DNA of 64,000 nt, taken from a virus. Positions 1-64,000 of the stretch are shown one piece after another. The notes beneath the pieces were generated by a model. That model worked only from the letters and a program-made list of their open reading frames with translations. It did not search any database and had not been told where the DNA came from. Each line of letters opens with the position of its first letter. Positions within the stretch are counted from its first letter, which is position 1. The position numbers were made by a program, and so were the translations under genes. The stretch is from positions 1 through 64,000 of IMG/VR virus record IMGVR_UViG_3300020731_000774; one strand, given 5' to 3'.

Positions 1-106
1 AGATCGTTGGAAAGTGGGCTAACACAATGTTAAATGGGAGATAACTAAATTAATCCGGTGGGTAAGTAGAATTACCAGTTGTGTTAAAAAAATAAAAAGG
101 TGCTTT

Positions 107-823
107 TTAATTTTTAGCTATCTTTTTTGAATTTTTGAAAGAATAACTTAACCCAAGTGTTAAATTGTGAATCATCGGAACTGCACTTGTACTTGAAAAA
201 TTAACAACATCTTGTATTGTTAAATTCAAATACTTATAAAATTTAAATGTTATTTTAGTTGTACCATTTATTATAATATTTGAATTTAACATACTAGGTT
301 GATAGTAGTATTCAGTGCTAAAGTTAAGTGTATTAAACTCATATAAAATTTTAGCTCTAACTGAATGTCTTAAATTGTATTGTTGTGGAATTTTGAAATA
401 GTGTGTGTTCTGATATATAACACCATATGATAATGAAATTTTAAATTGTTTAACTTCTTTATAAATACCAAGACCAAACCCTATTAAATTATCACTATTT
501 ATTTTACGTAAAAATGAATAATTGTATTGATAACCAATATATGAAAAATATTTAGAACCATTAAATCCAATGTTTGTTTTTTGGGTTAATTCATTTTGAG
601 TAATATATGGATTATGTCCTAATGAGTATGTAGTATTTGATGTTAATCCTATTTTATTAATATTAATAGAATTATTACCAACATATGTCAATGTAGTAGT
701 GGTTGTAGTATTTCTAGCATAAGCTCCTGTTAATGAATTATCATAAGATGATTTATAAGTCAAACTATCTTGTGATTTACATATAAATGGTAATATAAAT
801 GTTAATATTAATAATGCTTTCAT
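107..823 (-). CDS. Secreted outer-membrane beta-barrel protein (DUF481-like)
   Basis: Signal peptide MKALLILTFILPFICKS-Q; alternating aromatic beta strands; C-terminal LTLGLSYSF barrel-type motif. Confidence 0.6.
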   Translation of the reverse strand: MKALLILTFILPFICKSQDSLTYKSSYDNSLTGAYARNTTTTTTLTYVGNNSININKIGLTSNTTYSLGHNPYITQNELTQKTNIGFNGSKYFSYIGYQYNYSFLRKINSDNLIGFGLGIYKEVKQFKISLSYGVIYQNTHYFKIPQQYNLRHSVRAKILYEFNTLNFSTEYYYQPSMLNSNIIINGTTKITFKFYKYLNLTIQDVVNFSSTSAVPMIHNLTLGLSYSFKNSKKIAKN

Positions 824-1029
824 CCTAGTACTATTATTTCACCTAAATTATGCGCCATAATCATCCATTTGAAATTGTGATTATCAAGAATTTTAATGGT
901 CTTTTTCCTCATTGTTTCAGAATTACCGGTTATTATTTGCATAGGTACTTTATTAGTTAAAACAAAATCTTCAACTAATATATCAACATCTGTATGTTTT
1001 ATACCATGTAAATCTAATTTATTATTCAT
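820..1029 (-). CDS. Small Smr/MutS2-like domain protein
   Basis: KLDLHG...IITGNS...N.G motifs. Confidence 0.7.
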   Translation of the reverse strand: MNNKLDLHGIKHTDVDILVEDFVLTNKVPMQIITGNSETMRKKTIKILDNHNFKWMIMAHNLGEIIVLG

Positions 1030-1081
1030 ATTATATATATTAAAAAAATAGATAGAGAATTACAAATATAATATATAATTA

Positions 1082-1432
1082 ATGATTATTTCTATTTTTT
1101 ATGTAGTTTTTTTCCTTTTTATTTGGTTTGATACCAATGCTTTTATTGATTATTCTAGATTATTTAAATTAAATAAGATATTTTTGATTGATATGTGGGA
1201 AGATTATAGGTTGAGGAATCCTAAAATGGATTATTTGAATTATTTATCAATAAAACATAGAAACTTTTTAATTAAATTGATAACTTGTAAACCTTGTTTA
1301 ACTTTTTGGCTTACTATAATTTTTATATTTATATTAAATTTAAAAATTATTTTATTCCCTATTATTTACATGGTATCTTATTTAATATATAATTTATACA
1401 CTTACATATTATGGAAATTACAAAAATATTAA
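1082..1432 (+). CDS. Membrane protein with CxxC (DUF1360-like)
   Basis: Hydrophobic segments and LITCKPCLTFW. Confidence 0.45.
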   Translation: MIISIFYVVFFLFIWFDTNAFIDYSRLFKLNKIFLIDMWEDYRLRNPKMDYLNYLSIKHRNFLIKLITCKPCLTFWLTIIFIFILNLKIILFPIIYMVSYLIYNLYTYILWKLQKY

Positions 1433-1686
1433 AAGTAGAATCTGCTATACATCTACTTAAATTATTAGAGAATAAAAACGAAATACTTGATACTGCTGAT
1501 GAGCAAGTTTACTACATATTGAACTATTACATTGATTGTTCAAATGAATATCTATATGGTTGTAAGTGTGAAGAGGATATTAATTATCAAAAGATGATTA
1601 ATGAATATGAAAATACAATTAGACAAAAAAATGTGTATGATCACTTATTAAAGTCATTTAATTGTGATAGAATTGATTTTAATTGA
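1411..1686 (+). CDS. Hypothetical protein
   Basis: ORF overlapping both neighbours in an operon-like arrangement. Confidence 0.5.
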   Translation: MEITKILKVESAIHLLKLLENKNEILDTADEQVYYILNYYIDCSNEYLYGCKCEEDINYQKMINEYENTIRQKNVYDHLLKSFNCDRIDFN

Positions 1687-1931
1687 TGTGGTTTGTTTAT
1701 TTATTAAGATGTTCTGACAATTCATTGTATTGTGGGATAACTAATGATTTAGAAAAAAGAATAAAAGTCCATAATAGTGGTAAAGGTGCTAAATATACAA
1801 GATGTAGATTACCTGTTGAATTATATTGGTTTGAGGAACAACGTGATAGAAGTTCTGCTAGTAAAAGAGAATATTATATTAAAAAATTATCTAGGATAGA
1901 TAAAGTTAAATTAAAAAACCCACTTGATTAG
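1683..1931 (+). CDS. GIY-YIG nuclease, UPF0213 family
   Basis: WFVYLLRC.D.SLYCGITNDLEKR...HN.GKGAKYTR. Confidence 0.9.
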   Translation: MMWFVYLLRCSDNSLYCGITNDLEKRIKVHNSGKGAKYTRCRLPVELYWFEEQRDRSSASKREYYIKKLSRIDKVKLKNPLD

Positions 1932-1942
1932 TGGGTTTTTTG
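1913..1942. terminator. Bidirectional intrinsic terminator
   Basis: AAAAACCCACT-tgatt-AGTGGGTTTTT between convergent genes. Confidence 0.8.
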
Positions 1943-1957
1943 TATTAAACATTTTAA

Positions 1958-2374
1958 TTATTGAACTTCAAGAACTTCAATATCAAAATTTAATTCCATT
2001 CCAGAAAGTGGGTGGTTTCCGTCAATCACTACGTGATTTTCATAAACTTCTTTAACTCTAACTGAAACTGGTTGTCCGTTTCCAGAATCTGCTTGTAGAA
2101 CTTGTCCAACTTCAACTTCTCCTGGTAAATTTTCTTTAGGAACTTCTACGAATAGATCTTCTCTAATTTGACCATAAGCATCCTCAACAGCGAGTGTTGC
2201 GGTTACTTTATCCCCAACATTTTTACCAATAAGGGCATTTGAGAAACCAGGGATAATATTCTCAGAACCAACTGTAAATGTTAATGGTTCTCTTCCTTCA
2301 GAAGAATCAAAAACTTCACCATCTGTAAGTTTTCCTGTGTAGTGTACCGTTACAGTACTTCCATTTGTAATCAT
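1958..2374 (-). CDS. slyD: SlyD/SlpA-type FKBP peptidyl-prolyl isomerase
   Basis: VTVHYTGKL.DGEVFDSS, EDAYG, IDGNHPLSG.ELNFDIEV. Confidence 0.9.
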   Translation of the reverse strand: MITNGSTVTVHYTGKLTDGEVFDSSEGREPLTFTVGSENIIPGFSNALIGKNVGDKVTATLAVEDAYGQIREDLFVEVPKENLPGEVEVGQVLQADSGNGQPVSVRVKEVYENHVVIDGNHPLSGMELNFDIEVLEVQ

Positions 2375-2418
2375 ATAAATTTTTATTTTTTATTTATATG
2401 TTTTGATTTAGTTAAAGT

Positions 2419-3153
2419 TTAAATATATCTTAATTCTATATCACCTTTGGTATTTTCAATTAAATATGAGCAAGATTCTACCATATCACCCGTATTATAA
2501 TACATTTTACCATTTAAATCATCAATAGCAGGTGTGTGTATATGTCCAATCATTATCCCATCACAATTATTTTCTTCTATTTTCTTCATACTTAGATATT
2601 TAAAATCATTTATAAAAGATATAGCATCTTTTACTTTACTTTTTAAAAATTTAGATAATGACCAATATTCTAATCCGAATAATTTTCTTATTTTATTATA
2701 AATGGTATTTATTTTAAAACTAAATTCGTATGCCCAATCACCTAACATATACAAAAACGGATGTAATCTAACAAATCCATCAAATTGATCACCATGACAT
2801 ATGTAAATTGTTTTATTTTTAATAGTTGTATAATACATATAATCAGATATTTCAATATCACCAAGTGATATATTTCCCTCTTTTATAAGTTCTCTTAGAT
2901 AAAAATCATGATTTCCTAGTATGTAATTAACTTTTATATTTTTTCTAGATAATCTTAATATTTTTTGAATGACTGTTGAGTGATTTTCATTCCAATAGAA
3001 TTTTCTTTTTAGTGATGTTAGATCTATAAAATCACCTACAATAATAAGTTGTTCGAACTCATATTTTTTAAGTACCTCTAACAATTTATCAGCTTGACAT
3101 TTTTTTGTGCCTAAATGCACATCTGATATAAATAATGTTCTAATTTTCTCCAT
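2419..3153 (-). CDS. UDP-2,3-diacylglucosamine hydrolase-like metallophosphoesterase
   Basis: SDVHLG, GDFID, GNHD, HGDQFD, GHIH motifs. Confidence 0.85.
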   Translation of the reverse strand: MEKIRTLFISDVHLGTKKCQADKLLEVLKKYEFEQLIIVGDFIDLTSLKRKFYWNENHSTVIQKILRLSRKNIKVNYILGNHDFYLRELIKEGNISLGDIEISDYMYYTTIKNKTIYICHGDQFDGFVRLHPFLYMLGDWAYEFSFKINTIYNKIRKLFGLEYWSLSKFLKSKVKDAISFINDFKYLSMKKIEENNCDGIMIGHIHTPAIDDLNGKMYYNTGDMVESCSYLIENTKGDIELRYI

Positions 3154-4120
3154 TATATTTTATTATTTTATCTATTATATCATCAATTGGATTTACCCAT
3201 TGATAATTAATTTTTTTATAATCACACAACCATTTTGATATAGAATCTGGGTTTAGATCATCTGTCATAATTCCCATTTTTTTAAGTGCTATTGCATTAC
3301 ATAATTGTTCATATTGTTTTTTTATTGGTATTGACCAAAGTTTTTTATTTAATATGAGTGCTTCACTTGTAGTTGAGAAGCCTGATGCTGTTATAACACC
3401 TGTGCAATTAACTAAATCATTGGTAAAACTATCTTTATTTGTTTTTTTGAATATGATATTATCAATAAAATAATCTTTTTCAATATCTGGTGAATATATT
3501 TTCCAAGATTGATTTTTAAATTGTTTTATTTGCTCATATATTAGTTCAACTGATAGTGATGGTAGATATACCAATATAAAATTATCATCTTTTATTTTTT
3601 TATTTAATAATTCATTATTTATAATAGGTTTAACAATAAAATTATCATAATTATCATAACCTAAACCAATGTTTAATTTACAAGGGGCAAAATTTTTAAG
3701 AAAAATTTCAGCCATCTTGCTTTTACTTCTAGGTCGGTGTATTTTATCTGATAAAAAAGAATATTGGTTTCCAATTCCTACCGATTTTACATTTTGTCTT
3801 TTTGCACTCCAAGCTGATATAGGTTCAAAGTCAGATATAACTATATCATATTCACTCACATCATAATATATATCCATTATAAATTTTTTTAAATTTATTT
3901 TTTTAATAGTATTAAACCAATCTATACCACCATTTTTATTATAGAACATGGATATCCCAATGTGATGTGATTTTATATCAAATGGTATATCTAATTGAGA
4001 GTTATTACCGGATGTGATGATATCAACATTAAACCCCCTTTTCTTTAATGATCTTATAATCTCTACGGATCTAGTTATATGACCATTACCAGTTAGCTGT
4101 ATACCATATAGAATATTCAT
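3140..4120 (-). CDS. GT-B glycosyltransferase, MJ1255/VC2487 family
   Basis: ILYGIQ.TGNGHITR, ISDFEP.SAW, GF.T.SEAL, QYEQ.CNA. Confidence 0.85.
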   Translation of the reverse strand: MNILYGIQLTGNGHITRSVEIIRSLKKRGFNVDIITSGNNSQLDIPFDIKSHHIGISMFYNKNGGIDWFNTIKKINLKKFIMDIYYDVSEYDIVISDFEPISAWSAKRQNVKSVGIGNQYSFLSDKIHRPRSKSKMAEIFLKNFAPCKLNIGLGYDNYDNFIVKPIINNELLNKKIKDDNFILVYLPSLSVELIYEQIKQFKNQSWKIYSPDIEKDYFIDNIIFKKTNKDSFTNDLVNCTGVITASGFSTTSEALILNKKLWSIPIKKQYEQLCNAIALKKMGIMTDDLNPDSISKWLCDYKKINYQWVNPIDDIIDKIIKYNGEN

Positions 4121-4228
4121 AATGTATATATTCTATTCAAAATTTAATATACTTGTAAAATGTTATTATTATGTTTATTTAATTATTAAATAATTGTTAA
4201 ATATTTATATATATCTTATTAAAACTTT

Positions 4229-4567
4229 ATGCTATTTATATATAATAAGAATATGAAAATGATAGAAAAAATATCTATAATAACTGATCAACTTAATGAT
4301 GATCGTTATAACTATCTTATTATACCTATTGCTGTATTAAATATACTTGAAAATGATAATAGATTTATCTATTCAGAATTTAAAGGTGAAATAGTTGGTA
4401 TAAATAAAATAGGTAGTTTTATGTGGTATGAAGTTTATCTTGATATTTTAATGCCACCTAATGAAATTATAGTTTATTGTGATAAATCTATCACACGTGA
4501 TAATAAGATTGATTTTTTATTAGGGGATGATGAGTTATTAAAAGAAAAAAGGATTAATCTAGATTAA
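4229..4567 (+). CDS. Hypothetical protein with RDxKI motif
   Basis: RDNKIDFLL near the C-terminus; true start may be a few codons downstream. Confidence 0.55.
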   Translation: MLFIYNKNMKMIEKISIITDQLNDDRYNYLIIPIAVLNILENDNRFIYSEFKGEIVGINKIGSFMWYEVYLDILMPPNEIIVYCDKSITRDNKIDFLLGDDELLKEKRINLD

Positions 4568-5985
4568 TCCTTTTTAGTTATTTCACCCTTTTCATTTAAC
4601 ATAGTAACATATTCTGAAAATATTACTTTATTATCCATTTTTGGCTCAATTTTATCATAAGAAGGTTTTTCAAACCATTTAATATTCATGTTAAATTTTA
4701 TATTTGATAAATCATTGATTATTTTATTTTTTATCATATCAATAAATTTCAAATCTGAATATTTTTCTTTTTTACACACACCATTTATATTTGATATTGA
4801 TCCGATACCACCATGGCCACCTGAAACTGTTATTTCATCTTGACCAATATTAGTTAATGGATCATCATATCCTAAATGTAATTTAAAATTTGCTAATAGG
4901 TTATTCATATATTTACCTAGGTCATTTATTATGCTACCATCTTTATAACTTGGTAGATTATCTATTTCATTTATCTTCTTATAGGAACATACTTGTAATG
5001 TATCACCATATTGTAATAGAATAAAATTAGGTTCTTCATCTAGTTTACCATCTAAGAAATCCTTTTCAATGATAGCTCTTGCTCTTAATGCATTAGCCCA
5101 AGTATCATTTGGTATAAATACCAAATTACCAATTTTAGTATAACCTTTTATATCAATTAAACCATCTTTTATAAATTTTGACAAAAATTCTTCTTGGCTA
5201 TTTAAAGTTATTCGGTGTGCATCACCCTCCCTAACTTTGGTTTTCATGGTATTAATTCTCCATTCCGAATCACTTATAAAATTTTTTTTATGATTATTTC
5301 TTGGATAAAAATTATGTTCGGGATATACCCTCTTCATAGTATTGAATATACTATATATTGAAACATCTTTGCAATTGGCTATAACAGATATTAATGTTTT
5401 GTGATCGCCCCTTTTTAAATATTGATTAAATGAAGCAGTAAATTCCAATCTCTTTTTTTCGGATTTTTTAATATCTGATAAATTGAAATTTAACAATCTT
5501 TGCCAATCTATATTATATTCTTCATATTTAGCACCATCAACCATATCAATTAGTGATAATACAAGTTCATCTTTTGGTATATTTAAAACTATACATAATG
5601 CTTCATATGCAGATGATGTATTTAATTTTTTAACAGGTAAATTTTTATATCTGTTTAGATCTTCATCATTAAATAATCCGTGATGATCTAGATAATAATC
5701 AATATATTGATCTCTATCATCACCAGGCATATTTGCAAAGTCAAGTACTATATTAATTAAGCTTGGATCTAATGTTGTATATTTCCAACCTTCATTATAA
5801 TTAACAATACCATATTTAACTATTTCAAAACCATTATTTAGTAGCCATTTTTTCATTAAAATTGCACAGAATATACCATCCATATCATCATGTGTATATA
5901 AAGCTACCTTTTTCCCGATTTTATTTTTATTTAACCAATATTCTTCATTGGTTGATAGTGTTCTTAGTGAACCTGATCTATTCAT
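4564..5985 (-). CDS. DHH-family phosphoesterase
   Basis: H.D.DG, LDFA, LDHH, and DHHA1-like SGGHGGIG. Confidence 0.75.
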   Translation of the reverse strand: MNRSGSLRTLSTNEEYWLNKNKIGKKVALYTHDDMDGIFCAILMKKWLLNNGFEIVKYGIVNYNEGWKYTTLDPSLINIVLDFANMPGDDRDQYIDYYLDHHGLFNDEDLNRYKNLPVKKLNTSSAYEALCIVLNIPKDELVLSLIDMVDGAKYEEYNIDWQRLLNFNLSDIKKSEKKRLEFTASFNQYLKRGDHKTLISVIANCKDVSIYSIFNTMKRVYPEHNFYPRNNHKKNFISDSEWRINTMKTKVREGDAHRITLNSQEEFLSKFIKDGLIDIKGYTKIGNLVFIPNDTWANALRARAIIEKDFLDGKLDEEPNFILLQYGDTLQVCSYKKINEIDNLPSYKDGSIINDLGKYMNNLLANFKLHLGYDDPLTNIGQDEITVSGGHGGIGSISNINGVCKKEKYSDLKFIDMIKNKIINDLSNIKFNMNIKWFEKPSYDKIEPKMDNKVIFSEYVTMLNEKGEITKKD

Positions 5986-6038
5986 ATTTTAAATATTTAG
6001 GTACAAATATACAAATTAAAATTAAAATAAAAAATTAT

Positions 6039-6482
6039 TTAATGATTGGGTAAGATATTTCCTGATTTGTCTAAATCATTCATATGTCTTTTGTATATTA
6101 CTTTTATACCATATTCATCAGATGAAAATTCACATTTTTTAACTTCAACTGGATAGTTTTCTAAGTGAATTTCTAATTTAGCTAAATATTCATCCACTAA
6201 TTTTACATTATTAGTTCTAAATCTAATTTCATATCTCCATATTTTTTCAGGAAAATCATCATATTTTTGTAAATCTTCAATTTCTTCTTGGATATTATTA
6301 GAATCTCCAATTTCATAGAAGTTTATTCTACCATCCATGTCATCATCATATCTTTGTGCTACACAATAATGTAATATAATTCCATGATCCTCTATAACAT
6401 ATGCTATTTCTATTATCTCTGATAATAATTTTTTAGTATCAACATCATTGTTGAAATTTTCGTATAATTTTAAATATTTCAT
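6039..6482 (-). CDS. Putative capsid-internal protein
   Basis: N-terminal MKYLKLYENF motif shared with many ORFs in the window. Confidence 0.5.
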   Translation of the reverse strand: MKYLKLYENFNNDVDTKKLLSEIIEIAYVIEDHGIILHYCVAQRYDDDMDGRINFYEIGDSNNIQEEIEDLQKYDDFPEKIWRYEIRFRTNNVKLVDEYLAKLEIHLENYPVEVKKCEFSSDEYGIKVIYKRHMNDLDKSGNILPNH

Positions 6483-7867
6483 TTTCCTAATTTTCCGAAA
6501 CCGGTTATTTTTCCTTTTTTATCTCCTTTACCTTCTTCATCTTCATATTTAGTATCAAAGAAGTTTTCATGATCATTTACTATTTTAACATCAGAATCCA
6601 TTGAAGCATATGGTCCTAATTCACCTGATCGAAATACACCACCTATCATATCACTATTTAAGAAACCTTCCATAAAAAAGCAATTTTTTAAAGTTGAACC
6701 ATCTACTCTACAAGCTAATACTTTTGAATTATCAACATCGGTATGTGTAATAGTTGATTTACTTATTTGTGAATTTATAACATCACAACCTAAAAGGCTA
6801 CAACTTTCAAATATTCCCTCTAAATTACAATTTATTAAATCAAATCTTCTTATTGTAGATGTAGCTTTTAAAGTAGCATCTACAATTTCCAATGTTTGTG
6901 TTTCTGATACATAATTAATAATACATTCACTTAAATCAGAGGTAGAATCTATTAATGAATATAATTTTGGGTATATTTTATCATAGTATGCATTTAATAA
7001 ATCATAATCACTACTTTGATCAATCTGTAATTGTATTGTTGGAAACTCTACTATAAAATTATCATATTTAGAGAAATTTTTGAATAATTTAATATTATTC
7101 TCTAAATATTCTTCTAGTTTATTTATATCTTCTGAATCAAAACCGACATCAATAGAATCATGTACATCTACTATGAAACGATCCATAAAATAAGTTAATT
7201 GTCCTAAATTTTTCTCATAATCTTTACCACCAATATATCTTAATTCCAATCGTTGTGTTTCTTTATCATTATTTATATGCATGAAATTGATACCAAAATA
7301 TTTATCATTTGGTACTCTAATGTTATTCTTAACAATATTAATAGGTATATTAAAGAAGTCATATTCTTTATATGGAATTATCTTTTTTATTGATTTAGCA
7401 TAAACATTATCCTTTCTCGATGGATATGCTCTATATATTTCATTTTCATCGGTGTTTAAAATAAGTTTTAATATATTAAGATCGTTAAGATTTTTCTCCT
7501 CTGAATCAAATGATAAATTAAAATGTATAGAACATTTATCATTTGTATATCCATAATTTTGTATAAATTTAATTATTTTTATTAAATAATATTTAGCATT
7601 ATAATATTCTAATGGACCTGTTACTAATTCAATCATTGAACTACCACCACTTAAATCTGGTTCTATCTTAAAATTATTATTATCAGGTGTAAAATCTGAG
7701 TGATATTTTCTAAATCCCCACACTTTAACTGGTGATAAAATATTATTAAGAGTTTCTAATGTTTTATAAAATGACATATCTTTCATATAGAATTCAAATT
7801 CCATACCTACAATAGCATCTTTTAGCTTATCTCGTTGATTATTAAATTTCTCTGAATACTTTTTCAT
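6479..7867 (-). CDS. Putative amidoligase-family protein with C-terminal beta-helix-like repeats
   Basis: VGMEFEF, EPDLSGG..MIELVTGP, CSIHFN, KYFGIN, LELRY; short Ser/Cys/Ile repeats at the C-terminus. Confidence 0.65.
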   Translation of the reverse strand: MKKYSEKFNNQRDKLKDAIVGMEFEFYMKDMSFYKTLETLNNILSPVKVWGFRKYHSDFTPDNNNFKIEPDLSGGSSMIELVTGPLEYYNAKYYLIKIIKFIQNYGYTNDKCSIHFNLSFDSEEKNLNDLNILKLILNTDENEIYRAYPSRKDNVYAKSIKKIIPYKEYDFFNIPINIVKNNIRVPNDKYFGINFMHINNDKETQRLELRYIGGKDYEKNLGQLTYFMDRFIVDVHDSIDVGFDSEDINKLEEYLENNIKLFKNFSKYDNFIVEFPTIQLQIDQSSDYDLLNAYYDKIYPKLYSLIDSTSDLSECIINYVSETQTLEIVDATLKATSTIRRFDLINCNLEGIFESCSLLGCDVINSQISKSTITHTDVDNSKVLACRVDGSTLKNCFFMEGFLNSDMIGGVFRSGELGPYASMDSDVKIVNDHENFFDTKYEDEEGKGDKKGKITGFGKLGK

Positions 7868-7972
7868 ATCTTATATATTATTTTTCAAACTCCTAAAAGG
7901 GAAAAAGATTTATATTTATATATACTTTCAAATTATGGGTATTTACCCAATTATAAAAAAAGAAAATTATAA

Positions 7973-8365
7973 ATGAACTTTTTCTGTGTATATGTTAAAA
8001 CTAGGAAAAAAATCGATAAATATATAAAAATTAACAAGGTTAAAAATAAATATATAATTGATATAAAGAAAATCATTGAGGAAGAGGAACTTTCACAAGA
8101 TGAGGATAAAACCTATTTGAAAATTTTAATTTTCAATAAAATACAACAAGCTATTGATAAGAAAAAAGATATATATTACATTCCTGATTTTGATGATAAT
8201 TTTTCAATTGAGAAATTACTAAATTTAAAAAAGATATTAGGTGGTCAAAATAATTTTAATGTTTTGGTATTTTATAATGAGTTTAGAAAAAATCCTGAAA
8301 TAATAGATGATGTTTTTGGTAATTTATCTAAATTTAATAATTCACAAATAGTCCGTGATTATTAA
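7973..8365 (+). CDS. Hypothetical protein
   Basis: 130-aa ORF with a TATATA element upstream. Confidence 0.55.
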   Translation: MNFFCVYVKTRKKIDKYIKINKVKNKYIIDIKKIIEEEELSQDEDKTYLKILIFNKIQQAIDKKKDIYYIPDFDDNFSIEKLLNLKKILGGQNNFNVLVFYNEFRKNPEIIDDVFGNLSKFNNSQIVRDY

Positions 8366-8388
8366 ATAAACAAGGAATATCTATTATT

Positions 8389-8397
8389 TAATATATA
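8389..8397 (+). promoter_or_regulatory. Putative late promoter TAATATATA (example of a window-wide motif)
   Basis: Same 9-mer occurs shortly upstream of many structural genes, e.g. 16034-16042(-), 33933, 42419, 45304, 62235-62243(-). Confidence 0.7.
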
Positions 8398-8417
8398 ATA
8401 AAAAAATATGTTTAAAT

Positions 8418-10199
8418 ATGGCAATTCTTGGTGGTTCTCCTTTAGGTTTAATTGGTGTTAGTTCAACAACAGCTGGTGGTAGATCAACATTTAATGATGG
8501 TAATACTAGAGGTGTCAGTGTTGCATTATATAATCAAAATAGTGCAAAAACATATAATGATGCTAATAAAGGTAATAGTTTATTTACAGGTGCTAGAATG
8601 CTTAGATCTTGGCCTAATATAAAATCATATTCTAATGGACTTGCTGGATCTAATGATATTGATGATAATGCTATTAGATTAGATAAAAATAAAGCAAATG
8701 GTTCATATAAACAAAGATCTTTACATAATAATAATGTATATGATACAAGTGTTCTTAATATAATAGAAAACTTATCAGGAACAATTAGTGCTCTAAGAAT
8801 GGCTGATTTTGCTTATTTAAAGAATTTAGGAGTATTTCCAAATAATAGATTGATGATTGCTAGAAGATTTGCTTATCCAATTGGTGATAATTTAATATTA
8901 TCCAATAAAAATGGTTCAAGTGGACCATTAGCTACACTTATTACATGGCAACCTGCTGATACTGATTTCTTAAATATATCGTTTGGTGAAAAATGGATTG
9001 ATGCAAAAGCTGATTTCAAAGATTTATTAAATAGCTTGGGTGGTGATATTAGTAAAAGTGGGACTAAGGGGGCTATTGGTTCGTTATTAGGTAGTGGGTT
9101 GAATGCTATACCATTACCTGGTTTTACTGAAATTTTTCAACGTAAATTATTATCTAAAATGGGCATATTCACAGATGATTCATATTTAACTATCCCATCA
9201 GGCAATCCAAATATTATAAAAGAAGCTAAAAGAAGGGCTACAGTTGGTTATGGTGAAGCAGGATCTGGGCTAAATTGTACAGTAAGTATAGATATGACAT
9301 GTGAGTATGAATTAAAGTTTATATCTGGAATAGACCCAACAATAGTTTGGATGGATATATTAGCTATGATTTTATCATTTGGTACATCAAAAAAGGATAC
9401 ATATGGATTAAATCCTGATTTAGGTAAAAAAGTTGAGAGATGGATGAGTAATCCAGATACATTAGTCAAAGATGCTATAAGTGGGTTGACAAATGAGTTA
9501 GTAGCAATAATTACTGAAATATCAAATACAATAGATGGTGCAGTAAACACAATTAATGGTATTTCTAAGGAAGATATTAAAGCTGGTCTAAAAAGTGAAG
9601 CTATAAAAAGTAACTTTAATGATTTAATTTATGATATATCTAAATTAGGTTCTAGTACTATATTTGGATTGGTTAAAAAGTATAGAGTTGAAATAATGGG
9701 TATTATACAAGCATTATCAGGAATGCCATCAACACCATGGCACATAACAATTGGAAATCCAATGAGACCTATGTTTTGCTCAGGTGATATGTTAACACAG
9801 GATGTTAAAATTACATTAGGACCAGTTCTTGCATTTAATGATTTACCATCATCTATTAAAGTAACATTCACACTAACTAATGCTAGATCATGGGGATTAG
9901 ATGAAATAATGGCCAAATTTAACTCAGGATATATTAGATCAGTTGATACCGCAAAAACAATGTTTGATGTTAAAATATCATCATATACAGTTAAAGATGA
10001 AAATGGAAATGAAAAAACTGAAATATCAACTCAGCAAATAGGTACTTTAGGATATGGTTCAGGTAATAGTGGAACTGCATCAACTACATCTAGTTCTTCA
10101 AATACTACAAAACCAACTGATAATAGTTCAAATAATAAAAACACAAATGTTGCAAATAATGCACAAACTAAGGCTGAAGGTGGTCAGAAAAAAACTTAA
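8418..10199 (+). CDS. Tail/baseplate protein (tail-tube initiator-like)
   Basis: PWHITIGNP..P...V.ITLGP....DLPS.I.VTFTL pattern; lies upstream of a gp53-like gene. Confidence 0.45.
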   Translation: MAILGGSPLGLIGVSSTTAGGRSTFNDGNTRGVSVALYNQNSAKTYNDANKGNSLFTGARMLRSWPNIKSYSNGLAGSNDIDDNAIRLDKNKANGSYKQRSLHNNNVYDTSVLNIIENLSGTISALRMADFAYLKNLGVFPNNRLMIARRFAYPIGDNLILSNKNGSSGPLATLITWQPADTDFLNISFGEKWIDAKADFKDLLNSLGGDISKSGTKGAIGSLLGSGLNAIPLPGFTEIFQRKLLSKMGIFTDDSYLTIPSGNPNIIKEAKRRATVGYGEAGSGLNCTVSIDMTCEYELKFISGIDPTIVWMDILAMILSFGTSKKDTYGLNPDLGKKVERWMSNPDTLVKDAISGLTNELVAIITEISNTIDGAVNTINGISKEDIKAGLKSEAIKSNFNDLIYDISKLGSSTIFGLVKKYRVEIMGIIQALSGMPSTPWHITIGNPMRPMFCSGDMLTQDVKITLGPVLAFNDLPSSIKVTFTLTNARSWGLDEIMAKFNSGYIRSVDTAKTMFDVKISSYTVKDENGNEKTEISTQQIGTLGYGSGNSGTASTTSSSSNTTKPTDNSSNNKNTNVANNAQTKAEGGQKKT

Positions 10200-10205
10200 A
10201 AATAT

Positions 10206-10715
10206 ATGGATTATACAAATTTTGATATACAATCTTTATCTGATACAGTAATAACTATAAATACTGATGGTAGTTTTGATTATAATATAGCAGCACCATC
10301 TTTTATATGGGATACTAGTTATAATTTTGAGTCATATATTGTACCAAAAGAAGAAGAAATGAGAATTGATTTGGTTATTAATTCAATGTATAATGGTGTT
10401 TTTGATTTCAAAGATTTGGATGTTATATTATATTTAAATAATATTGATAATCCTTTAAATATTATTGAGGGAATGGTTTTGATATATCCAATTATAGATG
10501 ATTTTGATCAATTTAGATATACAGAAAATGGTGAACCAGCTTTTAATAAAGATATAACTAAAACATTATCAGTTCCTAATAAAACAACTAGAATTGATCC
10601 TAATAGACAAAACTACATTGATAATGGTTATTCTTTACCACCTGTTGTAAATACTGAAAGTAAATCACCTATTGTTACAGATTCTAGTAATATAATAATT
10701 GGTGGTTTAGGATAA
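10206..10715 (+). CDS. Baseplate wedge gp53-like (LysM-type) protein
   Basis: EMRIDLV...MY...D.ILYLNNIDNPLNI.EG..L.YP. Confidence 0.65.
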   Translation: MDYTNFDIQSLSDTVITINTDGSFDYNIAAPSFIWDTSYNFESYIVPKEEEMRIDLVINSMYNGVFDFKDLDVILYLNNIDNPLNIIEGMVLIYPIIDDFDQFRYTENGEPAFNKDITKTLSVPNKTTRIDPNRQNYIDNGYSLPPVVNTESKSPIVTDSSNIIIGGLG

Positions 10716-10731
10716 ATATTATGTTTTAATT

Positions 10732-12141
10732 ATGAAAGTTGTAAATATAGTACCAGATAATCCGTTTTCTACTCCTAGTAATTTTGAGTATCCAAATTCT
10801 ATTAAAGATTATTTAATATCGTCATATACAATAGCTATAAAAAATCCGACTAATGATCATGATAAATCTATTATAGGTAGAGTTTATATATTTAATAAGT
10901 TAAAGTGGCTTAATAATGAATATTTAGATAAAAAGATAACTAAAGATGATTATATATCACAATATAATAAAATATTATCATTACAAAAAACGGATAAATC
11001 ACATAATAACTTTGTTAATATAATGGTTGAGTTTATATCATCTGATAATAAAAAATTATTTACTACAATTGATATAAGTAGTGATATAGGTGATTATTCA
11101 GTGGATTACCCACCAATATTTAATCAAATACCAACTGATGAATTGGTTTTAGCTAATGTTTTTGGATCTCTCCCAAAATATTGGAAAAGTGTATATGGTA
11201 TAGATGGTACTATATGGGATTTAAAGATAAATATTGATAATCCACCTATTACTTCACCAGATGTTAATCCTATAGGTGCTACACCATCAATAAGTAGTGC
11301 CACAAGTTCAACTTCCACTAAAATAAACTTAACAATTGTTGACTTAGGTGATAATCCAACAGTACAAGCAAAGACTGATATAGATGATTTTATAATTTAT
11401 ATAGGTGATGAACCAAAGCCACAGCCTGATGTATTTGAAGACTTGCCTGAATTGGATAGTGAATACATAGAAGTACCATATAATGGTCTACCTGATGATG
11501 AGATAATTGTTAATTTAGATCAAGAGTTTGCAAGCTTCCCTGATACACAAGAAAAGTTTAATAAAAATGATAATTTAACATTACCTTATATAGAAAAAAG
11601 CACAACTACACTATCTGATAGTTCAAAAAAAGAAACAATGTCAAATAAGCAAATAACAGTTATTAGAGAAAAAACATCAAGTAATGGTGTTGCTGGGACT
11701 ATGTATTTTAATGGGGTGGTAATTGCATTAACACTGGAAAGACCATTTAATCCACCACAAAATGAAAATCCAAATTTAAAATGTATAACAGCAGGTAAAT
11801 ATAATTTAGGTTTCATGAAAAGTGACAAAAAATTTTTAATAAAACATTATGTATATTTTACAGATAGTGTTGATGCAAAATTAAGAACAGGTGTTATATC
11901 AGGGTTAGCTGATCCCAATCCACCAAAAGAATATGGAGTACCATATCAAAAAGGTATTAGAATTCATGGTGGAGGACCTATGACAAATTCATTGGGTTGT
12001 ATTTTAGTTTCTAATAAAAGAAAATCAAATGGATATGATTTAGTATATGATATAAATGTTGCAAAATCTATAACGAAATTGATTTATTCCAAAAATATAA
12101 CTAAGATATTAATAATAAATGAATTTGATAAAAATTCTTAA
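10732..12141 (+). CDS. Virion-associated protein with C-terminal DUF5675 (L,D-transpeptidase-like) domain
   Basis: TLERP...CITAGKY...GIRIHGG...SLGCILV. Confidence 0.65.
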   Translation: MKVVNIVPDNPFSTPSNFEYPNSIKDYLISSYTIAIKNPTNDHDKSIIGRVYIFNKLKWLNNEYLDKKITKDDYISQYNKILSLQKTDKSHNNFVNIMVEFISSDNKKLFTTIDISSDIGDYSVDYPPIFNQIPTDELVLANVFGSLPKYWKSVYGIDGTIWDLKINIDNPPITSPDVNPIGATPSISSATSSTSTKINLTIVDLGDNPTVQAKTDIDDFIIYIGDEPKPQPDVFEDLPELDSEYIEVPYNGLPDDEIIVNLDQEFASFPDTQEKFNKNDNLTLPYIEKSTTTLSDSSKKETMSNKQITVIREKTSSNGVAGTMYFNGVVIALTLERPFNPPQNENPNLKCITAGKYNLGFMKSDKKFLIKHYVYFTDSVDAKLRTGVISGLADPNPPKEYGVPYQKGIRIHGGGPMTNSLGCILVSNKRKSNGYDLVYDINVAKSITKLIYSKNITKILIINEFDKNS

Positions 12142-13889
12142 TTACTAATAGTTGGTATTATAACTGGTTTATCATTTAATACTATATCTGGTTTATTTTT
12201 TTGAGGATCTATTGAAATTGCATCATTTTTATTAGCTTCGCTAGTAATAGTTGCATTATCCCAATCTGTTTTTGTAACTAATGTATATGTAAATGAATTA
12301 CCATATTTTTGATTATGTATTGAGCACATATTGAAAAAGTCTTCTAACTCATCCTTAGTGGAAAAAACTTGTGAACCATCAACTGACCAATTACCAACTT
12401 TTTTACCACCTGGGTATCCTAAATGAATACCAATTCCGAAATCACTTAAACCATTTTCATCTTGTTTTATAGGGCTTGACATATTACTAGGATAAAATTC
12501 CGGTTTTTTAAACTCTTGATCTACCCATATCATTTGTTTAGCACCTATTCTAGTGCTCATTGATTGAGCACCTTGATAAGAAGATATTTCATACGTATCT
12601 AAATATTGAGATGGTACTAATATCTTAACACCTGATGTTATTTTATTATCATTTATAACTTCTTGATATTCTTTAACTGTTATTTTAAAACCTATTTTAT
12701 TAGTTAAATACTCCAATTGAATACTATTTAGATTTAATGAATTTACCCAATTATCAGTAACTATAAAATCATCCCCTGGTATAGTTGAAAATACATATTG
12801 TTTTAATTGCCATTGATCTGTATCATCTTTATATATTATATATAACTTATCAACAAATTCATTTGTATATTTATCACCTACTTTTAAACATTGATTTCTA
12901 ACGGAGATAATATTCATTTCATATGGTCGTGAAAATAAGGTATAATTTTTATTTTTTATAATTTCTAATATAATTTTAATATCAGGGTTTATATCTTTTA
13001 CAACTGGTGCTAACTGAGCTGGTGTTGAATTTGTAGCACTATTAATAGGCTGTTCAAATGTAGTTGATGATGAACCATCAACTGGGTTGAATGTAACATC
13101 CTCATCCTTTGTTATTTTATTAGTTTCAATAGTTGATTGCCATTTATCACCAATTTGACCTATAGATATTCTATCTAATTTTTCAACATTTTCATTATCC
13201 ACTAAATAAACATTTTTTGATAATATTTTAGGATCTTTTATTGATTGATATAGTTGAATATGTTCTGCTAATTCAGGACTAGGTATAACAGGTGCACTTA
13301 AATTACCTAAAAATGCCCCACTCATAAATATATTTAAAAGTTCATCTAACCAATTTGTGAAATTATCTCCTAGTATAGCTCTTTGTGTTGATTTGGAAGT
13401 TCCTAAATTTATTTTTCCAAAATTATCTTTTAGATTTAGGTTTATACTTTGCTCTTTTATATTAACATTATTAAATTTGTGATCAAGTTTTAACCCTTCT
13501 GAATCATTAACATATATTTGTGTTTTATGATCAAATATTAAAGACTTCATTGAATTATAATCAGAATCACTTAGTTTAGATAATTTATTCTCTAAATTTA
13601 TATTATAATGTTCAGCAGATATATATTCTGGATTATTTTGATTAGCGTTTTCAAATATAACTGTTACAATTTTACCAACTTCTGGTAAATTAAACTCATT
13701 ACCATTTAAATCTTTCCATGGAAACGCCCAAGGCAAATCATTAGTTAATATCTCATATTCATTTGATTTATTTCTACCATCAAATACATCAAATACACGA
13801 ATTTTACATCTACCTAGCTTTTTAGGATCTTTATTATCTTCTACTACACCTATATAGGTTTTACCGGTTTCAATTACTACTCTTGCCAT
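12138..13889 (-). CDS. gp5/VgrG-like baseplate spike protein with C-terminal peptidoglycan-enzyme-like domain
   Basis: YIGVVEDNKDPKKLGRCKIRV...LPWA.P...P.VG..V.V.F OB-fold signature. Confidence 0.8.
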   Translation of the reverse strand: MARVVIETGKTYIGVVEDNKDPKKLGRCKIRVFDVFDGRNKSNEYEILTNDLPWAFPWKDLNGNEFNLPEVGKIVTVIFENANQNNPEYISAEHYNINLENKLSKLSDSDYNSMKSLIFDHKTQIYVNDSEGLKLDHKFNNVNIKEQSINLNLKDNFGKINLGTSKSTQRAILGDNFTNWLDELLNIFMSGAFLGNLSAPVIPSPELAEHIQLYQSIKDPKILSKNVYLVDNENVEKLDRISIGQIGDKWQSTIETNKITKDEDVTFNPVDGSSSTTFEQPINSATNSTPAQLAPVVKDINPDIKIILEIIKNKNYTLFSRPYEMNIISVRNQCLKVGDKYTNEFVDKLYIIYKDDTDQWQLKQYVFSTIPGDDFIVTDNWVNSLNLNSIQLEYLTNKIGFKITVKEYQEVINDNKITSGVKILVPSQYLDTYEISSYQGAQSMSTRIGAKQMIWVDQEFKKPEFYPSNMSSPIKQDENGLSDFGIGIHLGYPGGKKVGNWSVDGSQVFSTKDELEDFFNMCSIHNQKYGNSFTYTLVTKTDWDNATITSEANKNDAISIDPQKNKPDIVLNDKPVIIPTISN

Positions 13890-13929
13890 TTCTCTATATA
13901 TTATATATGGGTTTTCTAGTTAAAGTTTA

Positions 13930-16029
13930 TTAATTTCCTTTACCATATTTTTTAACTATATCATTTAATGTGTTCTTGACATAATTAGCATTGGTATTAG
14001 CAACACCAGGAATTGAACTATATTTTTGAAGTATTGCACTTAATGGATTTGCACTAGGTTTCATTGGATTGTTATATGGATTTATAACATTATTAAACCC
14101 TGCTAAAGCACTTGCAACATCTTCACCAACAAAATTGAATAATTGATTTCTAACATCAAAATATATACCGAAACTAATAGGTGAATATGGCTTTGGGTAT
14201 ACATTTTTATCACCACTTATTCCTGTGCTACCTAATCCAATTGCATTTTTAATTTTAGCAATTGTATTATTTAATAGCTGAACTCTTGTGCTTATTTGTT
14301 GATTTACTTCTCTTATTGCAAAATTGGCTACATTTTTAGCAGCATTTTTAGCAACTTTCTTAGCATTATTTTTCAAATTATCAAGAGCACTTGGTGTACT
14401 TGGAGTGGTTTTTGTTTGAGTTCCGTATAAATTATCATTAACAAGAGGTGTTTGTGTTGCTTGATTATCAACACCTGCTGGATTAATTGGATTATCACTA
14501 GATGTGCTTTGTAATATAACAGGATTTACCTCACCATTTTTATTATACACATCAGTAGTTTGCACAGTATGGAATAATGGATTTGGTGTACTTGTTTTTG
14601 ATGCTCTTGCACCACTATTTCCTATTTTCCAAAGAGAACCATTATTATAACCAACATATTGGCCAAATAATGGGGTTGTATTTTTATCACTACTTACTTC
14701 ATTTTTAGATGGTACCCATTTTTCAAATTTAGTAGTTACATATTTATAATCAAATGTTACTTCATATGCACCTAAACCATCACCATATGCTTTAATATTA
14801 CCCATATCTATTGAATCTTCATGTGGCATTTTATCAAAATAGAACTGACATTCTTTTAAAGAATAAATGTATCTAGATACATTATCTTTTATAATTTCCA
14901 ATGAGCTATCTGTATTATTGAAACTAACACTTTTTCTAACTCTGTTAAAATTTCTACATTCTGATACAATAATATCACAATTAAATCTAAGTAAATTTTC
15001 AGGGATCATACCTTTACCCAAAGGTTTTGACCAGTAAAGCAATTTATATAGATGTGCTAATGTTCCCATAGTTGATGATACATCCTCTGCAAATGATATT
15101 TTAATAACATCTTTACCATAATCAACTAAATATTTATTACTATCTGGTTTATTAGATTCTGATAAATTATGCAATCCTTCTATTTTTTGTAAGTAATGTG
15201 ATAAATATGCCTTTTTACCAAAATATTTTATAAGTGAGTTATTTGGGCTATTTGCTGAATCGTATAAAGGGTTACTATCTATGAATGGTACACTCATAAA
15301 TTTACCATTGTTTTTATTAACAACACTATCTAATAAAGTTGGTTCGGTATTTGTTGAAACAGTTCCCTTTGTTTTGAATAATTTAATAAATTGATTTTTG
15401 AAATCATAGTAAATAGTATTTCTTACTTGTAATTCTGATACATCTGGATATAGTTTTAAAAAATCGTCTATAGATCCATTTAATAATGGTGAGGATACAG
15501 CATCTATTATTATTTCAAACCCATATACTATTGGATCTTGATTTTCATAATCAGAACCTTTAAAACTAGATAACCTAGCATTATTTAATCCAGCACCACC
15601 ATCTGTAACATCACCAAATGGTGTTTTACCTGCTATATGTTGATCATGTAAAAAATAATCGGTGCTTGTATCATTAAATCTTAATAATGTATCTCTTTTG
15701 CTTAATATAGCACCACTATATGTACCAGAAGCTAATCCTTTACCATCAGTTCCTGTTTTTATATTGAAGTCGAACCTATCACTAGTACTTAAACTAATTA
15801 AGTTATTTTTTATTAAATTACCTATCCATCCATTTGGTGCTATACTACTAGCAGTTGTTGATAAATATAGATAGTTTGGTGTAAAACCTGGTGTAAAATC
15901 AGGCAATGGTGGATTGGGTCTTAAATTATTCCCATTACTTTTTTGATAACCAGAAGTATTATTTAGTAGTTGACTACCACCATCTTTACCATTTGGGTCT
16001 TTAAACCATTTAAATTCATCATTTGCCAT
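13930..16029 (-). CDS. Putative tail/baseplate structural protein
   Basis: Large Asn/Ser/Thr-rich ORF in the baseplate cluster with a late motif upstream. Confidence 0.45.
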   Translation of the reverse strand: MANDEFKWFKDPNGKDGGSQLLNNTSGYQKSNGNNLRPNPPLPDFTPGFTPNYLYLSTTASSIAPNGWIGNLIKNNLISLSTSDRFDFNIKTGTDGKGLASGTYSGAILSKRDTLLRFNDTSTDYFLHDQHIAGKTPFGDVTDGGAGLNNARLSSFKGSDYENQDPIVYGFEIIIDAVSSPLLNGSIDDFLKLYPDVSELQVRNTIYYDFKNQFIKLFKTKGTVSTNTEPTLLDSVVNKNNGKFMSVPFIDSNPLYDSANSPNNSLIKYFGKKAYLSHYLQKIEGLHNLSESNKPDSNKYLVDYGKDVIKISFAEDVSSTMGTLAHLYKLLYWSKPLGKGMIPENLLRFNCDIIVSECRNFNRVRKSVSFNNTDSSLEIIKDNVSRYIYSLKECQFYFDKMPHEDSIDMGNIKAYGDGLGAYEVTFDYKYVTTKFEKWVPSKNEVSSDKNTTPLFGQYVGYNNGSLWKIGNSGARASKTSTPNPLFHTVQTTDVYNKNGEVNPVILQSTSSDNPINPAGVDNQATQTPLVNDNLYGTQTKTTPSTPSALDNLKNNAKKVAKNAAKNVANFAIREVNQQISTRVQLLNNTIAKIKNAIGLGSTGISGDKNVYPKPYSPISFGIYFDVRNQLFNFVGEDVASALAGFNNVINPYNNPMKPSANPLSAILQKYSSIPGVANTNANYVKNTLNDIVKKYGKGN

Positions 16030-16044
16030 ATCTTATATATTAAT

Positions 16045-17070
16045 TTATACTATCGTTGTATTATAATAATCAGGTATAAAGATTGGTTTTTTACCAGAAT
16101 AACCAATCCTAGCATTTATTAAACTAATACACATCATTTTAACGGTTGTTTTAACATTTGATGGGTTTGGTCCAACACCACCAAAATAACCAGTATTACC
16201 AGAACCAGTATTCACGTTACCAACAATTTTGTTATTCTTTAATAATATTGTTGGTAGTGATGCATAAAATTGGGATAGAGCTTGTACAGTATTAGTTAAA
16301 TCATTACTACTACCACTATTTAATCCTTTTATATAATTTTTAATTGAATTACTAGCTTTAAATAGTAAAAATTCAATGAATTGTTCTTGTGTTTTTTGAT
16401 CAAATAATACATTATCACTTAATCCTAACTTACCTTGAACACTAGCTAATGTTTTGGGTATGAATTGATACTTACCAACAGCAAACATTTCTCGTGTAGC
16501 TTGTTTACTTTTAATAAATCCGATTGATTGTGTTGATGGTTTTAAAGTATATGACACACCTTTTAAACCACTTACCCCTATATTATAGATGTCATAATTA
16601 CCACGACTTTCATATTTTGCAATCAATTCCTTAAGATCATATAGACCTCTTGAACCACTATAAGTTCCTTGTATAAGTTGTGTATTTTCTAAATAGATAG
16701 AATTCTCTACTAGTGGTGTTGTGTCCATATCTATTTGAATATCATCATTTGGTAATCCGGAATATGGTGTTTCTATGTATTCACTTGATAAATCATTTGA
16801 ACCATCATCTAAATATGGGTTTAATATTTTCAAAATTTCTGGATCATATGGGTCTTCTTGCTTAACTATTGTTAATTCACCTAAATCTATTTTAGTTCCA
16901 TCAGGTAGAGTTACAAACTTATCATTATTTGAACCCATTCCTATAATTGAAAGTGTATTATCTTTTGTTACATCAAATTTAAAATCATCTTGTAATCGAA
17001 TTGGTTGATATTTACTTGGTAAAGTACTAGTATCAACTATAATTGGGTTATTATTTATATTATCAGACAT
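16045..17070 (-). CDS. Virion-associated lysozyme-like (lytic transglycosylase) protein
   Basis: IAKYES.G.Y..YN, AVGKYQFIP.TL, FD..TQE. Confidence 0.75.
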   Translation of the reverse strand: MSDNINNNPIIVDTSTLPSKYQPIRLQDDFKFDVTKDNTLSIIGMGSNNDKFVTLPDGTKIDLGELTIVKQEDPYDPEILKILNPYLDDGSNDLSSEYIETPYSGLPNDDIQIDMDTTPLVENSIYLENTQLIQGTYSGSRGLYDLKELIAKYESRGNYDIYNIGVSGLKGVSYTLKPSTQSIGFIKSKQATREMFAVGKYQFIPKTLASVQGKLGLSDNVLFDQKTQEQFIEFLLFKASNSIKNYIKGLNSGSSNDLTNTVQALSQFYASLPTILLKNNKIVGNVNTGSGNTGYFGGVGPNPSNVKTTVKMMCISLINARIGYSGKKPIFIPDYYNTTIV

Positions 17071-17079
17071 ATTTTATAT

Positions 17080-18942
17080 TTAATTTTTAAGTATTACTGG
17101 TGTTGCTGATGGTTCTTGGCTCAATGTTGGTGCAAATGTACCAACTGATGTTAATTGTGCCACAATTGATTTACCATCATCACTTAAATTTTTAACATAT
17201 ATTAAAAATTCATTGTTATCCTTATCCTTAACTCTATAAATATCACTAATAGTGTAAATGCTATTTGGTAGTACTGGTGTTGGTGCTGGATTTTCATTTA
17301 CTTTTGCATTTTTATCAGGATCTTTAGTTTCTAATTTTTCATTTGCATTTATTTCAGCTGGTGTTTTACCTAATTCTTTTCTAACTAAGCGAACTTCTTG
17401 ATAAAAATGTGTACCATCAAATATAAAAGATATATCTGCTATTATCCAATCTCCACTATTTCGCCATTCAATACGTTCACGATTTGTTATTGAATTCTCA
17501 GCATTTATTACCTTTACGTTTACCTTTTGGAATTTATATAAATTAAAGTTTGTATTTGGTAATATTATTTTTAGTTCTAATTTTTGTAAATCTATTAAAT
17601 TGCGTCTATTTTGTGTATAAGCATATGTGTAATTACTATGTGTATTATCAGTATCTATTTTACCATTATTTTGTGTTGTGTAGCTATTTTCAAAATCTTC
17701 CTTATCCATCTTACTACCTTTTAATATGATGGTTTTATTATCATCAGATGTTTGAGAATCTACATCAAATACCTCAAAAGTTTTATTTAATCTATTATAT
17801 GATTTTGTTATTGTCCTATTACCAACAGCTTTAGTGACAGCAGTTGCATTATTTTTTAATTTTTTATCACTTTCAAAATAGAATGCACTTTTATTCATTG
17901 ATTCTTCATTTATTAATTGTAGTTTAACAATCTTTGATATATCATCTTTTTGATCTACACCAGTTTCTATACCAACATCAGATGTATTATCTCTTTTACT
18001 TTCTTTCTCAACATCAACATAATTAAAACAATAATAGAAATCAATATATCCAACCATAAATGATTTATCAGATATATATGAGTAATTTATAATCTCTGTT
18101 ATAGTCTCAAATGTTTTACTACCATTGAAACGCCAAACCATAGTATCATTTGTGGAAGTTATATTTGAATTAAAACCAAGACCCATATCTTTACTGATTT
18201 GTCTCAAAACTTCAAATGACGATCCTTTCATACTACCATTATATAAACGATATAAATTAGATACATCCAATGTACCAATCACATTATACAATCCACCATT
18301 TACTTCTTTGAAGTTTTCTACTTTGAATTTTAAGTGTATAGATTTTAAACTATTTGATCTTGCATTAATAAATAAATCAAATTTAGTATCTGCTTGTGGA
18401 GCACCTATTGTTTTAATAAAATTTTGGGAATCAACAAAACTAAATCTAACCTTAGGGACTATTCCCTCATGGTATAATTTTAAATTTAAAATATCTCTAT
18501 CCTGTATAGGATTTCCAGACCAACTAATGAAAGGCAACATACCAACACTTGATGTAACCAATGTATTTGTTTGATCATTATCATCCTTTTGTATTTGTAT
18601 TGGTGGTATCTTAATAGTTGGTATGTCAATTTGTGCTATTATTGGCCTTGTCCCACTTATATTGGTATTATCATCCTTGCCTCTTGATTCATCCTGACCT
18701 ATTATTGTAGGTGCTGGTGTAACAGTTATTTTAAATTGTGTTGGTTCAACATCAGGTGAAGTACTTGTAACTGATACTACATAATCACCTGGTTGGTCAA
18801 ATTGAATACCAGATACTACTACAGCATTAGGTATTTTATCACCTATAACTATTTCGGTTTCACCTATTAATTCACCAGGTCCACTTACTTTTTTGAGTAT
18901 TAGTTTACCGGATATTGTTGATGGATCTATTGTTGTTGCCAT
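17080..18942 (-). CDS. Putative baseplate hub (gp27-like) protein
   Basis: C-terminal N.NL...QKV.V...SGDWII.DI.F pattern; upstream of the gp5-like gene. Confidence 0.5.
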   Translation of the reverse strand: MATTIDPSTISGKLILKKVSGPGELIGETEIVIGDKIPNAVVVSGIQFDQPGDYVVSVTSTSPDVEPTQFKITVTPAPTIIGQDESRGKDDNTNISGTRPIIAQIDIPTIKIPPIQIQKDDNDQTNTLVTSSVGMLPFISWSGNPIQDRDILNLKLYHEGIVPKVRFSFVDSQNFIKTIGAPQADTKFDLFINARSNSLKSIHLKFKVENFKEVNGGLYNVIGTLDVSNLYRLYNGSMKGSSFEVLRQISKDMGLGFNSNITSTNDTMVWRFNGSKTFETITEIINYSYISDKSFMVGYIDFYYCFNYVDVEKESKRDNTSDVGIETGVDQKDDISKIVKLQLINEESMNKSAFYFESDKKLKNNATAVTKAVGNRTITKSYNRLNKTFEVFDVDSQTSDDNKTIILKGSKMDKEDFENSYTTQNNGKIDTDNTHSNYTYAYTQNRRNLIDLQKLELKIILPNTNFNLYKFQKVNVKVINAENSITNRERIEWRNSGDWIIADISFIFDGTHFYQEVRLVRKELGKTPAEINANEKLETKDPDKNAKVNENPAPTPVLPNSIYTISDIYRVKDKDNNEFLIYVKNLSDDGKSIVAQLTSVGTFAPTLSQEPSATPVILKN

Positions 18943-18977
18943 AGTATTTTAATTTTAATAATTTATATATTAAAACC

Positions 18978-19166
18978 TTAATTTTCCGATAAGATATTGT
19001 TTATTTTTTTATCCCTGAAATCAATAATTATTTCTTTATTTAAAATATCAACCAAACTAACATCATCATTATTTGATAAAATATTAAAAATGTTTTCACA
19101 AGTATAATCAGTTACAATATTTTTATATACTATAAAACCATTTTCATTTATAATTAAATCACTCAT
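18978..19166 (-). CDS. Small protein with RDxKI motif
   Basis: FRDKKINNIL at the C-terminus; overlaps the UvsW-C stop. Confidence 0.5.
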   Translation of the reverse strand: MSDLIINENGFIVYKNIVTDYTCENIFNILSNNDDVSLVDILNKEIIIDFRDKKINNILSEN

Positions 19167-19502
19167 AAATTTAATTTCAATATTTTAAATGGATATTTTC
19201 GTTTCACATAAAATCCCTCCCTCTCTTTATAATGTCTAAATAGTGCATTGGTCATATCATTCGGATCAAATATATCTACTAAGTCAAAAATAGTTGCTTT
19301 ATCCTTTAAAAAATGGAGCCTTAAGGACCTCCCCACACTTTGGATAATTATCTGCTCACTCTTAAATGAATCTGCGAATATTACGTTAAATATTGCATTT
19401 ATTGACACACCTGTTGATAATGTACCGTCAATATGAGGCAACTAAAACTTTAGTTGCCCCTTCTTCTCTAATTTCTTCTCTTTTGTCTATTATTCTAGCC
19501 AT
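19163..19502 (-). CDS. uvsW: UvsW-like helicase, C-terminal subunit, interrupted by a 4-nt TGAC insertion
   Basis: ATG at 19502 gives MARIIDKREEIREEGATKVLVASY-TGA; the +1 frame continues GTLSTGVSIN...QSVGRSLR (motifs V and VI). Confidence 0.85.
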
Positions 19503-20461
19503 TAGTATTTTATTGTTTTTATTATAGAATCTAATAAAATATAATTATTTTCATTTAAATGATTTATTGAAACTTTATTATCAGTGTCTCTATATTTTCT
19601 TATTAGATGAGTGCTGAATTTATATTTTTTAACTATATCCTCCATATTTTCAAAAACTTCAACATCTCCGTTATTTTTTATTATTTCTATTTTTAATCCA
19701 TTTCGCTTTTTGCGATTTTTCATTTTTTCTAAATAATCAGGATCTTCCCATTTCTTCTTTATCTTAATACCGGCATCAATTCTTTTAGTTTCATCTTTGT
19801 TTATTTTATCCATTTTTTCTTTAAAGTTTAGTCGGTATTCTTCATTCATACTATCCCATCTATCTTGTGTTTCTTTTCTTTTCTTTTCAACATTTTCAAA
19901 ATTAGAATAATATTCGCTCATTTGTTTAGATTTCTCTATTCGTTTATCTTCGGTCCAATAACTTTTCATTTTATTACAAAAATCTATATACTCATCATCT
20001 GATATATTATCCCAAAAAATATTAGCTCTCCTTGTTTGTTCTTCTTTAGATATATTTTTCATAAACTCAGATCTACTTTTTCTCCAATTATTATATTTCT
20101 CTGTATCATTTTTTAAGTTGATCCATCCTTTTTTAGCAGCATTTGATGTTTCATAACTATTTTTATAATAATTCATCATCCAGTTTAATGGTCTTTGATA
20201 AGTTCTTATATTTATCGCTTTAAATAACCAAAGATGTACTAAACGATGACTATCATAGTCTAGTTCAATAATATTCCAATATTCGTTTTCAAACTCAGGA
20301 AAAGTAGATCTTGGTAATATGTGGTGTTTTTCAGAATATTCTACACTTTCTGATATTTTATAATTGATTAAAAAGTTAATATATTTATCTAAGTATTCTG
20401 AATTATCAACACTTTCATGTCTTTTTATTAAAGCATCTTTTAAAAAATTATAATCTCTCAT
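19502..20461 (-). CDS. Free-standing HNH homing endonuclease inserted in uvsW
   Basis: EKHHILPRS.FP...N...L....H...H followed by helical K/W-rich repeats; own TAATATATA at 20466-20474. Confidence 0.8.
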   Translation of the reverse strand: MRDYNFLKDALIKRHESVDNSEYLDKYINFLINYKISESVEYSEKHHILPRSTFPEFENEYWNIIELDYDSHRLVHLWLFKAINIRTYQRPLNWMMNYYKNSYETSNAAKKGWINLKNDTEKYNNWRKSRSEFMKNISKEEQTRRANIFWDNISDDEYIDFCNKMKSYWTEDKRIEKSKQMSEYYSNFENVEKKRKETQDRWDSMNEEYRLNFKEKMDKINKDETKRIDAGIKIKKKWEDPDYLEKMKNRKKRNGLKIEIIKNNGDVEVFENMEDIVKKYKFSTHLIRKYRDTDNKVSINHLNENNYILLDSIIKTIKY

Positions 20462-20505
20462 AATGTATATATTATATTAATACTTACTCCTGTTGAAAAA
20501 GTATA

Positions 20506-21948
20506 TTATTTTTTTAGTTTTTCTAAAAAATCATCATCAATATCATCATCTTTATTAATATCCTTTGCTAATTTATATTTACCATTAGATAATAATATTT
20601 GGGTATCTGATTTAACATCTATTTGGAAATTACCAAAATTTAGAATTGTATATTCAACACTTTCTTTGGTTATTTCCATTAGTTTTTTAATTTCTTCTCT
20701 TTTTTTACCACTTACTTCACCATCTATATAATAGAACTCTTTATCTGTTATTTCACTTTTCAATTTATTGAATATTTTTTGACCATTTTCAATAGTATGA
20801 AAAAGTAGTAGAGTATTATTATTACATTTATTAACTAAATTTTTGATAAATTCTAATCTTTTATCAGATTGGTGAATGTATGCTTTTTCAAAATCAAATG
20901 CTGCTTTACCATCTCCGCTTTTCCTGACCAATTTTAATCTTTCATGGAACTCTTTATCATTATGGTTAAGTAATAAAACTTTTATATCCATTGGTGTTAT
21001 AATTCCTTTCTTTTTTAATTCATCTGCACTAACTTCGGTTATTTTCGGACCAAGTACTGATTGTATTGTTAGTATTTCGCAACTATCATCAAGTGGGAAT
21101 GTTCCAGATACACCAAATCTAGAATAGGCATGTCCAAATGTATTTTCCAATATTGTTGTTATGGTCTTTGCTTTAGCACCATGTGATTCGTCAACTGCTA
21201 TTGTATGGAATTGTTGAAAGAATTTTTTAGGCCATTTTTCAAGTGATTGATAAGTACCTATATAAATATTTGGGTTATCAGCACCTGAAAACTTTCTTGG
21301 TTTATCAGACATAACTTCTTCTATTCGTATAGTATTATCTATATTTGATTTATCTTGTAAGTTATTTTCACCATAATAATATTCTAAAAAATTATCATAA
21401 AATTGTGTCACTAAGGTAATTGAGGGAACGATTACGAGAAATTTAGCATCTTTTTTAATGTTTTTTAGAGTATAAAAAGCAACTATTGATATGATCAATG
21501 ATTTACCACCAGAAGTAGCAACCTCTGCCATACAAAAGCGATTTTTTAATATTTTATATGCTGCTTCAATTTGATGATCATAAGGCATGAATGAATTCCA
21601 ACCACCTTCTTTATTTTTAACTTTATGATTTTTAAAAAAATCTTTACAGAAGTCTTGAACTTTTTCAAGTGTTACATCACGATTAATTGGAAAGTCTTCT
21701 TTATTTTCTAGAAGAAAAGGCATTTCAATTTCTTTACATCCTCTCATAGCTTCTTTCCATAGACCTAGATTTATTCTACCATTTTTGAAATGTGGAATAT
21801 TCCCATCCCATATACCAGCTTTAACTAAAGGATGATATTTCCAACCCTTTGGTTTTCTAGTAAGCCAAAGTTCCATTTGGAAATATTCAGTCCTAGTTGC
21901 CTCTGATACAACTAGTTCCTCTTTCTCTTTATCATATCTAAATTTCAT
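20506..21948 (-). CDS. uvsW: UvsW-like SF2 helicase, N-terminal subunit (motifs I-IV)
   Basis: PYDHQ, ATSGGKS, VPS..LV.Q, DESH, SGT, YYIDGEV; ends before motif V with a ~50-aa extension. Confidence 0.9.
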   Translation of the reverse strand: MKFRYDKEKEELVVSEATRTEYFQMELWLTRKPKGWKYHPLVKAGIWDGNIPHFKNGRINLGLWKEAMRGCKEIEMPFLLENKEDFPINRDVTLEKVQDFCKDFFKNHKVKNKEGGWNSFMPYDHQIEAAYKILKNRFCMAEVATSGGKSLIISIVAFYTLKNIKKDAKFLVIVPSITLVTQFYDNFLEYYYGENNLQDKSNIDNTIRIEEVMSDKPRKFSGADNPNIYIGTYQSLEKWPKKFFQQFHTIAVDESHGAKAKTITTILENTFGHAYSRFGVSGTFPLDDSCEILTIQSVLGPKITEVSADELKKKGIITPMDIKVLLLNHNDKEFHERLKLVRKSGDGKAAFDFEKAYIHQSDKRLEFIKNLVNKCNNNTLLLFHTIENGQKIFNKLKSEITDKEFYYIDGEVSGKKREEIKKLMEITKESVEYTILNFGNFQIDVKSDTQILLSNGKYKLAKDINKDDDIDDDFLEKLKK

Positions 21949-22069
21949 TTCATGTTATATATAAAAAATAAATAAATGTTTATTTAAATAAAAAAATATT
22001 ATTTTTTGCTGGTTTTTTATAGAGGGAAGAAGAAAAAAGATATATATACATAAAAAATATTTAAAAATT

Positions 22070-22432
22070 ATGGGATTTATATCATGGCTTAAAGATCTTT
22101 TCAAAAGAGAGCATGAAGTACAAGCAGAAGTTAAAACTATTGCTGAGGAAGTTAAAACGGTTACAGATGAAGCTAAACCAGTTGTTGAAGATGTAAAAGT
22201 AGTTATTGACAAAGTTGAAAAAACTATCAATGAAGAACCAACTGAAAAAATTGTTGAAAGATTAGTTGAGGTTGCTAAGGATGAAAAAGTTACAGCTAAA
22301 GAAATTAAGGCTAAGGCTAAAAGAACTCCTAAACCAAAAACTGAAACACCTACTGAGGTTGCACCTGAGGCTAAAACAGCTCCAAAAAAACCACGTAGAA
22401 AACCATCACCAAAAAAACCAAAAGGTGAATAA
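22070..22432 (+). CDS. Glu/Lys-rich protein with a basic Pro/Lys tail
   Basis: Composition and codon usage support the + strand ORF; terminator follows. Confidence 0.6.
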   Translation: MGFISWLKDLFKREHEVQAEVKTIAEEVKTVTDEAKPVVEDVKVVIDKVEKTINEEPTEKIVERLVEVAKDEKVTAKEIKAKAKRTPKPKTETPTEVAPEAKTAPKKPRRKPSPKKPKGE

Positions 22433-22451
22433 TGTTTGCCAAAACATAAAT

Positions 22452-22483
22452 AAAAAACCACTCAATTTTGAGTGGTTTTTTTT
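22452..22483. terminator. Bidirectional intrinsic terminator
   Basis: AAAAACCACTCA-attt-TGAGTGGTTTTT. Confidence 0.8.
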
Positions 22484-22489
22484 ATTCTT

Positions 22490-23155
22490 TTATTTTAATC
22501 TATAAGATGGATTGAATATGTATATCTCTACTACTAAGTTTTCTAATTGAGATAATTCCTCTAAACCATTTAAATTCAACCACTCATCTATATTTGCTTT
22601 TTTTGGTGGTTGTCCTAGCAATGATACATTACTAGGAATATTACGAGTTACGTTATTAACATTTTTATTTTTATATTTATACGTTAATTGTATTTCAAAA
22701 CCAACATCAATTATCATGAATAATTTACTATAAACCCCTTTGAGATCCATTACAAAATCTTTAAAATCCTTGTAATTAAAATCGGTTAATCCAATTTTAT
22801 ATTCACCTGATGTCAATAGAAATTTTTCATATAAATCATAACTATTATCTATAAATTCCTGAATATAATCTATTACTTCATCTTTAGTTGCATCAATATC
22901 AAATGCTTTAAAAAAAGAATTTGCATCTTGTATAGTGCTACTTGCTTTTTTGATATAATCTTTGTTTACATTTCTAATAAAATCCACTAAATATTGAATA
23001 GTATCTTTAGTAAATAAACTAGGATGTGCTGCTAAAACACTATCTATTAGTGGTTGTATTCTAATATCCCAAAATTCTTTATTAACTAATGGGCTTCTTT
23101 TAAAAGAAGTTTGGTCATACTCATTTGACTCTACTATTTTTGAAAATTTTCTCAT
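22490..23155 (-). CDS. Putative capsid-internal protein (MRKFxKIxES family)
   Basis: N-terminus MRKFSKIVES resembles those of 34581 and 35327. Confidence 0.55.
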   Translation of the reverse strand: MRKFSKIVESNEYDQTSFKRSPLVNKEFWDIRIQPLIDSVLAAHPSLFTKDTIQYLVDFIRNVNKDYIKKASSTIQDANSFFKAFDIDATKDEVIDYIQEFIDNSYDLYEKFLLTSGEYKIGLTDFNYKDFKDFVMDLKGVYSKLFMIIDVGFEIQLTYKYKNKNVNNVTRNIPSNVSLLGQPPKKANIDEWLNLNGLEELSQLENLVVEIYIFNPSYRLK

Positions 23156-23174
23156 AATTTATATATTAAAAAAT

Positions 23175-23201
23175 AAAACCACATTTTTTAAATGTGGTTT
23201 T
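23175..23201 (-). terminator. Intrinsic terminator after serA
   Basis: AAAACCACATTT-ttt-AAATGTGGTTTT. Confidence 0.7.
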
Positions 23202-23205
23202 ATTT

Positions 23206-24186
23206 TTAGAATGTTCCGAATTCGGCTTTTATTAATTCTGCTAATTCAAGTCCTATACGATCTTGTGCTTCTAATGTAGCAGCACCAATATGTGGTGTTA
23301 CAGCTATTTTAGGATGATATAAAAGATCATTATTTGGATTTGGCTCATCTTCAAATACATCTAATGCAGCTGCTGCTACCTGTCCATTTTCTAATGCTAC
23401 CAATAAATCATCTTCATTTACTACACCACCTCTAGAGGCATTTACAATTCTAACACCTTTTTTCATTAGATTGAATTCTCGTTCATTAATAACAGAATCA
23501 CCATTTTCTTGTTTTGGTATATGAACTGAAATATAATCACATTTAGGTAGTAATTCATCAATACTAGTAGTTGTTTTAATATTTATACCTACTTGATTAG
23601 ATACATCCTGTCCTTCAGATGTTGTCCAAGGTAAGTTTAAATAAACTGTTTCTGTTTTTTCTTCAATATCAACTGCTAATACTCTCATACCCATACCAAT
23701 AGCATAACTTGCTAACGATTGACCAATTCTACCAAATCCAATTATACCTAATGTTTTGCCTCTTAATTCTATTCCACTTGCATAATATTTCTTCAAATAG
23801 TCAAAATCTTTTTTATTCATCTGTCTAGATGAATCATATAATGATCTAGATATGGAAAACATTTGACCAATTACCAATTCCGCTACGGATTGTGAACTAG
23901 ATGCGGGTGTATTAATTACTTTAATTCCTCTTTCTCTTGCATATGATACTGATATATTATCCATACCAACACCACCTCTACCGATTAATTTTAGATTAGG
24001 ACAACCATCAATAATATCTTCTCTTATTTTTGTTGCACTTCTAACAAGAACTATTTCATAGTTTTCTTCATTAATTTTATTAATAAGATCTTTTTGATCT
24101 ACTTTTTCAGTTACTACAGTGTAACCAGCATTTTCTAATGCTAATTTACCTTCATCTGAAATACCATCGTTTGCTAATATTTTCAT
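23206..24186 (-). CDS. serA: D-3-phosphoglycerate / D-2-hydroxyacid dehydrogenase
   Basis: VRSAT, GRGGVGMDNI, GIIGFGRIG, NASRGG, LDVF..EP, TPHIGA.T.EAQ. Confidence 0.85.
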   Translation of the reverse strand: MKILANDGISDEGKLALENAGYTVVTEKVDQKDLINKINEENYEIVLVRSATKIREDIIDGCPNLKLIGRGGVGMDNISVSYARERGIKVINTPASSSQSVAELVIGQMFSISRSLYDSSRQMNKKDFDYLKKYYASGIELRGKTLGIIGFGRIGQSLASYAIGMGMRVLAVDIEEKTETVYLNLPWTTSEGQDVSNQVGINIKTTTSIDELLPKCDYISVHIPKQENGDSVINEREFNLMKKGVRIVNASRGGVVNEDDLLVALENGQVAAAALDVFEDEPNPNNDLLYHPKIAVTPHIGAATLEAQDRIGLELAELIKAEFGTF

Positions 24187-24211
24187 ATATTTTTTATTTT
24201 TTTATTTTAAA

Positions 24212-24862
24212 TTATTCATTATATCTTATTTCATTTTCATCAAATATAGATCTCAATTTAAAGTCTCTAATAAATGATTTGAACTTTTCACAAAATGCTT
24301 CAATATTTTTATCATTTTCTTTCTCCATTCTAACTAACATCTTATTTAAAAAAGTTTCAATTGAATCATTGGTTGTTAAATTGTTTAAATTTTTACCTGG
24401 TCCTAAATATGAATTAAATAACTTTAATAGATTTGTTGAATTTCTAAAAGGTGAATTTTTATCTAGATTGCATTCATTTTCTATTTCAGAATATAATTCT
24501 CTAACTGCATTTACTGTTTCTTTATTACCCTCTAATGAGGAAAATTCTAAACCATTACATTCATGTAATTTGACCCAAAATTTAGCACCCCCTAATTCAA
24601 CATTATTAGGATAATTTAATTTATCTGCTTTTGATTTAACATTTGGTATAGAAAAAGTAATTGAACTAAACTGAGAACTTCCCTTTCTAATATAAATTCT
24701 TTCTACTTTAATTAGAGTTCCCTTTGGAATTTCAACAACTTGTGTGTGTTTTGATATATTTAATTTCTCATGTAGAGTATTTCTATATTCATTATATAAA
24801 GTAAATTGCCAATCTTGTTCTAGTTTTAGAATTGTTCCAATATCTGGTATAAATAGTTCCAT
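24212..24862 (-). CDS. Hypothetical phage protein
   Basis: LFIPDIG...DW.F.LYNEYRN..RIYIRKG; C-terminal IRDFKLRSIF. Confidence 0.55.
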   Translation of the reverse strand: MELFIPDIGTILKLEQDWQFTLYNEYRNTLHEKLNISKHTQVVEIPKGTLIKVERIYIRKGSSQFSSITFSIPNVKSKADKLNYPNNVELGGAKFWVKLHECNGLEFSSLEGNKETVNAVRELYSEIENECNLDKNSPFRNSTNLLKLFNSYLGPGKNLNNLTTNDSIETFLNKMLVRMEKENDKNIEAFCEKFKSFIRDFKLRSIFDENEIRYNE

Positions 24863-24866
24863 ATAA

Positions 24867-25517
24867 TTATTTTCTTTTTTGTATTATTTCATCAATCATT
24901 CCATATTTCTTAGCTTCAGTAGCACTCATCCAGTAATCACGATCACTATCTTTATATACTTTATCATATGTTTGACCAGTATTTTCAGAAATTATATCAT
25001 ATAATTCTTTTTTAAGAGAGTTTATTTCTTTTGCATCAATTTCTATATCAGATGCTTGTGCATAACTAGCACCAAAACCAAGTGGCTGATGAATCATAGT
25101 GCGACTTCTTTTAAGTGCTTTTCTCTTTCCCTTTGTGCCACCACATAAAAGAACTGCTGCCATAGATGCAGCAAGACCAGTATTAACTGTTATGATATCA
25201 GGTTTAACAAATTCCATAACATCAAGTAGTCCCAAACCGGAATAGACATCACCTCCACCAGAACAAATATAGAGTGTTATATCATTATCATTAAGACTTT
25301 CCATATATAATAATTGAGCTTTTATAAGATCACATATATAATCATCAACTTCTCCGGTTAACATAATTATTCTATCGTCTAATAATTTACTAAAAACATC
25401 TGTTGGGTGTAAAGTTGGTTCAAAAATACCACTTGTATTTTTTTTATAATAATTTATATAACTGCTGTTTATTTTTTTACTTTTTGCAAATTTTTCAAAA
25501 TCAGTTGAATTATCCAT
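24867..25517 (-). CDS. clpP: ATP-dependent Clp protease proteolytic subunit
   Basis: DVFS.LL.DRII, GLAASMA, MIHQP, DRDYWMSA.EA..YG.ID. Confidence 0.92.
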   Translation of the reverse strand: MDNSTDFEKFAKSKKINSSYINYYKKNTSGIFEPTLHPTDVFSKLLDDRIIMLTGEVDDYICDLIKAQLLYMESLNDNDITLYICSGGGDVYSGLGLLDVMEFVKPDIITVNTGLAASMAAVLLCGGTKGKRKALKRSRTMIHQPLGFGASYAQASDIEIDAKEINSLKKELYDIISENTGQTYDKVYKDSDRDYWMSATEAKKYGMIDEIIQKRK

Positions 25518-25612
25518 TAATTTATTTTTTTCTTTTTTATCTATAAATAATATAAAAGTTTAATTAAATATAGTTTTGAAAATTAATATATACTAAAAAA
25601 TAAAATAATAAT

Positions 25613-25888
25613 ATGAAAACAACTGTAGAAATTAATGGATACTTTATTGATATTGAAGAAAAGGATGGAGTTATCTCTGTAACTGCAACTAAAGATGAAG
25701 AAGTTGTAGAAGAATTCTCAATTGATACTGAAGAAGGTCAAGAAGATGAAGAAGGTCAAGACGAAGATGCTCAATCATTTGATAAATTTGATAAAGAGGA
25801 AGAGGAAGAGGATTTTGAAGATGAAGATGAAGAAGATGAAGAAGGTAAATTAGAATCTTTTCAATCTTTTATCAATAAAAAGAAATAA
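25613..25888 (+). CDS. Small highly acidic protein
   Basis: Asp/Glu tracts; C-terminal LESFQSFI; late motif upstream. Confidence 0.6.
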   Translation: MKTTVEINGYFIDIEEKDGVISVTATKDEEVVEEFSIDTEEGQEDEEGQDEDAQSFDKFDKEEEEEDFEDEDEEDEEGKLESFQSFINKKK

Positions 25889-25935
25889 TTAATTATTTTT
25901 TGTATATTTGCAAATAAATATAAATAAATTGGTTT

Positions 25936-27051
25936 ATGAGTGATAAAAATGGATTAACTAAATCCAATGATAGTTTAAATAATAAGGATGTAATGTTTTA
26001 TTATTCATTTGATTGGGATAATAATATTCTTGATATGCCTACTAAAATCCATATGGAACACCTAATTGATGGTGATTGGATGCCTGAGGATGTGTCTACA
26101 TCAGATTTTGCTATTGTTAGGTCAGATAATGAGAATTGGAGATTATTAAATAATGATCCAGCATCAGCTTTTTCAGAATTTAGAGATAATGGACCAAGGG
26201 GTGAAGATGCTTTTTTAGATGATGTTAAGATTGCTATATCTGAAAAAAAATTCGCACCATCTTGGGATGATTTTATAGAGTGTATTATAAATGGATCTGT
26301 ATTTTCTATAATAACTGCACGTGGTCATGAACCTAGACCAATGAGAAAAGGAGTTGAATATATTATTGATAATATCTTAACTAATGATCAAAAAGATGAG
26401 ATGTATAATCATCTATTAAAATTTGTATACCTTTTTAATGGGGATGGTATAGATACGATACCAAGATTTCTTGATACAAATACACCATCTAAGAATAAAT
26501 TAGTAATTAACTATTTAGATAATTGTGATTTTATTGGGGTTTCTGCTCCATCAAGAGGTGGTAATGCGAGTAATCCAGAAGAGGCTAAGGAGATGGCTCT
26601 TTTAGATTTCAAATCTAAAATTGATAAGTTTGCTAAAAATATTGGATTAAAAGCCAGAATTGGTTTTTCGGATGATGATTTAAAAAATGTTAAACACATT
26701 GAGTATTTAATGAATAATATAAATCATGAACGTTTTCCTAATATAGTAGAATTTGTAGTTAAAAATACAAATAATCCAAAAAATGTAACTAAATCTTCTA
26801 GAAAATTTGAAGGTATTAAAAAATATAAAGAATTTAGAGAAAGTCAAGATCCTATGCAAACATCTACTATGTCTATGCAAACACCAAATGCTGCAATGTC
26901 TGGTGATATGAATAGTCAAGAGCCATTCATAGCAAGGATGATTGGGCAAACAAAACTTTTAACAAAATTATCAAATAATGCTGTTAAAAAAAAGAAAAAA
27001 ATTAAAAAAATAATAACTAAAGATGATATTACAAATCCACCTAAAATATAG
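25936..27051 (+). CDS. HAD-superfamily-like protein
   Basis: FDWDNNI, IITARG, K, GFSDDD. Confidence 0.6.
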   Translation: MSDKNGLTKSNDSLNNKDVMFYYSFDWDNNILDMPTKIHMEHLIDGDWMPEDVSTSDFAIVRSDNENWRLLNNDPASAFSEFRDNGPRGEDAFLDDVKIAISEKKFAPSWDDFIECIINGSVFSIITARGHEPRPMRKGVEYIIDNILTNDQKDEMYNHLLKFVYLFNGDGIDTIPRFLDTNTPSKNKLVINYLDNCDFIGVSAPSRGGNASNPEEAKEMALLDFKSKIDKFAKNIGLKARIGFSDDDLKNVKHIEYLMNNINHERFPNIVEFVVKNTNNPKNVTKSSRKFEGIKKYKEFRESQDPMQTSTMSMQTPNAAMSGDMNSQEPFIARMIGQTKLLTKLSNNAVKKKKKIKKIITKDDITNPPKI

Positions 27052-27064
27052 GTGGATTTTTTTT
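27033..27064 (+). terminator. Intrinsic terminator
   Basis: AAATCCACCTA-aaata-TAGGTGGATTT followed by a T tract. Confidence 0.75.
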
Positions 27065-27105
27065 GAATATCAAAACTTATATAAAAATAAACATATATTA
27101 TATAT

Positions 27106-28296
27106 ATGGATAAGGAATATATAAAAGGTTTAATACAAAAAATACTAAATAAAGAATTTTCATCTTCTACTAGAAGACGTATTAATGATTTTAATGATAG
27201 ATTTAATTTTTGTGCACCTTGTTGTGGTGATTCTCACAAAAATGAACATAAAAAAAGGGGTAATCTATATCTTAATAAATTGAGATACATTTGTTTCAAT
27301 TGTGGTGCATCTATGACACTTGATAAACTATGTAAAAAATTTAATGAACAAGTAGATCCTGATAAAAAATTAGAAATGATAGAACACTTAAATAGTGTTG
27401 TCACTTATTCAGATTATGAAAATGATATGTCCGATGCTAAATTAGAAAATCTAATTGATTTATCAGAACTTGAAAGAGTTTTCTCTAATAATTTAACACC
27501 CATATCAGATTTTAAACCAATACAATTAAATGGTGGTGTATATAAATACTTATTAAATAGAGGTATTGGTCCAGAATTACATGAAAATATTTATCAAGGT
27601 AAATATTGGAAAAATGAAGATGAATCAGAATGGATAATAATAATGTTAAATAGGAGAGATGATAAAGTATTAGGTATGCAAATTCGTAATCTTAAAGAAG
27701 GTAAACGAAGAATGTTCAAAATATATAATTATGAAAATTTACATGAATGGGTCAGTATTGGAAAAGATGAACCTGATATTGATATAAATGAATTAGTTCT
27801 TTATAATAAATTGTCATATTATTTTAACATACTTAATGTTAACTTAGGTGATGTTATTACAGTTTTTGAAGGATATATAGATTCTATGTTTTATCCCAAT
27901 TCGATTGGTTTAGTTGGAGTTAATACTGATAATACATTACTTGAGAATAATGGTCTAGATATAAGATATTTTTATGATAATGATGATGCAGGTTTTAAAA
28001 AATCCGAGCAAAAAATAAAAGCTGGTTATCCTGTTTTTCTATGGAAAAAATTATTCCAAGATATAGTGGATAAAAAGAAAACAGATGATCCTGATCGTTT
28101 ATTACATAGGATAAGTAAAGTCAAGGATATGAACAAATTAGCACAACTAGTAGAAGATCCATATAATAAATTAGGACTAGATGATTTTTTCAGTAAAGAT
28201 GAATATGATTTGAAATGGATACCAAAAGTTGTAAGAGTTAATAAAATACAAGAAGTTGACTATAATAAAAAATTTAAATTTTTTGATTCTTTCTAA
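27106..28296 (+). CDS. DNA primase (T4 gp61-like)
   Basis: Zinc finger CAPCCGDS...K.RG...CFNC; TOPRIM FEGYIDS, YDNDDAG, KDMN. Confidence 0.85.
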   Translation: MDKEYIKGLIQKILNKEFSSSTRRRINDFNDRFNFCAPCCGDSHKNEHKKRGNLYLNKLRYICFNCGASMTLDKLCKKFNEQVDPDKKLEMIEHLNSVVTYSDYENDMSDAKLENLIDLSELERVFSNNLTPISDFKPIQLNGGVYKYLLNRGIGPELHENIYQGKYWKNEDESEWIIIMLNRRDDKVLGMQIRNLKEGKRRMFKIYNYENLHEWVSIGKDEPDIDINELVLYNKLSYYFNILNVNLGDVITVFEGYIDSMFYPNSIGLVGVNTDNTLLENNGLDIRYFYDNDDAGFKKSEQKIKAGYPVFLWKKLFQDIVDKKKTDDPDRLLHRISKVKDMNKLAQLVEDPYNKLGLDDFFSKDEYDLKWIPKVVRVNKIQEVDYNKKFKFFDSF

Positions 28297-28339
28297 AATA
28301 GAATGTCATTTTATTTATATATAAAAATAAAATGAAATT

Positions 28340-28696
28340 ATGAAAAATAAATTAATTGATAATATCAAGTGGTTTTTCACTGAGATAATGAATATTTACT
28401 CTAATAAAGAATCTTTTTTCTCTAAAAAAAGAATTGAATCTGGAATTGGATTTATAATTGCTGAATGGGGTATGATATTCTTTTTGGTTAAAAAAATAGA
28501 TGTTTTAGATGCTTATGGATTTGGTTTATGGGCATCTATACAATTTTTTATAGCTGGTTATATTATTAAACAAATCCAAAAGGAGAAAAGTGATAATCAA
28601 AATATATCTGATATATCTACTTCTGATTCTTCAAATGAAACAACTAATCCCGAAACAACTAATACTGATGGAACATCAACAGATGTACAAAAATAA
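28340..28696 (+). CDS. Two-TM membrane protein, possible holin
   Basis: SKKR followed by two hydrophobic helices and a polar tail. Confidence 0.4.
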   Translation: MKNKLIDNIKWFFTEIMNIYSNKESFFSKKRIESGIGFIIAEWGMIFFLVKKIDVLDAYGFGLWASIQFFIAGYIIKQIQKEKSDNQNISDISTSDSSNETTNPETTNTDGTSTDVQK

Positions 28697-28728
28697 AAAA
28701 AATCCACTCAAATGAGTGGATTTTTTTT
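28697..28728. terminator. Bidirectional intrinsic terminator
   Basis: AAAAAATCCACTCA-aa-TGAGTGGATTTTTT. Confidence 0.8.
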
Positions 28729-29128
28729 ATTTACCAAATTTTCTTGTAGTTTTATAAGATTTACTCTCATTATACTTTTTTTCAATATTTACATACTTAA
28801 TAACAGCATAAACATCATTAGTTTTTAGGTCAACACCATCTACAACATAATTACCAGTCTCTGATGGTTGTTCTATTTCATAACCTTTATATGTAAGAAT
28901 ATTATTATGTAATTCAGAACCCTCTAATTTATCATGTAAATATGATAAACCATCTTTATATCCAGCTAATGGATCATCTTGCACTGAAGGTCTCTCAGTT
29001 GGTATAACTGATGGTCTCATCGGTCTAGCTGGTTTAGGTGTAATTGTTGGTGCAGGTGTTGTTGTTGGTGCAGGTTTAGATTCAGAACCATATACAAACT
29101 CTTCATATTTTTTAACTATTTTTCCCAT
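28727..29128 (-). CDS. Putative capsid-internal protein, Pro/Thr-rich
   Basis: MGKIVKKYEEF N-terminus; late motif upstream. Confidence 0.5.
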   Translation of the reverse strand: MGKIVKKYEEFVYGSESKPAPTTTPAPTITPKPARPMRPSVIPTERPSVQDDPLAGYKDGLSYLHDKLEGSELHNNILTYKGYEIEQPSETGNYVVDGVDLKTNDVYAVIKYVNIEKKYNESKSYKTTRKFGK

Positions 29129-29161
29129 TGTTTTAGTTTATTTTTACTTATATATTAATAT

Positions 29162-29647
29162 CTATTTTTGTCTTTCTTGTATTTCATTAACAACAAAATC
29201 AAAAAATATATCTAACTCATACTCCAATCCCTCACAAAAATCATATAAATCATATTTTTCATTCTTTATGAAAAATTCAGGTATTATAAATCCATCATTT
29301 AATAACACAATCTTACCCACCATTCTACCTGGTATTCTTCTACCACTTGATAATTTTAAATCAGGGCAATATATAATACCAATATAGTGTGTTTCAATTT
29401 CAGATGTCTTTTTATTCCTTTTAACTTCCTTATTTATGTATTCAAATTTAAATATCCCAAGATCATCTATAAAAGTCCTATCCGCCTCATCTTTTAATAA
29501 AATTTTAAGATACTCTAATTCTTCACCATTCTTAAAAGAATCTAAAAAATCAATTTCTAATTTACTTAGTGCTGAAATACCATGTTTAGATATCTTATCT
29601 AATAAACCATCCACCCTTTTCTGAATACCATAATCATTATCTTCCAT
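29162..29647 (-). CDS. Protein with N-terminal DUF6576-like motif
   Basis: VDGLLDKISKHGISALSKLEIDFL. Confidence 0.55.
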   Translation of the reverse strand: MEDNDYGIQKRVDGLLDKISKHGISALSKLEIDFLDSFKNGEELEYLKILLKDEADRTFIDDLGIFKFEYINKEVKRNKKTSEIETHYIGIIYCPDLKLSSGRRIPGRMVGKIVLLNDGFIIPEFFIKNEKYDLYDFCEGLEYELDIFFDFVVNEIQERQK

Positions 29648-29694
29648 AAGATATTTAATACTTTATAGTATATATTAATATTAGAATTAATATT

Positions 29695-30024
29695 TTATAC
29701 AATTACTTTCCAGTTATTGAAATATGGTTCTTTATCTAATAACCTATCTCTTACTGTTTTATAGACTAAGTCCAAATCACCAGAAGTTTGATAAATTGAT
29801 ATAAAATTATTGTTTATTTCACTAGGATTGAAATCATTATATATATTGTTTAATATATTGTTTATTTTATTATCCCTTTCCCACTTCTTAACTTCAGTTG
29901 ACCAACTATCAATAAAGAATATAAGAAAATCCTCAGTAGTATGATCTCTAATCATGTCAAAGTCTATCCCATCATAGAACCGAATAATAGATGTTGTAAT
30001 ATTTATCTCCTCAATTAATCTCAT
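29695..30024 (-). CDS. Hypothetical protein with RDxKI motif
   Basis: ERDNKINNIL. Confidence 0.55.
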   Translation of the reverse strand: MRLIEEINITTSIIRFYDGIDFDMIRDHTTEDFLIFFIDSWSTEVKKWERDNKINNILNNIYNDFNPSEINNNFISIYQTSGDLDLVYKTVRDRLLDKEPYFNNWKVIV

Positions 30025-30062
30025 AAAATAAAATAAAATAAAAATGATGTAGATTTTCTACA

Positions 30063-31538
30063 TCATTTTTTAGAAACCTTTCCAAATCCACCAAATATAT
30101 CCTGTATAACTGATAATCTTTCTGTAATTTCTGGCATACCCAATGGTTCAATAATTGTATTGATTGGTGATAAAATAGATTTAGCAAATTGTATATCATA
30201 ATCTATTTCAGGTGCTACCTCAATAGGTAATGATCCCCTAATATAGGCAAATATATCACCATTTTTCTTATTCTTACAATAATAATACTTAATCTTTGTC
30301 CCAGACTTAATAAATTCATATCGTGTTTGTAACTCCTTATTCTGTTTCAATAAATAATTATGATATGCACTTGCTTTAACTGCAAAGTGAGCACCATTAA
30401 CAAACTTTAATGGCAATGAATTATCATCAATTACCTTAGTATCATAATTAGAACAAGATGATTGCATTGAAATATCATCAATATCAGCTAACTCAAATTC
30501 CTTTCTAAGATTCTTAACCAATTTTAATAAGTCCTTTATGTTAAAGGTATCAGAATTCTCAAATAAATATTTAACAATTGTGATAATCTTTTCCCTTGCA
30601 AATAAAGGTGTGGAAGATCTTACCAATTCAACTCCCTTTGGAAATAAATATGTTAACCTATCGTAATTTATACCATCCTCAAATGAAACATGTTGAATAT
30701 ATTTCTTTTTTGCCAAACTGATAACCGATTCTGATATACGTTCTAACTCAAAATCTTGTCTGTTCTCAACACCATATAAATCACCATAATCTACTAAACA
30801 CTTTTTAAAATATCCACCATATCTGAAATGGTCTATACCTTGGATATAATCCAATTCTTTACACCAATTCCATTTAGGTTTAACCGTTAATGCACCATTA
30901 TTTATTAAATCATTTAAACCATAATCCTTAACAAATACACCATCAATTAAAACCAAATCATATTCTAATGTTAATAACTTCTCAAATTCATCAACAGTTT
31001 TAGAAATACCTAAACAATTTGGATTATTAAAACTTGGAAGTTCATTTGATAAAATGATAAATTTCTTACCAATGGAATTTAACATATTCGTGTTGAATAT
31101 TAAATTCTTCCATTCTGAATGTCGAATTGCTGGTTCAAATGACACAAAAAGAGAATCTGTGTCCGCGTAAATACTTACATTTTCATCCTCATTAATTTTA
31201 CTAACATTTTTTATACATAAATTCTTATGTAATTCAACATCTAGATGCCATTGATTGTGCCAATAATCTTTATTAACCTTATCCATTGTTTGTGTAAGCT
31301 GCCTACCTTGTGCAGTTATACTTCCAGCAACCGCATTATTATATAATACGAAGTAGGAAGCTGCCATCGCTCCGTAAGAACCGTTCAATACTAATTTTAG
31401 TCTTTTACCCCCAATACATTGTATTGGGGGCTACAAAAGAGCGAGCTGAAGGGCATTGTAATAGTCTGCCTCCTTCTTTAGCTCGCTCGCTTGTTTTTTT
31501 AAAGACTCGATCTTTAATTTTTTTTCTTCTCTAGTCAT
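30063..31538 (-). CDS. Family B DNA polymerase, C-terminal subunit (gp43B-like), with an in-frame 39-nt stop-containing insertion in motif B
   Basis: ATG at 31538 gives MTREE...YYNALQLAL[L*PPIQCIGGKRL]KLVLNGSYG; downstream ITAQGR, YADTDS, KKKY, KGVELVRSSTP. Confidence 0.9.
31401..31493 (-). other. Tandem RNA hairpins around the internal TAG of polB (candidate recoding/bypass element)
   Basis: GAGCGAGCT...AGCTCGCTC stem upstream; TCTTTT-GTAG-CCCCCAATAC-AAT-GTATTGGGGG-T-AAAAGA downstream. Confidence 0.8.
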
Positions 31539-31543
31539 ATATA

Positions 31544-31570
31544 TTATATCAGAAATAATCAAATTAGTTT
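31544..31570 (-). promoter_or_regulatory. Putative middle-type promoter AAACWW-N16-TATAA upstream of polB
   Basis: Same bipartite motif with a 16-nt spacer before slyD, uvsW, 51791 and 52277. Confidence 0.55.
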
Positions 31571-31619
31571 TAAAGGGGGAGTATATTATTTTATATATAA
31601 TTAAAATAGTATAAACGAT

Positions 31620-32738
31620 ATGATTAAAGAATATAAGATTTTAATGAAGATAAATTATAGAAATGTATCACATTTTAGAAATTTAGGATATGAAATAGAA
31701 AATGGTGTTAAGGAAATGTATATTTCAGTTTGTGATTTGTTCCAGGGCTCAAATGTTAAGGTAACTGCGGTATGTGAAATATGTAGTTCTGAAAATATAA
31801 TAAATTATAGTAAGTATTTAGTTAATTTTAATAGGAATGGTAAAAACTATTATTCTTGTTTTAAATGTAAAAATATTGAGAAAGAGAAAACATGTATGGA
31901 AAAATATGGTGTTAAATCATATTCAATGACAGATGAATTTAGAGAAACAGAAAGTTTAAAATGGAAAGGCATTAAGAAAGGTGGTGATAAGGGTGAGAAA
32001 ACTATGTTAGAGAGATATGGTGTAAGATCTTATTTTGAAACGCAGGAAAGTAAGGACTATAATAGAAAGTGGATGTCATCTGATGAGTTTAGAAATAAAA
32101 GTAAGGATACATTGATAGAGAAATATGGAGTAGATTCATATTCAAAAACTGATGAATTTAAAAATAGAATGGCCGAACAAAATGAAGTTTCAAAGGAAAA
32201 GTCAAAATCTACATTTTTGGAGAGATATGGTGTTGAGTGGTATACTCAATGTGAGGAATATAGGAATACTTGTATTGAAAAGAAAGATGAGACTATCTTA
32301 AAAAATAAGGAAACATGTATGGAAAGATATGGAGTTGATAATGTTAGTAAAGTTCCTGAAGTACAACAATCTATGAAAAATACTAAAATAGAAAGAGGAT
32401 CTATACTACCTGATCATTTATTAAGTGAGTGGGAAATATATAAAAAGAATGTTAGACGAATAACTAATAAATTTGAAAAAGAATTATATGAAAACTGGGA
32501 TGGAATTGATCATTATGATGGTGAGAATATAAAGGGATATTTTTCACATACTCATACACATCGTTTCTATCCGACAATAGATCATAAAAATTCAGTTTAT
32601 TATGGATTTTTAAATAACATTGATCCAAGTGAAATTGGTTCTATTGAAAATTTATGTATAACTAAAAGATATATAAATTCTACCAAATCCAGGATGATAG
32701 AGAAAGAATTCTTAGAAAAGTTAAAAAACCAATCCTAA
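31620..32738 (+). CDS. Free-standing HNH homing endonuclease with a zinc finger and T(C/M)xE(R/K)YGV repeats
   Basis: CEIC/CFKC; five E(K/R)YGV repeats; C-terminal TIDHK.S...GF...IG...NL.I.....N..K. Confidence 0.75.
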   Translation: MIKEYKILMKINYRNVSHFRNLGYEIENGVKEMYISVCDLFQGSNVKVTAVCEICSSENIINYSKYLVNFNRNGKNYYSCFKCKNIEKEKTCMEKYGVKSYSMTDEFRETESLKWKGIKKGGDKGEKTMLERYGVRSYFETQESKDYNRKWMSSDEFRNKSKDTLIEKYGVDSYSKTDEFKNRMAEQNEVSKEKSKSTFLERYGVEWYTQCEEYRNTCIEKKDETILKNKETCMERYGVDNVSKVPEVQQSMKNTKIERGSILPDHLLSEWEIYKKNVRRITNKFEKELYENWDGIDHYDGENIKGYFSHTHTHRFYPTIDHKNSVYYGFLNNIDPSEIGSIENLCITKRYINSTKSRMIEKEFLEKLKNQS

Positions 32739-32744
32739 TTCTGA

Positions 32745-33116
32745 TCATAAAACCACATTAGTATCACTATCCAACCCATTTTCATTGGTAAATTGGTTTT
32801 CATCCACATTTTCATTTATAATTAGTTTATCGTCTTTTATAATTTTACTAGGTCTTTTATAGTCTTTCATAACCTTAACTGGTTTTTCAATTATTATAAT
32901 TTTTCTTCTATTTAATGAATTTATTATGGAATCTTTTTCTAGTATTTCGTATTGTAGTATTTCGTTATCTGTGATTAGTTCGTTATTGTCTTTATTCATA
33001 TTATTCATAACATATAATAGTGATATTATCACTAGAATAAGCACATATGGAAATCTTGAATTTCTCACATTATTTCTATAATATGTTCGTCTATTATTCA
33101 TATTCACTTTCATCAA
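32745..33116 (-). CDS. Single-TM coiled-coil protein
   Basis: One hydrophobic helix followed by a coiled-coil-like segment. Confidence 0.45.
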   Translation of the reverse strand: MMKVNMNNRRTYYRNNVRNSRFPYVLILVIISLLYVMNNMNKDNNELITDNEILQYEILEKDSIINSLNRRKIIIIEKPVKVMKDYKRPSKIIKDDKLIINENVDENQFTNENGLDSDTNVVL

Positions 33117-33915
33117 AGCTTTGTTCGTAGGATAGCATTAGATTTGTGGTATTATCTTTAATTAGCATAAAATTTTCAAATATACTAAAATCTATATCTT
33201 TGCTATCATCTATACATTTTAGGAATCTTTTATTTAATATCATTGTTGAATTTCGGTCATCCATTGTATCAAATATATCTAATTCCCAAGCACCAGTTTC
33301 TGATATAACTACTTTTCCGTTATTTACATTTATATTGAGTAATTTATCACCATTTATAGATGATAATTTTTTAATATCATTAAAATCTTGTTTATATATG
33401 GTAAAATTCCATTTACGATGTCTTAGGTTAAGTCTATCATTTAATATATCTTTTGTGATATCTCTAATTTCATAGTGTTCACCGGCAACCCAATTAATTT
33501 TAAGTTTACCACCTGTTATTTGTATTGTTCTAGCAACCATTACATTATCATCATCTTGGGATGATTTATGTGTTAAGTTTATAACTACATTATCTGATTC
33601 TTTTAAGAAGTTTAAGTTTTTAACAAATTTTTTAGCATTTAATATAACTACATCGATTGAGTATTCAAGTTCATCAATAATGAAATAGTCATTTGTATCA
33701 ATTAGATAATTTTTAAATGCTAAAAGCACTGCCCCACCCAATGTTGAGTACATCATAACATTATCGTTATCAATTTTGAGTTTAATAGTATCTGATATAT
33801 CAGTTAGGTCTGCTAACTTTGATATAAAATCAGGGAACATATCAGATTTTACTTTTATTTTTGTTTTATTGCTCATATAATTTAATCTTATAAATAATAT
33901 ATTCAAAAAAGACAT
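33094..33915 (-). CDS. Putative sliding clamp (gp45/PCNA-like)
   Basis: ~260 aa from the likely start MSNKTK; repeated helix-plus-strands pattern; close to polB. Confidence 0.5.
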   Translation of the reverse strand: MSFLNILFIRLNYMSNKTKIKVKSDMFPDFISKLADLTDISDTIKLKIDNDNVMMYSTLGGAVLLAFKNYLIDTNDYFIIDELEYSIDVVILNAKKFVKNLNFLKESDNVVINLTHKSSQDDDNVMVARTIQITGGKLKINWVAGEHYEIRDITKDILNDRLNLRHRKWNFTIYKQDFNDIKKLSSINGDKLLNINVNNGKVVISETGAWELDIFDTMDDRNSTMILNKRFLKCIDDSKDIDFSIFENFMLIKDNTTNLMLSYEQSFDESEYE

Positions 33916-33945
33916 TTTTGTTTATTTTATTTTAATATATAATCT

Positions 33946-34581
33946 ATGATAAAAAAATGGAATAGATATATTTTAGAATTTGTTGATAATTCAAATAGTA
34001 TGATAGATGCAAAAATGCAGGAAATTAGTGATTTGGTTAATAGTATTTCACAAAGTCAGGCACAAGCACAGGATCAATCAATATCATCAAATTTGATTTA
34101 TGAGTGGGAGAATAAAAATGATCATGATTTGATTGTTAATTTCACAAAAGATGATTTAGCTATTAAATATGAGTTTAGTATTGATGATCTTTATATAACA
34201 AAATATGCGGGTGATAGTATAGATTTTGAAAAATCTGTTAAATCGGTTGATGAGGGCTTGGATATTATTGAAAAGGATATTCAATTTATTTTGGGTATAT
34301 CAGAAAAAAAAATAAATAATGTTATGAAATTTAAATATTTAAAAGAGTATAAGAACTTTAACAGACATCCTGAGAATAGTTATGATTTGGATCCTAATGA
34401 TAAGGAGAGAATAAGTCGTAAAGAGATGGAAAAGAGGTTAATTGATGTTTCATCATTTGATGAGAGCGATTTAAAAGCAATGAGTGATAGTGAGGTTAAA
34501 AAACTATATCATGCTATGGAAGTTGATGCAACAGCTGACAAAGAGGAGGATAAAGAGATAGATAAAGATATTAGAGATTAA
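33946..34581 (+). CDS. Putative capsid-internal protein
   Basis: MIKKWNRYILE; internal MKFKYLKEYKNF. Confidence 0.5.
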   Translation: MIKKWNRYILEFVDNSNSMIDAKMQEISDLVNSISQSQAQAQDQSISSNLIYEWENKNDHDLIVNFTKDDLAIKYEFSIDDLYITKYAGDSIDFEKSVKSVDEGLDIIEKDIQFILGISEKKINNVMKFKYLKEYKNFNRHPENSYDLDPNDKERISRKEMEKRLIDVSSFDESDLKAMSDSEVKKLYHAMEVDATADKEEDKEIDKDIRD

Positions 34582-35327
34582 TGAGAAAATTTACTAAAAT
34601 AATAGAATCACTAGAAAGTGAGATTTATACTGATATTAAAAATATATTTATTAATTTGATTGATAATGGATTTGAATTAAAAATTGATCATGCAAAACCT
34701 TTCTATTCTATACATCTTACTCGTTATGGTTCTAAAGATGATAATATGGATTATATGGAATGTATTAATGATATTTACATTGCTAATAAAAGATTATTTG
34801 ATCTTGGTTTAGATTATTTTAAAGCTGATGAAATGATAATAGGTAAGAAAACTAATGATGGAACATATTCTGATATTTTTTTGAGATATAATGATAGTAC
34901 TTCTGTACCATCAAAGGATGTTCATGGTTGGAAAGAATTTAAATCATATGTTGAGAATGTTCTAGGTGTTAGTGGAATTGAAGGTAAGTTAAATGATGCA
35001 AGTTATTTTAGAATAGATGTTGCTAATGAAAATGGTTGGAAAACACCAGAATATTTTGGTTGGCAAATAGATATAGATCGTTCTGTTGATAATGCTGTGG
35101 ATGTGTTTGTTGCTGAATATCCAGGTTATGAAGATTTTCTTAGAGGTATTCTTAAAAGAAGACTTGATTATGATGCTCTTTGGTCTAAACCAAGAAGAAA
35201 AGAGTATATAGGCAATGATGAAATAGGTAATCCACTTAAATTTGATAAGGAAGGTATTGAAGTAGTTGAGAAGCTTTTGGAAATGGCTAAAAAGTTTCCA
35301 AATAAGATTAAAGTTAACAAATTATAA
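34581..35327 (+). CDS. Putative capsid-internal protein
   Basis: MRKFTKIIES...IKNIFINLIDNGF. Confidence 0.55.
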   Translation: MRKFTKIIESLESEIYTDIKNIFINLIDNGFELKIDHAKPFYSIHLTRYGSKDDNMDYMECINDIYIANKRLFDLGLDYFKADEMIIGKKTNDGTYSDIFLRYNDSTSVPSKDVHGWKEFKSYVENVLGVSGIEGKLNDASYFRIDVANENGWKTPEYFGWQIDIDRSVDNAVDVFVAEYPGYEDFLRGILKRRLDYDALWSKPRRKEYIGNDEIGNPLKFDKEGIEVVEKLLEMAKKFPNKIKVNKL

Positions 35328-35725
35328 TGAGAAAATTTAGTAGAATAGTAGAATCAAATGATCCAAATATAGAAGAGATAAAATGGATTTTTATTGATTT
35401 AATTGATAATGGATTTAAGATTGAGATTAAACCATATTGGGAAGACGGTATGTTTTATTTATATAATAAAGAAAATCAACATTATGCTGATAAAAATAAA
35501 AATGGTTATTTAATAGTAGGTCACGCTGAGAAATTGACAGAAGCCAATCCATTTAAAGCTCTTAGAGATTTTCTAAGCATAGAAAAGAGAATGTTAGATT
35601 TAGGTTATGAATTAGATGATGATGGTAAAAGTGCTGATAATTCTCTAATAGAAATTGGTGGTAGATGGGTTAATAACTATCAATTTCGTTTCCCATTTAA
35701 AGAAATAAAAAACGACACCAAATAG
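35327..35725 (+). CDS. Paralog of 34581..35327
   Basis: MRKFSRIVES...IKWIFIDLIDNGF...KR..DLG. Confidence 0.55.
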   Translation: MRKFSRIVESNDPNIEEIKWIFIDLIDNGFKIEIKPYWEDGMFYLYNKENQHYADKNKNGYLIVGHAEKLTEANPFKALRDFLSIEKRMLDLGYELDDDGKSADNSLIEIGGRWVNNYQFRFPFKEIKNDTK

Positions 35726-35738
35726 TGTCGTTTTTTTT
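35707..35738. terminator. Bidirectional intrinsic terminator
   Basis: AAAAAACGACAC-caaata-GTGTCGTTTTTT. Confidence 0.8.
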
Positions 35739-36798
35739 ATTTTAATAATCTATCAAAGTATTCTTTAAATAGATCATGATTTACTGCAACTGATATTCTA
35801 CTACAATTATCATGTATTCTCATTTTTAATAATGAGAAATTATTAATTGGTACACTTGAAATTTTATACTCTAATAATTTCTCATAACCAATACTAATTA
35901 CTGCAAATGGTCCAATTGGTATGCTTGTATATTCATTGAACAATAGCCCATTATCAGTTAGATATTTAATATTTTTAGTTATGTGTTCTACTGTTATATT
36001 TCTATAATTTGATATTACTTTTTTTTCTTTTAACAATTCAGATATTATTATTTGGGGTAAAGTTGATATTGAATTATATTTATAAAGAGATCTTATTTTT
36101 AAAGTTTGATATAATCCGTTATTTTTAGTTGAAATAAATCCGATTCTATATCCTGATAAACCTATTGATTTTGAAAAAGATGATACTAGAATTACATTAT
36201 CATATAGAAGTTCAGATATTTCATTACTATTAAATAAATGATAGTATGGTAAGTCTAATATAACAGTAATATTATTATCCTTTGTATAATCTATAAAAGT
36301 TTTTAATGTTTTAAAATCAGGACAATATCCGGTTGGATTAGATGGGTAGCACAACATAACAACACCACTTCTAGGTCTGAAATTATCTAGTGAGAAGTCA
36401 TCAAATGTTTTTATATCCTTATCATGAGTTTTTAATATTTTATTCCAAGAGCCCCAGTGGAAATTTGGAATCCAAAATATATTATTATCAAGTGAGTTTA
36501 TAATTAGATCTAATGCAGCCATTCCACCAGGTGTTATAATTATATTATCTTTTATATCAAAGTCCTCTCTAATGGCTTCTATTAGTTTGGGATGACCATC
36601 ATTCCCACTATATTGTTGAGTAGTCAAGCTATTGAGGTCTAAATTAATATTAACTGAATTAATATCAATATTTGTAACATCCATAATACCTCTATGTAAT
36701 TTAAGATATTTTAGACCTGTTTCATTTTCTAATTTTTGTATTTCTTCACCTATTTTAACGATAGATGAATAGGTTACTGTTGCTTTATTTATTCTCAT
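35737..36798 (-). CDS. PLP-dependent class I/II aminotransferase
   Basis: TPGG, P.NPTG, D.PY, SFSKS.GLSGYRIG, RIS. Confidence 0.85.
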   Translation of the reverse strand: MRINKATVTYSSIVKIGEEIQKLENETGLKYLKLHRGIMDVTNIDINSVNINLDLNSLTTQQYSGNDGHPKLIEAIREDFDIKDNIIITPGGMAALDLIINSLDNNIFWIPNFHWGSWNKILKTHDKDIKTFDDFSLDNFRPRSGVVMLCYPSNPTGYCPDFKTLKTFIDYTKDNNITVILDLPYYHLFNSNEISELLYDNVILVSSFSKSIGLSGYRIGFISTKNNGLYQTLKIRSLYKYNSISTLPQIIISELLKEKKVISNYRNITVEHITKNIKYLTDNGLLFNEYTSIPIGPFAVISIGYEKLLEYKISSVPINNFSLLKMRIHDNCSRISVAVNHDLFKEYFDRLLK

Positions 36799-37166
36799 AA
36801 CATATTAGGTATATTTTCATGTATAAATTTTTGTATTTCTTTTAATTTGGATTGTGTTGTGTTTACATCCAATTGTATTCTCCACTTTTTAGTATCTTCA
36901 ATAATTTCATCATTTATTTCTTCAACAATTAATTCAATTTCTTGCTCATTTATAGGTTCAAATAATGGTTCACCTGGTAAACCATCTTTTCCTATACCTT
37001 TTGCTGTAAGCATGTTATCATAACGAAGATACATTTCCGAGCCATTAAGTCCTTTCATTAAATATCTACCATCCTCTGTTGGTGTGAATACTTGACCAGC
37101 ATCATATATTTTAACTTTATCAAAAAAGTCTTCAACATACCAATCTTCTTTTAATCTAAATTTCAT
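36795..37166 (-). CDS. Hypothetical protein
   Basis: ORF within the minus-strand operon. Confidence 0.55.
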   Translation of the reverse strand: MKFRLKEDWYVEDFFDKVKIYDAGQVFTPTEDGRYLMKGLNGSEMYLRYDNMLTAKGIGKDGLPGEPLFEPINEQEIELIVEEINDEIIEDTKKWRIQLDVNTTQSKLKEIQKFIHENIPNML

Positions 37167-37168
37167 AT

Positions 37169-37663
37169 TTATCTTCCTAAATAATTTAATAATTCTATCA
37201 TATTTTTAATAGTAAACCCAAATGCTTCTAGATTTTTAACAGTATCTCTTAAAAAGGTTATGTAGCTTTCTATTAGTTCAATACAACGATCGTTCTCAGC
37301 TAAATGTGCATCTATTAGTATAGCTTTTTCGCCTGTATTTGTTTTAACTTGAAACCCGATTGCATAAAAAACAAATTTATCTTGTCTTATTTTTTTAATC
37401 TTGGTGGATTCTTTACTTCTTTTATTTAAAAAGAAATTTATATTTTCATTTATCATTTGTCTGTATGATAGTGCTAATGATTGTGCTTCTAATATTTTTT
37501 TCCCGTTAGAAGGATTAGAAAGATCCACTGTTAATACTTTGAACAAAGGTTCAACATTATTATTCCATTCGGTTCTTTTATCATTAAAAAATTCTTCTAA
37601 TTTATCATTAGTTTCTTTTATTTTACTAATTCTATCCAGTTCTTCTTGATTATAAAGGTTCAT
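37169..37663 (-). CDS. uvsY: Recombination mediator, UvsY-like
   Basis: Helical protein with C-terminal FL..TVK.L...GFTIKN.IE, resembling T4 UvsY RGFAIKHI. Confidence 0.65.
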   Translation of the reverse strand: MNLYNQEELDRISKIKETNDKLEEFFNDKRTEWNNNVEPLFKVLTVDLSNPSNGKKILEAQSLALSYRQMINENINFFLNKRSKESTKIKKIRQDKFVFYAIGFQVKTNTGEKAILIDAHLAENDRCIELIESYITFLRDTVKNLEAFGFTIKNMIELLNYLGR

Positions 37664-38060
37664 TTTTATCTAATATTTTTATCATTTTCCAATCTCTGAT
37701 GAAATCTTTTTTATATGCATCTGAAAAAGCAGTATTGATTAAGTTGTCAAATATTTCACTTTTTTTTGTTTCCAAATAATTTTCTATTTTTTCTGACCAA
37801 GTATCAATTAATGTATCATCTTTAAATGTCACTTCATCATCTTTACTATTACCATAACTTATTTCAATGAATTTAAATTCGCTACTAATGTAGATACTTA
37901 ATCTATGGAAGTATTTATTTAACCCTTTATCATCTTTTTGATCAGGAGTAAAGTATATATAGTAATTTGTATAATTACCACTTACTTCTGCTTTAAGTTC
38001 AACTCTATCATCTTCCCTACGTTCAAAGAGAAATTCTAATAGTTCTTCAAGTTTTTCCAT
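37650..38060 (-). CDS. Hypothetical protein with RDxK motif
   Basis: FIRDWKMIKIL at the C-terminus. Confidence 0.55.
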   Translation of the reverse strand: MEKLEELLEFLFERREDDRVELKAEVSGNYTNYYIYFTPDQKDDKGLNKYFHRLSIYISSEFKFIEISYGNSKDDEVTFKDDTLIDTWSEKIENYLETKKSEIFDNLINTAFSDAYKKDFIRDWKMIKILDKNEPL

Positions 38061-38166
38061 ATTAATTTTATATATAGTTATATTGAAAGTTTATTTTTTA
38101 TAAATTAATTAGGATATTTCAAATTAATATTATATATTTGTTAAACAATCATTAAATATTTACACC

Positions 38167-38568
38167 ATGAAGATCTTCAAAATTAAAACTGATTTAACTA
38201 AAGAAAGAGATGAGATATTAACATCAAATTTCACTAAAGATGAGGAAGATAGAATATTTAACTTTTTTGAAAATGGTAATAGATCGTATGATATGTTTGA
38301 TGAAAATGGTCATATGTTTGTTTATTATTTATGTAATCAAGAAGCTTTAGAATATATAAAATATTTATTTTATAAATATGAAGTTAAATTTGATATAGAT
38401 GATATAACTAATGATTTCTTAATTGGTAAAATTGATATTAGTGATAGCCATTTTCAAAATTATTTAATAGAAAATTTAAATGTTGATACAATCCTAGATA
38501 AGATTAATGAATTTGGATTTGAATCATTAACAAATGTTGATAAAAAAATATTAAGTATTAATAAATGA
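38167..38568 (+). CDS. Protein with C-terminal DUF6576-like motif
   Basis: VDTILDKINEFGFESLTNVDKKIL; TATATTTG upstream. Confidence 0.6.
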   Translation: MKIFKIKTDLTKERDEILTSNFTKDEEDRIFNFFENGNRSYDMFDENGHMFVYYLCNQEALEYIKYLFYKYEVKFDIDDITNDFLIGKIDISDSHFQNYLIENLNVDTILDKINEFGFESLTNVDKKILSINK

Positions 38569-38617
38569 AAAAAAGAGATAAAAATTATCTATTTTTTTCA
38601 TTTAAATGTTATTTGTT

Positions 38618-39022
38618 TTAATTTGAATCATTGACACCACTCTTTCCTTTAACCAAAGTATTATCAATCCATTTTTCACCTTCTTTTACAACTGATTTAC
38701 ATCTATCAAAGTGCACTTTAGCGAATTCATCTTCTTTAACTGTTTTGTAATCAGCATTTTTATATAAATAAGCATAAACAGTTGGTGCTTGTTTACCTGC
38801 ATAGTTTATTGCATTTTGTCCATCAAATCCAAAGCTTGAACCATATTGTTCAAATCGTTTCTTTAAAGATTCTTTAGAAAGTTTACCATCTTGTAATGAT
38901 TTCCAATTCGTATTGATATCCTTAGACCACTCACCATCTTTAGGACCAAACCAACCTTCTTCTATTATTTCATCTTTATAATTAAATGCATCAAAGGTTT
39001 TTAAGTATTTAAAATTTTGCAT
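38618..39022 (-). CDS. Putative capsid-internal protein (paralog of 39709)
   Basis: KYLKTFDAF; LKKRFEQYGSSFG...APTVYAYL. Confidence 0.55.
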   Translation of the reverse strand: MQNFKYLKTFDAFNYKDEIIEEGWFGPKDGEWSKDINTNWKSLQDGKLSKESLKKRFEQYGSSFGFDGQNAINYAGKQAPTVYAYLYKNADYKTVKEDEFAKVHFDRCKSVVKEGEKWIDNTLVKGKSGVNDSN

Positions 39023-39070
39023 AATTTTTTTTATTTTTATTATTTATATATTAACTTATAAATATCATTT

Positions 39071-39598
39071 TTATATGTTTTCTTGTGGATTATCACCTTT
39101 AAAGTCTTTAAAAGATTTTACTTCTGGTTCTTCTGAATTAGTAAAATCATCACTTTGTGTACCTGCTAAAAAATCGAAAACTTGTTCTAAGTTCTCACTT
39201 GCTACTGATATATGATTAGAAGCCCAATCATGATCTTTAAGTAAATCATCTACATTATTTTCATCCATTTCCAACATTTCATCAACTAATCTTTTAATTG
39301 TTTTTAAATTACTAAAAAACATATAATTTTCAGTTTCCATACCTTCATTAGTAGCACCTTCACCTTTTTTCCAACCACCTTTTGCTCTTATAGCAAATAT
39401 GATTTCACTCATTTTTTCTTTATTCTTTTTAGGAACATCTTTACCATCTTCTTGGTATTTATCATTTTCTTTTTTAAGATCTGATTTCATTTTTTTAAGT
39501 TCTGCTATAGTTTTATCAGCATATTCTCCTGTTTTTTGAACCTCAACTTCTTTACCTTTCCATTTCTCGTTAAGGGTATTGAATTTTTTTATTATCAT
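39071..39598 (-). CDS. Putative capsid-internal protein
   Basis: MIIKKFNTLNE; NYMFFSNL...HDWA..H; C-terminal VKSFKDF. Confidence 0.55.
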   Translation of the reverse strand: MIIKKFNTLNEKWKGKEVEVQKTGEYADKTIAELKKMKSDLKKENDKYQEDGKDVPKKNKEKMSEIIFAIRAKGGWKKGEGATNEGMETENYMFFSNLKTIKRLVDEMLEMDENNVDDLLKDHDWASNHISVASENLEQVFDFLAGTQSDDFTNSEEPEVKSFKDFKGDNPQENI

Positions 39599-39708
39599 AG
39601 TAATTTATTTTATTTTTATTATATATTAATTTTTATTTTGAAGAAAAAGTTGAAAAAAGTAAGATTTTTAATTAAATATATAGATTATAAAAAAATATTA
39701 AAATTAAT

Positions 39709-40080
39709 ATGAAATATTTAAAAAATTTTGAAAGTTATTCAATAGATACAACTAATGAGGCTTTTTTAGGTGGTTTGAGACCACAAGCTGTTATAAAAGA
39801 AATTCTTGCAAATCTTGAAAAAGAAAAAGAAACACTTAAAAAAAAATATAATGATTATGCTGCTAGTTTTGGTGATAGATTTGATGTTGCTAAAAAAAAT
39901 GCACCAAGTGTAGATGCTTTCTTGGGTGGAAAAATAGGAGCAGATGCTGTTAATCCTTCAGATGTTGCAAAGGTAGTTATGAAGGCAAAAATAGTTAAAC
40001 AAAAAGAGAATGGTGAATGGGAAGATGCTGGTAAATACGGTGGTCCAGAATCGGGAACTGGTGCTGAAGGAGCTTTTTAA
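39709..40080 (+). CDS. Putative capsid-internal protein (paralog of 38618)
   Basis: MKYLKNFESY; LKKKYNDYAASFG...APSVDAFL. Confidence 0.55.
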   Translation: MKYLKNFESYSIDTTNEAFLGGLRPQAVIKEILANLEKEKETLKKKYNDYAASFGDRFDVAKKNAPSVDAFLGGKIGADAVNPSDVAKVVMKAKIVKQKENGEWEDAGKYGGPESGTGAEGAF

Positions 40081-40085
40081 AAATA

Positions 40086-40111
40086 AAAAACCATCTTTAA
40101 GATGGTTTTTT
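40086..40111. terminator. Bidirectional intrinsic terminator
   Basis: AAAAACCATCTT-t-AAGATGGTTTTT. Confidence 0.75.
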
Positions 40112-40114
40112 ATT

Positions 40115-40597
40115 TTATATATCCATTGGATGTTTTATTTTTTTATCTTGTAAAAATAATTTATCATTTTCACTCAAGCTATCTATTCCATATTTAGATA
40201 TTTTGTCTAAGATATCATCTTTATCAAGAAAATTTTCTCTATATTTATGAAAATCATGTTTCATATTATCCTCTGCAAAGCCATATATAGATGTATCGTG
40301 CATTGTATAAAGAATTTCATCAGTTATATCTTGAATTATTGTATATCCATCACAACCTTCGTGTATTTTGCTATCTAAATACTTAAAAAGTTCTAACCTA
40401 TCTTCACCGAAGATGATGCCTAGCATCAAATGTCCATTTTCCCAATGACACACTTTACCATCAAACATATAAAAATTTGAATAAGGATCATTTTCAAATG
40501 AATCATATTGTTCAATTTCCGAATTACTTAATCTTATTAATCCATCAAAGGTATCTTCGTTGGAGAAACTAGATAATATTTTATAAACCCTTTTCAT
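40115..40597 (-). CDS. Protein with C-terminal DUF6576-like motif
   Basis: DDILDKISKYGIDSLSENDKLFL; shares DIT...L with 38167. Confidence 0.6.
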   Translation of the reverse strand: MKRVYKILSSFSNEDTFDGLIRLSNSEIEQYDSFENDPYSNFYMFDGKVCHWENGHLMLGIIFGEDRLELFKYLDSKIHEGCDGYTIIQDITDEILYTMHDTSIYGFAEDNMKHDFHKYRENFLDKDDILDKISKYGIDSLSENDKLFLQDKKIKHPMDI

Positions 40598-40662
40598 ATC
40601 TTATTTGTTTGTTTTATAAATATACAAATATTTTTTAAATAAACAAACATTTTTGATATTTA

Positions 40663-41565
40663 TTAAATCTTTTTATCAAAAATATAGAGATCATATATAG
40701 TATTTCCTTTTACATTCTTTATACTTTTAAGAACTTGACCAGTTATTGAATCTAATACTTTATATACACCTAATTGATTATTTTTATCAGTATTTACTTT
40801 AACTGTATTTCCTGGTTGACCTAATGCACCTAAAACTGCTAGATATTTGTTACCATATACACTTTTAAGAAATGTAATTTTAAGACCAGCAACATCTTTT
40901 ATATCGTTTATATATGCATTTTCAGCCACTTTGGTTAAGTCTAATTGACTTTCGGTATCTTTTACTATGATAGATGAAAATTTCTTCTCTGGTGTCCCTA
41001 ATTCAACTTCTTCTCTAGGTTGTATTTTATTTTGATTAACAAGTGCTTGTTGATTTCTTCTAATTGCTGCAAAATCAGCTTTAGCTATAATACCACCTCT
41101 CATTCCTTTATCATTCATATTATAACCAGCTGGTGCTAATCTATAAAAAGACCCAGTAAATGTCATTGATAATATTCTATCTGTTCTGAACATTCTCCAT
41201 ATTTTATTAATATGTCTTCTATTAGAAATTGACCATCCATTTAGATGCCACCCTCTAAGTAATGTTTTACCCTTAGCTGATCTACCTAAAACCATTGGGT
41301 AGATCACTCTCTCATGCCCAGCAAAGTGATCATCTTCTGCGCCTTTATAATTTATAAGCATTACCATACCATATTTAATAGCTTTTATCATAACCTCATC
41401 AGAATATTTAATAGGTTCATTAATGGGAATATTTGCAATATCAGTTACATTTTTCAAGGAAAAACGAGGTATAAATTCATTATCTTCCTTAATAGGATAG
41501 TACTGTTTTACAACATATTCAACAGGTTTAAGATTATAGTATGTTCTTGAATGTGATAAACTCAT
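40663..41565 (-). CDS. WYL-like domain protein
   Basis: I.Y.G.....R.I.P..LG......LRGW...WRMFRTDRI. Confidence 0.65.
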   Translation of the reverse strand: MSLSHSRTYYNLKPVEYVVKQYYPIKEDNEFIPRFSLKNVTDIANIPINEPIKYSDEVMIKAIKYGMVMLINYKGAEDDHFAGHERVIYPMVLGRSAKGKTLLRGWHLNGWSISNRRHINKIWRMFRTDRILSMTFTGSFYRLAPAGYNMNDKGMRGGIIAKADFAAIRRNQQALVNQNKIQPREEVELGTPEKKFSSIIVKDTESQLDLTKVAENAYINDIKDVAGLKITFLKSVYGNKYLAVLGALGQPGNTVKVNTDKNNQLGVYKVLDSITGQVLKSIKNVKGNTIYDLYIFDKKI

Positions 41566-41636
41566 ATTCTATATATTAATTATATATTTTGTATTTTGTA
41601 ATTTAATATATAATGAAATAAAAATAATTTTAAATT

Positions 41637-42389
41637 ATGTCAATTAATAATAGAGAAGATGCTAATAGATATTATCAATTAGTAAATGAATTAGTGGATG
41701 ATTACATGAACAAGAGTAAAATAAGACCATCTAATTTGAAAAGATATTTACAACCAGGATCTGAAAGATTTAATAAATTTATATCAAGAAACAACTTAAA
41801 GGATGTAAGTGGTATTGAAAGAGTATTAGAAGATGTAATAGATGATAGGGTTAATATGGAGGTTGATGGTGTATTAACTTTTGAGAATTTTAAATATTTC
41901 GAATCTGATGAATTTAAAGTAAGTTCACTTAAACAATGTTTATATAAAGGTATTGAAAAATCAGATATAAATATGGAAAAAATATTAGCGGATGTATTTG
42001 ATACTAATATAGGTTCTATTGATATTATTGATACCGAAAGACATTTATTTGATATAAATGATTGGAATGGTAAAAATATAGAAGTTCTTATTTATTCTTT
42101 AGAAGAATTAAAAGTTATAGAGGGAAATATATTTGATTATTTATATAATGAACTTTGTAAAAAAGATATTGAATTAACTAGTAATATACGTGTTAAATTA
42201 TCTGATTTAGTTAAAAGAGATATATTTGAAGATAAAATGTATGGTATATTTAAAATAAATGAAGATGGAAATACACCTGATTTTTTGATAAAATTAATAT
42301 CAGATCTGACTAATATGTCTTATCACAAATCATTCAATAATTACTTCATTTGGGTTGAAAACATGCAACATCATGATATATATAAATAA
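41637..42389 (+). CDS. Hypothetical late protein
   Basis: TAATATATA upstream; internal VLTFENFKYFES. Confidence 0.55.
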   Translation: MSINNREDANRYYQLVNELVDDYMNKSKIRPSNLKRYLQPGSERFNKFISRNNLKDVSGIERVLEDVIDDRVNMEVDGVLTFENFKYFESDEFKVSSLKQCLYKGIEKSDINMEKILADVFDTNIGSIDIIDTERHLFDINDWNGKNIEVLIYSLEELKVIEGNIFDYLYNELCKKDIELTSNIRVKLSDLVKRDIFEDKMYGIFKINEDGNTPDFLIKLISDLTNMSYHKSFNNYFIWVENMQHHDIYK

Positions 42390-42449
42390 TAATTTAGTTT
42401 TTCTTAATTTTTCTTAAATAATATATAAAGAAAAAATTAAGAAAAAATT

Positions 42450-43175
42450 ATGTTATTGAAAAATGGTTCAACAGGAGAAGATGTTAAGAAGCTTCAAGAA
42501 AAATTAGGTTTAAACCCAGATGGTTCCTATGGTTCTGGTACTGAAGGTGCAGTTAAGGAATGGCAATCAAAAAATGGATTAACTCCGGATGGTGTTGTAG
42601 GTGATAATACTTGGTCTAAGTTATTTGGTAATGATACTGTAAAAAATCCAACGCCTATTAGTAGTGAGTTTAAATTAGAAAATTTAAAAACACATATTCC
42701 AGATTCTGTTATAGCACAGATACCTGATACAGCATCTAAATTTAATATTACAAATAACTTAAGGTTAGCACATTTCTTAGCACAATGTGCTCATGAGAGT
42801 GGTGATTTTAAGTGGGTTGTGGAATTTGCATCAGGTAAAGCATATGAGGGTCGTAAGGATTTGGGTAATACTGAACCTGGTGATGGTGTTCGTTTTAAAG
42901 GACGTGGTTTTATACAATGTACAGGTAGAGTTAATTATACGGCATTTTCTAAGTTTATTGGTGAAGATTGTGTAGCTAATCCTGATTTAGTTTCAACAAA
43001 ATATCCTATGGCATCTGCTGCTTGGTTCTTTGATAAGAATAAATTATGGTCAATATGTGATTTGGGATCAAGTGATGATGTTGTAACTAAGGTTACAAGA
43101 CGTGTAAATGGTGGAACAAATGGTCTTGATTCTAGATTAGAAAGATTTCATAAATTTTGGGCTTTATTAAAATAG
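42450..43175 (+). CDS. Endolysin: PG-binding domain plus GH19 domain
   Basis: GS.GEDVK.LQ..LG...DG.YG; LAHFLAQ.AHES; GRGFIQ.TGR.NY; VNGG.NGL. Confidence 0.92.
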   Translation: MLLKNGSTGEDVKKLQEKLGLNPDGSYGSGTEGAVKEWQSKNGLTPDGVVGDNTWSKLFGNDTVKNPTPISSEFKLENLKTHIPDSVIAQIPDTASKFNITNNLRLAHFLAQCAHESGDFKWVVEFASGKAYEGRKDLGNTEPGDGVRFKGRGFIQCTGRVNYTAFSKFIGEDCVANPDLVSTKYPMASAAWFFDKNKLWSICDLGSSDDVVTKVTRRVNGGTNGLDSRLERFHKFWALLK

Positions 43176-43185
43176 TCTAAGACGT

Positions 43186-43217
43186 AAAAAGGGTGCAATC
43201 AAGCACCCTTTTTTTTG
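43186..43217. terminator. Intrinsic terminator
   Basis: AAAAAGGGTGC-aatcaa-GCACCCTTTTT. Confidence 0.75.
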
Positions 43218-43423
43218 AAACCATTTTCATGGTTTAATTTTTCTTTAAAATCTAAAAGAAATTGACATTTTTCATATTCTTCTTTTGTTTTAAAATATAA
43301 TAACATTTCATCAATAAAATCAATTGTATATGGTTTTAGTTTTTCATCAAAAGGTTTATTATTTTTAATTCTACTGAAGCTATTATTGATTAAATAATCG
43401 TAACTATGTATTTTAATATCCAT
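43199..43423 (-). CDS. Small protein with UVR-like motif
   Basis: YF...EEYEKC..L.D. Confidence 0.5.
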   Translation of the reverse strand: MDIKIHSYDYLINNSFSRIKNNKPFDEKLKPYTIDFIDEMLLYFKTKEEYEKCQFLLDFKEKLNHENGFKKKGA

Positions 43424-44046
43424 TATTTGTCTTCTTTACTTAAGTGGTCTAGGAACTTTTTTTCATGATCTGAAAGGGTTTCATAACCCATTTCATTTAT
43501 TTTATCTAATATTTCATTTAGATCTAATTTTCTTTCATTTTCAATAATTATTTTATCAACATCTGAATTAATATCATCTTGTTCTAATATATCATTGAAA
43601 TTGAATTTTTCTTGTATTTCTGATAATTTATTTTGAAAATCAGTTTTGGAAATTGTATAACCCATTACTTCTATAGTATCATCTATGTCATTTGAATATA
43701 TATTATATACCTCTTGTATAATTTCAGTTTTTAAGTCTATATCTATTAAGTCGGATGTATATAGGCATTTATCATCTTTAAATATGCAAAGCATTTGTTT
43801 ATCTAGCATAAGAATAATTTTAACTTCTTTCCAGTCCTTTAATCTAGTGTCAATATATATTATATCATTAACTCTATTAATAAATTTTGTTTTACCAACT
43901 CTTAAATTATTTAAAATTTCGTTAAATTGATCAGAAACATCTTTAATTATTTTTTTATTTTGGAAATATTTTACACTTTTATTGAAAAAAGATGTAAATA
44001 AAATACCAAAAATAAATCCAAATCCTAATAAATTAATTGTAGTCAT
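43423..44046 (-). CDS. Membrane-anchored protein with C-terminal DUF6576-like motif
   Basis: N-terminal TM helix; LNEILDKINEMGYETLSDHEKKFL. Confidence 0.6.
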   Translation of the reverse strand: MTTINLLGFGFIFGILFTSFFNKSVKYFQNKKIIKDVSDQFNEILNNLRVGKTKFINRVNDIIYIDTRLKDWKEVKIILMLDKQMLCIFKDDKCLYTSDLIDIDLKTEIIQEVYNIYSNDIDDTIEVMGYTISKTDFQNKLSEIQEKFNFNDILEQDDINSDVDKIIIENERKLDLNEILDKINEMGYETLSDHEKKFLDHLSKEDK

Positions 44047-44058
44047 ATTTTCCTATTT

Positions 44059-45243
44059 TTATATATTATATATATTTTTTCTTATTTTGATTAGTAAATC
44101 GTTAATAAAATCCATCTCAACTTTATCAGGTAGATTAGAATTAGCGAATAATTCATCAATCTCTACCATTTCTTTCTCAACCTCATCAATTAAAGTTTGA
44201 AGATCTATTTCACCTCTTCTAATTGAGATTAAATATTTAGCATCATCGCGTCTAACATTGATACCTTTACCTTCTGCGATCTCTCTTGCCATAGACATAA
44301 GGCGTTTGGAGTGCATCATATTCTTACCATCAATTTTTTGACCGTGAGATTTAACATCGACCCATCTTGCTTCATTTTTATTTGCTAACCAATCTTCGTA
44401 AGATTTATAATCTTTACAATGTTCTGAATAACCATCTTTATTATAAATAATGTTACAGATAGGTGTTTCGCCTTTTGGTATACTAGAAAGTCTTAATTGG
44501 TTTGATTCAGCAACATTTGAACCTTCACCGACTTTAATAATGCCCTTATATCCAAGACCAACAGCATCACCTTTTTCCTTGTAAATTTTCTTATTGTGTT
44601 CTCTATCTTCTACTGACTCAGATTCTGAAAAACACATGTGAGCCTTCAAATCATAATATACCGCATAAACATCTCTAGCGTTCGGTACATTTACAACGCC
44701 ACAAAACTTTTCATCATATCTACCGTTGCTCCATTTTTTCCAAGGAATAGATTTTGGTCCTTCAATAACATAAACAAAGTCAAGTACATCTTTACGAGTT
44801 ACTTTATCTTTTTCCCAGTTTTGTTTTTTATTTTGACCTTTGGCTTTTTTAATTTGTTCGATTCCATAACCACCAAAAGATTTAGCACAAATTTTAGTGA
44901 TAAATTTATCTCTATTATTTAGTACCTCATCAAAGATAGGATCTTTATAGATAATACAATCATCTGGTGTATTAAGTAATTCTAAAATATTTGGATTATT
45001 TGATGCTAATAGATCTAGAAATCTTCTTATCTCATAGATAACTGTATCATTTTTTTCATCATTGATTTGTTCGGTGTAATTAAACCCAAGTATATCATCA
45101 ATCTTTTGAATAAATACACCTGCGTAGTCAGTATCTGAATTTTCAACATTAGTACCATATGCTTGTGATCCTCTAATAACTAGCAACAGGGGTTTGGCAC
45201 CAGGTGATTTTTCTTGTATGAGTTTAAATAGTTGTTGTAGCAT
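44059..45243 (-). CDS. Pol-beta superfamily nucleotidyltransferase (YcgL/RlaP-like)
   Basis: GSQAYG.....SD.D..GVF; NPNILELL; K.MMH..RL. Confidence 0.8.
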   Translation of the reverse strand: MLQQLFKLIQEKSPGAKPLLLVIRGSQAYGTNVENSDTDYAGVFIQKIDDILGFNYTEQINDEKNDTVIYEIRRFLDLLASNNPNILELLNTPDDCIIYKDPIFDEVLNNRDKFITKICAKSFGGYGIEQIKKAKGQNKKQNWEKDKVTRKDVLDFVYVIEGPKSIPWKKWSNGRYDEKFCGVVNVPNARDVYAVYYDLKAHMCFSESESVEDREHNKKIYKEKGDAVGLGYKGIIKVGEGSNVAESNQLRLSSIPKGETPICNIIYNKDGYSEHCKDYKSYEDWLANKNEARWVDVKSHGQKIDGKNMMHSKRLMSMAREIAEGKGINVRRDDAKYLISIRRGEIDLQTLIDEVEKEMVEIDELFANSNLPDKVEMDFINDLLIKIRKNIYNI

Positions 45244-45264
45244 AGTTTAATAATTAATTATTTA

Positions 45265-45295
45265 CAAATATAGTAATTATTTACAAAAGACCAAA
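45265..45295 (-). promoter_or_regulatory. Bacteroidota-type primary-sigma promoter (TTTG-N19-TATATTTG)
   Basis: Matches the -33/-7 consensus TTTG/TAnnTTTG; TATATTTG also precedes the 4564-5985, 25936 and 38167 genes. Confidence 0.65.
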
Positions 45296-45332
45296 GTAAA
45301 ATTTAATATATAATAAAAAATAATAAAATTTT

Positions 45333-46334
45333 ATGCCAGGAACAGGTAGTTATATTGGTCCAAATGTTAATTCTGATTATATAGGTGATATTGGTACTTT
45401 ACTTTCAGAGATAAAGGATAATTCTTCACAATTGATTAAACCTAAAGATGTTAGAGATTCTGTTTGGACGTTATGGAATAGAATTGATGATATTCAGATA
45501 ATTGCTAGTCAATCAGCAACCTCATCAAATGCAGTTTACTATAGTAATAGTAATCCAACAACACAAACTGTTGGAGGTATTTCATTAGGTACATCATTTA
45601 GTGGTACATATTCTATTCAACAAATGTTTGATATGTTATTATATCCATATGTTGCACCAATATCAAGTATATCAATTCCTATTAACAACCCTAGACAATT
45701 TGGTGGATCAACTTCTGTTAGTATTAACTGGGTTGCAACTAAAACTAAAAATAATATAACGAGTATTAAAGTTGATGGTTTGACTGTAGCACCAACTGGT
45801 AATACTCAAACTGGTGTTAAAACATCTGTTGGTACTTATAGTCTTAATCCAGGTGTCCAAGAAGTTCAATCATTTACAATGTCAGTTGGTGATGGTACTT
45901 CAACTGTTACATCAACAACTACATTAGTTTGGCAAAATAAAATTTATTGGGGTAAAGTTGATTTAAGTACTTTATCTAATCCAAATCTAACAACTGATCC
46001 ATCATATTCTAATTCTGTTGGTTCTTTTATAAGTGATAGTGTTATAAAATCATTAAATGGTGCAGGTGTATCACCTGGTTATGTGTTAACAAATACGTTT
46101 TCAAAAACATATGTGAATATAAATGGTGGGGGTATGTATTTGGTATTTGCTTGGCCTAGTGTATTTGGAACTCCTAGTTTTGTTGTTAATGGGTTATTAA
46201 GTACAGCCTTTACAAAGGTTAGGGGTGTATCTAATTTAAATTCATTTACAAATGAACTTGGTTTTACATCTAATTATGATGTGTGGGTTAGTAACACTGC
46301 TCAAAACTCACCACTTACAATAATAATAAGTTAA
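45333..46334 (+). CDS. Virion structural protein (Ser/Thr-rich, beta-sheet)
   Basis: Late motif upstream; Ig-like composition. Confidence 0.5.
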   Translation: MPGTGSYIGPNVNSDYIGDIGTLLSEIKDNSSQLIKPKDVRDSVWTLWNRIDDIQIIASQSATSSNAVYYSNSNPTTQTVGGISLGTSFSGTYSIQQMFDMLLYPYVAPISSISIPINNPRQFGGSTSVSINWVATKTKNNITSIKVDGLTVAPTGNTQTGVKTSVGTYSLNPGVQEVQSFTMSVGDGTSTVTSTTTLVWQNKIYWGKVDLSTLSNPNLTTDPSYSNSVGSFISDSVIKSLNGAGVSPGYVLTNTFSKTYVNINGGGMYLVFAWPSVFGTPSFVVNGLLSTAFTKVRGVSNLNSFTNELGFTSNYDVWVSNTAQNSPLTIIIS

Positions 46335-46348
46335 AATAAATATAAGAT

Positions 46349-47638
46349 ATGCAAAATACAGGAACTTTAATATCATCATCAATAAGACCAAATAATCCAA
46401 GTGATGCTATAGCAACCGTTTATGCTGTTGAAGCTAAAGGTGGTCATCATTCATATGCTTTATTAACTGATAGAGATTCAATTATTAAAGAAAGAAGAGA
46501 ATGGGGTATGATTTGTAGTGTATACAATGATGTTAACCCATTGAATAATGGTACATATCAATTGAAATATGGTTATGTTGATTCTAATATAAATAATAAT
46601 TTAAATTGGGTTAAATTCGTAACAGGTGGTTCATCTACTAGTGGTGATACTTATTGGTTAGATCCAATTATATCAGTAGCTAGTGTTGAATATATCTCTC
46701 CTAGTGATGGAGATCGTTATTTATTGGGTGATTCTCCAAGTGGAGTTAATTGGGGAGTTTTAGTTAAAGGTGATATAGTTCAGTGGAATGCAACTAAGGG
46801 TATTTGGGTAGTAACTACACCAAAGGATGGTATGTCAGTTAGAGTTAATAACCAAGATAATATAATATTTCGTTATGACTTAGGTAAGGGTTTTTGGGTA
46901 AAGGAGAAAGAGAATCAAATATTACCAATAAGTGCTGTTACTAGTGATGGTATTGTTTTCACATCTACTTGTGATAATTTATTTACATATCAACTTGATA
47001 CGATATATATTGTTCAATTTTCTACTACTAATAATAGTACTACATTAACATTGAATATAAATGGATTAGGTGCTAAAACTTTGAAAAATCAGAGTAGTGC
47101 AGGTTTGGGTGATTTTGTAAAAGGTGAGATTAATCCTAATGTTTTGTATAATATTCAATATGATGGTACTTATTTTAGATTAACTAAACCTAGTAGTGAT
47201 CCGACATTAGTTCGTTATAATATAAGATCAAATGAAACCGTTATAGTTCCAGCATATCAGGAGTATTTAGTTTATGGTGACATGGTAGTTAATGGTAATT
47301 TGAATATAGATAATAATGGTAAAGTTGTTGTTATTAATGGTTCGTTTAATGTTGGTGTTGGTGGGACTGTATCAAATTATGGTAATGTTCAATTATTGAA
47401 TATTCCATTGGGGACAGGTAGTGGTCTAGTTAGTAAATATTCTGTTAGTATTTCATTGGTTTCTAATACTCCATATACACTTACACATAATCTTAATTCA
47501 TTAAGTGTTGGTGTTACATGTTGGAATGATAGTACACAAAATATGTTTTATCCATCTATAAGTAGAAATGGTTCTAATAGTGTTGTGATTACTTCTACTA
47601 GTTCAGTATCAAGTGCTACTATAGTTGTTATGGGTTAG
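46349..47638 (+). CDS. Tail-fibre-like protein with DUF2793-like domain
   Basis: P.DGDRYL.G..P.G..W...W....P..G; TLNINGLGAK; THNLN. Confidence 0.55.
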   Translation: MQNTGTLISSSIRPNNPSDAIATVYAVEAKGGHHSYALLTDRDSIIKERREWGMICSVYNDVNPLNNGTYQLKYGYVDSNINNNLNWVKFVTGGSSTSGDTYWLDPIISVASVEYISPSDGDRYLLGDSPSGVNWGVLVKGDIVQWNATKGIWVVTTPKDGMSVRVNNQDNIIFRYDLGKGFWVKEKENQILPISAVTSDGIVFTSTCDNLFTYQLDTIYIVQFSTTNNSTTLTLNINGLGAKTLKNQSSAGLGDFVKGEINPNVLYNIQYDGTYFRLTKPSSDPTLVRYNIRSNETVIVPAYQEYLVYGDMVVNGNLNIDNNGKVVVINGSFNVGVGGTVSNYGNVQLLNIPLGTGSGLVSKYSVSISLVSNTPYTLTHNLNSLSVGVTCWNDSTQNMFYPSISRNGSNSVVITSTSSVSSATIVVMG

Positions 47639-47910
47639 AAATTTAAAATTGTTTCTATATTTTCTAAATTAAAACCATCTAGTGGTTTACCACCATTTTT
47701 AAGATAGTTTTGATACATATCATTATAATCATCTTCTGAATAAAATTTATTATCAGATGCTAGTATAACATCAGTATCATGATAATTTATTGTATTTGGG
47801 CTTTTCTGTGTACCATATGATGGTCCAAAATAACTGAAGTTTGGATTTGTGGGTATTTCAGTACCTGATATGGATTCTTTTACAAATTTATTAAATCTTT
47901 TAATCTTCAT
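47635..47910 (-). CDS. Putative capsid-internal protein
   Basis: MKIKRFNKFVKES. Confidence 0.5.
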   Translation of the reverse strand: MKIKRFNKFVKESISGTEIPTNPNFSYFGPSYGTQKSPNTINYHDTDVILASDNKFYSEDDYNDMYQNYLKNGGKPLDGFNLENIETILNF

Positions 47911-48376
47911 TATTATTGGCTTCTATTTTTTCGAAATATTCATCTTGTATTTCAAGTGAATAACTTTTTTTCCCTATATTATAAATTAAATTGTATAAAT
48001 ATTTATCTTCTAGATAATGTTTTTCATTTCCCCTCATGTATATTATAGCTTTATCATCTTCAAAATCATTTTCAATATTTAGTATTTCTAATCTAAATGC
48101 ACCATCTTGATCTTCCAGATTGCATATTATTTTTATGTTTGATTTTAATAATTCTTTAATTTTAGATGATGTTGTATTTTTTGATAATAGCATATAATCA
48201 TTTAAAATATCATTTTTAGTTGCTTCGTATAGGTCAATAAAATTCTTTTCCCTTTCAGAGAGTTTCTTCTTTTTATTAATCTTTGTAAGAATTCTATCTA
48301 ATTCTATATCCTTTAAAGACTCACCTAGAAGATAATATTTAATTATTTTTTTAATTTTCATATTTTCTGTTAACAT
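47900..48376 (-). CDS. Hypothetical protein with degenerate DUF6576-like motif
   Basis: LDRILTKINKKKKLSEREKNFI. Confidence 0.5.
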   Translation of the reverse strand: MLTENMKIKKIIKYYLLGESLKDIELDRILTKINKKKKLSEREKNFIDLYEATKNDILNDYMLLSKNTTSSKIKELLKSNIKIICNLEDQDGAFRLEILNIENDFEDDKAIIYMRGNEKHYLEDKYLYNLIYNIGKKSYSLEIQDEYFEKIEANNNED

Positions 48377-48430
48377 ATATATTAAGAAGTATAATCGTTT
48401 TTTATATATACTATGTAAAAATTATATTAA

Positions 48431-51400
48431 ATGATGGATAAGAAGTTACTAGATGCTCTCAATAATTTATCACTTGCACTGAGTGAGATATCAGATGCAT
48501 TGAAAAAAGATGATAAGGCGAAGAAATCAGCAACTACACAGGCACTTCAGGGTGGTAATTTTATTAAAGAAATTAAAGAAATTAATATTGGTGTAAAAGC
48601 TCTGCAGAGAGATACTAAGGCAATATTAAAAAATCAACAAACTATAATAGAACTTTCTAAAAGTAGAGGTGATAATAAATCAACATTTGAAAAAGTTGGT
48701 GGTAGTAAAAAGCAAGAAAATGATATCAAAAAAGGTGTTGGTACAATACTTCTAATAGCTGTTGCTGTTCTTGCAATTGGAATGGCTTTTAAATTGGTTG
48801 GTGGTATTAATTTTTTATCTGTTATAGGCTTGTCAATTGCTATGTTTATACTTGCACAGACATTTGAAAAGATTGGAGCATTAAAGTTAACTATGAAACA
48901 AGCATTGGTTGCATCAGCAACTATGGTTTTAATATCAATTGCTGTTACTTTATCATCTTGGGTATTACAAGCAATTCAACCTATTACATTTCCACAAGCA
49001 GTGACAGGTATATTAATAGCTGGTATGTTTTTGGTTATATCGTATAATTTAGATAAAATTGCAAAGGGTGTAGCAGCTTTTGATAAAGCAAATGTTAAGC
49101 CTAGTGATTTATTAATGTGTTTGGTTGGAGTAGCTGTTGCAATTACTTTATCATCTTGGGCATTGGCATTTATAGTACCGATGACATTGGGTCAGGCTAT
49201 AACTGGTATTTTGATAAGTGCTATGTTTATGATTATATCATATAATTTAGATAAAATTGCAATGGGTGTTGTTGCATTTGATAAAGCTAATGTTAAACCA
49301 AAAGATCTATTGATGTGTTTAGTTGGTATAGCAGTTGCAATTACTGCTTCATCTTGGGTATTATCATTAATCAAACCACTAGACTTACCTACATTTATTA
49401 CAGCTTTGGGTATAGCTCTTTTATTTGGATTAATGTCATATGTTATGCCTGAGATGGCAATTGGTATAGTGATAATGGATAAAACTATTGGTTCTAAAAA
49501 AATGTTAGCTGTTGTTCCATTAGTATTCGTTGCTATTTCATTGGCTATAATGTTATCATCACACATATTAGCAATGAGTAAACCGATAGAGTTTGGTTTA
49601 TTACTAAAGATAGCTGTTTTTGGTGTTGTTTTAGGTCTTTGTTTATTGGCTGTTTTGCCAGCTGTTTTGGGTGTTGGTATAGTTGCTGCTAGTGGTGTTG
49701 GTATGGCTGCTATTGGTTTGGGTGTTATTGCTATACCTCTTATTGCTGGTGCAATTGCAATATCATCTAATATTTTAGCAATGGGAACATATAAAAAATA
49801 TCCTGGTTTAGGTTGGGCAGTTTCAGTAGGATTGACTATGATTGGTTTTGGTGCTGCTGTTCTTGCATTGGGTACTATAGCTGTTACTGGTATTGGTGCA
49901 GTTGCAATAGTAGCTGGTGCATTATTAGTTCCATTAATTGCAAAATCAATTGTTGATAGTGATGATATAATATCCAAAGGTAAATATGATAAATATCCTG
50001 GTTTAGGTTGGGTTTTGAGTGTTGGTTCTACTATGTTGGGATTTGGATTGGCTGTTGTTGCTTTGGGTGCATTAGCAGTTACTGGTATCGGAGCAGTTGC
50101 AATTTTTGTTGGTACTAAAATGATACCAATGGTTGCACAATCAATTGTTGATGTTGATAGAATAATATCCAAGGGTAAATATGATAAATATCCTGGTTGG
50201 GAATGGGCATTGAGTGTTGGTGGGTTGATGACAGGTTTTGGATTAGCTGTTATTACATTAGGAACATATGTTGTTGGTACTTTGGGTTTAGGTGGTCTAG
50301 CCATCAAAGCAGGTGCTAATGCTGTTAGAACTATTGCACATTCAATTGTTGATGTTGCATGGATATTTAAAGCTTCATCGAATGCCTTTACAGGTGGTCC
50401 GAAAAAAGAATGGGCTGAGGGTGTTTCATTGGCAATAGGTGCTTTTGCACCTATTTATAAGATGATGATGAGAGGTGGTATAGTTAGTTTATTTATGGGT
50501 AGTGGTCCGAGTGTTGGTGCATTTACTGATGCTATACGTACTATATCACAAGGAATAGTTGATGCTGCATTATTTTTCCAAGCTGGTAAAGTTGCTTTTA
50601 CTGGTGGTCCTAGTAAAGAATGGGCTGAGGGTGTTGGTAATGCAATTGGTGCTTTTGCACCAGTTTATAAAATATTATCTGATGAGAGTGGTATTTTCGG
50701 TACAGGTGTTGGTATTGAAGAATTTAAAAATGCTATAATGACTATATCACATGGTATAGTTGCATCTGCTGGTATTTTTGCGATGAGTAAGGTTGGGTTT
50801 AATGAAGGAACTTATCCAACTAAAGAGTGGAGTGTTGGTGTTGGTAATGCTCTTTCTGCATTCTCACCTGTTTTCAAGGCACTTAGTGGTAAAGGTTGGT
50901 TTGAGAGTGGTAAGGAAGCTATTGGTGATATGGTTTATGGTGTTAAACAAATGGCATATGCTATTGTTAAAGTTGGTCGTATATTCTCATTATCAAAAGT
51001 AAATTGGGATCCTAAAAATATGCCTGATAAAAATTGGGGAGTTAGTGTATTAAATTCATTTAAATATTTTAGTAGATTACAGAATATGGTTGCTGATTCT
51101 GATGTTGGTTTCTTGAATAGGGATCTTATTATTAAAAGTGCTAAAGGTATGGTTAATTTTGCAAAAGAATTGCAAAAGGGAGTGGATGCTTTTCAAATAA
51201 AAATTGATCCAAATTTCATGAAAAATATGTCATCTAATATTTATTATTATATGACACTTGCTAATAAATTAAATAGTGGTAATGGTTTGAAAAGTTTGGT
51301 TAAGGGTGCTGTTTTTGGTGATCCAATGACAAATATAGCTAGTAGTATGACTAAGTTAGCAATAGCTTATGATAAAATGGGTAATTCATTAATGAAGTTT

Positions 51401-51754
51401 AATAAAGCTGTTAATTCGTTGGATGAGAAGAAAATAAGTGCTTTTAAAGGTCTTAATAGTAATATGATTAATAGAGTTATTAAGAATTCGGATAGTAATG
51501 TTAATAACACAAATCCCAATGCTTCTAATATCGGATTAGTTGGTGGTGCTATTGGAAATTTGACATCTATTGCAGTGCCTGGTGATAAGAGAAAAGATGG
51601 TGGTAAAAAGGAATCTAGGGGTAAGCATGGTACAACTAATGAACAAAATGATAAAATGATAGATTTGTTATATAAACTTATTCATAATACAGGTTATCTT
51701 GATAAATATTTGAAAGAGAAATTGAATGGTGATGATGGAAATAATACTTATTAA
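48431..51754 (+). CDS. Tape-measure-like multi-TM repeat protein
   Basis: 1107 aa; Ala/Gly/Ile-rich helical repeats (ISYNLDKIA x2, KYPG.GW..SVG x3, KEW..GV..AI.AF.P x3). Confidence 0.65.
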   Translation: MMDKKLLDALNNLSLALSEISDALKKDDKAKKSATTQALQGGNFIKEIKEINIGVKALQRDTKAILKNQQTIIELSKSRGDNKSTFEKVGGSKKQENDIKKGVGTILLIAVAVLAIGMAFKLVGGINFLSVIGLSIAMFILAQTFEKIGALKLTMKQALVASATMVLISIAVTLSSWVLQAIQPITFPQAVTGILIAGMFLVISYNLDKIAKGVAAFDKANVKPSDLLMCLVGVAVAITLSSWALAFIVPMTLGQAITGILISAMFMIISYNLDKIAMGVVAFDKANVKPKDLLMCLVGIAVAITASSWVLSLIKPLDLPTFITALGIALLFGLMSYVMPEMAIGIVIMDKTIGSKKMLAVVPLVFVAISLAIMLSSHILAMSKPIEFGLLLKIAVFGVVLGLCLLAVLPAVLGVGIVAASGVGMAAIGLGVIAIPLIAGAIAISSNILAMGTYKKYPGLGWAVSVGLTMIGFGAAVLALGTIAVTGIGAVAIVAGALLVPLIAKSIVDSDDIISKGKYDKYPGLGWVLSVGSTMLGFGLAVVALGALAVTGIGAVAIFVGTKMIPMVAQSIVDVDRIISKGKYDKYPGWEWALSVGGLMTGFGLAVITLGTYVVGTLGLGGLAIKAGANAVRTIAHSIVDVAWIFKASSNAFTGGPKKEWAEGVSLAIGAFAPIYKMMMRGGIVSLFMGSGPSVGAFTDAIRTISQGIVDAALFFQAGKVAFTGGPSKEWAEGVGNAIGAFAPVYKILSDESGIFGTGVGIEEFKNAIMTISHGIVASAGIFAMSKVGFNEGTYPTKEWSVGVGNALSAFSPVFKALSGKGWFESGKEAIGDMVYGVKQMAYAIVKVGRIFSLSKVNWDPKNMPDKNWGVSVLNSFKYFSRLQNMVADSDVGFLNRDLIIKSAKGMVNFAKELQKGVDAFQIKIDPNFMKNMSSNIYYYMTLANKLNSGNGLKSLVKGAVFGDPMTNIASSMTKLAIAYDKMGNSLMKFNKAVNSLDEKKISAFKGLNSNMINRVIKNSDSNVNNTNPNASNIGLVGGAIGNLTSIAVPGDKRKDGGKKESRGKHGTTNEQNDKMIDLLYKLIHNTGYLDKYLKEKLNGDDGNNTY

Positions 51755-51790
51755 GTATAAACTTTAACTATTATATGTCATATAACTTTT

Positions 51791-52228
51791 ATGAATAAAA
51801 ATATATCTTTCCTTAAAAAACTTAAAATGTATTCTCAGTTCAAAAAAATGATAAAGGAGAATAGATTAGAATTAGAAAATAGATTCAATTTGAGAATTGA
51901 TGAAGCTAATCGTTTATATACTGTTATAAATGTGCCACCTGATGTAGTTGGTGAGGCATACTCTTTGAAAAAATCAGATATTGATAGAATTGCTGAGAAT
52001 TTCATAAAGGAATATTCTAGTGAATTGGGTATCTTTTTGAATTCAAAGGGTCTTAATGAATTGTATGATTTTTATGATTTAAAAAAGGTTGATAAATATT
52101 CATATTTAGTAGTGGTTGGATTTTCAATGTTTAGATCTGATGAACGTAGAGCACGTATATTTAAAATATGGATACCTATTATTTCAGCATTAGTTATTCT
52201 AGGAACTTTATTTTTCACTTTAAGATAA
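51791..52228 (+). CDS. Hypothetical protein with C-terminal TM helix
   Basis: LRID...RLYTVIN; hydrophobic C-terminus. Confidence 0.55.
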   Translation: MNKNISFLKKLKMYSQFKKMIKENRLELENRFNLRIDEANRLYTVINVPPDVVGEAYSLKKSDIDRIAENFIKEYSSELGIFLNSKGLNELYDFYDLKKVDKYSYLVVVGFSMFRSDERRARIFKIWIPIISALVILGTLFFTLR

Positions 52229-52276
52229 ACTTTTTAAACAATATACATTATAAATTAAAACTAATATTTAAAAATT

Positions 52277-52723
52277 ATGGCAAAAGAAACAAAAGAAACG
52301 TTTTATGAGTTAGATGAAACAACAGAGGAATTATTTATGGAAGTTTTTAATAAAAAAACTATTCCAGTTAACCTTAAATTCCTTTTTATTGGTAATTCTA
52401 AACAAAAACAATTGGTTAAAGTTAAAAAAATTGCAGATGATTATGCATTCGCACTTGGTAAAGAGTTAATGATCTCAATAAATGAAGATTTATTGAATGT
52501 TTTTGATGATGAATCTGTTACAATTCTAATTGAACAAGAAATTGATAAGATCACCGTTAATATGGAAAGTGGTAAAATTAAATTAGTAGGAACTGATTTG
52601 AATACATTCTCTTCTATTGTAAATAAATATGGTGTGGATAAGGTTAGTCGTGCAAATGCTGTTGAAATCTTATATGTAGAGCAACAACAAGATGCAAAAA
52701 CTGATGAGGAATTTATTATTTAA
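52277..52723 (+). CDS. Hypothetical protein (possibly a degenerate phage metallopeptidase fold)
   Basis: ILIEQEIDKI where HExxH would be expected; F..IV.KYG. Confidence 0.4.
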   Translation: MAKETKETFYELDETTEELFMEVFNKKTIPVNLKFLFIGNSKQKQLVKVKKIADDYAFALGKELMISINEDLLNVFDDESVTILIEQEIDKITVNMESGKIKLVGTDLNTFSSIVNKYGVDKVSRANAVEILYVEQQQDAKTDEEFII

Positions 52724-52728
52724 TTATT

Positions 52729-52968
52729 ATGATAAGAAATAGATATATAAATGCTTTACGAAAAAAGTATGAAGCAGAAATGGCAGAAGCTGAGGCTAAT
52801 TTAGGATTATATTTATCTAGTAGTAACTTAGCTGCAATTGGTGAACATTCTGATTTAATGGAGGAGCAAGATAAGTGGATTGAAAAATACACAAATGCAA
52901 AAGATAAATTAGAAACATTGAATTCTCTAAATTTCAGAGATGATTCAAATGAAAAAATAAACAGCTAG
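52729..52968 (+). CDS. Small coiled-coil phage protein
   Basis: A.AN...YL.....IGEH.D...E.DK. Confidence 0.55.
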   Translation: MIRNRYINALRKKYEAEMAEAEANLGLYLSSSNLAAIGEHSDLMEEQDKWIEKYTNAKDKLETLNSLNFRDDSNEKINS

Positions 52969-52994
52969 TCTGTATAAAAATAAAATAAAAATAT

Positions 52995-53675
52995 ATGTCA
53001 AATATACAAACAAATGTAGTAAAACCAGAAGTTAAGATTACTCTTAACGATAAAGATTATTTCTTATTTGCTGAAGGTGATGAGAATATCTTAGAAAATA
53101 ATGTATCTAACATTGAAAATTTCATCAAACAAGATGGTAAAGGTAAATCTGAGGATGTTAAAAATCAACTTTATGCTGATGCTCAAAATTTATGGAGAGA
53201 ATATGCTGATTCAATGAAAACTGTTAAATATAATTTTCATTTGAATAGACCACAATGGAAATTCTTAACTGATCTTTTATTATCTAAATTAGAATATGAT
53301 GTTAATACTGTTTTCTTTGCTATTGAATTAACTCATTTATTGGGATCAATGAGAGAAACTAGTAAATATACAAATGATACTGATTTGCAAGCATTTCCAG
53401 TGACTGCAACTGAAATCACTTATATTTACCATTTGATTTCTAATCATAAAATTAAAGGATTGACAAAAGATGCTTTCTTATTTAGTGAAGTATTAGTTAG
53501 AATTGGTAATATTAGTAAAGTTCTTAACTATTATGATGCTCTTGGGAAAAGTTTATCAAGTGATATCCAAGATTGGGTTGCAGCTTTTGAAGATGGTGTA
53601 ACAATTGAAGGTAGAGAGACTGAAACTGTTAATGGTGAGGTTTTAGAACCAGAAAATACAGAAAGTGCTAATTAA
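52995..53675 (+). CDS. Hypothetical protein
   Basis: 226-aa ORF followed by hairpin AAAGTGCTAAT-ta-ATTAGCACTTT. Confidence 0.6.
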   Translation: MSNIQTNVVKPEVKITLNDKDYFLFAEGDENILENNVSNIENFIKQDGKGKSEDVKNQLYADAQNLWREYADSMKTVKYNFHLNRPQWKFLTDLLLSKLEYDVNTVFFAIELTHLLGSMRETSKYTNDTDLQAFPVTATEITYIYHLISNHKIKGLTKDAFLFSEVLVRIGNISKVLNYYDALGKSLSSDIQDWVAAFEDGVTIEGRETETVNGEVLEPENTESAN

Positions 53676-53706
53676 TTAGCACTTTTTTAAATTATATAGT
53701 AGTTAG

Positions 53707-54619
53707 ATGAATGTGTTAAGTCTTTTTTGATGGTATGTCTTGTGGGCAAATTGCTCTAAATAGAGCTGGTATAGAGTATAATAACTATTATGCTAGTGAG
53801 ATTGATAAACATGCTATCAAAGTGGCTAATCACAATTATCCAAATACTATCCAAATAGGTAGTGTTTTGGATGTTGTAGGATCTAATTTACCTAAAATAG
53901 ATTTATTGATTGGTGGTAGTCCATGTCAGGGTTTCAGCTTTTCGGGGAAACAATTAAATTTTGAAGATCCTAGGAGTAAATTATTCTTTGAGTATGTTAG
54001 ATTGTTAAAAGAGTGTGAACCTAAGTATTTTTTATTAGAAAATGTTGTAATGAAAAAGGAGTATCAAGATGTTATTAGTGAGCATCTAGGTGTAGAACCT
54101 ATTTTGATTAATAGTAGTCTTGTTTCTGCACAAAATCGCCAACGATTATATTGGACTAATATACCTAATATTCAACAGCCTGATGATAAGAATATTAATT
54201 TGGTTGATATTTTAGAAGATGATGTTATGATAGGACCTAGTGCAATAAGGGGTAGAAGATTGAATAAGGCAACTATACTAGGTAGAAGATTAGATGATAA
54301 TGGTATTAGAAAGGATTATGATAAAGATGTACCCATTACACAATGTCTTGAAGTTAGAGCTACTAACAGAAATAAAAGTAATTGTCTAACTACGGTTGCT
54401 AAGGATAATGTTTTAACTACAATGCCAGTGGGTCGTCATCCTGATGCTTTTAAATTACAATTACCATTTAGATATTATACTATTAAGGAATATTGTAGAT
54501 TACAAACCGTTCCTGATAATTATTTTGATGGTGTTGCTAGTGATAATCAAATTAGAAAAATGATTGGTAATGGTTGGACTGTTGATGTAATTGCTCATAT
54601 ATTTAAAAATATAAAATAA
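53707..54619 (+). CDS. DNA cytosine-C5 methyltransferase 1, with a +1 frameshift in a T6 run at codon 7
   Basis: ATG AAT GTG TTA AGT CTT TTT TGA T versus T5 in the paralogs; GGSPCQ, ENV, R.R.YW, GNGW. Confidence 0.85.
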
Positions 54620-56377
54620 TTATATGAATGTTTTAAGTCTTTTTGATGGTATGTCTTGTGGGCAAATAGCTTTAAATAGAGCAGGTATTAAATATGATAA
54701 ATATTTTGCCTCTGAAATTGATACTCATGCTATGAAAGTAACTTTAGATAACTATCCAGATACAATTCAATTGGGGAGTGTTTTGGATTTAAATGGATCT
54801 GAATTACCGAAAATTGATTTACTTATAGGTGGTAGTCCATGTCAATCGTTTTCAAGAGCTGGTAATGGTACTGGTTTTGATGGTAAATCAGGTTTATTTT
54901 GGGAATATGTTAGGATTAAAAATGAAATTAATCCTAAATATTTTCTATTAGAAAATGTTAAGATGAAAAAGGAATGGGAGGATATAATCACTAAAGAACT
55001 TGGTGTTGAACCTATAATGATTAATAGTAATCTTGTTTCTGCTCAGAATAGAGAAAGATTATATTGGACTAATATACCTATTATTAACTTACCAGAAGAT
55101 AGAGGAATTTTAATTAAAGATATAGTAGATCTAAATAGTAATGATTTTGAATATATAGATGATTATAAAACAAAAATCCGTGTGTTTAAAAAGAATTATT
55201 TACAATATGATATAAATGGTACAGGTCATGGTAGTCAAGATCAGAGAGCTTATTATTTAAGTGGTAAACATGGTTGTTTAGATACTGGTGCTAGTGGTAA
55301 GGCTAAGATTTTAGAAAATGATGGTAGGGTTAGAAAAATAACAAGAAATGAGGGAGAGAGATTACAATGTGTTCCTATTGATTATACTATTTCAGTAAGT
55401 AGATCACAGGCATTGAAAATGCTTGGTAATGGTTGGACTGTTGATGTAATTGCTCATATATTTAAAAATATAAAATAAAAATTATGAATGTATTAAGTCT
55501 TTTTGATGGAATGAGTTGTGGTAGAATAGCTCTTGAGAAAGCGGGTGTTGATGTTACTAATTATTTCAGTAGTGAAATTAAAGATTATGCTATAAAGGTA
55601 GCTGATATTAATTATCCACAAGATACTCCTAATAGATTAGGAGATATTACTAAGATAAATGGTAAAGATTTGCCTAAAATAGACCTATTGATAGGTGGAT
55701 CACCATGTCAAGATTTTTCTGGTGCTAATAAAGAGAGACTTGGTGTTGATGGTACTAAGAGTGGTTTATTCTTTGAATATGTTAGATTATTAGAGGAGAC
55801 AAATCCAAAATATTTCTTATTGGAGAATGTTAGGATGAAAAAAGAGCATCAGGATTTTATTAGTTAAATGATGGGGTGTGAGCCAGTTGTTATAAATTCT
55901 GAATTAGTTGCACCACATTTAAGACATCGTTTATATTGGACTAATATACCAGGTATTACACTTCCTGAAAATAAAAAAATGAAATTGAATGATTTTTTGA
56001 TTAATGGTTATTCTGATAGAGATAAGGCTAGAACTTTACTTGAATCGGATTCTAGACCATTATCAACTCCCATTAAAATGTGTCATAGATATTTCAATAC
56101 CGGTTTCACTACTCTTATATTTAAATCAAAGGAACATTATGAAGAATTAAAGAAACATTTTGATGTAAATTTTAAAGGTAAAAGTGCTGCTGAAATTGAT
56201 GAGTTATCAAAGGGTATGGATTTGAGTGTGTATAGTGGTGTTAGATATATGAATAATAGGGAACGTGAGTTTTGCCAAACTGTTCCGAGTGGATATACTG
56301 ATAACTTAACCCAAAACGAGGCAGCTTGTATATTGGGTGATGGTTGGACTGTTGATGTAATTGCTCATATATTTAAA
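54564..56377 (+). repeat. Direct repeats at the 3' ends of the three methyltransferases
   Basis: 56 nt identical at 54564-54619 and 55423-55478; 38 nt of it recurs at 56340-56377. Confidence 0.85.
54624..55478 (+). CDS. DNA cytosine-C5 methyltransferase 2 (intact)
   Basis: SLFDG, GGSPCQ, ENV, RERLYW, GNGW. Confidence 0.92.
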   Translation: MNVLSLFDGMSCGQIALNRAGIKYDKYFASEIDTHAMKVTLDNYPDTIQLGSVLDLNGSELPKIDLLIGGSPCQSFSRAGNGTGFDGKSGLFWEYVRIKNEINPKYFLLENVKMKKEWEDIITKELGVEPIMINSNLVSAQNRERLYWTNIPIINLPEDRGILIKDIVDLNSNDFEYIDDYKTKIRVFKKNYLQYDINGTGHGSQDQRAYYLSGKHGCLDTGASGKAKILENDGRVRKITRNEGERLQCVPIDYTISVSRSQALKMLGNGWTVDVIAHIFKNIK

Positions 56378-56389
56378 GGTTTAAAATAA
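55484..56389 (+). pseudogene. DNA cytosine-C5 methyltransferase 3, split by an in-frame TAA at 55865-55867
   Basis: QDFIS*MMGCEP aligns with QDVISEHLGVEP of copy 1; both halves are in the same frame. Confidence 0.8.
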
Positions 56390-56391
56390 TA

Positions 56392-56422
56392 AAAACCCCT
56401 TAGAAAATTCTAAGGGGTTTTT
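56392..56422. terminator. Bidirectional intrinsic terminator
   Basis: AAAACCCCTTAGAA-aa-TTCTAAGGGGTTTT. Confidence 0.8.
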
Positions 56423-56424
56423 GT

Positions 56425-59400
56425 TTATATTATTGTTATTGGAACAAATGGTCCAATTTGTTCTATAGGTATGACCTTATCTGTTAAATCTTTTATACCT
56501 CTAATCTCATAGTTTTTCTTATCATTGTAAATAGAACCATAGCCATTATCACTTGTGATTTCAATTGTTATAAATGGGTCTAAATTTGAATCTATTGTGA
56601 AATTGTATGGTGGTATTTGGTTCAATAATGTAGTTGATTGTGTCACACCAATACTATATGTTGTTGTTATTCTTCTATATTCATCTATTGTTTGTACTGG
56701 TTCATAATTAATTTTAGACCACTCTGTTATATCTAACCAATTTGCATTATCACCTTGATCTAATACTGGTGGGTTTATTGAAGCAGTTGATCCTAAACCA
56801 CTATATACATAAATTCTATTAGAATATTCAGCTAAACTAGTAGGTGTATATGTTATATTAGAAGACCAAGGTGATACACTATCATATTTTTGTGGATTAT
56901 TTGTCCTGTTATTATTGATAGTGGATTCGTATAAGTAACCATAATATATAATTTTATCACCTTTTTGGTAACTAGTGAATGGTGTCCATTCTTTATATGT
57001 TTTATAAGTTCTTATTTTAATATTAAAATAATCTGGTAATTTAAGTTCTACACCATTTAATGGTTTGGGTGGTGTGGTAAGACCTGTTGGGTTCTTATCT
57101 GCTCCTACACCATCTATAATTGAATAAAAATCAATGACACAATTATATACAGTTGATCCTGTGTTTACCGGCATTAGATATGCTTCATTTAGTTTACCTG
57201 TTATTGGTGTCATATTTTCATTAATGTTAAATATTCTAACGTCATGCATTTTATGTGTTATTTGATTACCACCTTTGAAATATGTTTTACCTGTTATATC
57301 TAATATCTTATGTGTTAAAGGTATTATATTTTTTGATAGCCAATATTTTAGACCTTGTAGTTTTATAGTAACATCATCAATACTGTATAATAGTATATTA
57401 TTTCCACTTTTATCAGTTATATCATATGTTAGATTAAGAAGATTTGTTTCTTCAAAATTTGCATTAGGATATGTGTGTTTTAGGAAATCACCATCGGTTG
57501 ACCATCCTTGTACTGTGTTATCAAATATGTCTGGTATTTCTACTTTAAATAACTTGGAAAAATCTTTTGATTGTGGGTTGATGTTTCTATAATATTCATT
57601 TAATTCTAAATCATTATATCCAAAGAAATTAATTGCATTTATTATTGATTTATATGCACCTATATATGGGTATATAAGATTTTTATTCATCAACATTTCT
57701 TTTCTTTTTATGTTTAAGAAATTCCAATCAATACCACCCTCTAATATATCATAATCCTTGAATATGAATACCTCACTTGGTCCAATATTCTTTCCTATAT
57801 TATTAAGTTGGATTTTGTATCTAAAATCTTCAATTTCAGTTTGTGCGTATGTGTTAAATCTACCAATTTCTCTATCTATTATTTGGAATGTTGTTTTTAG
57901 ATAAGTGGTTTTACCAACTGTTGGGTAATCTTGTATAATACTAGTTTCGGGATATATGTAATCAGTTGATATATTGAAAAAATCTAATACTAATGTATTT
58001 GTGTATATGTCTCTTATTTTAAATAATGATCCATTATTATGTGATGTGTACTGGTTATTTATATTGGAAACATCTTTTATATACAAAACAATGGTTTGCT
58101 CTTGTTTTAATCCTTTGTTTGTAAACATTTCATCCGACATATTATTTATTTTTATTTGACCGTATGTTAATCCGGTTGAATCAACCTCGGTTGAAAATGT
58201 TAATATAGTGTTATTCGTTGATGTACTTGTTATATCAAATTCAATAGTTTCTTTTTTATAAAGTTGTAAAATAGATTGTTTTGGTCCTTCATCCTCTGAT
58301 CTAAATCCTATAAATAATTGCATAGCCTCTGGCTCATTGTATATATTTTCACTATCATTTATATAATCTAAATTTTGTGTTATAGTGTTAAAAATAGTTT
58401 GTTGATATTGTGGTATTGAAACTTTTGTTATATCACTATTTGGATATTTATTTAATCCAACATCTAATAAAGGTTTTGGTCCTGTGTATGAATAACTACC
58501 TATTGTTTGTAATTGATCACCAGACATATCATATAAGAAGAAATCAGGTGTTTGATCATCAATCCATTTCCAATAGAATTGGACTTGTGTATCATTGATA
58601 TAATTCTCTCTAGGTCTTCTAAGATATTCTCTTGATTTTAGCCATATATCCTCATGTGGTGTATATTCACTATGTAGTGTTCCATAATTCTGATCTTCTA
58701 TTGATATAGAATTAGTAGTTGTGGTTGTAATGTTTGTTTCTATTGTAGTTGTAATTTCAACAACATTATTTATACTTGGTTGTATAGCACATACCGAGTT
58801 TCTAGCTGGGTTATATATTATTTTAGTGGATATTGCACTAAAATGTGTGGTTTCTATATTCCAACCATTTGATGGGTTTATTGTTAGTATTGAATTGGTT
58901 GTTTGTGATGTTAGGTATACCATTCCATCATATTGGTTTAGTGTTATATAACCATATGCATCAATATTTTCACTTAGATTTAAATTATTATTTAAATCAA
59001 AAGATTTAAATGAATTTTCATCAGATATATTTACTTCACCTGTTAAATTGTTATATAGCATATCAGTGAATGGTGTTGGTGAAATATTATCAATTTGTGA
59101 TATAGTATTATCATTTATTTTATATAGATATGAATTATCATAGATATATATTGTATCATTGATGGGTTCGTAGAATATAAAATCTATTTTTAAATTAGGT
59201 ATGTTGTATGTTTGATGTATAGTCCTATTTAAATTTATAACTAATATATCACCACTATCAGTGGTTATGAAAGTTGTCTCACTTTTTGTATTATATGTTA
59301 ATTTACCAGTTTTTGTATCTGTTGATGATGGTGTTGTTATTGTTACAACTAATGTATTGGTGTGATCATATATTGATATAGTTGGGCTATTTTCGTATGT

Positions 59401-62214
59401 TATGTAAATATCACCATTTGTTGATATTGACATATCATATGCTATATTTGTAAGTGATATATTATCAATTATAACATTTATTAATGGATCTATTACCCAA
59501 ATATTTGTTTTTGATAAACAGTATAGATAATTATTATAATTATTGAACTGTATTTTCAAACTATCTATATTATTTGGTAAATCAATATAAGATTTATATG
59601 TAAAATTAATTGCATCTAATATTACTAAATTTTCACCAAGTATGTATATTGAATCTGATAGTTGGATATATACTAAATCAACCATATTTATTGATCCTTG
59701 TATATTATTTAAGTCTATATTAGTATTTTGATAAGTTGATGAATTTAAAAACATTGAGAAAGCAGTGTTATCAAATTGATTTAGATCAAATGGGCTTGAA
59801 CCACTTCCTGATACTATAGGTGCACAGGCGGTTTGACCAAATCCAGTATTGAAGGCTAGTGTTACATATGGTGATGTGTTACAAAGTGAACTTGTTGAGC
59901 CCCAAAATGGTCCTTGATAGCTTAAGTTAAGGGTATTTTGATCTAAATATTGTATTGTGTATTCTTGATTATCATATGGGTATAATGTGTTATTCAATGA
60001 GAAAACCATACCTGTTGCAAAACCAGCATCTTCAAATGATGCTGTTGCTGTGCTCGGTAATACAACTTCATTTGATGATATTAAAGTACCAATTGATCCC
60101 GGTAGTTTATTTGTGATTATATAATCATCTAAACCAGGTATATTTAATTTTCCATTTTGTATTGTGTATTCAAATATTATATCGGTTCTAGTTATATCAA
60201 ACTTTAAAAGATTGTTTATACTAGTAGGTATAAGTCCAAATGTTGTTAAGTATTCACCATAAGTATTTACCCAAGCTTCTAATGTAGCTGGTATATCAGC
60301 CATTTTATATGATGCAGTTCCTGATTGTGTTGCAAATATAGTTGATTGTTGATAATCTTTATTATTTATTATTATATTTATATAACTACCTATAGAATTG
60401 GGGTTAGTAAATAATATTCTAGAATGTTCAATGTGGAAACTCGCAACAGATCCAACTTCAACACTATTTAATAACATTGGTACATTTGGGTATTGTGATT
60501 TAATAATAATAGAATTGAAATATAATGATGATGAGTTTCCAATATAGTCAAGTTCAGCATTTATACCTAATAAATTTAATTGTATATAATATCTATCCAA
60601 CCAATTTCTGATGGTTCTATCAATGGTTCTTTCCATATCAATAAACTCCCCACTAAATATGAAATCAACCTCTTCTTGATATACTTCTTTGTTTAATGTT
60701 ATTTTTATACCAAAATCATCTAATTCATCAAATACAATATTGTATTTAAAATTTTCACTTAAGTTATAATTTAATTCAGAAGTTAATTCTTCTGATACTT
60801 CAATTAATCGCTCATTTGTTTTATATATTTGTCCAATTGATTGTGTTAAACTATTTGCGTAAAAATTAACCTCAGCATAATTACTTGGATATATTAAATC
60901 AGCTTTTAGTGCACCATCTTTATAATATAAATCTATATTAAATGAACTAAAATCCGAACTAAATAATTCTGCTGCTGATGCTAATGTTATTACTGAGCTT
61001 TGTGTATATCCATAATTGAAATATAGTATATTTGATGTTAAATATGCTTGTGAGTTTAATAGTGTCTCATTATATGTAATTTGATCCACTATTACATAAT
61101 TTGAAGGTTTCCAATAGTATGTATTATATGGATTAACATTCAGTGTATTAATATCTGCATAGCTTTGTGTATAAGCTAATACACATTCAAATATTTTATT
61201 ATCATATAATACTTGTGATTGTGTTGCGTAAAAAGTTTTTTGTGTGTTTGATATAAATGATTGAATATCAGATACCATTAGGAAATTAGTATTTAAAGTA
61301 GATCCAACAATTTTAAATTCAGTGCCTGGTTTTATTATATCAGGTAATCCTTTTTGGAATATTATTCTATTATCATCGGTTATTGTGATTGCTCCATTAT
61401 ATATGTTTGGTAGATCTGTTTTACTTTTATACTCTATTATTAAATCTTGATTATCAGGTAGATTATTTACATAGTATTCATAATTAACACTATCTGTTAA
61501 TTCGAAGTCAGTAACAGTTACAACACTGTCATTACTTTTACTATTTACTATATTCAATTTTTTACCATTGTAAAATTTATCATAGAAATTTGGCTCAGAC
61601 CAATAAGATAAATTGTTATTATAATTAGAATCTATATAATCATAAACACCGATTGCATTTATTCCTGTTAAATATAACAATGGGGTATTGTTGTTTATAT
61701 AATTTGATTTATTTGTATAATCTGTATAATAATTTGTTTCAAATGATGCATTGTCAATATCACTAATGATCATTATTGCTCCTTTTTTATTAGCAACAAC
61801 CGTATATGCTTTGTTACTATTGGTAAATTCCAAAAATGAATTATTGAATTTAACAACTGAACCAATTGGAAATAGTGTATCAAAATTATCCCCATATATC
61901 CATTTTGAGTGGAAGTCTGGATCATTATTAACTGGCTCAATCATTGTGATTGGGTATGGATTCTGTGTCCCACTATAGAAATGGAAACCATACTCATTGA
62001 ATAGTTGGAATTTATTTAAAGATAATACACCCGGATCTTCAAATTCAAATGAAGGAATTCTTTCCATTGTGTATATTCCATATGTTTTATATGTATCTGA
62101 TGAATTTTCATCAAAAAGGATATCTCCTTCAAATCTATCAGTTGTATCATTATAGTTGAAGTTTAGTGAATCTCCTTGGCTATTGAAGAAAATTAGATTT
62201 TTATGATTAGACAT
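56425..62214 (-). CDS. Large baseplate/receptor-binding structural protein with beta-propeller and CBM-like repeats
   Basis: 1929 aa; YVTN-like repeats; W.P...Y..GD.I.Y.G..Y modules; YIGAYKSIINAINFFGY. Confidence 0.6.
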   Translation of the reverse strand: MSNHKNLIFFNSQGDSLNFNYNDTTDRFEGDILFDENSSDTYKTYGIYTMERIPSFEFEDPGVLSLNKFQLFNEYGFHFYSGTQNPYPITMIEPVNNDPDFHSKWIYGDNFDTLFPIGSVVKFNNSFLEFTNSNKAYTVVANKKGAIMIISDIDNASFETNYYTDYTNKSNYINNNTPLLYLTGINAIGVYDYIDSNYNNNLSYWSEPNFYDKFYNGKKLNIVNSKSNDSVVTVTDFELTDSVNYEYYVNNLPDNQDLIIEYKSKTDLPNIYNGAITITDDNRIIFQKGLPDIIKPGTEFKIVGSTLNTNFLMVSDIQSFISNTQKTFYATQSQVLYDNKIFECVLAYTQSYADINTLNVNPYNTYYWKPSNYVIVDQITYNETLLNSQAYLTSNILYFNYGYTQSSVITLASAAELFSSDFSSFNIDLYYKDGALKADLIYPSNYAEVNFYANSLTQSIGQIYKTNERLIEVSEELTSELNYNLSENFKYNIVFDELDDFGIKITLNKEVYQEEVDFIFSGEFIDMERTIDRTIRNWLDRYYIQLNLLGINAELDYIGNSSSLYFNSIIIKSQYPNVPMLLNSVEVGSVASFHIEHSRILFTNPNSIGSYINIIINNKDYQQSTIFATQSGTASYKMADIPATLEAWVNTYGEYLTTFGLIPTSINNLLKFDITRTDIIFEYTIQNGKLNIPGLDDYIITNKLPGSIGTLISSNEVVLPSTATASFEDAGFATGMVFSLNNTLYPYDNQEYTIQYLDQNTLNLSYQGPFWGSTSSLCNTSPYVTLAFNTGFGQTACAPIVSGSGSSPFDLNQFDNTAFSMFLNSSTYQNTNIDLNNIQGSINMVDLVYIQLSDSIYILGENLVILDAINFTYKSYIDLPNNIDSLKIQFNNYNNYLYCLSKTNIWVIDPLINVIIDNISLTNIAYDMSISTNGDIYITYENSPTISIYDHTNTLVVTITTPSSTDTKTGKLTYNTKSETTFITTDSGDILVINLNRTIHQTYNIPNLKIDFIFYEPINDTIYIYDNSYLYKINDNTISQIDNISPTPFTDMLYNNLTGEVNISDENSFKSFDLNNNLNLSENIDAYGYITLNQYDGMVYLTSQTTNSILTINPSNGWNIETTHFSAISTKIIYNPARNSVCAIQPSINNVVEITTTIETNITTTTTNSISIEDQNYGTLHSEYTPHEDIWLKSREYLRRPRENYINDTQVQFYWKWIDDQTPDFFLYDMSGDQLQTIGSYSYTGPKPLLDVGLNKYPNSDITKVSIPQYQQTIFNTITQNLDYINDSENIYNEPEAMQLFIGFRSEDEGPKQSILQLYKKETIEFDITSTSTNNTILTFSTEVDSTGLTYGQIKINNMSDEMFTNKGLKQEQTIVLYIKDVSNINNQYTSHNNGSLFKIRDIYTNTLVLDFFNISTDYIYPETSIIQDYPTVGKTTYLKTTFQIIDREIGRFNTYAQTEIEDFRYKIQLNNIGKNIGPSEVFIFKDYDILEGGIDWNFLNIKRKEMLMNKNLIYPYIGAYKSIINAINFFGYNDLELNEYYRNINPQSKDFSKLFKVEIPDIFDNTVQGWSTDGDFLKHTYPNANFEETNLLNLTYDITDKSGNNILLYSIDDVTIKLQGLKYWLSKNIIPLTHKILDITGKTYFKGGNQITHKMHDVRIFNINENMTPITGKLNEAYLMPVNTGSTVYNCVIDFYSIIDGVGADKNPTGLTTPPKPLNGVELKLPDYFNIKIRTYKTYKEWTPFTSYQKGDKIIYYGYLYESTINNNRTNNPQKYDSVSPWSSNITYTPTSLAEYSNRIYVYSGLGSTASINPPVLDQGDNANWLDITEWSKINYEPVQTIDEYRRITTTYSIGVTQSTTLLNQIPPYNFTIDSNLDPFITIEITSDNGYGSIYNDKKNYEIRGIKDLTDKVIPIEQIGPFVPITII

Positions 62215-62301
62215 TTAATATAAATACTTTTTGTTATATATTAAAAAACCATTTCTTGGTATTTAAAAATAATATATAGTATATAAAAAAAGAATTATTA
62301 T

Positions 62302-62751
62302 ATGTATATTAAAAGATTTAATGAAACTAAATCTAAAGAAGATGAGGTTACAAGTGTTGATATTAAATCATTTGAGGATGATAAAGATGTTATTGGTTTT
62401 GTAAGAAATAATGATGAATTAACAGATGCTGCCGAGAAAAAACTTAAAAAGGAAATTCAAAATGATGGTGGTACACCTGGTTTGAAAACTGCTATTAAAA
62501 AATTTGAAGATTTTTCAGTTAAGATAACAATTGATGAAGATGGTGAAGCTTCAGTTGAAACAGGAGAAGGTGATAATTGTGCTGAAGAATGTTGTCAAGA
62601 GTGTGGTTGTGAACCTTGTGAATGTCAAGGTGATTTAGAGCCTAGTGTTGTTTGTGATGCTTGTAATTGTGAACCATGTGAATGTGAACAAGAAGTAGTT
62701 CCTAATAATAATGTTGTTCCATTTGCTGATTTTTTAAAAGGGATTTTATAA
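62302..62751 (+). CDS. Acidic protein with Cys-rich repeats
   Basis: CQECGCEPCEC and CDACNCEPCEC; MYIKRFNE N-terminus. Confidence 0.6.
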   Translation: MYIKRFNETKSKEDEVTSVDIKSFEDDKDVIGFVRNNDELTDAAEKKLKKEIQNDGGTPGLKTAIKKFEDFSVKITIDEDGEASVETGEGDNCAEECCQECGCEPCECQGDLEPSVVCDACNCEPCECEQEVVPNNNVVPFADFLKGIL

Positions 62752-62752
62752 T

Positions 62753-63325
62753 ATGAAACATTTGGTAAATTTTGATAATTTTTCAGAAAGTTTGAAATAT
62801 CATTTGGTTAATGCTATGCCAATAACTGAAAATGTATTTAGACCAGGTTCTGATGAGTTCTTTGCTATCTTAGAAGAAGCTAGGAATTTATATGATGGTG
62901 GTTTATTAGAACTTAAAGGTATTGATAAAGAACTTTATGATACAACTGATATTGGTAAGTTTGGTATCTTTGAGGGTGCTAGAGTTGCTTTAGATATTCC
63001 AATGGAGGTTATTGAGGAATTAAATGAAGCTGAATACCATGGTAAAGAAGTTAAATTAAACCACCCAATGAGAAATAATGGTTCTGGTAAAAAGTACTAT
63101 GTGTATGTTAATGATCCAAAAACTGGTAAAGTAAAAAAGATTACATTTGGTGATGTTCATGGTGGATTAAGTGCTAAAATATCAGACCCTAAGGCTAGAA
63201 AAAGTTTTGCAGCACGACATAAATGTGATACAAAGAAAGATAAGACTACGCCAGGGTATTTTGCTTGTCGTTTAACAAAATATGGTCACTTATTTGGTGG
63301 TAAAACGTATCCTGGGTACTGGTAA
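62753..63325 (+). CDS. Putative head protein with a basic C-terminal domain
   Basis: LNEAEY.G; KKY.VYV..P.TG.VKK..FGD...ARKSFAARH.C. Confidence 0.6.
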   Translation: MKHLVNFDNFSESLKYHLVNAMPITENVFRPGSDEFFAILEEARNLYDGGLLELKGIDKELYDTTDIGKFGIFEGARVALDIPMEVIEELNEAEYHGKEVKLNHPMRNNGSGKKYYVYVNDPKTGKVKKITFGDVHGGLSAKISDPKARKSFAARHKCDTKKDKTTPGYFACRLTKYGHLFGGKTYPGYW

Positions 63326-63339
63326 AAAAAATAAGATTT

Positions 63340-63732
63340 ATGAAATATTTAAAACCATATAAGATATTTGAATCAGTTAATAGAAAGTTTATTAGTGATT
63401 TTCTACTTGACTTTGGTTTTATGATTACTATGAAGTTTTCTCAAATTACTAAGATGGGTATTGATGAAGCTGCAACCAAAGAATTGACTTCTATGATGAA
63501 GAGATTGAGAGAACCTCTTATAAATGGTAAAAAATATACTGATTTGATAGATAATGTAAATGATCTTTATAAAAGTCCTAAAATGTTATCAGCTTTGTTT
63601 GGTCAAATAAGAGAGCTATTGATTTATATTGAGCCTAGAATTAAAAAGTTTGTAGTTGAAGGTGATGGTAAGGATAATTGGTTAGAAAAAATTAAAGAAC
63701 TAAAAGAAAATTATAAAAAAATTGTATCATAA
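63340..63732 (+). CDS. Putative capsid-internal protein
   Basis: MKYLKPYKIFES. Confidence 0.55.
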   Translation: MKYLKPYKIFESVNRKFISDFLLDFGFMITMKFSQITKMGIDEAATKELTSMMKRLREPLINGKKYTDLIDNVNDLYKSPKMLSALFGQIRELLIYIEPRIKKFVVEGDGKDNWLEKIKELKENYKKIVS

Positions 63733-63852
63733 TGTTACCATTTAAAGAAATTAAAATAAGTGATAATACATTTATCAGAGAGTTTGGTCAAGATACCGAC
63801 TCTGGTGAAAATTATTTCAACAAAACACCGAGATAGAGAAGACACCTTTTAA
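63732..63852 (+). pseudogene. Short interrupted gene fragment upstream of an HNH
   Basis: MLPFKEIKISDNTFIREFGQDTDSGE..., stop at TAG; the +1 frame reads HRDREDTF*. Confidence 0.45.
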
Positions 63853-63862
63853 TATATACTTT

Positions 63863-64000
63863 ATGAATTTAGAAATAATATACAAAAGTATATGTGATCG
63901 TGGTCAAATTAGAGTATTGGATAAATCAGTATATACTGAGAAGCATCATATAATACCGGTTTGTATGGGTGGTGATAATAAAAAAAACAACCTAACAAAA
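63863..64000 (+). CDS. HNH homing endonuclease (truncated by window end)
   Basis: MNLEIIYKSICDRG...YTEKHHIIPVCMGGDN..NNL; TAATATATA at 63850-63858. Confidence 0.8.
   Translation, partial: MNLEIIYKSICDRGQIRVLDKSVYTEKHHIIPVCMGGDNKKNNLTK

Follow-up and report, generated by a model that had tools for sequence, protein, structure and literature searches.

A phage helicase gene and a phage DNA polymerase gene carry nuclease-linked coding gaps that are probably hopped by ribosomes

Within the 64,000-nt stretch of phage DNA analysed here (the window; positions 1 to 64,000 of IMG/VR record IMGVR_UViG_3300020731_000774), the separately encoded C-terminal halves of two replication genes, uvsW and polB, run into a stop codon inside a conserved catalytic motif, which raises the question of how the remainder of either protein is made. 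A sequence-only reading had proposed that both are cassettes resembling T4 gene 60, i.e. a nuclease gene combined with a translationally skipped gap, extended to a helicase and a polymerase. The T4 gene 39/mobA/gene 60 element contains a 50-nt translational bypass, and MobA elements have been reported exclusively in Topo2L (Manning & Atkins, bioRxiv 10.1101/2022.08.31.505936); Bonocora et al. 2011 enters here only through its citation for the MobA/gene 60 element in that preprint.

The window is part of a 77.7-kb contig representing ~12% of a genome. The phage, which is uncultured, is contained in lake metagenomes from 15 studies, and ~150 related sequences served for comparison. An assembly or sequencing artefact is conceivable for a metagenomic contig, as sequencing can be disturbed by hairpins, and a check against reads had been proposed; however, an independent 2012 contig from a different sample spans the polB gap and reproduces it without indels, and related gaps recur in dozens of independent metagenome assemblies. 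The sequence is thus real, and the artefact reading, to which we give next to no credence, is in effect already refuted. Both TAG and TGA are used as normal stops on the contig, indicating the standard code. A Shine-Dalgarno (SD) core was found at 3 of 70 starts, equal to the rate in random windows; the phage does not use SD motifs, and A-rich leaders precede its starts.

Table 1. Positions in the window of the features of the uvsW and polB loci.
Feature	Position	Strand	Basis or remark
uvsW N-half ORF, 480 aa	20506..21948	(-)	Pfam ResIII/DEAD; 70% identity to unsplit UvsW of LR756502
uvsW N-half C-terminal extension, last 53 aa, cassette-borne	20667-20509	(-)	boundary from empty-site contig
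uvsW homing cassette, 1,254 nt	19415..20668	(-)	empty-site contig comparison
HNH homing endonuclease gene, free-standing, Mob-type, 319 aa	19502..20461	(-)	phrog_12434 HNH endonuclease, phrog_655 homing endonuclease
uvsW C-half head, 24 codons, last is take-off codon TAT (19433-19431)	19431..19502	(-)	kept in 7 distinct gap alleles
uvsW 5′ hairpin, 11 bp, 4-nt loop	19435..19460	(-)	from codons for G-A-T-K-V-L-V-A-S
uvsW coding gap TGAC (TGA stop + C)	19427..19430	(-)	relatives: 7- and 17-nt versions, same codon
uvsW C-half post-gap, helicase motifs V and VI, predicted restart at GGT 19426	19163..19426	(-)	phrog DNA helicase, E 2e-19; alignment to unsplit relatives
polB nuclease gene, second homing endonuclease, 372 aa, unrelated to uvsW HNH	31620..32738	(+)	Pfam DUF7487; PHROG homing endonucleases
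polB C-half head, 34 codons, last is take-off codon CTT (31439-31437)	31437..31538	(-)	matches head of uninterrupted relatives
polB 5′ long-range hairpin, GAGCGAGCT / AGCTCGCTC, 32-nt loop	31439..31488	(-)	9 bp Watson-Crick
polB coding gap: TTG, TAG, hairpin, A-rich spacer TAAAAGA	31401..31436	(-)	lacking in LR745206 plus 23 further relatives
polB C-half post-gap, predicted landing codon CTA (31400-31398), motifs B and C, thumb, to stop	30063..31400	(-)	Pfam DNA_pol_B; 69% identity to relatives

At uvsW, an empty site delimits the insertion: in a near-identical lake contig from the same population (X6 record 9), position 19414 is joined to 20669 via 46 other letters between near-identical flanks, and these 46 nt fit the 15 codons present at this place in gap-free relatives. 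The cassette comprises the C-terminal extension, the HNH gene, a new N-terminal head with its replacement region, the 4-nt gap and the next 12 nt. Its HNH product carries an HHILP...H...H motif (direct reading) and is nearest to a MobD-like protein (tblastn E 2e-8, 25% identity), and the HNH stop overlaps the ATG of the C-half (TAATG). The head reads ...KVLVASY and meets TGA at 19430-19428 in the context TAT-TGAC-GGT, and motifs V and VI continue in the +1 frame from the GGT after the TGA. What had been described as an insert is, in this gene, merely 4 nt. The 5′ hairpin ends one nt 5′ of the TAT take-off codon. A second hairpin (8 bp, 18-nt loop) is not conserved among the other gap alleles and is incidental.

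Seven distinct uvsW gap alleles, with gaps of 4, 7 or 17 nt, are all interrupted at the same Tyr codon, and each has TGA directly after it (7/7). The 5′ hairpin is likewise found in 7/7, with compensating GCA/GTT to GCG/GTC changes and a mean MFE of -18.8 kcal/mol versus -6.1 kcal/mol in 49 gap-free alleles; the 4- and 7-nt gaps themselves are unstructured. In the L129/L130 and L109 alleles, TAG or TAA stands immediately 5′ of the resume codon and in its frame, so that a frameshift cannot work whereas a hop can. The window pairs TAT with GAC, and TAT/TAC occurs in the L148 group only. Across Tyr take-off sites (all uvsW alleles plus the Y/G class of polB), landing codons are mostly non-cognate (GAC, AAC, AGC, TAA, TAG, CAA), with TAC used in only 1 of ~14; simple re-pairing thus fails to explain them.

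In polB, the C-half extends 35 codons from its ATG (31538) to a TAG at 31433-31431 within motif B (QLAL/KLVLNGSYG). The premature stops that the sequence-only reading had placed in conserved motifs, after 24 codons in uvsW and 35 in polB, were thereby found again by script and by direct reading. So were the coding hairpins near them, both of which end at the take-off codon, that of polB on its first base. Within the polB gap, a perfect 10-bp CCCCC/GGGGG stem with a 3-nt loop (31430-31408) lies immediately next to the TAG, the G of which can extend it by a G-U pair; the claim of a second hairpin with the stop in its 5′ arm holds to this extent for polB, and the second uvsW hairpin is present in the window but not conserved in other gap alleles. 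Strong GC-rich hairpins number four on the whole 77.7-kb contig, the other three being terminator-like. From CTT to CTA, synonymous codons flanking the gap, the predicted hop measures 39 nt and would yield 478 aa, against 474 aa in an uninterrupted relative.

The polB nuclease consists of a zinc ribbon, DUF7487 repeats and a C-terminal HNH-type D-H...N...N module, of which DHK...N...N is invariant in 13 homologues; the best fold matches of its model (pLDDT 84) are HNH domains, albeit with weak E-values. Its ORF lies 82 nt upstream of the C-half in divergent orientation, so that both C-halves adjoin a nuclease gene, as had been stated. This locus has no adjacent ORF1, only the nuclease, a recoded head and the gap. 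All relatives have polB split into an N- and a C-half, with or without the nuclease gene, and the N-half is ~100 kb distant in near-complete relatives. The polB split is ancestral and was not created in place by the resident nuclease; both genes are split, as had been stated, uvsW by its cassette.

Among 70 polB loci (the window's own and 69 IMG/VR relatives), 47 are gapped, with 32 distinct gaps of 36-48 nt that are spread over six codon positions in motif B. Reading frame is not respected: lengths modulo 3 divide 14/10/8, and 22 of the 32 have a length not divisible by three. The geometry is regular, the hairpin beginning 5-6 nt past the take-off codon and stopping 4-8 nt short of the landing codon, and a stem as long as the one observed arose in 84 of 6,400 trials with shuffled gaps. 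In five site classes, the codons on either side of the gap form synonymous, codon-aligned pairs belonging to four-fold boxes (CTT/CTA, GCT/GCA, GTT/GTA, TCT/TCA, GGT/GGT). Most gaps have their stop at the second codon after take-off and 4 have it at the first, whereas ~6 of the 32 have it late or not at all. Spacers before the landing codon are A/U-rich (TAAAAGA, TAAATGA, CAAAAA) and resemble the phage's start leaders; the GGGGG arm lies 4-8 nt upstream of the landing codon, in a phage with SD cores at starts no more often than at random. The 5′ hairpin, with compensating changes, is present in every allele whose gap is at site 13, 14 or 17 and missing from gap-free alleles (MFE -18.7 versus -7.5 kcal/mol; p about 1e-6).

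The nuclease gene was detected at 28 and absent from 42 polB loci, and occurred in 28/47 gapped versus 0/23 ungapped loci (statistics without phylogeny correction). Two nuclease clades follow the 5′ and 3′ groups of gap sites. The expected co-occurrence of insert and nuclease was thus met in one direction, nucleases being present only with gaps, and not in the other, since 19 gapped loci lack a detectable nuclease gene. Gaps without a nuclease had been named as grounds for refutation; we do not count them as such, because this is the decay pattern documented for MobA, in which the nuclease is lost and the gap retained. The polB loci form a comparable series of nuclease remnant, nuclease loss, gap loss and re-fusion. 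Together with the uvsW empty site, the variable polB nuclease represents presence/absence polymorphism at a conserved target, as in free-standing HNH homing endonucleases. That the gap disrupts the nuclease target and shields its carrier is inferred by analogy with MobA/gene 60 alone, without cleavage data.

Are the gapped genes functional? The flanks of both gaps have pN/pS values of 0.14-0.27 versus >1 in the wrong frames (uvsW head 0.14 and post-gap part 0.21; polB head 0.27), which shows that the sequence before and after each gap is under purifying selection in many lineages. This speaks against broken genes, be they decaying pseudogenes or heads and bodies made separately through termination and re-initiation, with the activity coming from elsewhere. 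Since the contig covers only ~12% of the genome, other copies in the phage cannot be excluded, and uvsW is not essential in T4. Yet a 98%-complete relative (G001) has no polB C-half besides the gapped one; the landing codons CTA, GCA, GTA, TCA and GGT are not start codons, and neither motif B nor motif V would survive being cut at varying residues. We regard this reading as very improbable. Only slightly more plausible is that the gaps are cut out of the mRNA by some unknown small splicing or hairpin-guided cut-and-ligate process before ordinary translation. The polB gaps are centred on a hairpin with conserved geometry, and there are no RNA data to exclude removal, but the 4- and 7-nt uvsW gaps would offer no structure to such a process, no Rfam family matched, and the repeats on either side keep to codon boundaries and are synonyms, not identical copies, a pattern in line with tRNA logic but not with a cleavage site. 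We know of no bacterial or phage mechanism for such removal.

Simpler, allele-specific recoding is unlikely, although it remains the most serious competitor. The window's own gaps could be decoded in this way: a +1 frameshift at UAU-UGA-C across the 4-nt uvsW gap leaves an open frame with one extra Asp (ASY-D-GTLSTG), a stop in the A site being a classic +1 frameshift stimulator (prfB), and the 39-nt polB gap is in frame with a single TAG, so that readthrough or suppression would insert 13 residues into motif B. However, UAU to AUU allows no re-pairing, and the L129/L130 and L109 alleles have a stop in the shifted frame; a prfB-type shift at uvsW, which would call for an SD stimulator 3 nt upstream, was rejected on these grounds and for lack of an SD beside the site. 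Readthrough would not serve the 22 out-of-frame polB gaps, TAG terminates six normal ORFs on the contig, no suppressor tRNA was found on it, and 13 residues including two prolines are, we infer, unlikely to be tolerated in the fingers helix of motif B. In several alleles the motif is restored only by a hop, by neither frameshift nor readthrough. The case for a hop rests on the relatives.

We consider it probable that both loci are homing-endonuclease cassettes, independent of each other, and that ribosomes hop the short coding gap in each (programmed translational bypass). All comparative tests run fit this core of the sequence-only reading. Anatomy, recurrence, selection, nuclease linkage and the empty site are established by the comparisons; the hop, its details and the full-length proteins are inferred, there being no RNA, ribosome-profiling or protein data. 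A Mob-type HNH cassette replaced 46 nt of an intact uvsW. The result is an N-half extended by a 53-aa tail, the HNH gene, and a C-half in which the lost residues are encoded anew by a 24-codon, cassette-borne head that folds into the hairpin. When UGA occupies the A site and peptidyl-tRNA-Tyr the P site, the ribosome would advance 4 nt, probably aided by the 5′ hairpin re-forming behind it, and resume at GGT to give ...VLVASY-GTLSTG.... Upstream of the separate polB C-half lies another, different HNH-type nuclease gene, which probably arrived together with a recoded head that forms the 5′ hairpin and with the 39-nt hop. Here peptidyl-tRNA-Leu would quit CUU, skip the gap hairpin, re-pair with CUA and restart decoding at AAA, which would exactly restore ...QLAL-KLVLNGSYG....

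The resemblance to T4 gene 60 extends to an HNH cassette that splits a replication gene, adding a tail to ORF1 and a head with a recoded replacement region to ORF2, and to a coding gap in a conserved motif 24-46 codons in; uvsW follows the MobA plan (53-aa tail, 319-aa HNH, 24-codon head, 4-nt gap, 46 nt replaced). Shared as well are take-off and landing codons read by one tRNA (polB CTT/CTA and five site classes, but not the Tyr sites apart from the L148 group), a stop close to take-off in most alleles, a hairpin in the polB gap, an A/U-rich run before landing, a 5′ stem-loop that is stronger in insert-bearing alleles, nuclease genes often gone while the gap remains, and empty sites in close relatives. 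Descent from the MobA/gene 60 element was nevertheless rejected: the targets are polB motif B and uvsW motif V, not Topo2L, neither cassette is homologous in sequence to that of gene 60, the uvsW nuclease is nearest to MobD-like proteins at 25% identity, and that of polB, transcribed divergently, comes from another family. Unlike in gene 60, the polB hairpin excludes the take-off codon, which the 5′ hairpin reaches instead, the stop in polB mostly comes a codon further on, and polB gaps are spread over six codons instead of being confined to plus or minus one codon; uvsW gaps, of just 4-17 nt, lack a hairpin of their own and have near-cognate landing codons. As this phage also differs in lacking SD use, the mini Shine-Dalgarno known as a landing aid in gene 60, 5-7 nt before the landing codon, probably does not apply.

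Other systems share part of this design. The byp elements of Magnusiomyces capitatus mitochondria are said to be 27-55-nt GC-rich hairpin inserts of any length modulo 3 that interrupt conserved coding sequence in an AT-rich genome and are jumped by ribosomes between matching take-off and landing codons; reportedly, dozens occur per mitochondrial genome, in many genes, without homing endonuclease linkage. The polB gaps are likewise short GC-rich hairpin inserts in conserved coding sequence, of any length modulo 3 and with matched codons in five site classes, but the phage has only two gap sites on 78 kb, both of them belonging to a nuclease cassette. For byp, the description by Lang et al. 2014 is represented here by its citation in PMC10732093. 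In the Streptomyces phage phiHau3 terminase, where a junction peptide demonstrated bypass and not +1 frameshift, the short coding gap is similar to those for which bypassing is proposed here; it differs in having a rare UUA codon as trigger, a proposed regulatory role, no homing endonuclease and a location outside a catalytic motif (PMC10732093). Insertion of MobE into nrdA of phage Aeh1 also splits an essential gene, with tails that let the halves cooperate, but creates no coding gap.

Nuclease-linked gaps of the hopped kind have so far been published only for phage T4 gene 60. Here, the catalytic motifs of a DNA polymerase and of a UvsW helicase hold untranslatable gaps, each beside a selfish nuclease gene.

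Direct reading of the uvsW and polB genes bore out the interruptions that had been proposed for both. The uvsW gene lies in three pieces on the minus strand, with an HNH gene beside its C-terminal half and an early stop within the latter: after 24 codons (...KVLVASY) the frame meets TGA, and motif V/VI resumes at GGT, 4 nt on and in the +1 frame. The uvsW of LR756502 is a single unsplit gene reading ...KVLIASFGTLSTGVSINA..., relative to which the window carries 4 extra nt (TGAC). The polB C-half, itself beside a nuclease gene, is closed prematurely in motif B, where 35 codons are followed by TAG, a perfect 10-bp hairpin (CCCCCAATAC / GTATTGGGGG) and TAAAAGA, before the sequence continues in frame with CTA-AAA-TTA... 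(LKLVLNGSYG). The C-half of LR745206 likewise starts ~34 codons ahead of motif B and reads on uninterrupted (...YYNALQLALKLVLNGSYGA...); by comparison, the window has 39 extra nt. Divergently oriented and 82 nt upstream of the polB C-half, a 372-aa nuclease ORF encodes a C-terminal module whose D-H...N...N residues are invariant, accompanied by a zinc ribbon and DUF7487 repeats. Its predicted model (pLDDT 84) gave HNH domains as best fold matches, with weak E-values, and among solved structures neither this nor the uvsW-side nuclease had a sequence-level match.

Features of the window and of the whole 77.7-kb contig, with the positions of the polB halves in two 98%-complete relatives (G001 and G002)
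Feature	Position	Strand	Remarks
uvsW N-half	window 21948-20506	-	ResIII/DEAD
HNH ORF in uvsW	window 20461-19502	-	PHROG HNH/homing endonuclease; closest annotated relatives MobD-like
uvsW C-half	window, ATG at 19502	-	ATG over HNH stop
polB C-half	window, start 31538		
ORF resembling D-2-hydroxyacid (phosphoglycerate) dehydrogenase	window 23206-24186	-	by eye only
ORF resembling ClpP-type protease subunit	window 24867-25517	-	by eye only
ORF, 1,929 aa	window 56425-62214	-	uninterrupted; Asn/Thr/Ser-rich; no assigned function
Gene-end hairpins between A-run and T-run	window 1912-1942, 22452-22481, 27033-27059, 28691-28732, 35707-35736, 43186-43213, 56388-56425		
Gene-end hairpins between A-run and T-run, rest of contig	contig 67534-67599, 70571-70604		
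polB halves, G001	~172-173 kb vs 76-77 kb		
polB halves, G002	~443 kb vs 330-337 kb		

Among 70 usable polB loci (the window and 69 IMG/VR relatives), 47 (46 of the relatives) had a gap, i.e. a short untranslated stretch, in motif B. The 32 distinct gap sequences, 36-48 nt in length, occupy six codon positions within ten codons (13-22 of the reference peptide), and their lengths modulo 3 (14/10/8) argue that they are not translated. The layout does not vary: the 5′ flanking codon is followed by 5-6 nt, usually a sense codon plus TAA/TAG/TGA, then by a hairpin with a stem of 8-17 bp (mostly 10-12), in which the outer CCCCC/GGGGG is conserved and the inner pairs vary with compensation, and finally by 4-8 A-rich nt and a codon synonymous with the 5′ flanking one. 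When gaps were shuffled, stems at least as long as those observed arose in 1.3% of trials. The flank pairs (CTT/CTA in most loci, including the window; GCT/GCA or GCT; GTT/GTA or GTT; TCT/TCA; GGT/GGT) are always codon-aligned and always from four-fold boxes. This fits the hop of one peptidyl-tRNA, which would leave a weakly paired NNU codon and then land on NNA; a target-site duplication does not fit. The exception is the Y|G class, with AAC, AGC, GAC, CAA or TAA as the last gap codon and never a Tyr codon.

For uvsW, most of 80 relatives have an unsplit and ungapped gene. The split alleles, whose heads begin MA[RK]I[IV]DKR, are all interrupted just past the same Tyr codon, and TGA always comes next; variants are TGAC (window), the 7-nt gaps TGAGGAC, TGAGAAC, TGAGTAG and TGAGTAC, and a 17-nt gap with TAA at its 3′ end. 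For both this last allele type and TGAGTAG, the codon next to the resume codon on its 5′ side is a stop when read in the resume frame, which excludes a frameshift and leaves rescue only by GGT entering the A site. The landing codon, where the peptidyl-tRNA would re-pair, is cognate in one uvsW allele only (TAT...TAC); NAC or TAR stands there in the remaining alleles, resembling the polB Y|G class.

In all seven uvsW gap alleles, an 11-13-bp stem formed from the head's own codons ends at the take-off codon (the last before the gap), with compensation from GCA/GTT to GCG/GTC and a mean MFE of -18.8 kcal/mol, as against -6.1 kcal/mol in 49 gap-free alleles. At polB sites 13, 14 and 17, all gapped alleles have a long-range stem of 8-13 bp that stops 0-4 nt from the take-off codon's last base, shows compensating changes and is absent from gap-free alleles; sites 20-22 have weaker 5′ stems. 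MFE values for the polB 5′ stem were -18.7 kcal/mol in gapped vs -7.5 kcal/mol in gap-free alleles (p ~1e-6, uncorrected for relatedness). A ribosome about to take off would contain the 3′ arm of the stem, and re-folding of the stem behind the ribosome would favour forward movement. Re-folding of this kind has been put forward for gene 60 (bioRxiv 10.1101/2024.12.09.627546); for uvsW and polB it is an inference. The second, downstream uvsW hairpin had also been taken for a signal, a proposal we do not uphold, as it is not conserved in the other gap alleles.

In gap-bearing alleles, pN/pS was 0.14 in the head and 0.21 in the body of uvsW, and 0.27 and 0.26, respectively, in polB, with wrong-frame controls at 1.2-2.1. 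On sequence evidence, and without RNA or protein data, the gapped uvsW and polB genes are functional. In G001, the gapped polB C-half is the sole C-half. Thus, an intact polB copy elsewhere, which would have refuted the sequence-only reading, is absent from this relative; with the window's own record only ~12% complete (CheckV), copies there cannot be excluded.

Homologues of the polB-side nuclease, some of them fragments, lie just upstream and divergent at 28 of the 47 gapped polB loci vs none of the 23 ungapped ones (Fisher test, 2.7e-7, uncorrected). Of the suggested co-occurrence of inserts with HNH genes, what holds is therefore that the nuclease is confined to gapped loci; gapped loci without it exist. 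In the nuclease tree, a deep split separates two clades (support 100/99): sites 13, 14 and 17 go with one and sites 20-22 with the other, apart from two rows that are uncertain exceptions. A fine co-evolution of insert site and nuclease lineage does not hold beyond this deep split, as sites 13, 14 and 17 are mixed in one clade. The uvsW and polB cassettes assort independently among contigs, which may be gapped in uvsW only, in polB only or, as in the window, in both. The notion that the nuclease split polB in place had to be given up: the split is ancestral and common to all relatives, and in both G001 and G002 the exonuclease/N-terminal half is a separate ORF (515-531 aa) ~100 kb from the C-half. 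The polymerase of this clade is an enzyme permanently divided between two genes. In several relatives (L046, L051, L060, L065, L073-L075), the C-half is broken again at motif C (DTD|S), in the region immediately upstream of the tblastn match at 3001. A new ORF opens there with ~40 aa that end in ...THTFIANDILVHN and lead straight into SLFVSF. These residues resemble a split-intein C-piece, and nuclease-like sequence is often close by, so polB can harbour selfish inserts of three kinds.

An empty uvsW site was found on a contig from another lake study, in which 19414 is joined to 20669 with 46 different letters between near-identical flanks. This is the length of the 15 codons present there in gap-free relatives, which sets the cassette at 1,254 nt; the coding content of the 46 letters is inferred from their length and these relatives. 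The cassette comprises a 53-aa tail, the HNH gene, a head of 24 codons that includes a replacement region, and the gap together with 12 nt past it, the same plan as described for the MobA element. An HNH-less joint of 19502 to 20518 in another metagenome run (X3) is weak, with one side supported by just 33 letters. Relatives of uvsW form a decay series, again the same as that of MobA: the nuclease is intact (window, L081), a remnant (L129) or cleanly lost with the gap kept (L093, L109), then gap and hairpin are lost (L080) and the gene is re-fused (L090). L080 has a split uvsW with a degenerate nuclease region, and its head carries an Ala-to-Thr change that disrupts the hairpin; the apparently re-fused uvsW of L090 is one ORF retaining tail-like and head-like sequence ('hit and run').

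An alternative genetic code as the explanation of the early stops was rejected in view of dense standard-code ORFs (those of at least 100 aa span ~73 kb of the contig) and of TAG and TGA as normal ORF ends (TAA 63, TGA 7, TAG 6); the contig has no tRNA genes. Neither a group I intron nor any further known RNA found support, there being no Rfam match in the window at gathering thresholds. Shine-Dalgarno sequences precede 3 of 70 ORF starts on the whole contig, the random rate, and the leaders ahead of start codons contain 50-79% A and little G. This is a Bacteroidota-type translation pattern, from which we infer such a host. Since the phage makes no use of Shine-Dalgarno pairing, a mini-SD role of the GGGGG of the polB gaps is not supported. 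A hairpin scan for further gap sites on the contig returned only terminator-like stems and one hairpin antisense to the intact 1,929-aa ORF. Gene-end hairpins between A-run and T-run are likely bidirectional intrinsic terminators; unlike these, the coding hairpins of both cassettes have no such flanks.

The window (26% GC) is the first 64 kb of the 77.7-kb virus record. The phage was found in freshwater and lake metagenomes of 15 studies (2012-2022), and a separate 2012 contig covers the polB gap without indels. At window position 22466, within a terminator-like stem, A/T-run length differs among other lake samples. At 28636, where ORF 28340-28696 has a tail rich in Thr, Ser and Asn, 15 nt are inserted in frame in one metagenome run. 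Megablast found no near-identical annotated phage; relatives exist at the protein level only, the nearest in annotated collections being unannotated huge-phage records ('uncultured phage', 630-735 kb, ~69% amino-acid identity). ClpP-type protease subunits and D-2-hydroxyacid dehydrogenases, which two ORFs of the window resemble, are uncommon auxiliary genes in phages.

Efficient translational bypass has been regarded as nearly unique to T4 gene 60. Yeast mitochondrial byps are reportedly another natural precedent. A further one is the phiHau3 terminase bypass (PMC10732093); gene-60-type cassettes have been reported only in the topoisomerase gene, and the bypass cassette was called 'unique' (Manning & Atkins, bioRxiv 10.1101/2022.08.31.505936). 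The full-text literature searched on translational bypassing reports no bypass in a phage polymerase or helicase. The gene-60-like reading of nuclease and skipped gap is supported in its core, with the ribosome hop and the protective role of the gaps being inferences without bench data. The uvsW and polB cassettes act like gene 60, yet are outside that element: they target other genes, lack homology to the gene 60 cassette, involve a second nuclease family, have no Shine-Dalgarno context and have a hairpin that follows the take-off codon instead of enclosing it as in gene 60.

We lean, if only slightly, towards ribosome hopping as a general third route, beside introns and inteins, by which homing endonucleases reside within essential catalytic motifs. 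One huge-phage clade would then hold two unrelated HNH families that have each acquired a separate hop cassette, built around a hairpin and 36-48 nt long in polB, minimal and 4-17 nt long in uvsW. Both cassettes would operate in a host that lacks Shine-Dalgarno pairing. As the landing codons at Tyr sites are only near-cognate, it would largely be the geometry of the mRNA and the re-folding 5′ hairpin, rather than codon re-pairing, that decide where the ribosome lands there. New from the window are both gap types in one genome, an allele with an empty site, a test for selection, the restriction of the 5′ hairpins to gapped alleles and the absence of Shine-Dalgarno use. The 32 polB and 7 uvsW natural variants, with hops of 4 to 48 nt, differing landing codons and an early stop or hairpin present or absent, are usable to dissect ribosome take-off and landing, including without Shine-Dalgarno pairing. 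Annotation pipelines will label such gapped essential genes broken or truncated. If true, bypass would be a strategy to which selfish nucleases have turned repeatedly, with two further kinds of gap in the catalytic motifs of polymerase and helicase in a huge-phage clade that is widespread in freshwater.

Follow-up and report, generated by a model that had tools for sequence, protein, structure and literature searches.

In a large freshwater phage, a Mob-type homing-endonuclease cassette splits the uvsW helicase gene in two, and the C-terminal half of the protein is probably made by programmed translational bypassing over a short range. The DNA analysed (the window) comprises positions 1 to 64,000 of the IMG/VR record IMGVR_UViG_3300020731_000774, 64,000 nt in all, and the locus lies on its minus strand. 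The evidence is comparative, and comes from the architecture of the cassette, from a gap that changes length and frame class from one relative to the next, from a covarying hairpin just ahead of that gap, and from purifying selection on the ORFs to either side of it.

The split uvsW locus and its mobile cassette

The uvsW N-terminal gene (480 aa; 20506..21948, minus strand, as for all features below) encodes the UvsW N domain and helicase motifs I-IV, followed by a cassette-borne C-terminal extension (CTE). Its protein has a Pfam ResIII/DEAD match and a weak UvsW_N match, and belongs to a PHROG of DNA helicases. The CTE (about aa 431-480, VEYTILNFG...DDDIDDDF...; 20509..20658) stands in place of the host strand VxVLVAS[FY]G and is conserved in every split relative examined. 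Next comes a free-standing gene for a Mob-type HNH homing endonuclease (319 aa; 19502..20461), the protein of which matches PHROG 12434 (HNH endonuclease) and 655 (homing endonuclease) and, by tblastn and with distant similarity, the MobD-like and MobE genes of T4-like phages. As a preliminary description of this DNA had reported, the endonuclease stop TAA (19504-19502) overlaps the ATG of a small ORF (19502-19500) in the sequence TAATG (19504-19500). This ORF of 24 codons (19431..19502) is the leader of the uvsW C gene and translates as MARIIDKREEIREEGATKVLVASY; an N-terminal extension, MARIID, is followed by a cassette copy of host sequence (KREEIREEGATKVLVASY) that ends in VLVASY, the KREEI...VLVASY of the cassette duplicating the KREEI...VLVAS[FY] of the host.

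The last leader codon, TAT (Tyr24; 19431..19433), is the proposed take-off codon. It is followed by the coding gap TGAC (19427..19430), which consists of the stop TGA (19430-19428) and a C at 19427, and within which GAC (19429-19427) is the proposed landing triplet. From 19426 the sequence continues GGT ACA TTA TCA ACA GGT (GTLSTG, helicase motif V) in a frame that is open for 87 codons to 19166. This uvsW C-terminal ORF (87 codons and a stop; 19163..19426), with GGT as its putative resume codon, specifies motifs V and VI and the C-terminal tail, and its product matches phage DNA-helicase PHROG families. The TGAC that the preliminary description placed between VLVASY and GTLSTG is thus present, and T4 UvsW (PDB 2oca_A) reads IIVASYGVFSTG uninterrupted at the aligned position. 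An unsplit relative (L002), to which the N and C halves of the window are 78% and 85% identical, aligns with 2oca_A at E = 8e-44 over the N domain and both RecA-like domains, VASYGVFSTG included, its ...VRVLVASFGTLSTGVSINAI lying opposite ...IIIVASYGVFSTGISVKNL of T4; the TGAC therefore falls exactly between the Tyr/Phe and the Gly of motif V.

Although the contig stems from a metagenome assembly, the reading of TGAC as a sequencing or assembly error is already refuted, and its probability is close to nil. Logan contigs from four runs of four studies (2016-2025) span 19427-19430 without an indel, so that the loss of TGAC from the reads, raised in the preliminary description as grounds for dismissing the case, is the opposite of what these independent public assemblies contain. 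Two of the four represent diverged strains, with 12 and 16 substitutions across the compared stretch; those decoded near the site (19424, 19421 and 19417-19415) are synonymous in the downstream frame, one of them changing Ser TCA to AGC. Furthermore, viral and metagenome collections contain 55 distinct sequences in which an insert beginning with a stop occupies this very codon boundary, far more than chance would give.

These relatives were gathered in two ways. With the 87-residue part as query, a protein-based search yielded 80 loci, most of them unsplit and reading VL[VI]AS[FY]-G[TC]L with no insertion. The other split loci, together with 53 of the 64 matches of a DNA-pattern scan of metagenome contigs, make up the 55 gap-bearing sequences, each with the same leader ORF, then an insert, then GGN ACN. 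In all 55 the leader ends in TAT or TAC and the insert opens with TGA, TAA or TAG straight after it, a regularity that is partly by design, because the metagenome pattern demanded TAY and then T-R-R; the gap-bearing loci from the protein-based search, which carried no TAY requirement, also have TAY and then a stop. Two contigs show other states of the locus. One (L041) is split like the window but gapless (MARIVDKRKEIREEGTTKVLVASYGTLSTG), and a directed pattern search of IMG/VR for more alleles of this kind gave one contig only (L041/L201). The other (L052) has both halves re-fused in frame, with the CTE retained as an in-frame insertion. Both read ...TKVLVASYGTLSTG. An insertion between [FY] and G was never seen among the unsplit homologues, and the split-gapless and re-fused forms likewise lack an extra residue there.

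In 24 distinct relatives a full-length homologue of the endonuclease immediately precedes the small ORF, and elsewhere the gene is reduced to remnants or lost; between relatives its dN/dS is about 0.3. Many lineages without it still keep the leader, the hairpin and the gap syntax, and their downstream ORF is intact. The endonuclease genes of L195 and L180 are identical, but the flanks differ at a dS of 0.24-0.45, indicating recent homing, and some other pairs have identical leader ORFs and a downstream dS above 2. The L195 and L180 cassettes themselves do not differ except in the final three bases of the gap (GAC vs TAC), which points to TGAG as the end of the cassette and to the Tyr codon of the host itself as the source of the landing triplet. 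To judge from the HNH gene, the two extensions, the host copy and the horizontal spread, the element is a Mob-type homing-endonuclease cassette that has split the uvsW of a large freshwater phage. The gap would interrupt the target of the endonuclease and so protect the genome that carries it, as in T4 gene 60/mobA. Cleavage of the TGAC-less allele by the HNH enzyme, suggested in the preliminary description, would agree with this architecture.

Other kinds of intervening sequence were considered and rejected. A split intein has no Pfam support, there being no Hint or intein match in the two halves of the window at E <= 0.1, and the junction is without Cys or Ser and has no HN; the same Pfam search did detect a real split intein, at another place in this gene, in L070. 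A group I or II intron is opposed by an Rfam E-value scan of 18500-22500, which returned chance-level matches only, with no intron and no known recoding element, and by the spacing of the two halves, which are only about 10 nt apart in some relatives.

Regarding the wider genome, a megablast search of the locus against GenBank phages gave no match, and in distant and protein-mode searches the nearest records were uncultured phages of 634-735 kb in which the gene is apparently unsplit. A relative genome of 249 kb, rated 90% complete, has one uvsW C part only and no second copy. A special tRNA-Tyr was sought, but the window has no tRNA genes, which says little because the contig is only about 12% of the genome. 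Among the public runs listed for the sequence, none was an RNA run. As a separate observation, PolB motif B in the genomes of these large freshwater phages contains an insert, about 40 nt long and with a hairpin, that resembles that of gene 60.

The gap, the hairpin and selection on the flanking frames

Gaps range from 4 to 17 nt. There are 10 alleles of 4 nt (TGAC, TAAC), three of 5 nt (TAGAC, TGAAT), a single in-frame 6-nt allele with two stops (TAGTAA), 32 of 7 nt (e.g., TGAGTAC, TGAGGAC, TGAGTAG, TAAGTAT), five of 8 nt (TAGAGAAC, TAGAGGAT, TGAAGAAC, TGAGGGAC), one of 9 nt (TGAGGCTAA), two of 10 nt (TGAGGTTAAC, TGAGGTTTAT) and one of 17 nt (TGAGCCCCAGGGAGTAA). Gaps of 4, 7 or 10 nt, that is, of length 1 modulo 3, account for 44 of the 55 alleles (80%), an excess for which descent from an ancestor with a 7-nt gap is one possible reason, and use of a +1 shift by most alleles, that of the window among them, is another. 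The final triplet of the gap is always N-A-N (GAC, AAC, TAC, TAT, GAT, AAT, TAA or TAG), and every one of these can form two or three pairs with a GUA-type Tyr anticodon, which may differ from that of the host. Of 51 alleles, 14 end the gap with a cognate TAC or TAT and the others with a triplet that matches at two of three positions, and some gaps also contain competing triplets. A Shine-Dalgarno-like GAGG or AGGA is found in the gaps of 18 of the 55 alleles only, and was rejected as a general gap element.

A maximum-likelihood tree of the flanks, with the gap left out, implies a minimum of 17 changes of gap length, eight of length modulo 3 and 29 of the final triplet, counts that are rough because the 231-nt tree is short and incompletely resolved; in none of these changes was the middle A of the final triplet lost. 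Over the same 231 flanking coding bases (the 72-nt leader and the first 159 nt downstream, in 51 sequences) there is no indel. Thirteen of the 55 alleles are beyond rescue by a +1 shift, and in these the leader, hairpin and downstream ORF are intact and the endonuclease is often kept; gaps of 5, 6, 8, 9 and 17 nt either lead into the wrong frame or are closed by stops, and the TGAGTAG allele has a stop in the +1 frame.

Immediately upstream of the take-off codon is a hairpin of 11 bp with a 4-nt loop (19435..19460), the 3' arm of which stops 1 nt short of that codon, and which is a putative stimulator. The first of two hairpins described in the preliminary account, it is present in the minimum-energy fold of the window (19460-19435; z = -3.3), is conserved, and shows compensatory synonymous changes in relatives. 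Columns 43-53 of the leader alignment pair with columns 58-68, and 98.3% of cells are paired. The pair 48-63, which joins the third positions of an Ala and a Val codon, both columns being synonymous, is GC in 22 distinct sequences, AU in 17, GU in seven and UA in two, with zero mismatches. RNAalifold, applied to a 142-nt alignment across the gap, returned this hairpin as the sole consensus structure, with no conserved structure found at or 3' of the gap. The mean minimum free energy of the 30-nt segment is -17.5 kcal/mol in 54 gap-bearing alleles, compared to -2.2 in 48 unsplit ones, -7.9 in the split but gapless L041 and -3.4 in the re-fused L052. The hairpin is therefore confirmed as a conserved, covarying element tied to the gap, and is strong in insert-bearing alleles only. 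The second hairpin (19433-19400), in which the inserted bases themselves were thought to pair in a meaningful way, did not fare so well. It occurs in the minimum-energy fold of the window but is absent from the RNAalifold consensus, and by eye most of it can form in just one of the five other TGAC alleles of the alignment. The pairing UAUUGAC/GUCAAUA was accordingly treated as a by-product of the codons GTG-TCA-ATA, and the argument from the pairing of the inserted bases fails because the structure is not conserved.

Both reading frames are under purifying selection. The leader ORF has no indels in 51 sequences, a mean column identity of 87% and a pairwise dN/dS of 0.09, a strong conservation that is partly explained by homology to UvsW. 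The downstream uvsW C ORF has a pairwise dN/dS of 0.11 and is intact, with no internal stop, in 55 of 55 relatives. Part of this downstream constraint may predate the arrival of the cassette, because the cassette is mobile; the objection is answered by pairs in which cassette and gene have diverged together, where constraint has continued at a downstream dN/dS of 0.03-0.07. In L143 (gap TAAC) and L159 (gap TAGAGAAC) the endonuclease, the N half and the C half all differ at a dS of about 0.55, with a C-half dN/dS of 0.06, so one of the two lineages switched frame class while selection went on. L159 and L199, both with 8-nt gaps, differ at a dS of 0.30 in the endonuclease and 0.42 in the C half, again with a dN/dS of 0.06.

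Routes across the gap

In the proposed mechanism, the cassette has delivered, in order, the CTE on the N half, the HNH gene, a short N-terminal extension, the host copy as far as VLVASY, and a short gap, TGAC in this case, that would remain untranslated between the Tyr and Gly of motif V. The ribosome would translate the 24-codon leader and pause when peptidyl-tRNA-Tyr occupies the P site, paired to UAU, and the A site contains UGA. The tRNA would then release its codon, the mRNA would slide forward by 4 nt (4-17 nt in relatives), and the tRNA would re-pair on a near-cognate N-A-N triplet, here GAC. Decoding would restart at GGU to give ...VLVASY-GTLSTG..., with the same spacing as in unsplit UvsW, and the predicted tryptic junction peptide is VLVASYGTLSTGVSINAIFNVIFADSFK. 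At take-off the conserved GC-rich hairpin would be open, the 3' arm lying within the mRNA exit path and the 5' arm already outside the ribosome. As it re-zips behind the ribosome it would draw the mRNA a few bases forward, a distance in keeping with hops of 4-10 nt. The N-A-N landing rule is a loose one, as the stops UAA and UAG and some internal triplets satisfy it equally well and would yet be unproductive, such as the UAA that lies one base ahead of AAC in TGAGGTTAAC. The C part so made would presumably assemble with the separately encoded N half.

Taken alone, the TGAC of the window is compatible with a 4-nt hop (ASY-GT) and with a +1 shift (ASY-D-GT) alike. The preliminary description had proposed recoding at UAU-UGA-C by one or the other, and while recoding is upheld, the 5-, 6-, 8-, 9- and 17-nt gaps of relatives favour the hop and not the shift. 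Programmed +1 frameshifting would read GAC as Asp, to give ...VLVASY-D-GTLSTG..., and alleles with other gap lengths would then need a different route or be defective. Such shifts, as in prfB, classically feature a stop in the A site and a 5' stimulator close by; the allele of the window is compatible, most gaps are of a suitable length (the 44 alleles noted above), and the +1 frame through the gap is open in most. However, the likeness to prfB that had been suggested breaks down on re-pairing and on frame constancy. The preliminary description had itself remarked that UAU re-pairs poorly in the +1 frame, and indeed UAU to AUU gives no pairing, a Tyr tRNA being unable to re-pair on AUU or ACU; ahead of the site, moreover, there is no Shine-Dalgarno-like element but the hairpin arm GCCUCA. 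Frame class switches within co-diverging lineages, the 13 alleles that such a shift could not rescue are otherwise intact, and neither unsplit, split-gapless nor re-fused forms accept an extra residue between [FY] and G. No fixed +1 frameshift can account for the family, because length modulo 3 changed repeatedly (at least eight times by the rough count above) with both ORFs intact, and frameshifting as the route in the window is improbable. A frame-independent hop by peptidyl-tRNA-Tyr can, as far as the alleles can tell, account for the changes in gap length. For the TGAC allele itself the hop is favoured because close, co-diverging relatives switch between 4-, 5- and 8-nt gaps, because the Tyr tRNA that cannot re-pair on AUU makes two pairs on GAC, because no homologue has an extra residue here, and because 13 of the 55 alleles are unable to use a +1 shift. 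Since 80% of gaps are 1 modulo 3, a +1 route may nonetheless operate in many alleles, perhaps beside hopping.

Two further readings dispense with any joining of the leader to the C part, and both are very unlikely. The C part could be made separately, by re-initiation after the UGA or by independent initiation at the TTG at 19441, which opens the downstream frame five codons ahead of GGT and is shared by 27 of the 55 relatives. The preliminary description had allowed that this start might fully account for function, but in 28 of the 55 the downstream frame lacks ATG, GTG and TTG ahead of GGN, and in five a stop directly precedes GGN in that frame, so that independent initiation is not the general route. 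The TTG, besides, arises from the synonymous choice GTT-GCC and sits inside a stable hairpin, and its product would miss the VLVAS strand that is present in contiguous natural forms. Alternatively, the cassette may have inactivated the C part, leaving a recent pseudogene with conservation carried over from before the invasion. The horizontal movement of the cassette (L195/L180) is in keeping with this, and uvsW is not essential in T4; even so, none of the 55 downstream ORFs is disrupted, the low dN/dS of the co-diverging pairs extends to this part, many lineages without the endonuclease retain leader, hairpin, gap syntax and ORF, hairpin strength is kept only where a gap exists, and the ORF is the sole uvsW C copy in the 90%-complete genome. 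An alternative genetic code, with TGA or TAG as sense, was rejected, as readthrough leaves the frame broken wherever the gap is not a multiple of three and the 6- and 9-nt gaps contain TAA; transcriptional slippage was also rejected, there being no homopolymer run in the gaps.

Relation to known bypassing systems

The closest parallel to the proposed uvsW bypass is the T4 gene 60/mobA cassette, which, in the account of Bonocora et al. 2011 cited in bioRxiv 10.1101/2022.08.31.505936, splits the Topo II large subunit into genes 39 and 60. The mobA/gene 60 element has C- and N-terminal extensions, a host-homologous region, and endonuclease decay with the gap kept (Manning and Atkins, bioRxiv 10.1101/2022.08.31.505936). 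In both cassettes a Mob-family HNH homing endonuclease splits a replication gene, ORF1 has a conserved CTE, and ORF2 combines an N-terminal extension with a stretch copied from the host; the gap opens with a stop directly after the take-off codon, within an invariant motif, and the landing triplet, a putative one in uvsW, would be related to the take-off codon; and the endonuclease often decays while the gap stays, with rare loss of the gap or re-fusion of the ORFs. The differences are also considerable. The host gene is uvsW rather than a topoisomerase, take-off would be from Tyr and not from Gly or Asp, and the gap is 4-17 nt and very variable, whereas that of gene 60 is about 50 nt. The uvsW gap is too short to hold an internal stem-loop like the take-off stem-loop that gap sequence forms in gene 60, and the conserved RNA element is instead a strong 5' hairpin, while the 5' stem-loop is not conserved in gene 60 homologues. 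Unlike gene 60, the uvsW leader is only 24 codons long, the landing triplet is often a two-of-three match only, and bypass is a prediction from sequence. Pairing of the exiting mRNA has been proposed as a driver of forward bypassing in gene 60 (bioRxiv 10.1101/2024.12.09.627546).

A candidate for short bypass is the terminase of Streptomyces phage Hau3, with two 10-nt inserts that start with UUA, and for which a UAA variant in E. coli yielded a junction peptide consistent with bypass (PMC10732093). As in uvsW, these are short, frame-breaking inserts in a phage gene that are missing from homologues; the codon facing the A site at take-off is one that is slow to decode, and a 5' stem-loop has been proposed as the stimulator. 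The Hau3 inserts begin with a rare sense codon, are proposed to be regulatory, and occur in very few genomes, at a fixed length and with no homing-endonuclease cassette; the uvsW gap begins with a true stop, varies in length across dozens of lineages and lies inside a mobile cassette. The synthetic 'stop-hops' of E. coli and the mitochondrial bypass of Magnusiomyces capitatus resemble the uvsW proposal in that peptidyl-tRNA, independently of frame, passes a stop or an unused codon and lands on a similar one, with two-of-three pairing at landing tolerated in M. capitatus; the former are inefficient and not natural, and the mitochondrial elements are 27-55 nt long and apparently context-independent (PMC5009743). 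With prfB frameshifting the uvsW site shares UGA-C in the A site at the shift point, but there is neither a slippery P-site codon nor a Shine-Dalgarno element 3 nt upstream, and among homologues the frame relation is not conserved as it is in the prfB kind.

For decades, there has been essentially one system of efficient programmed bypassing, that of T4 gene 60 and its topoisomerase homologues. A 2022 survey calls the gene 60 cassette unique (bioRxiv 10.1101/2022.08.31.505936), and a 2016 recoding review states that counterparts of gene 60 acting over shorter distances had "long been presumed" yet were still missing, and that there was no known natural case of an in-frame stop-hop (PMC5009743). 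The literature search found no paper linking UvsW with bypassing, and among recent work on phage bypassing it found only the gene 60 studies and the Hau3 terminase candidate. The 6-nt TAGTAA and 9-nt TGAGGCTAA alleles would be candidates for natural in-frame stop-hops. At the uvsW locus, dozens of natural alleles vary in gap length, stop codon and landing triplet while sharing one covarying 5' hairpin, and they therefore offer a ready allelic series for the study of mRNA-sliding force and landing-site choice.

The phages that carry the cassette are a little-studied group of very large phages. On balance, it appears somewhat more likely than not that large freshwater phages carry a previously unrecognised family of micro-bypass cassettes borne by homing endonucleases, in which re-zipping of a hairpin at the mRNA exit would drive peptidyl-tRNA-Tyr hops of 4-17 nt, some of them in-frame stop-hops (TAGTAA). 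The idea that an endonuclease shields its own genome by means of an untranslatable insert in its target would also be extended to another gene. If this is true, bypassing would be a recurrent way for mobile elements to occupy essential motifs, and not a curiosity of T4.

An insert upstream of motif B in PolB

What looks like a second bypass cassette is found in the PolB C-terminal gene of the window, where a 39-nt insert (31401-31439, minus strand) lies upstream of motif B. The leader ORF of this gene, which starts at 31537 on the minus strand, reads MTREEKK...YYNALQLALL and is followed by the insert and then by motif B itself (KLVLNGSYGA). The first codon of the insert is a TAG stop, and within it is a CCCCC...GGGGG hairpin. 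Relatives either have no insert at this site or carry one of 36-46 nt, with lengths that are not multiples of three. Each of these inserts has a stop codon near its beginning, contains a GC-rich hairpin with an MFE of -18 to -31 kcal/mol, and is flanked on both sides by leucine codons, CTT...CTA. This candidate cassette looks closer in its features to gene 60 of T4, a known case of translational bypass, than does the uvsW cassette.

Inteins and the split helicase UvsW

In the relative L070 (contig IMGVR_UViG_3300013126_004149), uvsW is interrupted twice, by a 17-nt gap and around motif II. The latter break is a genuine split intein in a 'fractured gene' arrangement (1403-3897): one ORF ends, and the next begins, with Hint/Intein_splicing matches, and a gene for a TnsA-like, restriction-fold endonuclease lies between them.

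The cassette-borne C-terminal extension of the UvsW N half in the window (20509-20658, minus strand; ..ILLSNGKYKLAKDI..DDDI) resembles, by eye, the final strands of a Hint domain. A Pfam search at E <= 0.1 matched it to neither Hint nor intein families, and the C half of the window's uvsW lacks an HN motif. In L052, a relative in which the two halves are re-fused, the extension is retained as an in-frame insertion within the helicase. Its role is perhaps the docking of the two UvsW halves.

Downstream ORF and source phage

The start of a 62-codon ORF (18978-19166, minus strand) overlaps the stop of the uvsW C half (ATGA). Family searches returned no significant match for it, and presumably it occupies the position of uvsW.1 in T4.

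Public runs that contain the window's contig are freshwater or lake metagenomes. Since the contig is rated only 12% complete and the records nearest to it in GenBank belong to uncultured phages with genomes of 634-735 kb, the window probably derives from a very large freshwater phage.

Follow-up and report, generated by a model that had tools for sequence, protein, structure and literature searches.

To our knowledge, translational bypassing of tens of nucleotides in bacteria has been shown experimentally only for gene 60 of phage T4. In an organelle, the mitochondrial 'byps' of Magnusiomyces capitatus, which Lang et al. are said to have described in 2014, are reportedly G+C-rich, hairpin-prone inserts of 27-55 nt that lie in an A+T-rich genome and are skipped in translation. 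In the 'intronless homing' of T-even phages, a free-standing homing endonuclease cleaves a conserved gene next to its own, and point differences in the target confer immunity. The gene 60 system combines a 50-nt bypass with a homing-endonuclease element, MobA (HNH), and all of its known homologues lie in genes for topoisomerases (Manning and Atkins, bioRxiv 10.1101/2022.08.31.505936); polymerases are not mentioned in that work. Candidate regulatory bypassing outside T4 has also been proposed on bioinformatic grounds for Streptomyces phages (RNA Biol 2023, PMC10732093), and, as far as the available part of that article shows, the gene, host and signals there are unrelated to those described below and the proposal hinges on a rare UUA codon. 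No publication on a polymerase bypass was found in literature searches.

The locus described here is an interrupted DNA polymerase gene in a 64,000-nt window (the whole stretch of viral DNA that was analysed), which is part of a 77.7-kb fragment of a freshwater megaphage (genome about 640 kb, 26% G+C). It is probably the site of a gene-60-like programmed translational bypass carried in a mobile cassette that is not homologous to gene 60, a reading that is given a probability of about 0.65 and for which there are no RNA or protein data. If the inferred bypass is real, the polymerase inserts constitute a second natural bypass family, non-homologous to gene 60 and located in the motif that is most strongly conserved in an essential polymerase.

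As in the gene 60 family, the replication gene is split, and its downstream part is interrupted after ~35-46 codons by an untranslatable gap. Take-off and landing codons match (wobble allowed), with a stop next to or close to the take-off; the gap opens with a stable hairpin, is A/U-rich towards its 3' end and has a G-rich triplet that precedes the landing by 5-9 nt. An upstream stem-loop is likewise stronger in carriers (here at insertion sites 33, 34 and 37, numbered by codon, but not at site 42), and there is an adjoining HNH endonuclease gene, with patchy spread and loss of the endonuclease in some carriers. By contrast, the host gene is a topoisomerase for gene 60 and here a family B polymerase, interrupted in motif B, in freshwater megaphages; the gap is 36-48 nt rather than 50; six codon sites are used, while gene 60 homologues keep to one site +/- one codon; and the stop, adjacent to the take-off in gene 60, usually comes one codon later. 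The polymerase hairpin further differs in beginning 6 nt past the take-off with a fixed C5:G5 base, and the linked endonuclease gene in being divergently oriented and of the DUF7487 type, outside the MobA family. By analogy, the polymerase cassette would work like the gene 60 element without being a member of that family by descent, its function being inferred in the absence of any experiment. The byps share short hairpin-prone inserts, matched flanking codons and flexible insertion sites with the polymerase cassette, but occur in dozens of copies over many genes without an endonuclease partner, whereas each genome has a single copy of the polymerase insert, invariably within motif B of the same gene. 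Intronless homing is paralleled by a nuclease gene ~230 nt from its presumed target in an essential conserved motif, by a patchy distribution and by a dense patch of synonymous differences adjoining the site; it differs in that immunity of the polymerase cassette would come from a gap that needs to be skipped in expression.

The interrupted polymerase gene

The polymerase was identified by matches to Pfam DNA_pol_B and PHROG 262, of which positions 471 onwards align to the gene in the window. Two distant genes encode this family B polymerase as an N-half and a C-half, and the window carries the C-half, a division that the earlier sequence-only reading of the locus had not recognized. The N-half is absent from the 77.7-kb contig, which was searched, and is ~100 kb from the C-half in near-complete relatives. 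Because insert-free relatives also have a split polymerase, the split is older than the endonuclease. The C-half starts with an ATG at 31538-31536 on the minus strand and runs for 35 sense codons to a TAG at 31433-31431, after which the same frame is open down to 30063. Relatives have an identical start and the same 34 N-terminal residues as the first coding block; since this N-terminus is conserved in carriers and non-carriers alike, its conservation cannot be assigned to bypassing, as a nascent-peptide signal would require. The locus comprises the following features:

31437..31538, minus strand: first coding block of the PolB C-half, from the ATG to the take-off CTT (31439-31437), 34 codons, covering the fingers helix before motif B
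31501..31507, minus strand: 5' strand AGTCTTT of a possible outer helix, whose partner strand, AAAGACT at 31405-31399, takes in the first two landing-codon bases
31433..31494, minus strand: 5' stem-loop formed from coding sequence, its 3' arm ending on the take-off codon and the bases that follow
31437..31439, minus strand: proposed take-off codon CTT (Leu34), sharing its first two bases with the landing CTA; a CTN/CTA pair is found in 14 distinct versions at this site
31401..31436, minus strand: proposed gap, 36 nt left untranslated (TTG, TAG, hairpin and spacer) and missing in 24 insert-free relatives; the ribosome would hop 39 nt from take-off to landing
31431..31433, minus strand: in-frame TAG, one codon past the take-off
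31408..31430, minus strand: gap hairpin, its perfect 11-bp stem starting from a C5:G5 base and closed by a 1-3-nt loop
31401..31407, minus strand: A-rich 7-nt spacer TAAAAGA between hairpin and landing codon, able to pair with TCTTTT around the take-off
31398..31400, minus strand: proposed landing codon CTA; decoding would resume at AAA, the motif B lysine
30063..31400, minus strand: second coding block of the PolB C-half, with motif B (KLVLNGSYG), motif C (YADTDS) and thumb, to the stop
31620..32738, plus strand: divergent free-standing predicted endonuclease of 372 aa, with DUF7487 repeats and a C-terminal HNH-type domain

At the site the minus strand reads GCT CTT TTG TAG, followed by the hairpin CCCCCAATACA-A-TGTATTGGGGG, the spacer TAAAAGA and CTA AAA TTA GTA TTG AAC GGT TCT TAC GGA. 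Two uninterrupted homologues, L002 and L003 (69% amino-acid identity), begin at the same ATG and carry the text ...YYNALQLALKLVLNGSYG, and deletion of 31439-31401 from the window yields a text identical to theirs, confirming the original description of a stop-containing 39-nt hairpin insert in PolB motif B. An assembly artefact, which would have refuted that description, was rejected, the insert being shared by contigs of three samples, including one of a diverged 2012 strain. Contig X3, from another sample, covers 31232-31646 with zero differences, and the 2012 contig X4 covers 30941-31540 with 23 substitutions and no gap; within 31387-31540, X4 differs from the window by only two substitutions, at the central loop base 31419 and at 31407 just past the stem. 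No insert-less joint was seen in these data, which consist of DNA contigs only, so that minor insert-less variants would be invisible; a search for sequencing runs that contain the phage listed none of RNA.

Standard decoding guarantees only a 35-residue product from this gene, and the window's genome is only about 12% complete, so a selfish cassette could be imagined to have broken the C-half and left replication to the host or to another gene. This is hardly credible given that all 47 carriers keep an intact downstream frame, which is under purifying selection among them (dN/dS 0.09-0.13, or about 0.1), with strain variants of the downstream block differing mostly at synonymous sites. Moreover, near-complete carrier genomes contain one N-half and one C-half each and no second C-half, PolA or Pol III alpha, which also bears on the earlier concern that polymerase function might come from another gene, no other polymerase gene having been found in near-complete relatives. 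The carrier strain also persists, having been recovered from samples dated 2012 to 2020. Such interrupted polymerase genes should not be annotated as pseudogenes.

Analogous inserts of 36-48 nt interrupt motif B in 46 of 70 assessable relatives, the other 24 being insert-free, and are positioned at six codons (33, 34, 37, 40, 41 and 42). Readthrough is impossible in all 32 distinct versions: 22 shift the frame, and the remaining 10 are in frame but each contain a stop. In six relatives with larger inserts in the same gene, no introns were found. The 32 natural variants at six codons provide a ready comparative data set for recoding research.

In the window, TAG terminates 6 of the 64 long ORFs and is thus an ordinary stop. 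Readthrough by a suppressor tRNA or a reassigned code, adding 13 residues within motif B, would be compatible with the window's own insert, which is 39 nt long, in frame and interrupted by a single TAG; it receives almost no weight, however, because of the 22 frameshifted versions, the TAA or TGA used by others, the lack of a tRNA gene in the window and the use of TAG to close long ORFs there. It would also, by inference, bring Pro-Pro and Gly-Gly into the fingers helix. TAG reassignment was rejected on the last two of those genomic grounds and on the observation that the window's ORFs become hardly longer when TAG is read as sense.

Folds and flanking codons across the family

The gap hairpin of the window has arms at 31408-31418 and 31420-31430 (11 nt each, 100% complementary, 1 nt between), and its pattern had no match in 100 shuffles. 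A 131-nt RNA containing it folds at -51.4 kcal/mol, compared with a shuffle mean of -26.0 (z = -7.1; none of 200 shuffles as stable). The hairpin begins 6 nt past CTT, and extended pairing of TCTTTT with AAAAGA covers the take-off codon. Across the 32 distinct versions the stem covaries, with pairs 1-5 almost always C-G and pairs 6-12 covarying; the distance from take-off to hairpin is 5-7 nt (6 nt in 25/32), and the 3' spacer between hairpin and landing is 5-9 nt in 29/32. The C5...G5 pattern occurs once in the window's 77.7-kb contig and once in another carrier genome (G001), and the other strong hairpins of the window are intergenic, terminator-like A-run/T-run structures. A dispersed repeat family was rejected: in the relatives G002 and G004, the C5...G5 hairpins either resemble terminators or fall within a frame that is not broken.

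The second fold lies within the coding sequence. In the window its arms (31433-31451 and 31476-31494) are 19 nt each and 84% complementary, and carriers at sites 33, 34 and 37 share a 5' stem-loop with covarying pairs, which extends as far as the take-off codon. In this stem-loop 81% of cells are paired, compared with 36-48% in slid controls, and 12 pairs show changes on both sides, synonymous CTG/TTG changes covarying with CAG/CAA. Core pairs number 8.4/9 in carriers and 4.1/9 in insert-free genes, and local folding amounts to about -22 to -23 kcal/mol in carriers at the three sites and -7 in insert-free genes. The sequence-only reading had attributed the upstream stem to selection, and this view is strengthened by the synonymous covariation of both arms and by the absence of the stem from insert-free relatives; the covariation that it had looked to in homologues is present in the gap hairpin and the 5' stem-loop alike. 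The possible outer helix (81% of cells paired, three pairs changed on both sides) has weaker support than the 5' stem-loop.

In all 23 versions outside site 42, that is at five of the six sites, take-off and landing codons share their first two bases in codon phase, and the landing codon is the first triplet 3' of the hairpin to do so (23/23). The pairs are CTN/CTA, GCT/GCA or GCT/GCT, GTT/GTA or GTT/GTT, TCT/TCA and GGT/GGT; the codon matching behind the initial proposal of CTT as take-off and CTA as landing recurs well beyond the window. The stop is adjacent to the take-off in 4 of 32 versions, one codon later in 21 and not nearby in 7. The caveat originally attached to the window, that its stop follows one codon after CTT, is accordingly correct as an observation, but what looked like an oddity is the family norm. 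The family can be summarized by four rules: 6 nt to a C5:G5 hairpin, an A-rich spacer of 5-9 nt, a U-ending take-off and an A-ending landing.

These codons bear on a further possibility, in which a 35-residue peptide ends at the TAG, translation restarts past the hairpin and the polymerase works in three pieces. The enzyme is already divided into N and C halves, and the G-run 7 nt 5' of CTA resembles a start signal, but the resumption codons (CTA, GCA/GCT, GTA/GTT, GGT and TCA) include no usual start, and the nearest in-frame start, TTG at 31388, would lose the motif B lysine. Inserts at sites 37-42 would split KLVLNGSYG between two chains, and no use of Shine-Dalgarno pairing is evident in the phage. 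Separate polypeptides are therefore considered very unlikely.

Site 42, which follows a Tyr codon, is the exception. Its nine distinct versions have no cognate landing codon (AAC, TAA, GAC, CAA and AGC are found instead) and no 5' stem-loop, but do have long extended stems, so that one mechanism may not fit all versions. These features leave room for removal of the gap at the RNA level, which the sequence-only reading had named as the alternative, either by an unknown nuclease and ligase that excise the hairpin or by an RNA polymerase that jumps between short direct repeats at its base. Exact joining is still needed at site 42 in the absence of matched codons, and in many versions the take-off and landing regions face each other at the base of the extended stem. 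However, no known intron class fits: there was no Rfam match at E up to 1 across 31200-31700, 36-48 nt is far under the size of a group I or II intron, and the junctions are separated from the stem by 6 nt and 7-10 nt instead of falling in the symmetric 3-nt bulges of a bulge-helix-bulge element. Group I, group II and bulge-helix-bulge introns were rejected on the evidence of the Rfam search and the missing bulges. Nor does excision give a reason for codon-phased matching of the flanking codons (23/23), or lead one to expect the landing codon to be the first match past the hairpin and an in-frame stop to lie nearby (25/32). Removal at the RNA level is thus regarded as unlikely, though it cannot be set aside. 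Its more specific form, in which the hairpins are excised from mRNA, enzymes of the phage or the host rejoin the ends and the homing endonuclease spreads the elements, is rated slightly lower again and, among the readings still possible, departs furthest from known systems; if true, these would be the shortest spliced elements known in a bacterial virus.

The proposed bypass

Programmed bypassing, the preferred reading, would proceed as follows in the window. The ribosome would translate 34 codons and pause with peptidyl-tRNA-Leu on CUU, the C5:G5 hairpin, 6 nt past CUU, then lying about where the mRNA channel begins and blocking normal decoding together with the nearby UAG. The tRNA would release CUU, a weak wobble pair for a U34 tRNA, and the mRNA would slide by 39 nt; the 5' stem-loop may assist this movement by folding again behind the ribosome. 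Re-pairing would occur on CUA, the first triplet past the hairpin to offer a full Watson-Crick match, and decoding would restart at the motif B lysine to give ...QLAL-KLVLNGSYG, the joined product containing the junction peptide ...EADYYNALQLALK (...ALQLALK). That a single tRNA-Leu reads both CTT and CTA is inferred, and no tRNA gene was found within the window. Counting against a bypass, the stop does not directly follow the take-off as it does in gene 60, and the A-site codon UUG is not obviously rare.

The GGGGG run that ends 7 nt 5' of CTA could mimic a Shine-Dalgarno element, although the host 16S rRNA is unknown. Neither GGAG nor GAGG precedes any of the window's 64 genes, suggesting that the host may not use Shine-Dalgarno pairing. 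With hosts that apparently lack such pairing, the family could test the generality of the gene 60 signals.

The neighbouring endonuclease gene

The divergent gene upstream of the polymerase C-half encodes a predicted HNH-type endonuclease that accompanies the insert, an association absent from the sequence-only reading. It contains five ERYGV-type repeats (DUF7487), and its C-terminal domain has an invariant D321-H322, N344 and N353; four Cys near the N-terminus possibly form a zinc-binding element, by inference. Matches were limited to DUF7487 in Pfam and to PHROGs 3339 and 12131, with nothing in NCBIfam or in a PDB sequence search. Foldseek gave weak E-values (0.07 or higher) with HNH domains in the top rows, and for residues 280-372 the best VIA-align matches were all HNH domains (Z 7.3 to 4h9d, Z 5-6 to Cas9 HNH). 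Assignment to the HNH type rests on these middling Z scores of up to 7.3 combined with the invariant DH...N...N motif. The window contains a second endonuclease-like ORF (19502-20461), which has no similarity to the 372-aa endonuclease and no Pfam hit.

Of the 32 distinct carriers, 19 have the endonuclease gene immediately upstream, compared with none of 18 insert-free loci (Fisher p = 1.2e-5). The other 13 carriers lack it, and no other endonuclease type was found in carriers without the DUF7487 gene. The cassette is patchily distributed over the polymerase tree, the 52 scored tips implying 16 or more gains or losses, which suggests that it behaves as mobile; the cleavage activity of the endonuclease and its target are inferred only. 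The proposed mobile cassette would span the divergent gene for the HNH homing endonuclease, the start of the C-half gene at its 5' end, and the gap. The endonuclease would cut the insert-free motif B DNA of competing phages, repair would copy the cassette into the cut genome, and the gap would protect carriers by disrupting the recognition site. If both bypass and cleavage, as inferred, take place, a homing endonuclease and a fix at the level of expression can together invade a catalytic motif. In keeping with a mobile cassette, the loci L021 and L017 form a pair in which nuclease gene and gap differ.

The interrupted polymerase gene

The gene concerned encodes the C-terminal half of a split family B DNA polymerase (PolB), and begins with a short ORF identified by reading the sequence:

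31538 to 31431, minus strand: PolB C-half ORF, from ATG (31538) to TAG (31433-31431), 35 codons

The same frame is open beyond the TAG, down to 30063, and the 441 residues downstream of the stop match the motif B-to-thumb portion of a family B DNA polymerase (Pfam PF00136; PHROG 262 positions 471-839). The stop region reads, on the minus strand, GCT CTT TTG TAG, an 11-bp perfect hairpin (31430-31408), TAAAAGA and CTA, and continues from there as CTA AAA TTA GTA TTG AAC GGT TCT TAC GGA. Uninterrupted relatives have the identical ATG start followed by ...YYNALQLALKLVLNGSYG, and the window contains exactly 39 bases more, in agreement with the insertion proposed by the sequence-only reading, whose description of a palindrome (the 11-bp hairpin), an upstream stem (19-nt arms) and a GGGGG run ending 7 nt before CTA also held. 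A 131-nt RNA at the gap (the 39-nt insert) folds at -51.4 kcal/mol, compared with -26.0 kcal/mol for shuffles (z -7.1).

An assembly error, which would have refuted that reading, was rejected as the origin of the insert, since contigs of other metagenome samples contain it. One such contig spans 31232-31646 with zero differences from the window, and another, from 2012, spans 30941-31540 with 23 substitutions and no alignment gap. The 2012 strain differs within 31387-31540 only at the base in the centre of the loop and at the one following the stem, and has 16 changes in the 88 nt directly downstream, with only three alterations to the protein. No insert-less joint was seen in the matching contigs. 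The strain variants X4 (the 2012 contig) and X7 (another run) are near-identical to the window on either side of 31299-31386, the 88 nt after the landing codon CTA, where both show dense, mostly synonymous changes. This patch looks like a gene-conversion tract, and fits repeated repair at this place.

The downstream frame is unbroken in 47/47 carriers of the insert, with a dN/dS among them of 0.09-0.13. Near-complete carrier genomes contain one N-half and one C-half, and a search of them for PolA or Pol III alpha found none. The intact frame, low dN/dS and sole C-half therefore require the two coding blocks to come together in one functional product.

The insert family and its putative ribosome-directed signals

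A search of viral contigs yielded 71 loci, supplemented by two GenBank records; 46 of the 70 relatives that could be assessed contain a 36-48-nt insert within the same 10 codons. The insert follows codon 33, 34, 37, 40, 41 or 42, those at sites 37-42 splitting KLVLNGSYG itself, and occurs in 32 distinct versions, 22 of which shift the frame while the remaining 10 are in-frame and all contain a stop, so that none is readable by standard decoding. Every version contains a hairpin of 9-12 bp (-17 to -35 kcal/mol), with 5-7 nt between the pre-gap codon and its start (6 nt in 25/32) and, in 29/32, 5-9 nt between its end and the resumption codon. Across the 32 versions, C-G (with the C in the 5' arm) prevails almost without exception at stem pairs 1-5, and pairs 6-12 show four to six pair types per position. 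The covariation analysis suggested by the sequence-only reading found paired variation both in gap-stem pairs 6-12 and in a 5' stem-loop.

At five of the six sites, the pre-gap codon (take-off) and the codon that closes the gap agree in their first two bases, with codon phase kept. The matched pairs are CTN/CTA, GCT/GCA or GCT/GCT, GTT/GTA or GTT/GTT, TCT/TCA, and GGT/GGT (23/23 versions at these sites), and the landing codon is always the earliest matching triplet past the hairpin. In non-identical pairs the third base is usually U at take-off and A at landing, from which it is inferred that a U34 tRNA would exchange a weak take-off pair for a strong landing pair. A stop lies within one codon of take-off in 25/32 versions.

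Carriers with sites 33, 34 and 37 have the 5' stem-loop, formed by coding sequence, with its 3' arm ending on the take-off codon. Its cells are 81% paired, compared with 36-48% in slid controls, and both sides have changed in 12 pairs, including synonymous Leu CTG/TTG with Gln CAG/CAA. The core pairs number 8.4/9 in carriers versus 4.1/9 in insert-free genes, and local folding is about -23 versus -7 kcal/mol; the insert-free genes encode a nearly identical peptide, yet lack the 5' stem. A role for pairing of ribosome-exiting mRNA has been proposed (bioRxiv 10.1101/2024.12.09.627546), and a hairpin placed at the entrance to the mRNA channel can keep tRNA from binding in the A site (eLife 2020, PMC7282821). 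The hairpins of the latter study were tested at 11-12 nt, whereas that of the window begins at +10 relative to the first take-off base, which is close but not identical.

Translational bypass, as proposed by the sequence-only reading, is thus supported by the matched codons, the 5' stem-loop and the recurrence of the family. Some features do not fit. At site 42 (after Tyr), nine versions lack both a cognate landing codon and the 5' stem-loop, and in most versions the stop is separated from take-off by one codon. The G-run looks like a Shine-Dalgarno element suitably spaced from the landing codon, but such a role is doubtful because the phage's own genes show no such signals: GGAG/GAGG precedes 0/64 long ORFs of the window, GAG is depleted and no Shine-Dalgarno-like motif was found, as expected for a host not using such signals, e.g. 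Bacteroidota. Because of these misfits, and in the absence of RNA or protein data, removal of the gap at the RNA level remains open as an alternative to bypass.

The linked endonuclease and comparison with gene 60

Divergent from the polymerase C-half is a second gene:

31620 to 32738, divergent from the C-half: predicted endonuclease gene, 372 residues, matching DUF7487 and 'homing endonuclease' PHROGs

In an AlphaFold model of the protein (mean pLDDT 82.6), the C-terminal domain finds its best matches exclusively among HNH nucleases (Z 7.3 to 4h9d, Z 5-6 to Cas9 HNH), and D321, H322, N344 and N353 are invariant across 14 homologues. The N-terminus contains four near-invariant Cys (C52, C55, C80, C83), and five ERYGV-type repeats (DUF7487) precede the HNH domain; these are probably DNA-reading parts. 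A homologue, intact or remnant, occupies the same position in 19/32 distinct carriers versus 0/18 insert-free loci (Fisher p = 1.2e-5, uncorrected for phylogeny). In the polymerase-body tree, carriers, non-carriers and insertion sites are interleaved, requiring at least 16 presence changes and at least 24 site changes over 52 scored tips, a pattern in keeping with a mobile cassette of nuclease gene and gap. The homologous loci L021 and L017 are ~91% identical across several kb, and differ by an 858-nt block with the nuclease gene, plus the gap. In two other loci (L018:2272-2790, L023:2344-2775), the gene just upstream of the C-half matches the phage 'translation initiation factor' family PHROG 9787.

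Among known systems, T4 gene 60 with MobA comes closest, and the codon, stop and stem-loop features of gap carriers parallel those of gene 60 homologues. By contrast, the polymerase element involves another gene, another nuclease family, a shorter gap and flexible insertion sites; it resembles gene 60 in its mode of action without sharing its descent. Described gene 60 homologues are topoisomerase genes only, with polymerases unmentioned (bioRxiv 10.1101/2022.08.31.505936), and a literature search for polymerase bypass found no reports. Most likely (probability roughly 0.65), the element is a new form of programmed translational bypass, linked to an endonuclease and not homologous to gene 60, with the bypass itself inferred.

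Source genome and other interruptions

The window belongs to a 77.7-kb IMG/VR virus contig (completeness rating 12%, 26% G+C), and its phage occurs in freshwater and lake metagenome runs. The nearest polymerases, at 69% identity, are those of uncultured phages of 634-642 kb. The window is consistent with the standard genetic code; ORFs are barely longer if TAG is a sense codon, TAG terminates 6/64 long ORFs, and no tRNA genes were found. The polymerase halves lie ~100 kb apart in five near-complete relatives, with the insert present or absent, which explains the absence of the N-half from the contig. In the megaphage relatives G001-G004 and LR745206 (loci L075-L084), where two genes ~100 kb apart encode the polymerase, the fingers are split at their tip, and helix-like K/E-rich segments close the N-half and open the C-half.

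Several relatives have an additional interruption of the C-half near residue 115, longer than the gap: ~1.6-2 kb in L043, L048, L057 and L062, and ~360-470 nt in L053-L055 and L063, with no match to Rfam intron models in six such relatives. One clade (L065-L074) lacks ~70 C-half residues (~145-212) that are present in the window's protein between motifs B and C. The helicase gene of the window (DEAD/ResIII, PHROG 16) is also in pieces (19400-19502, minus strand; ORFs 19502-20461 and 20506-21948). At its break, a short ORF ending in KVLVASY is followed by TGA C and, in the next frame, GTLSTG...QSVGRSLR, hence 4 extra bases after the Tyr codon, in another S-Y-G setting and with a 9-bp hairpin (19437-19458) immediately before them. 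Between the helicase pieces lies a 319-residue ORF that lacks a Pfam match and shows no similarity to the endonuclease linked to the polymerase.

The window also contains intergenic elements, likely two-way terminators:

1913-1941: symmetric A-run, hairpin, T-run
22452-22481: the same arrangement
28691-28732: the same arrangement
35707-35736: the same arrangement
43186-43213: the same arrangement
56391-56422: the same arrangement

Since C5...G5 stems occur in such terminators of relatives, the gap hairpin resembles the phages' terminator stems without their flanking runs.
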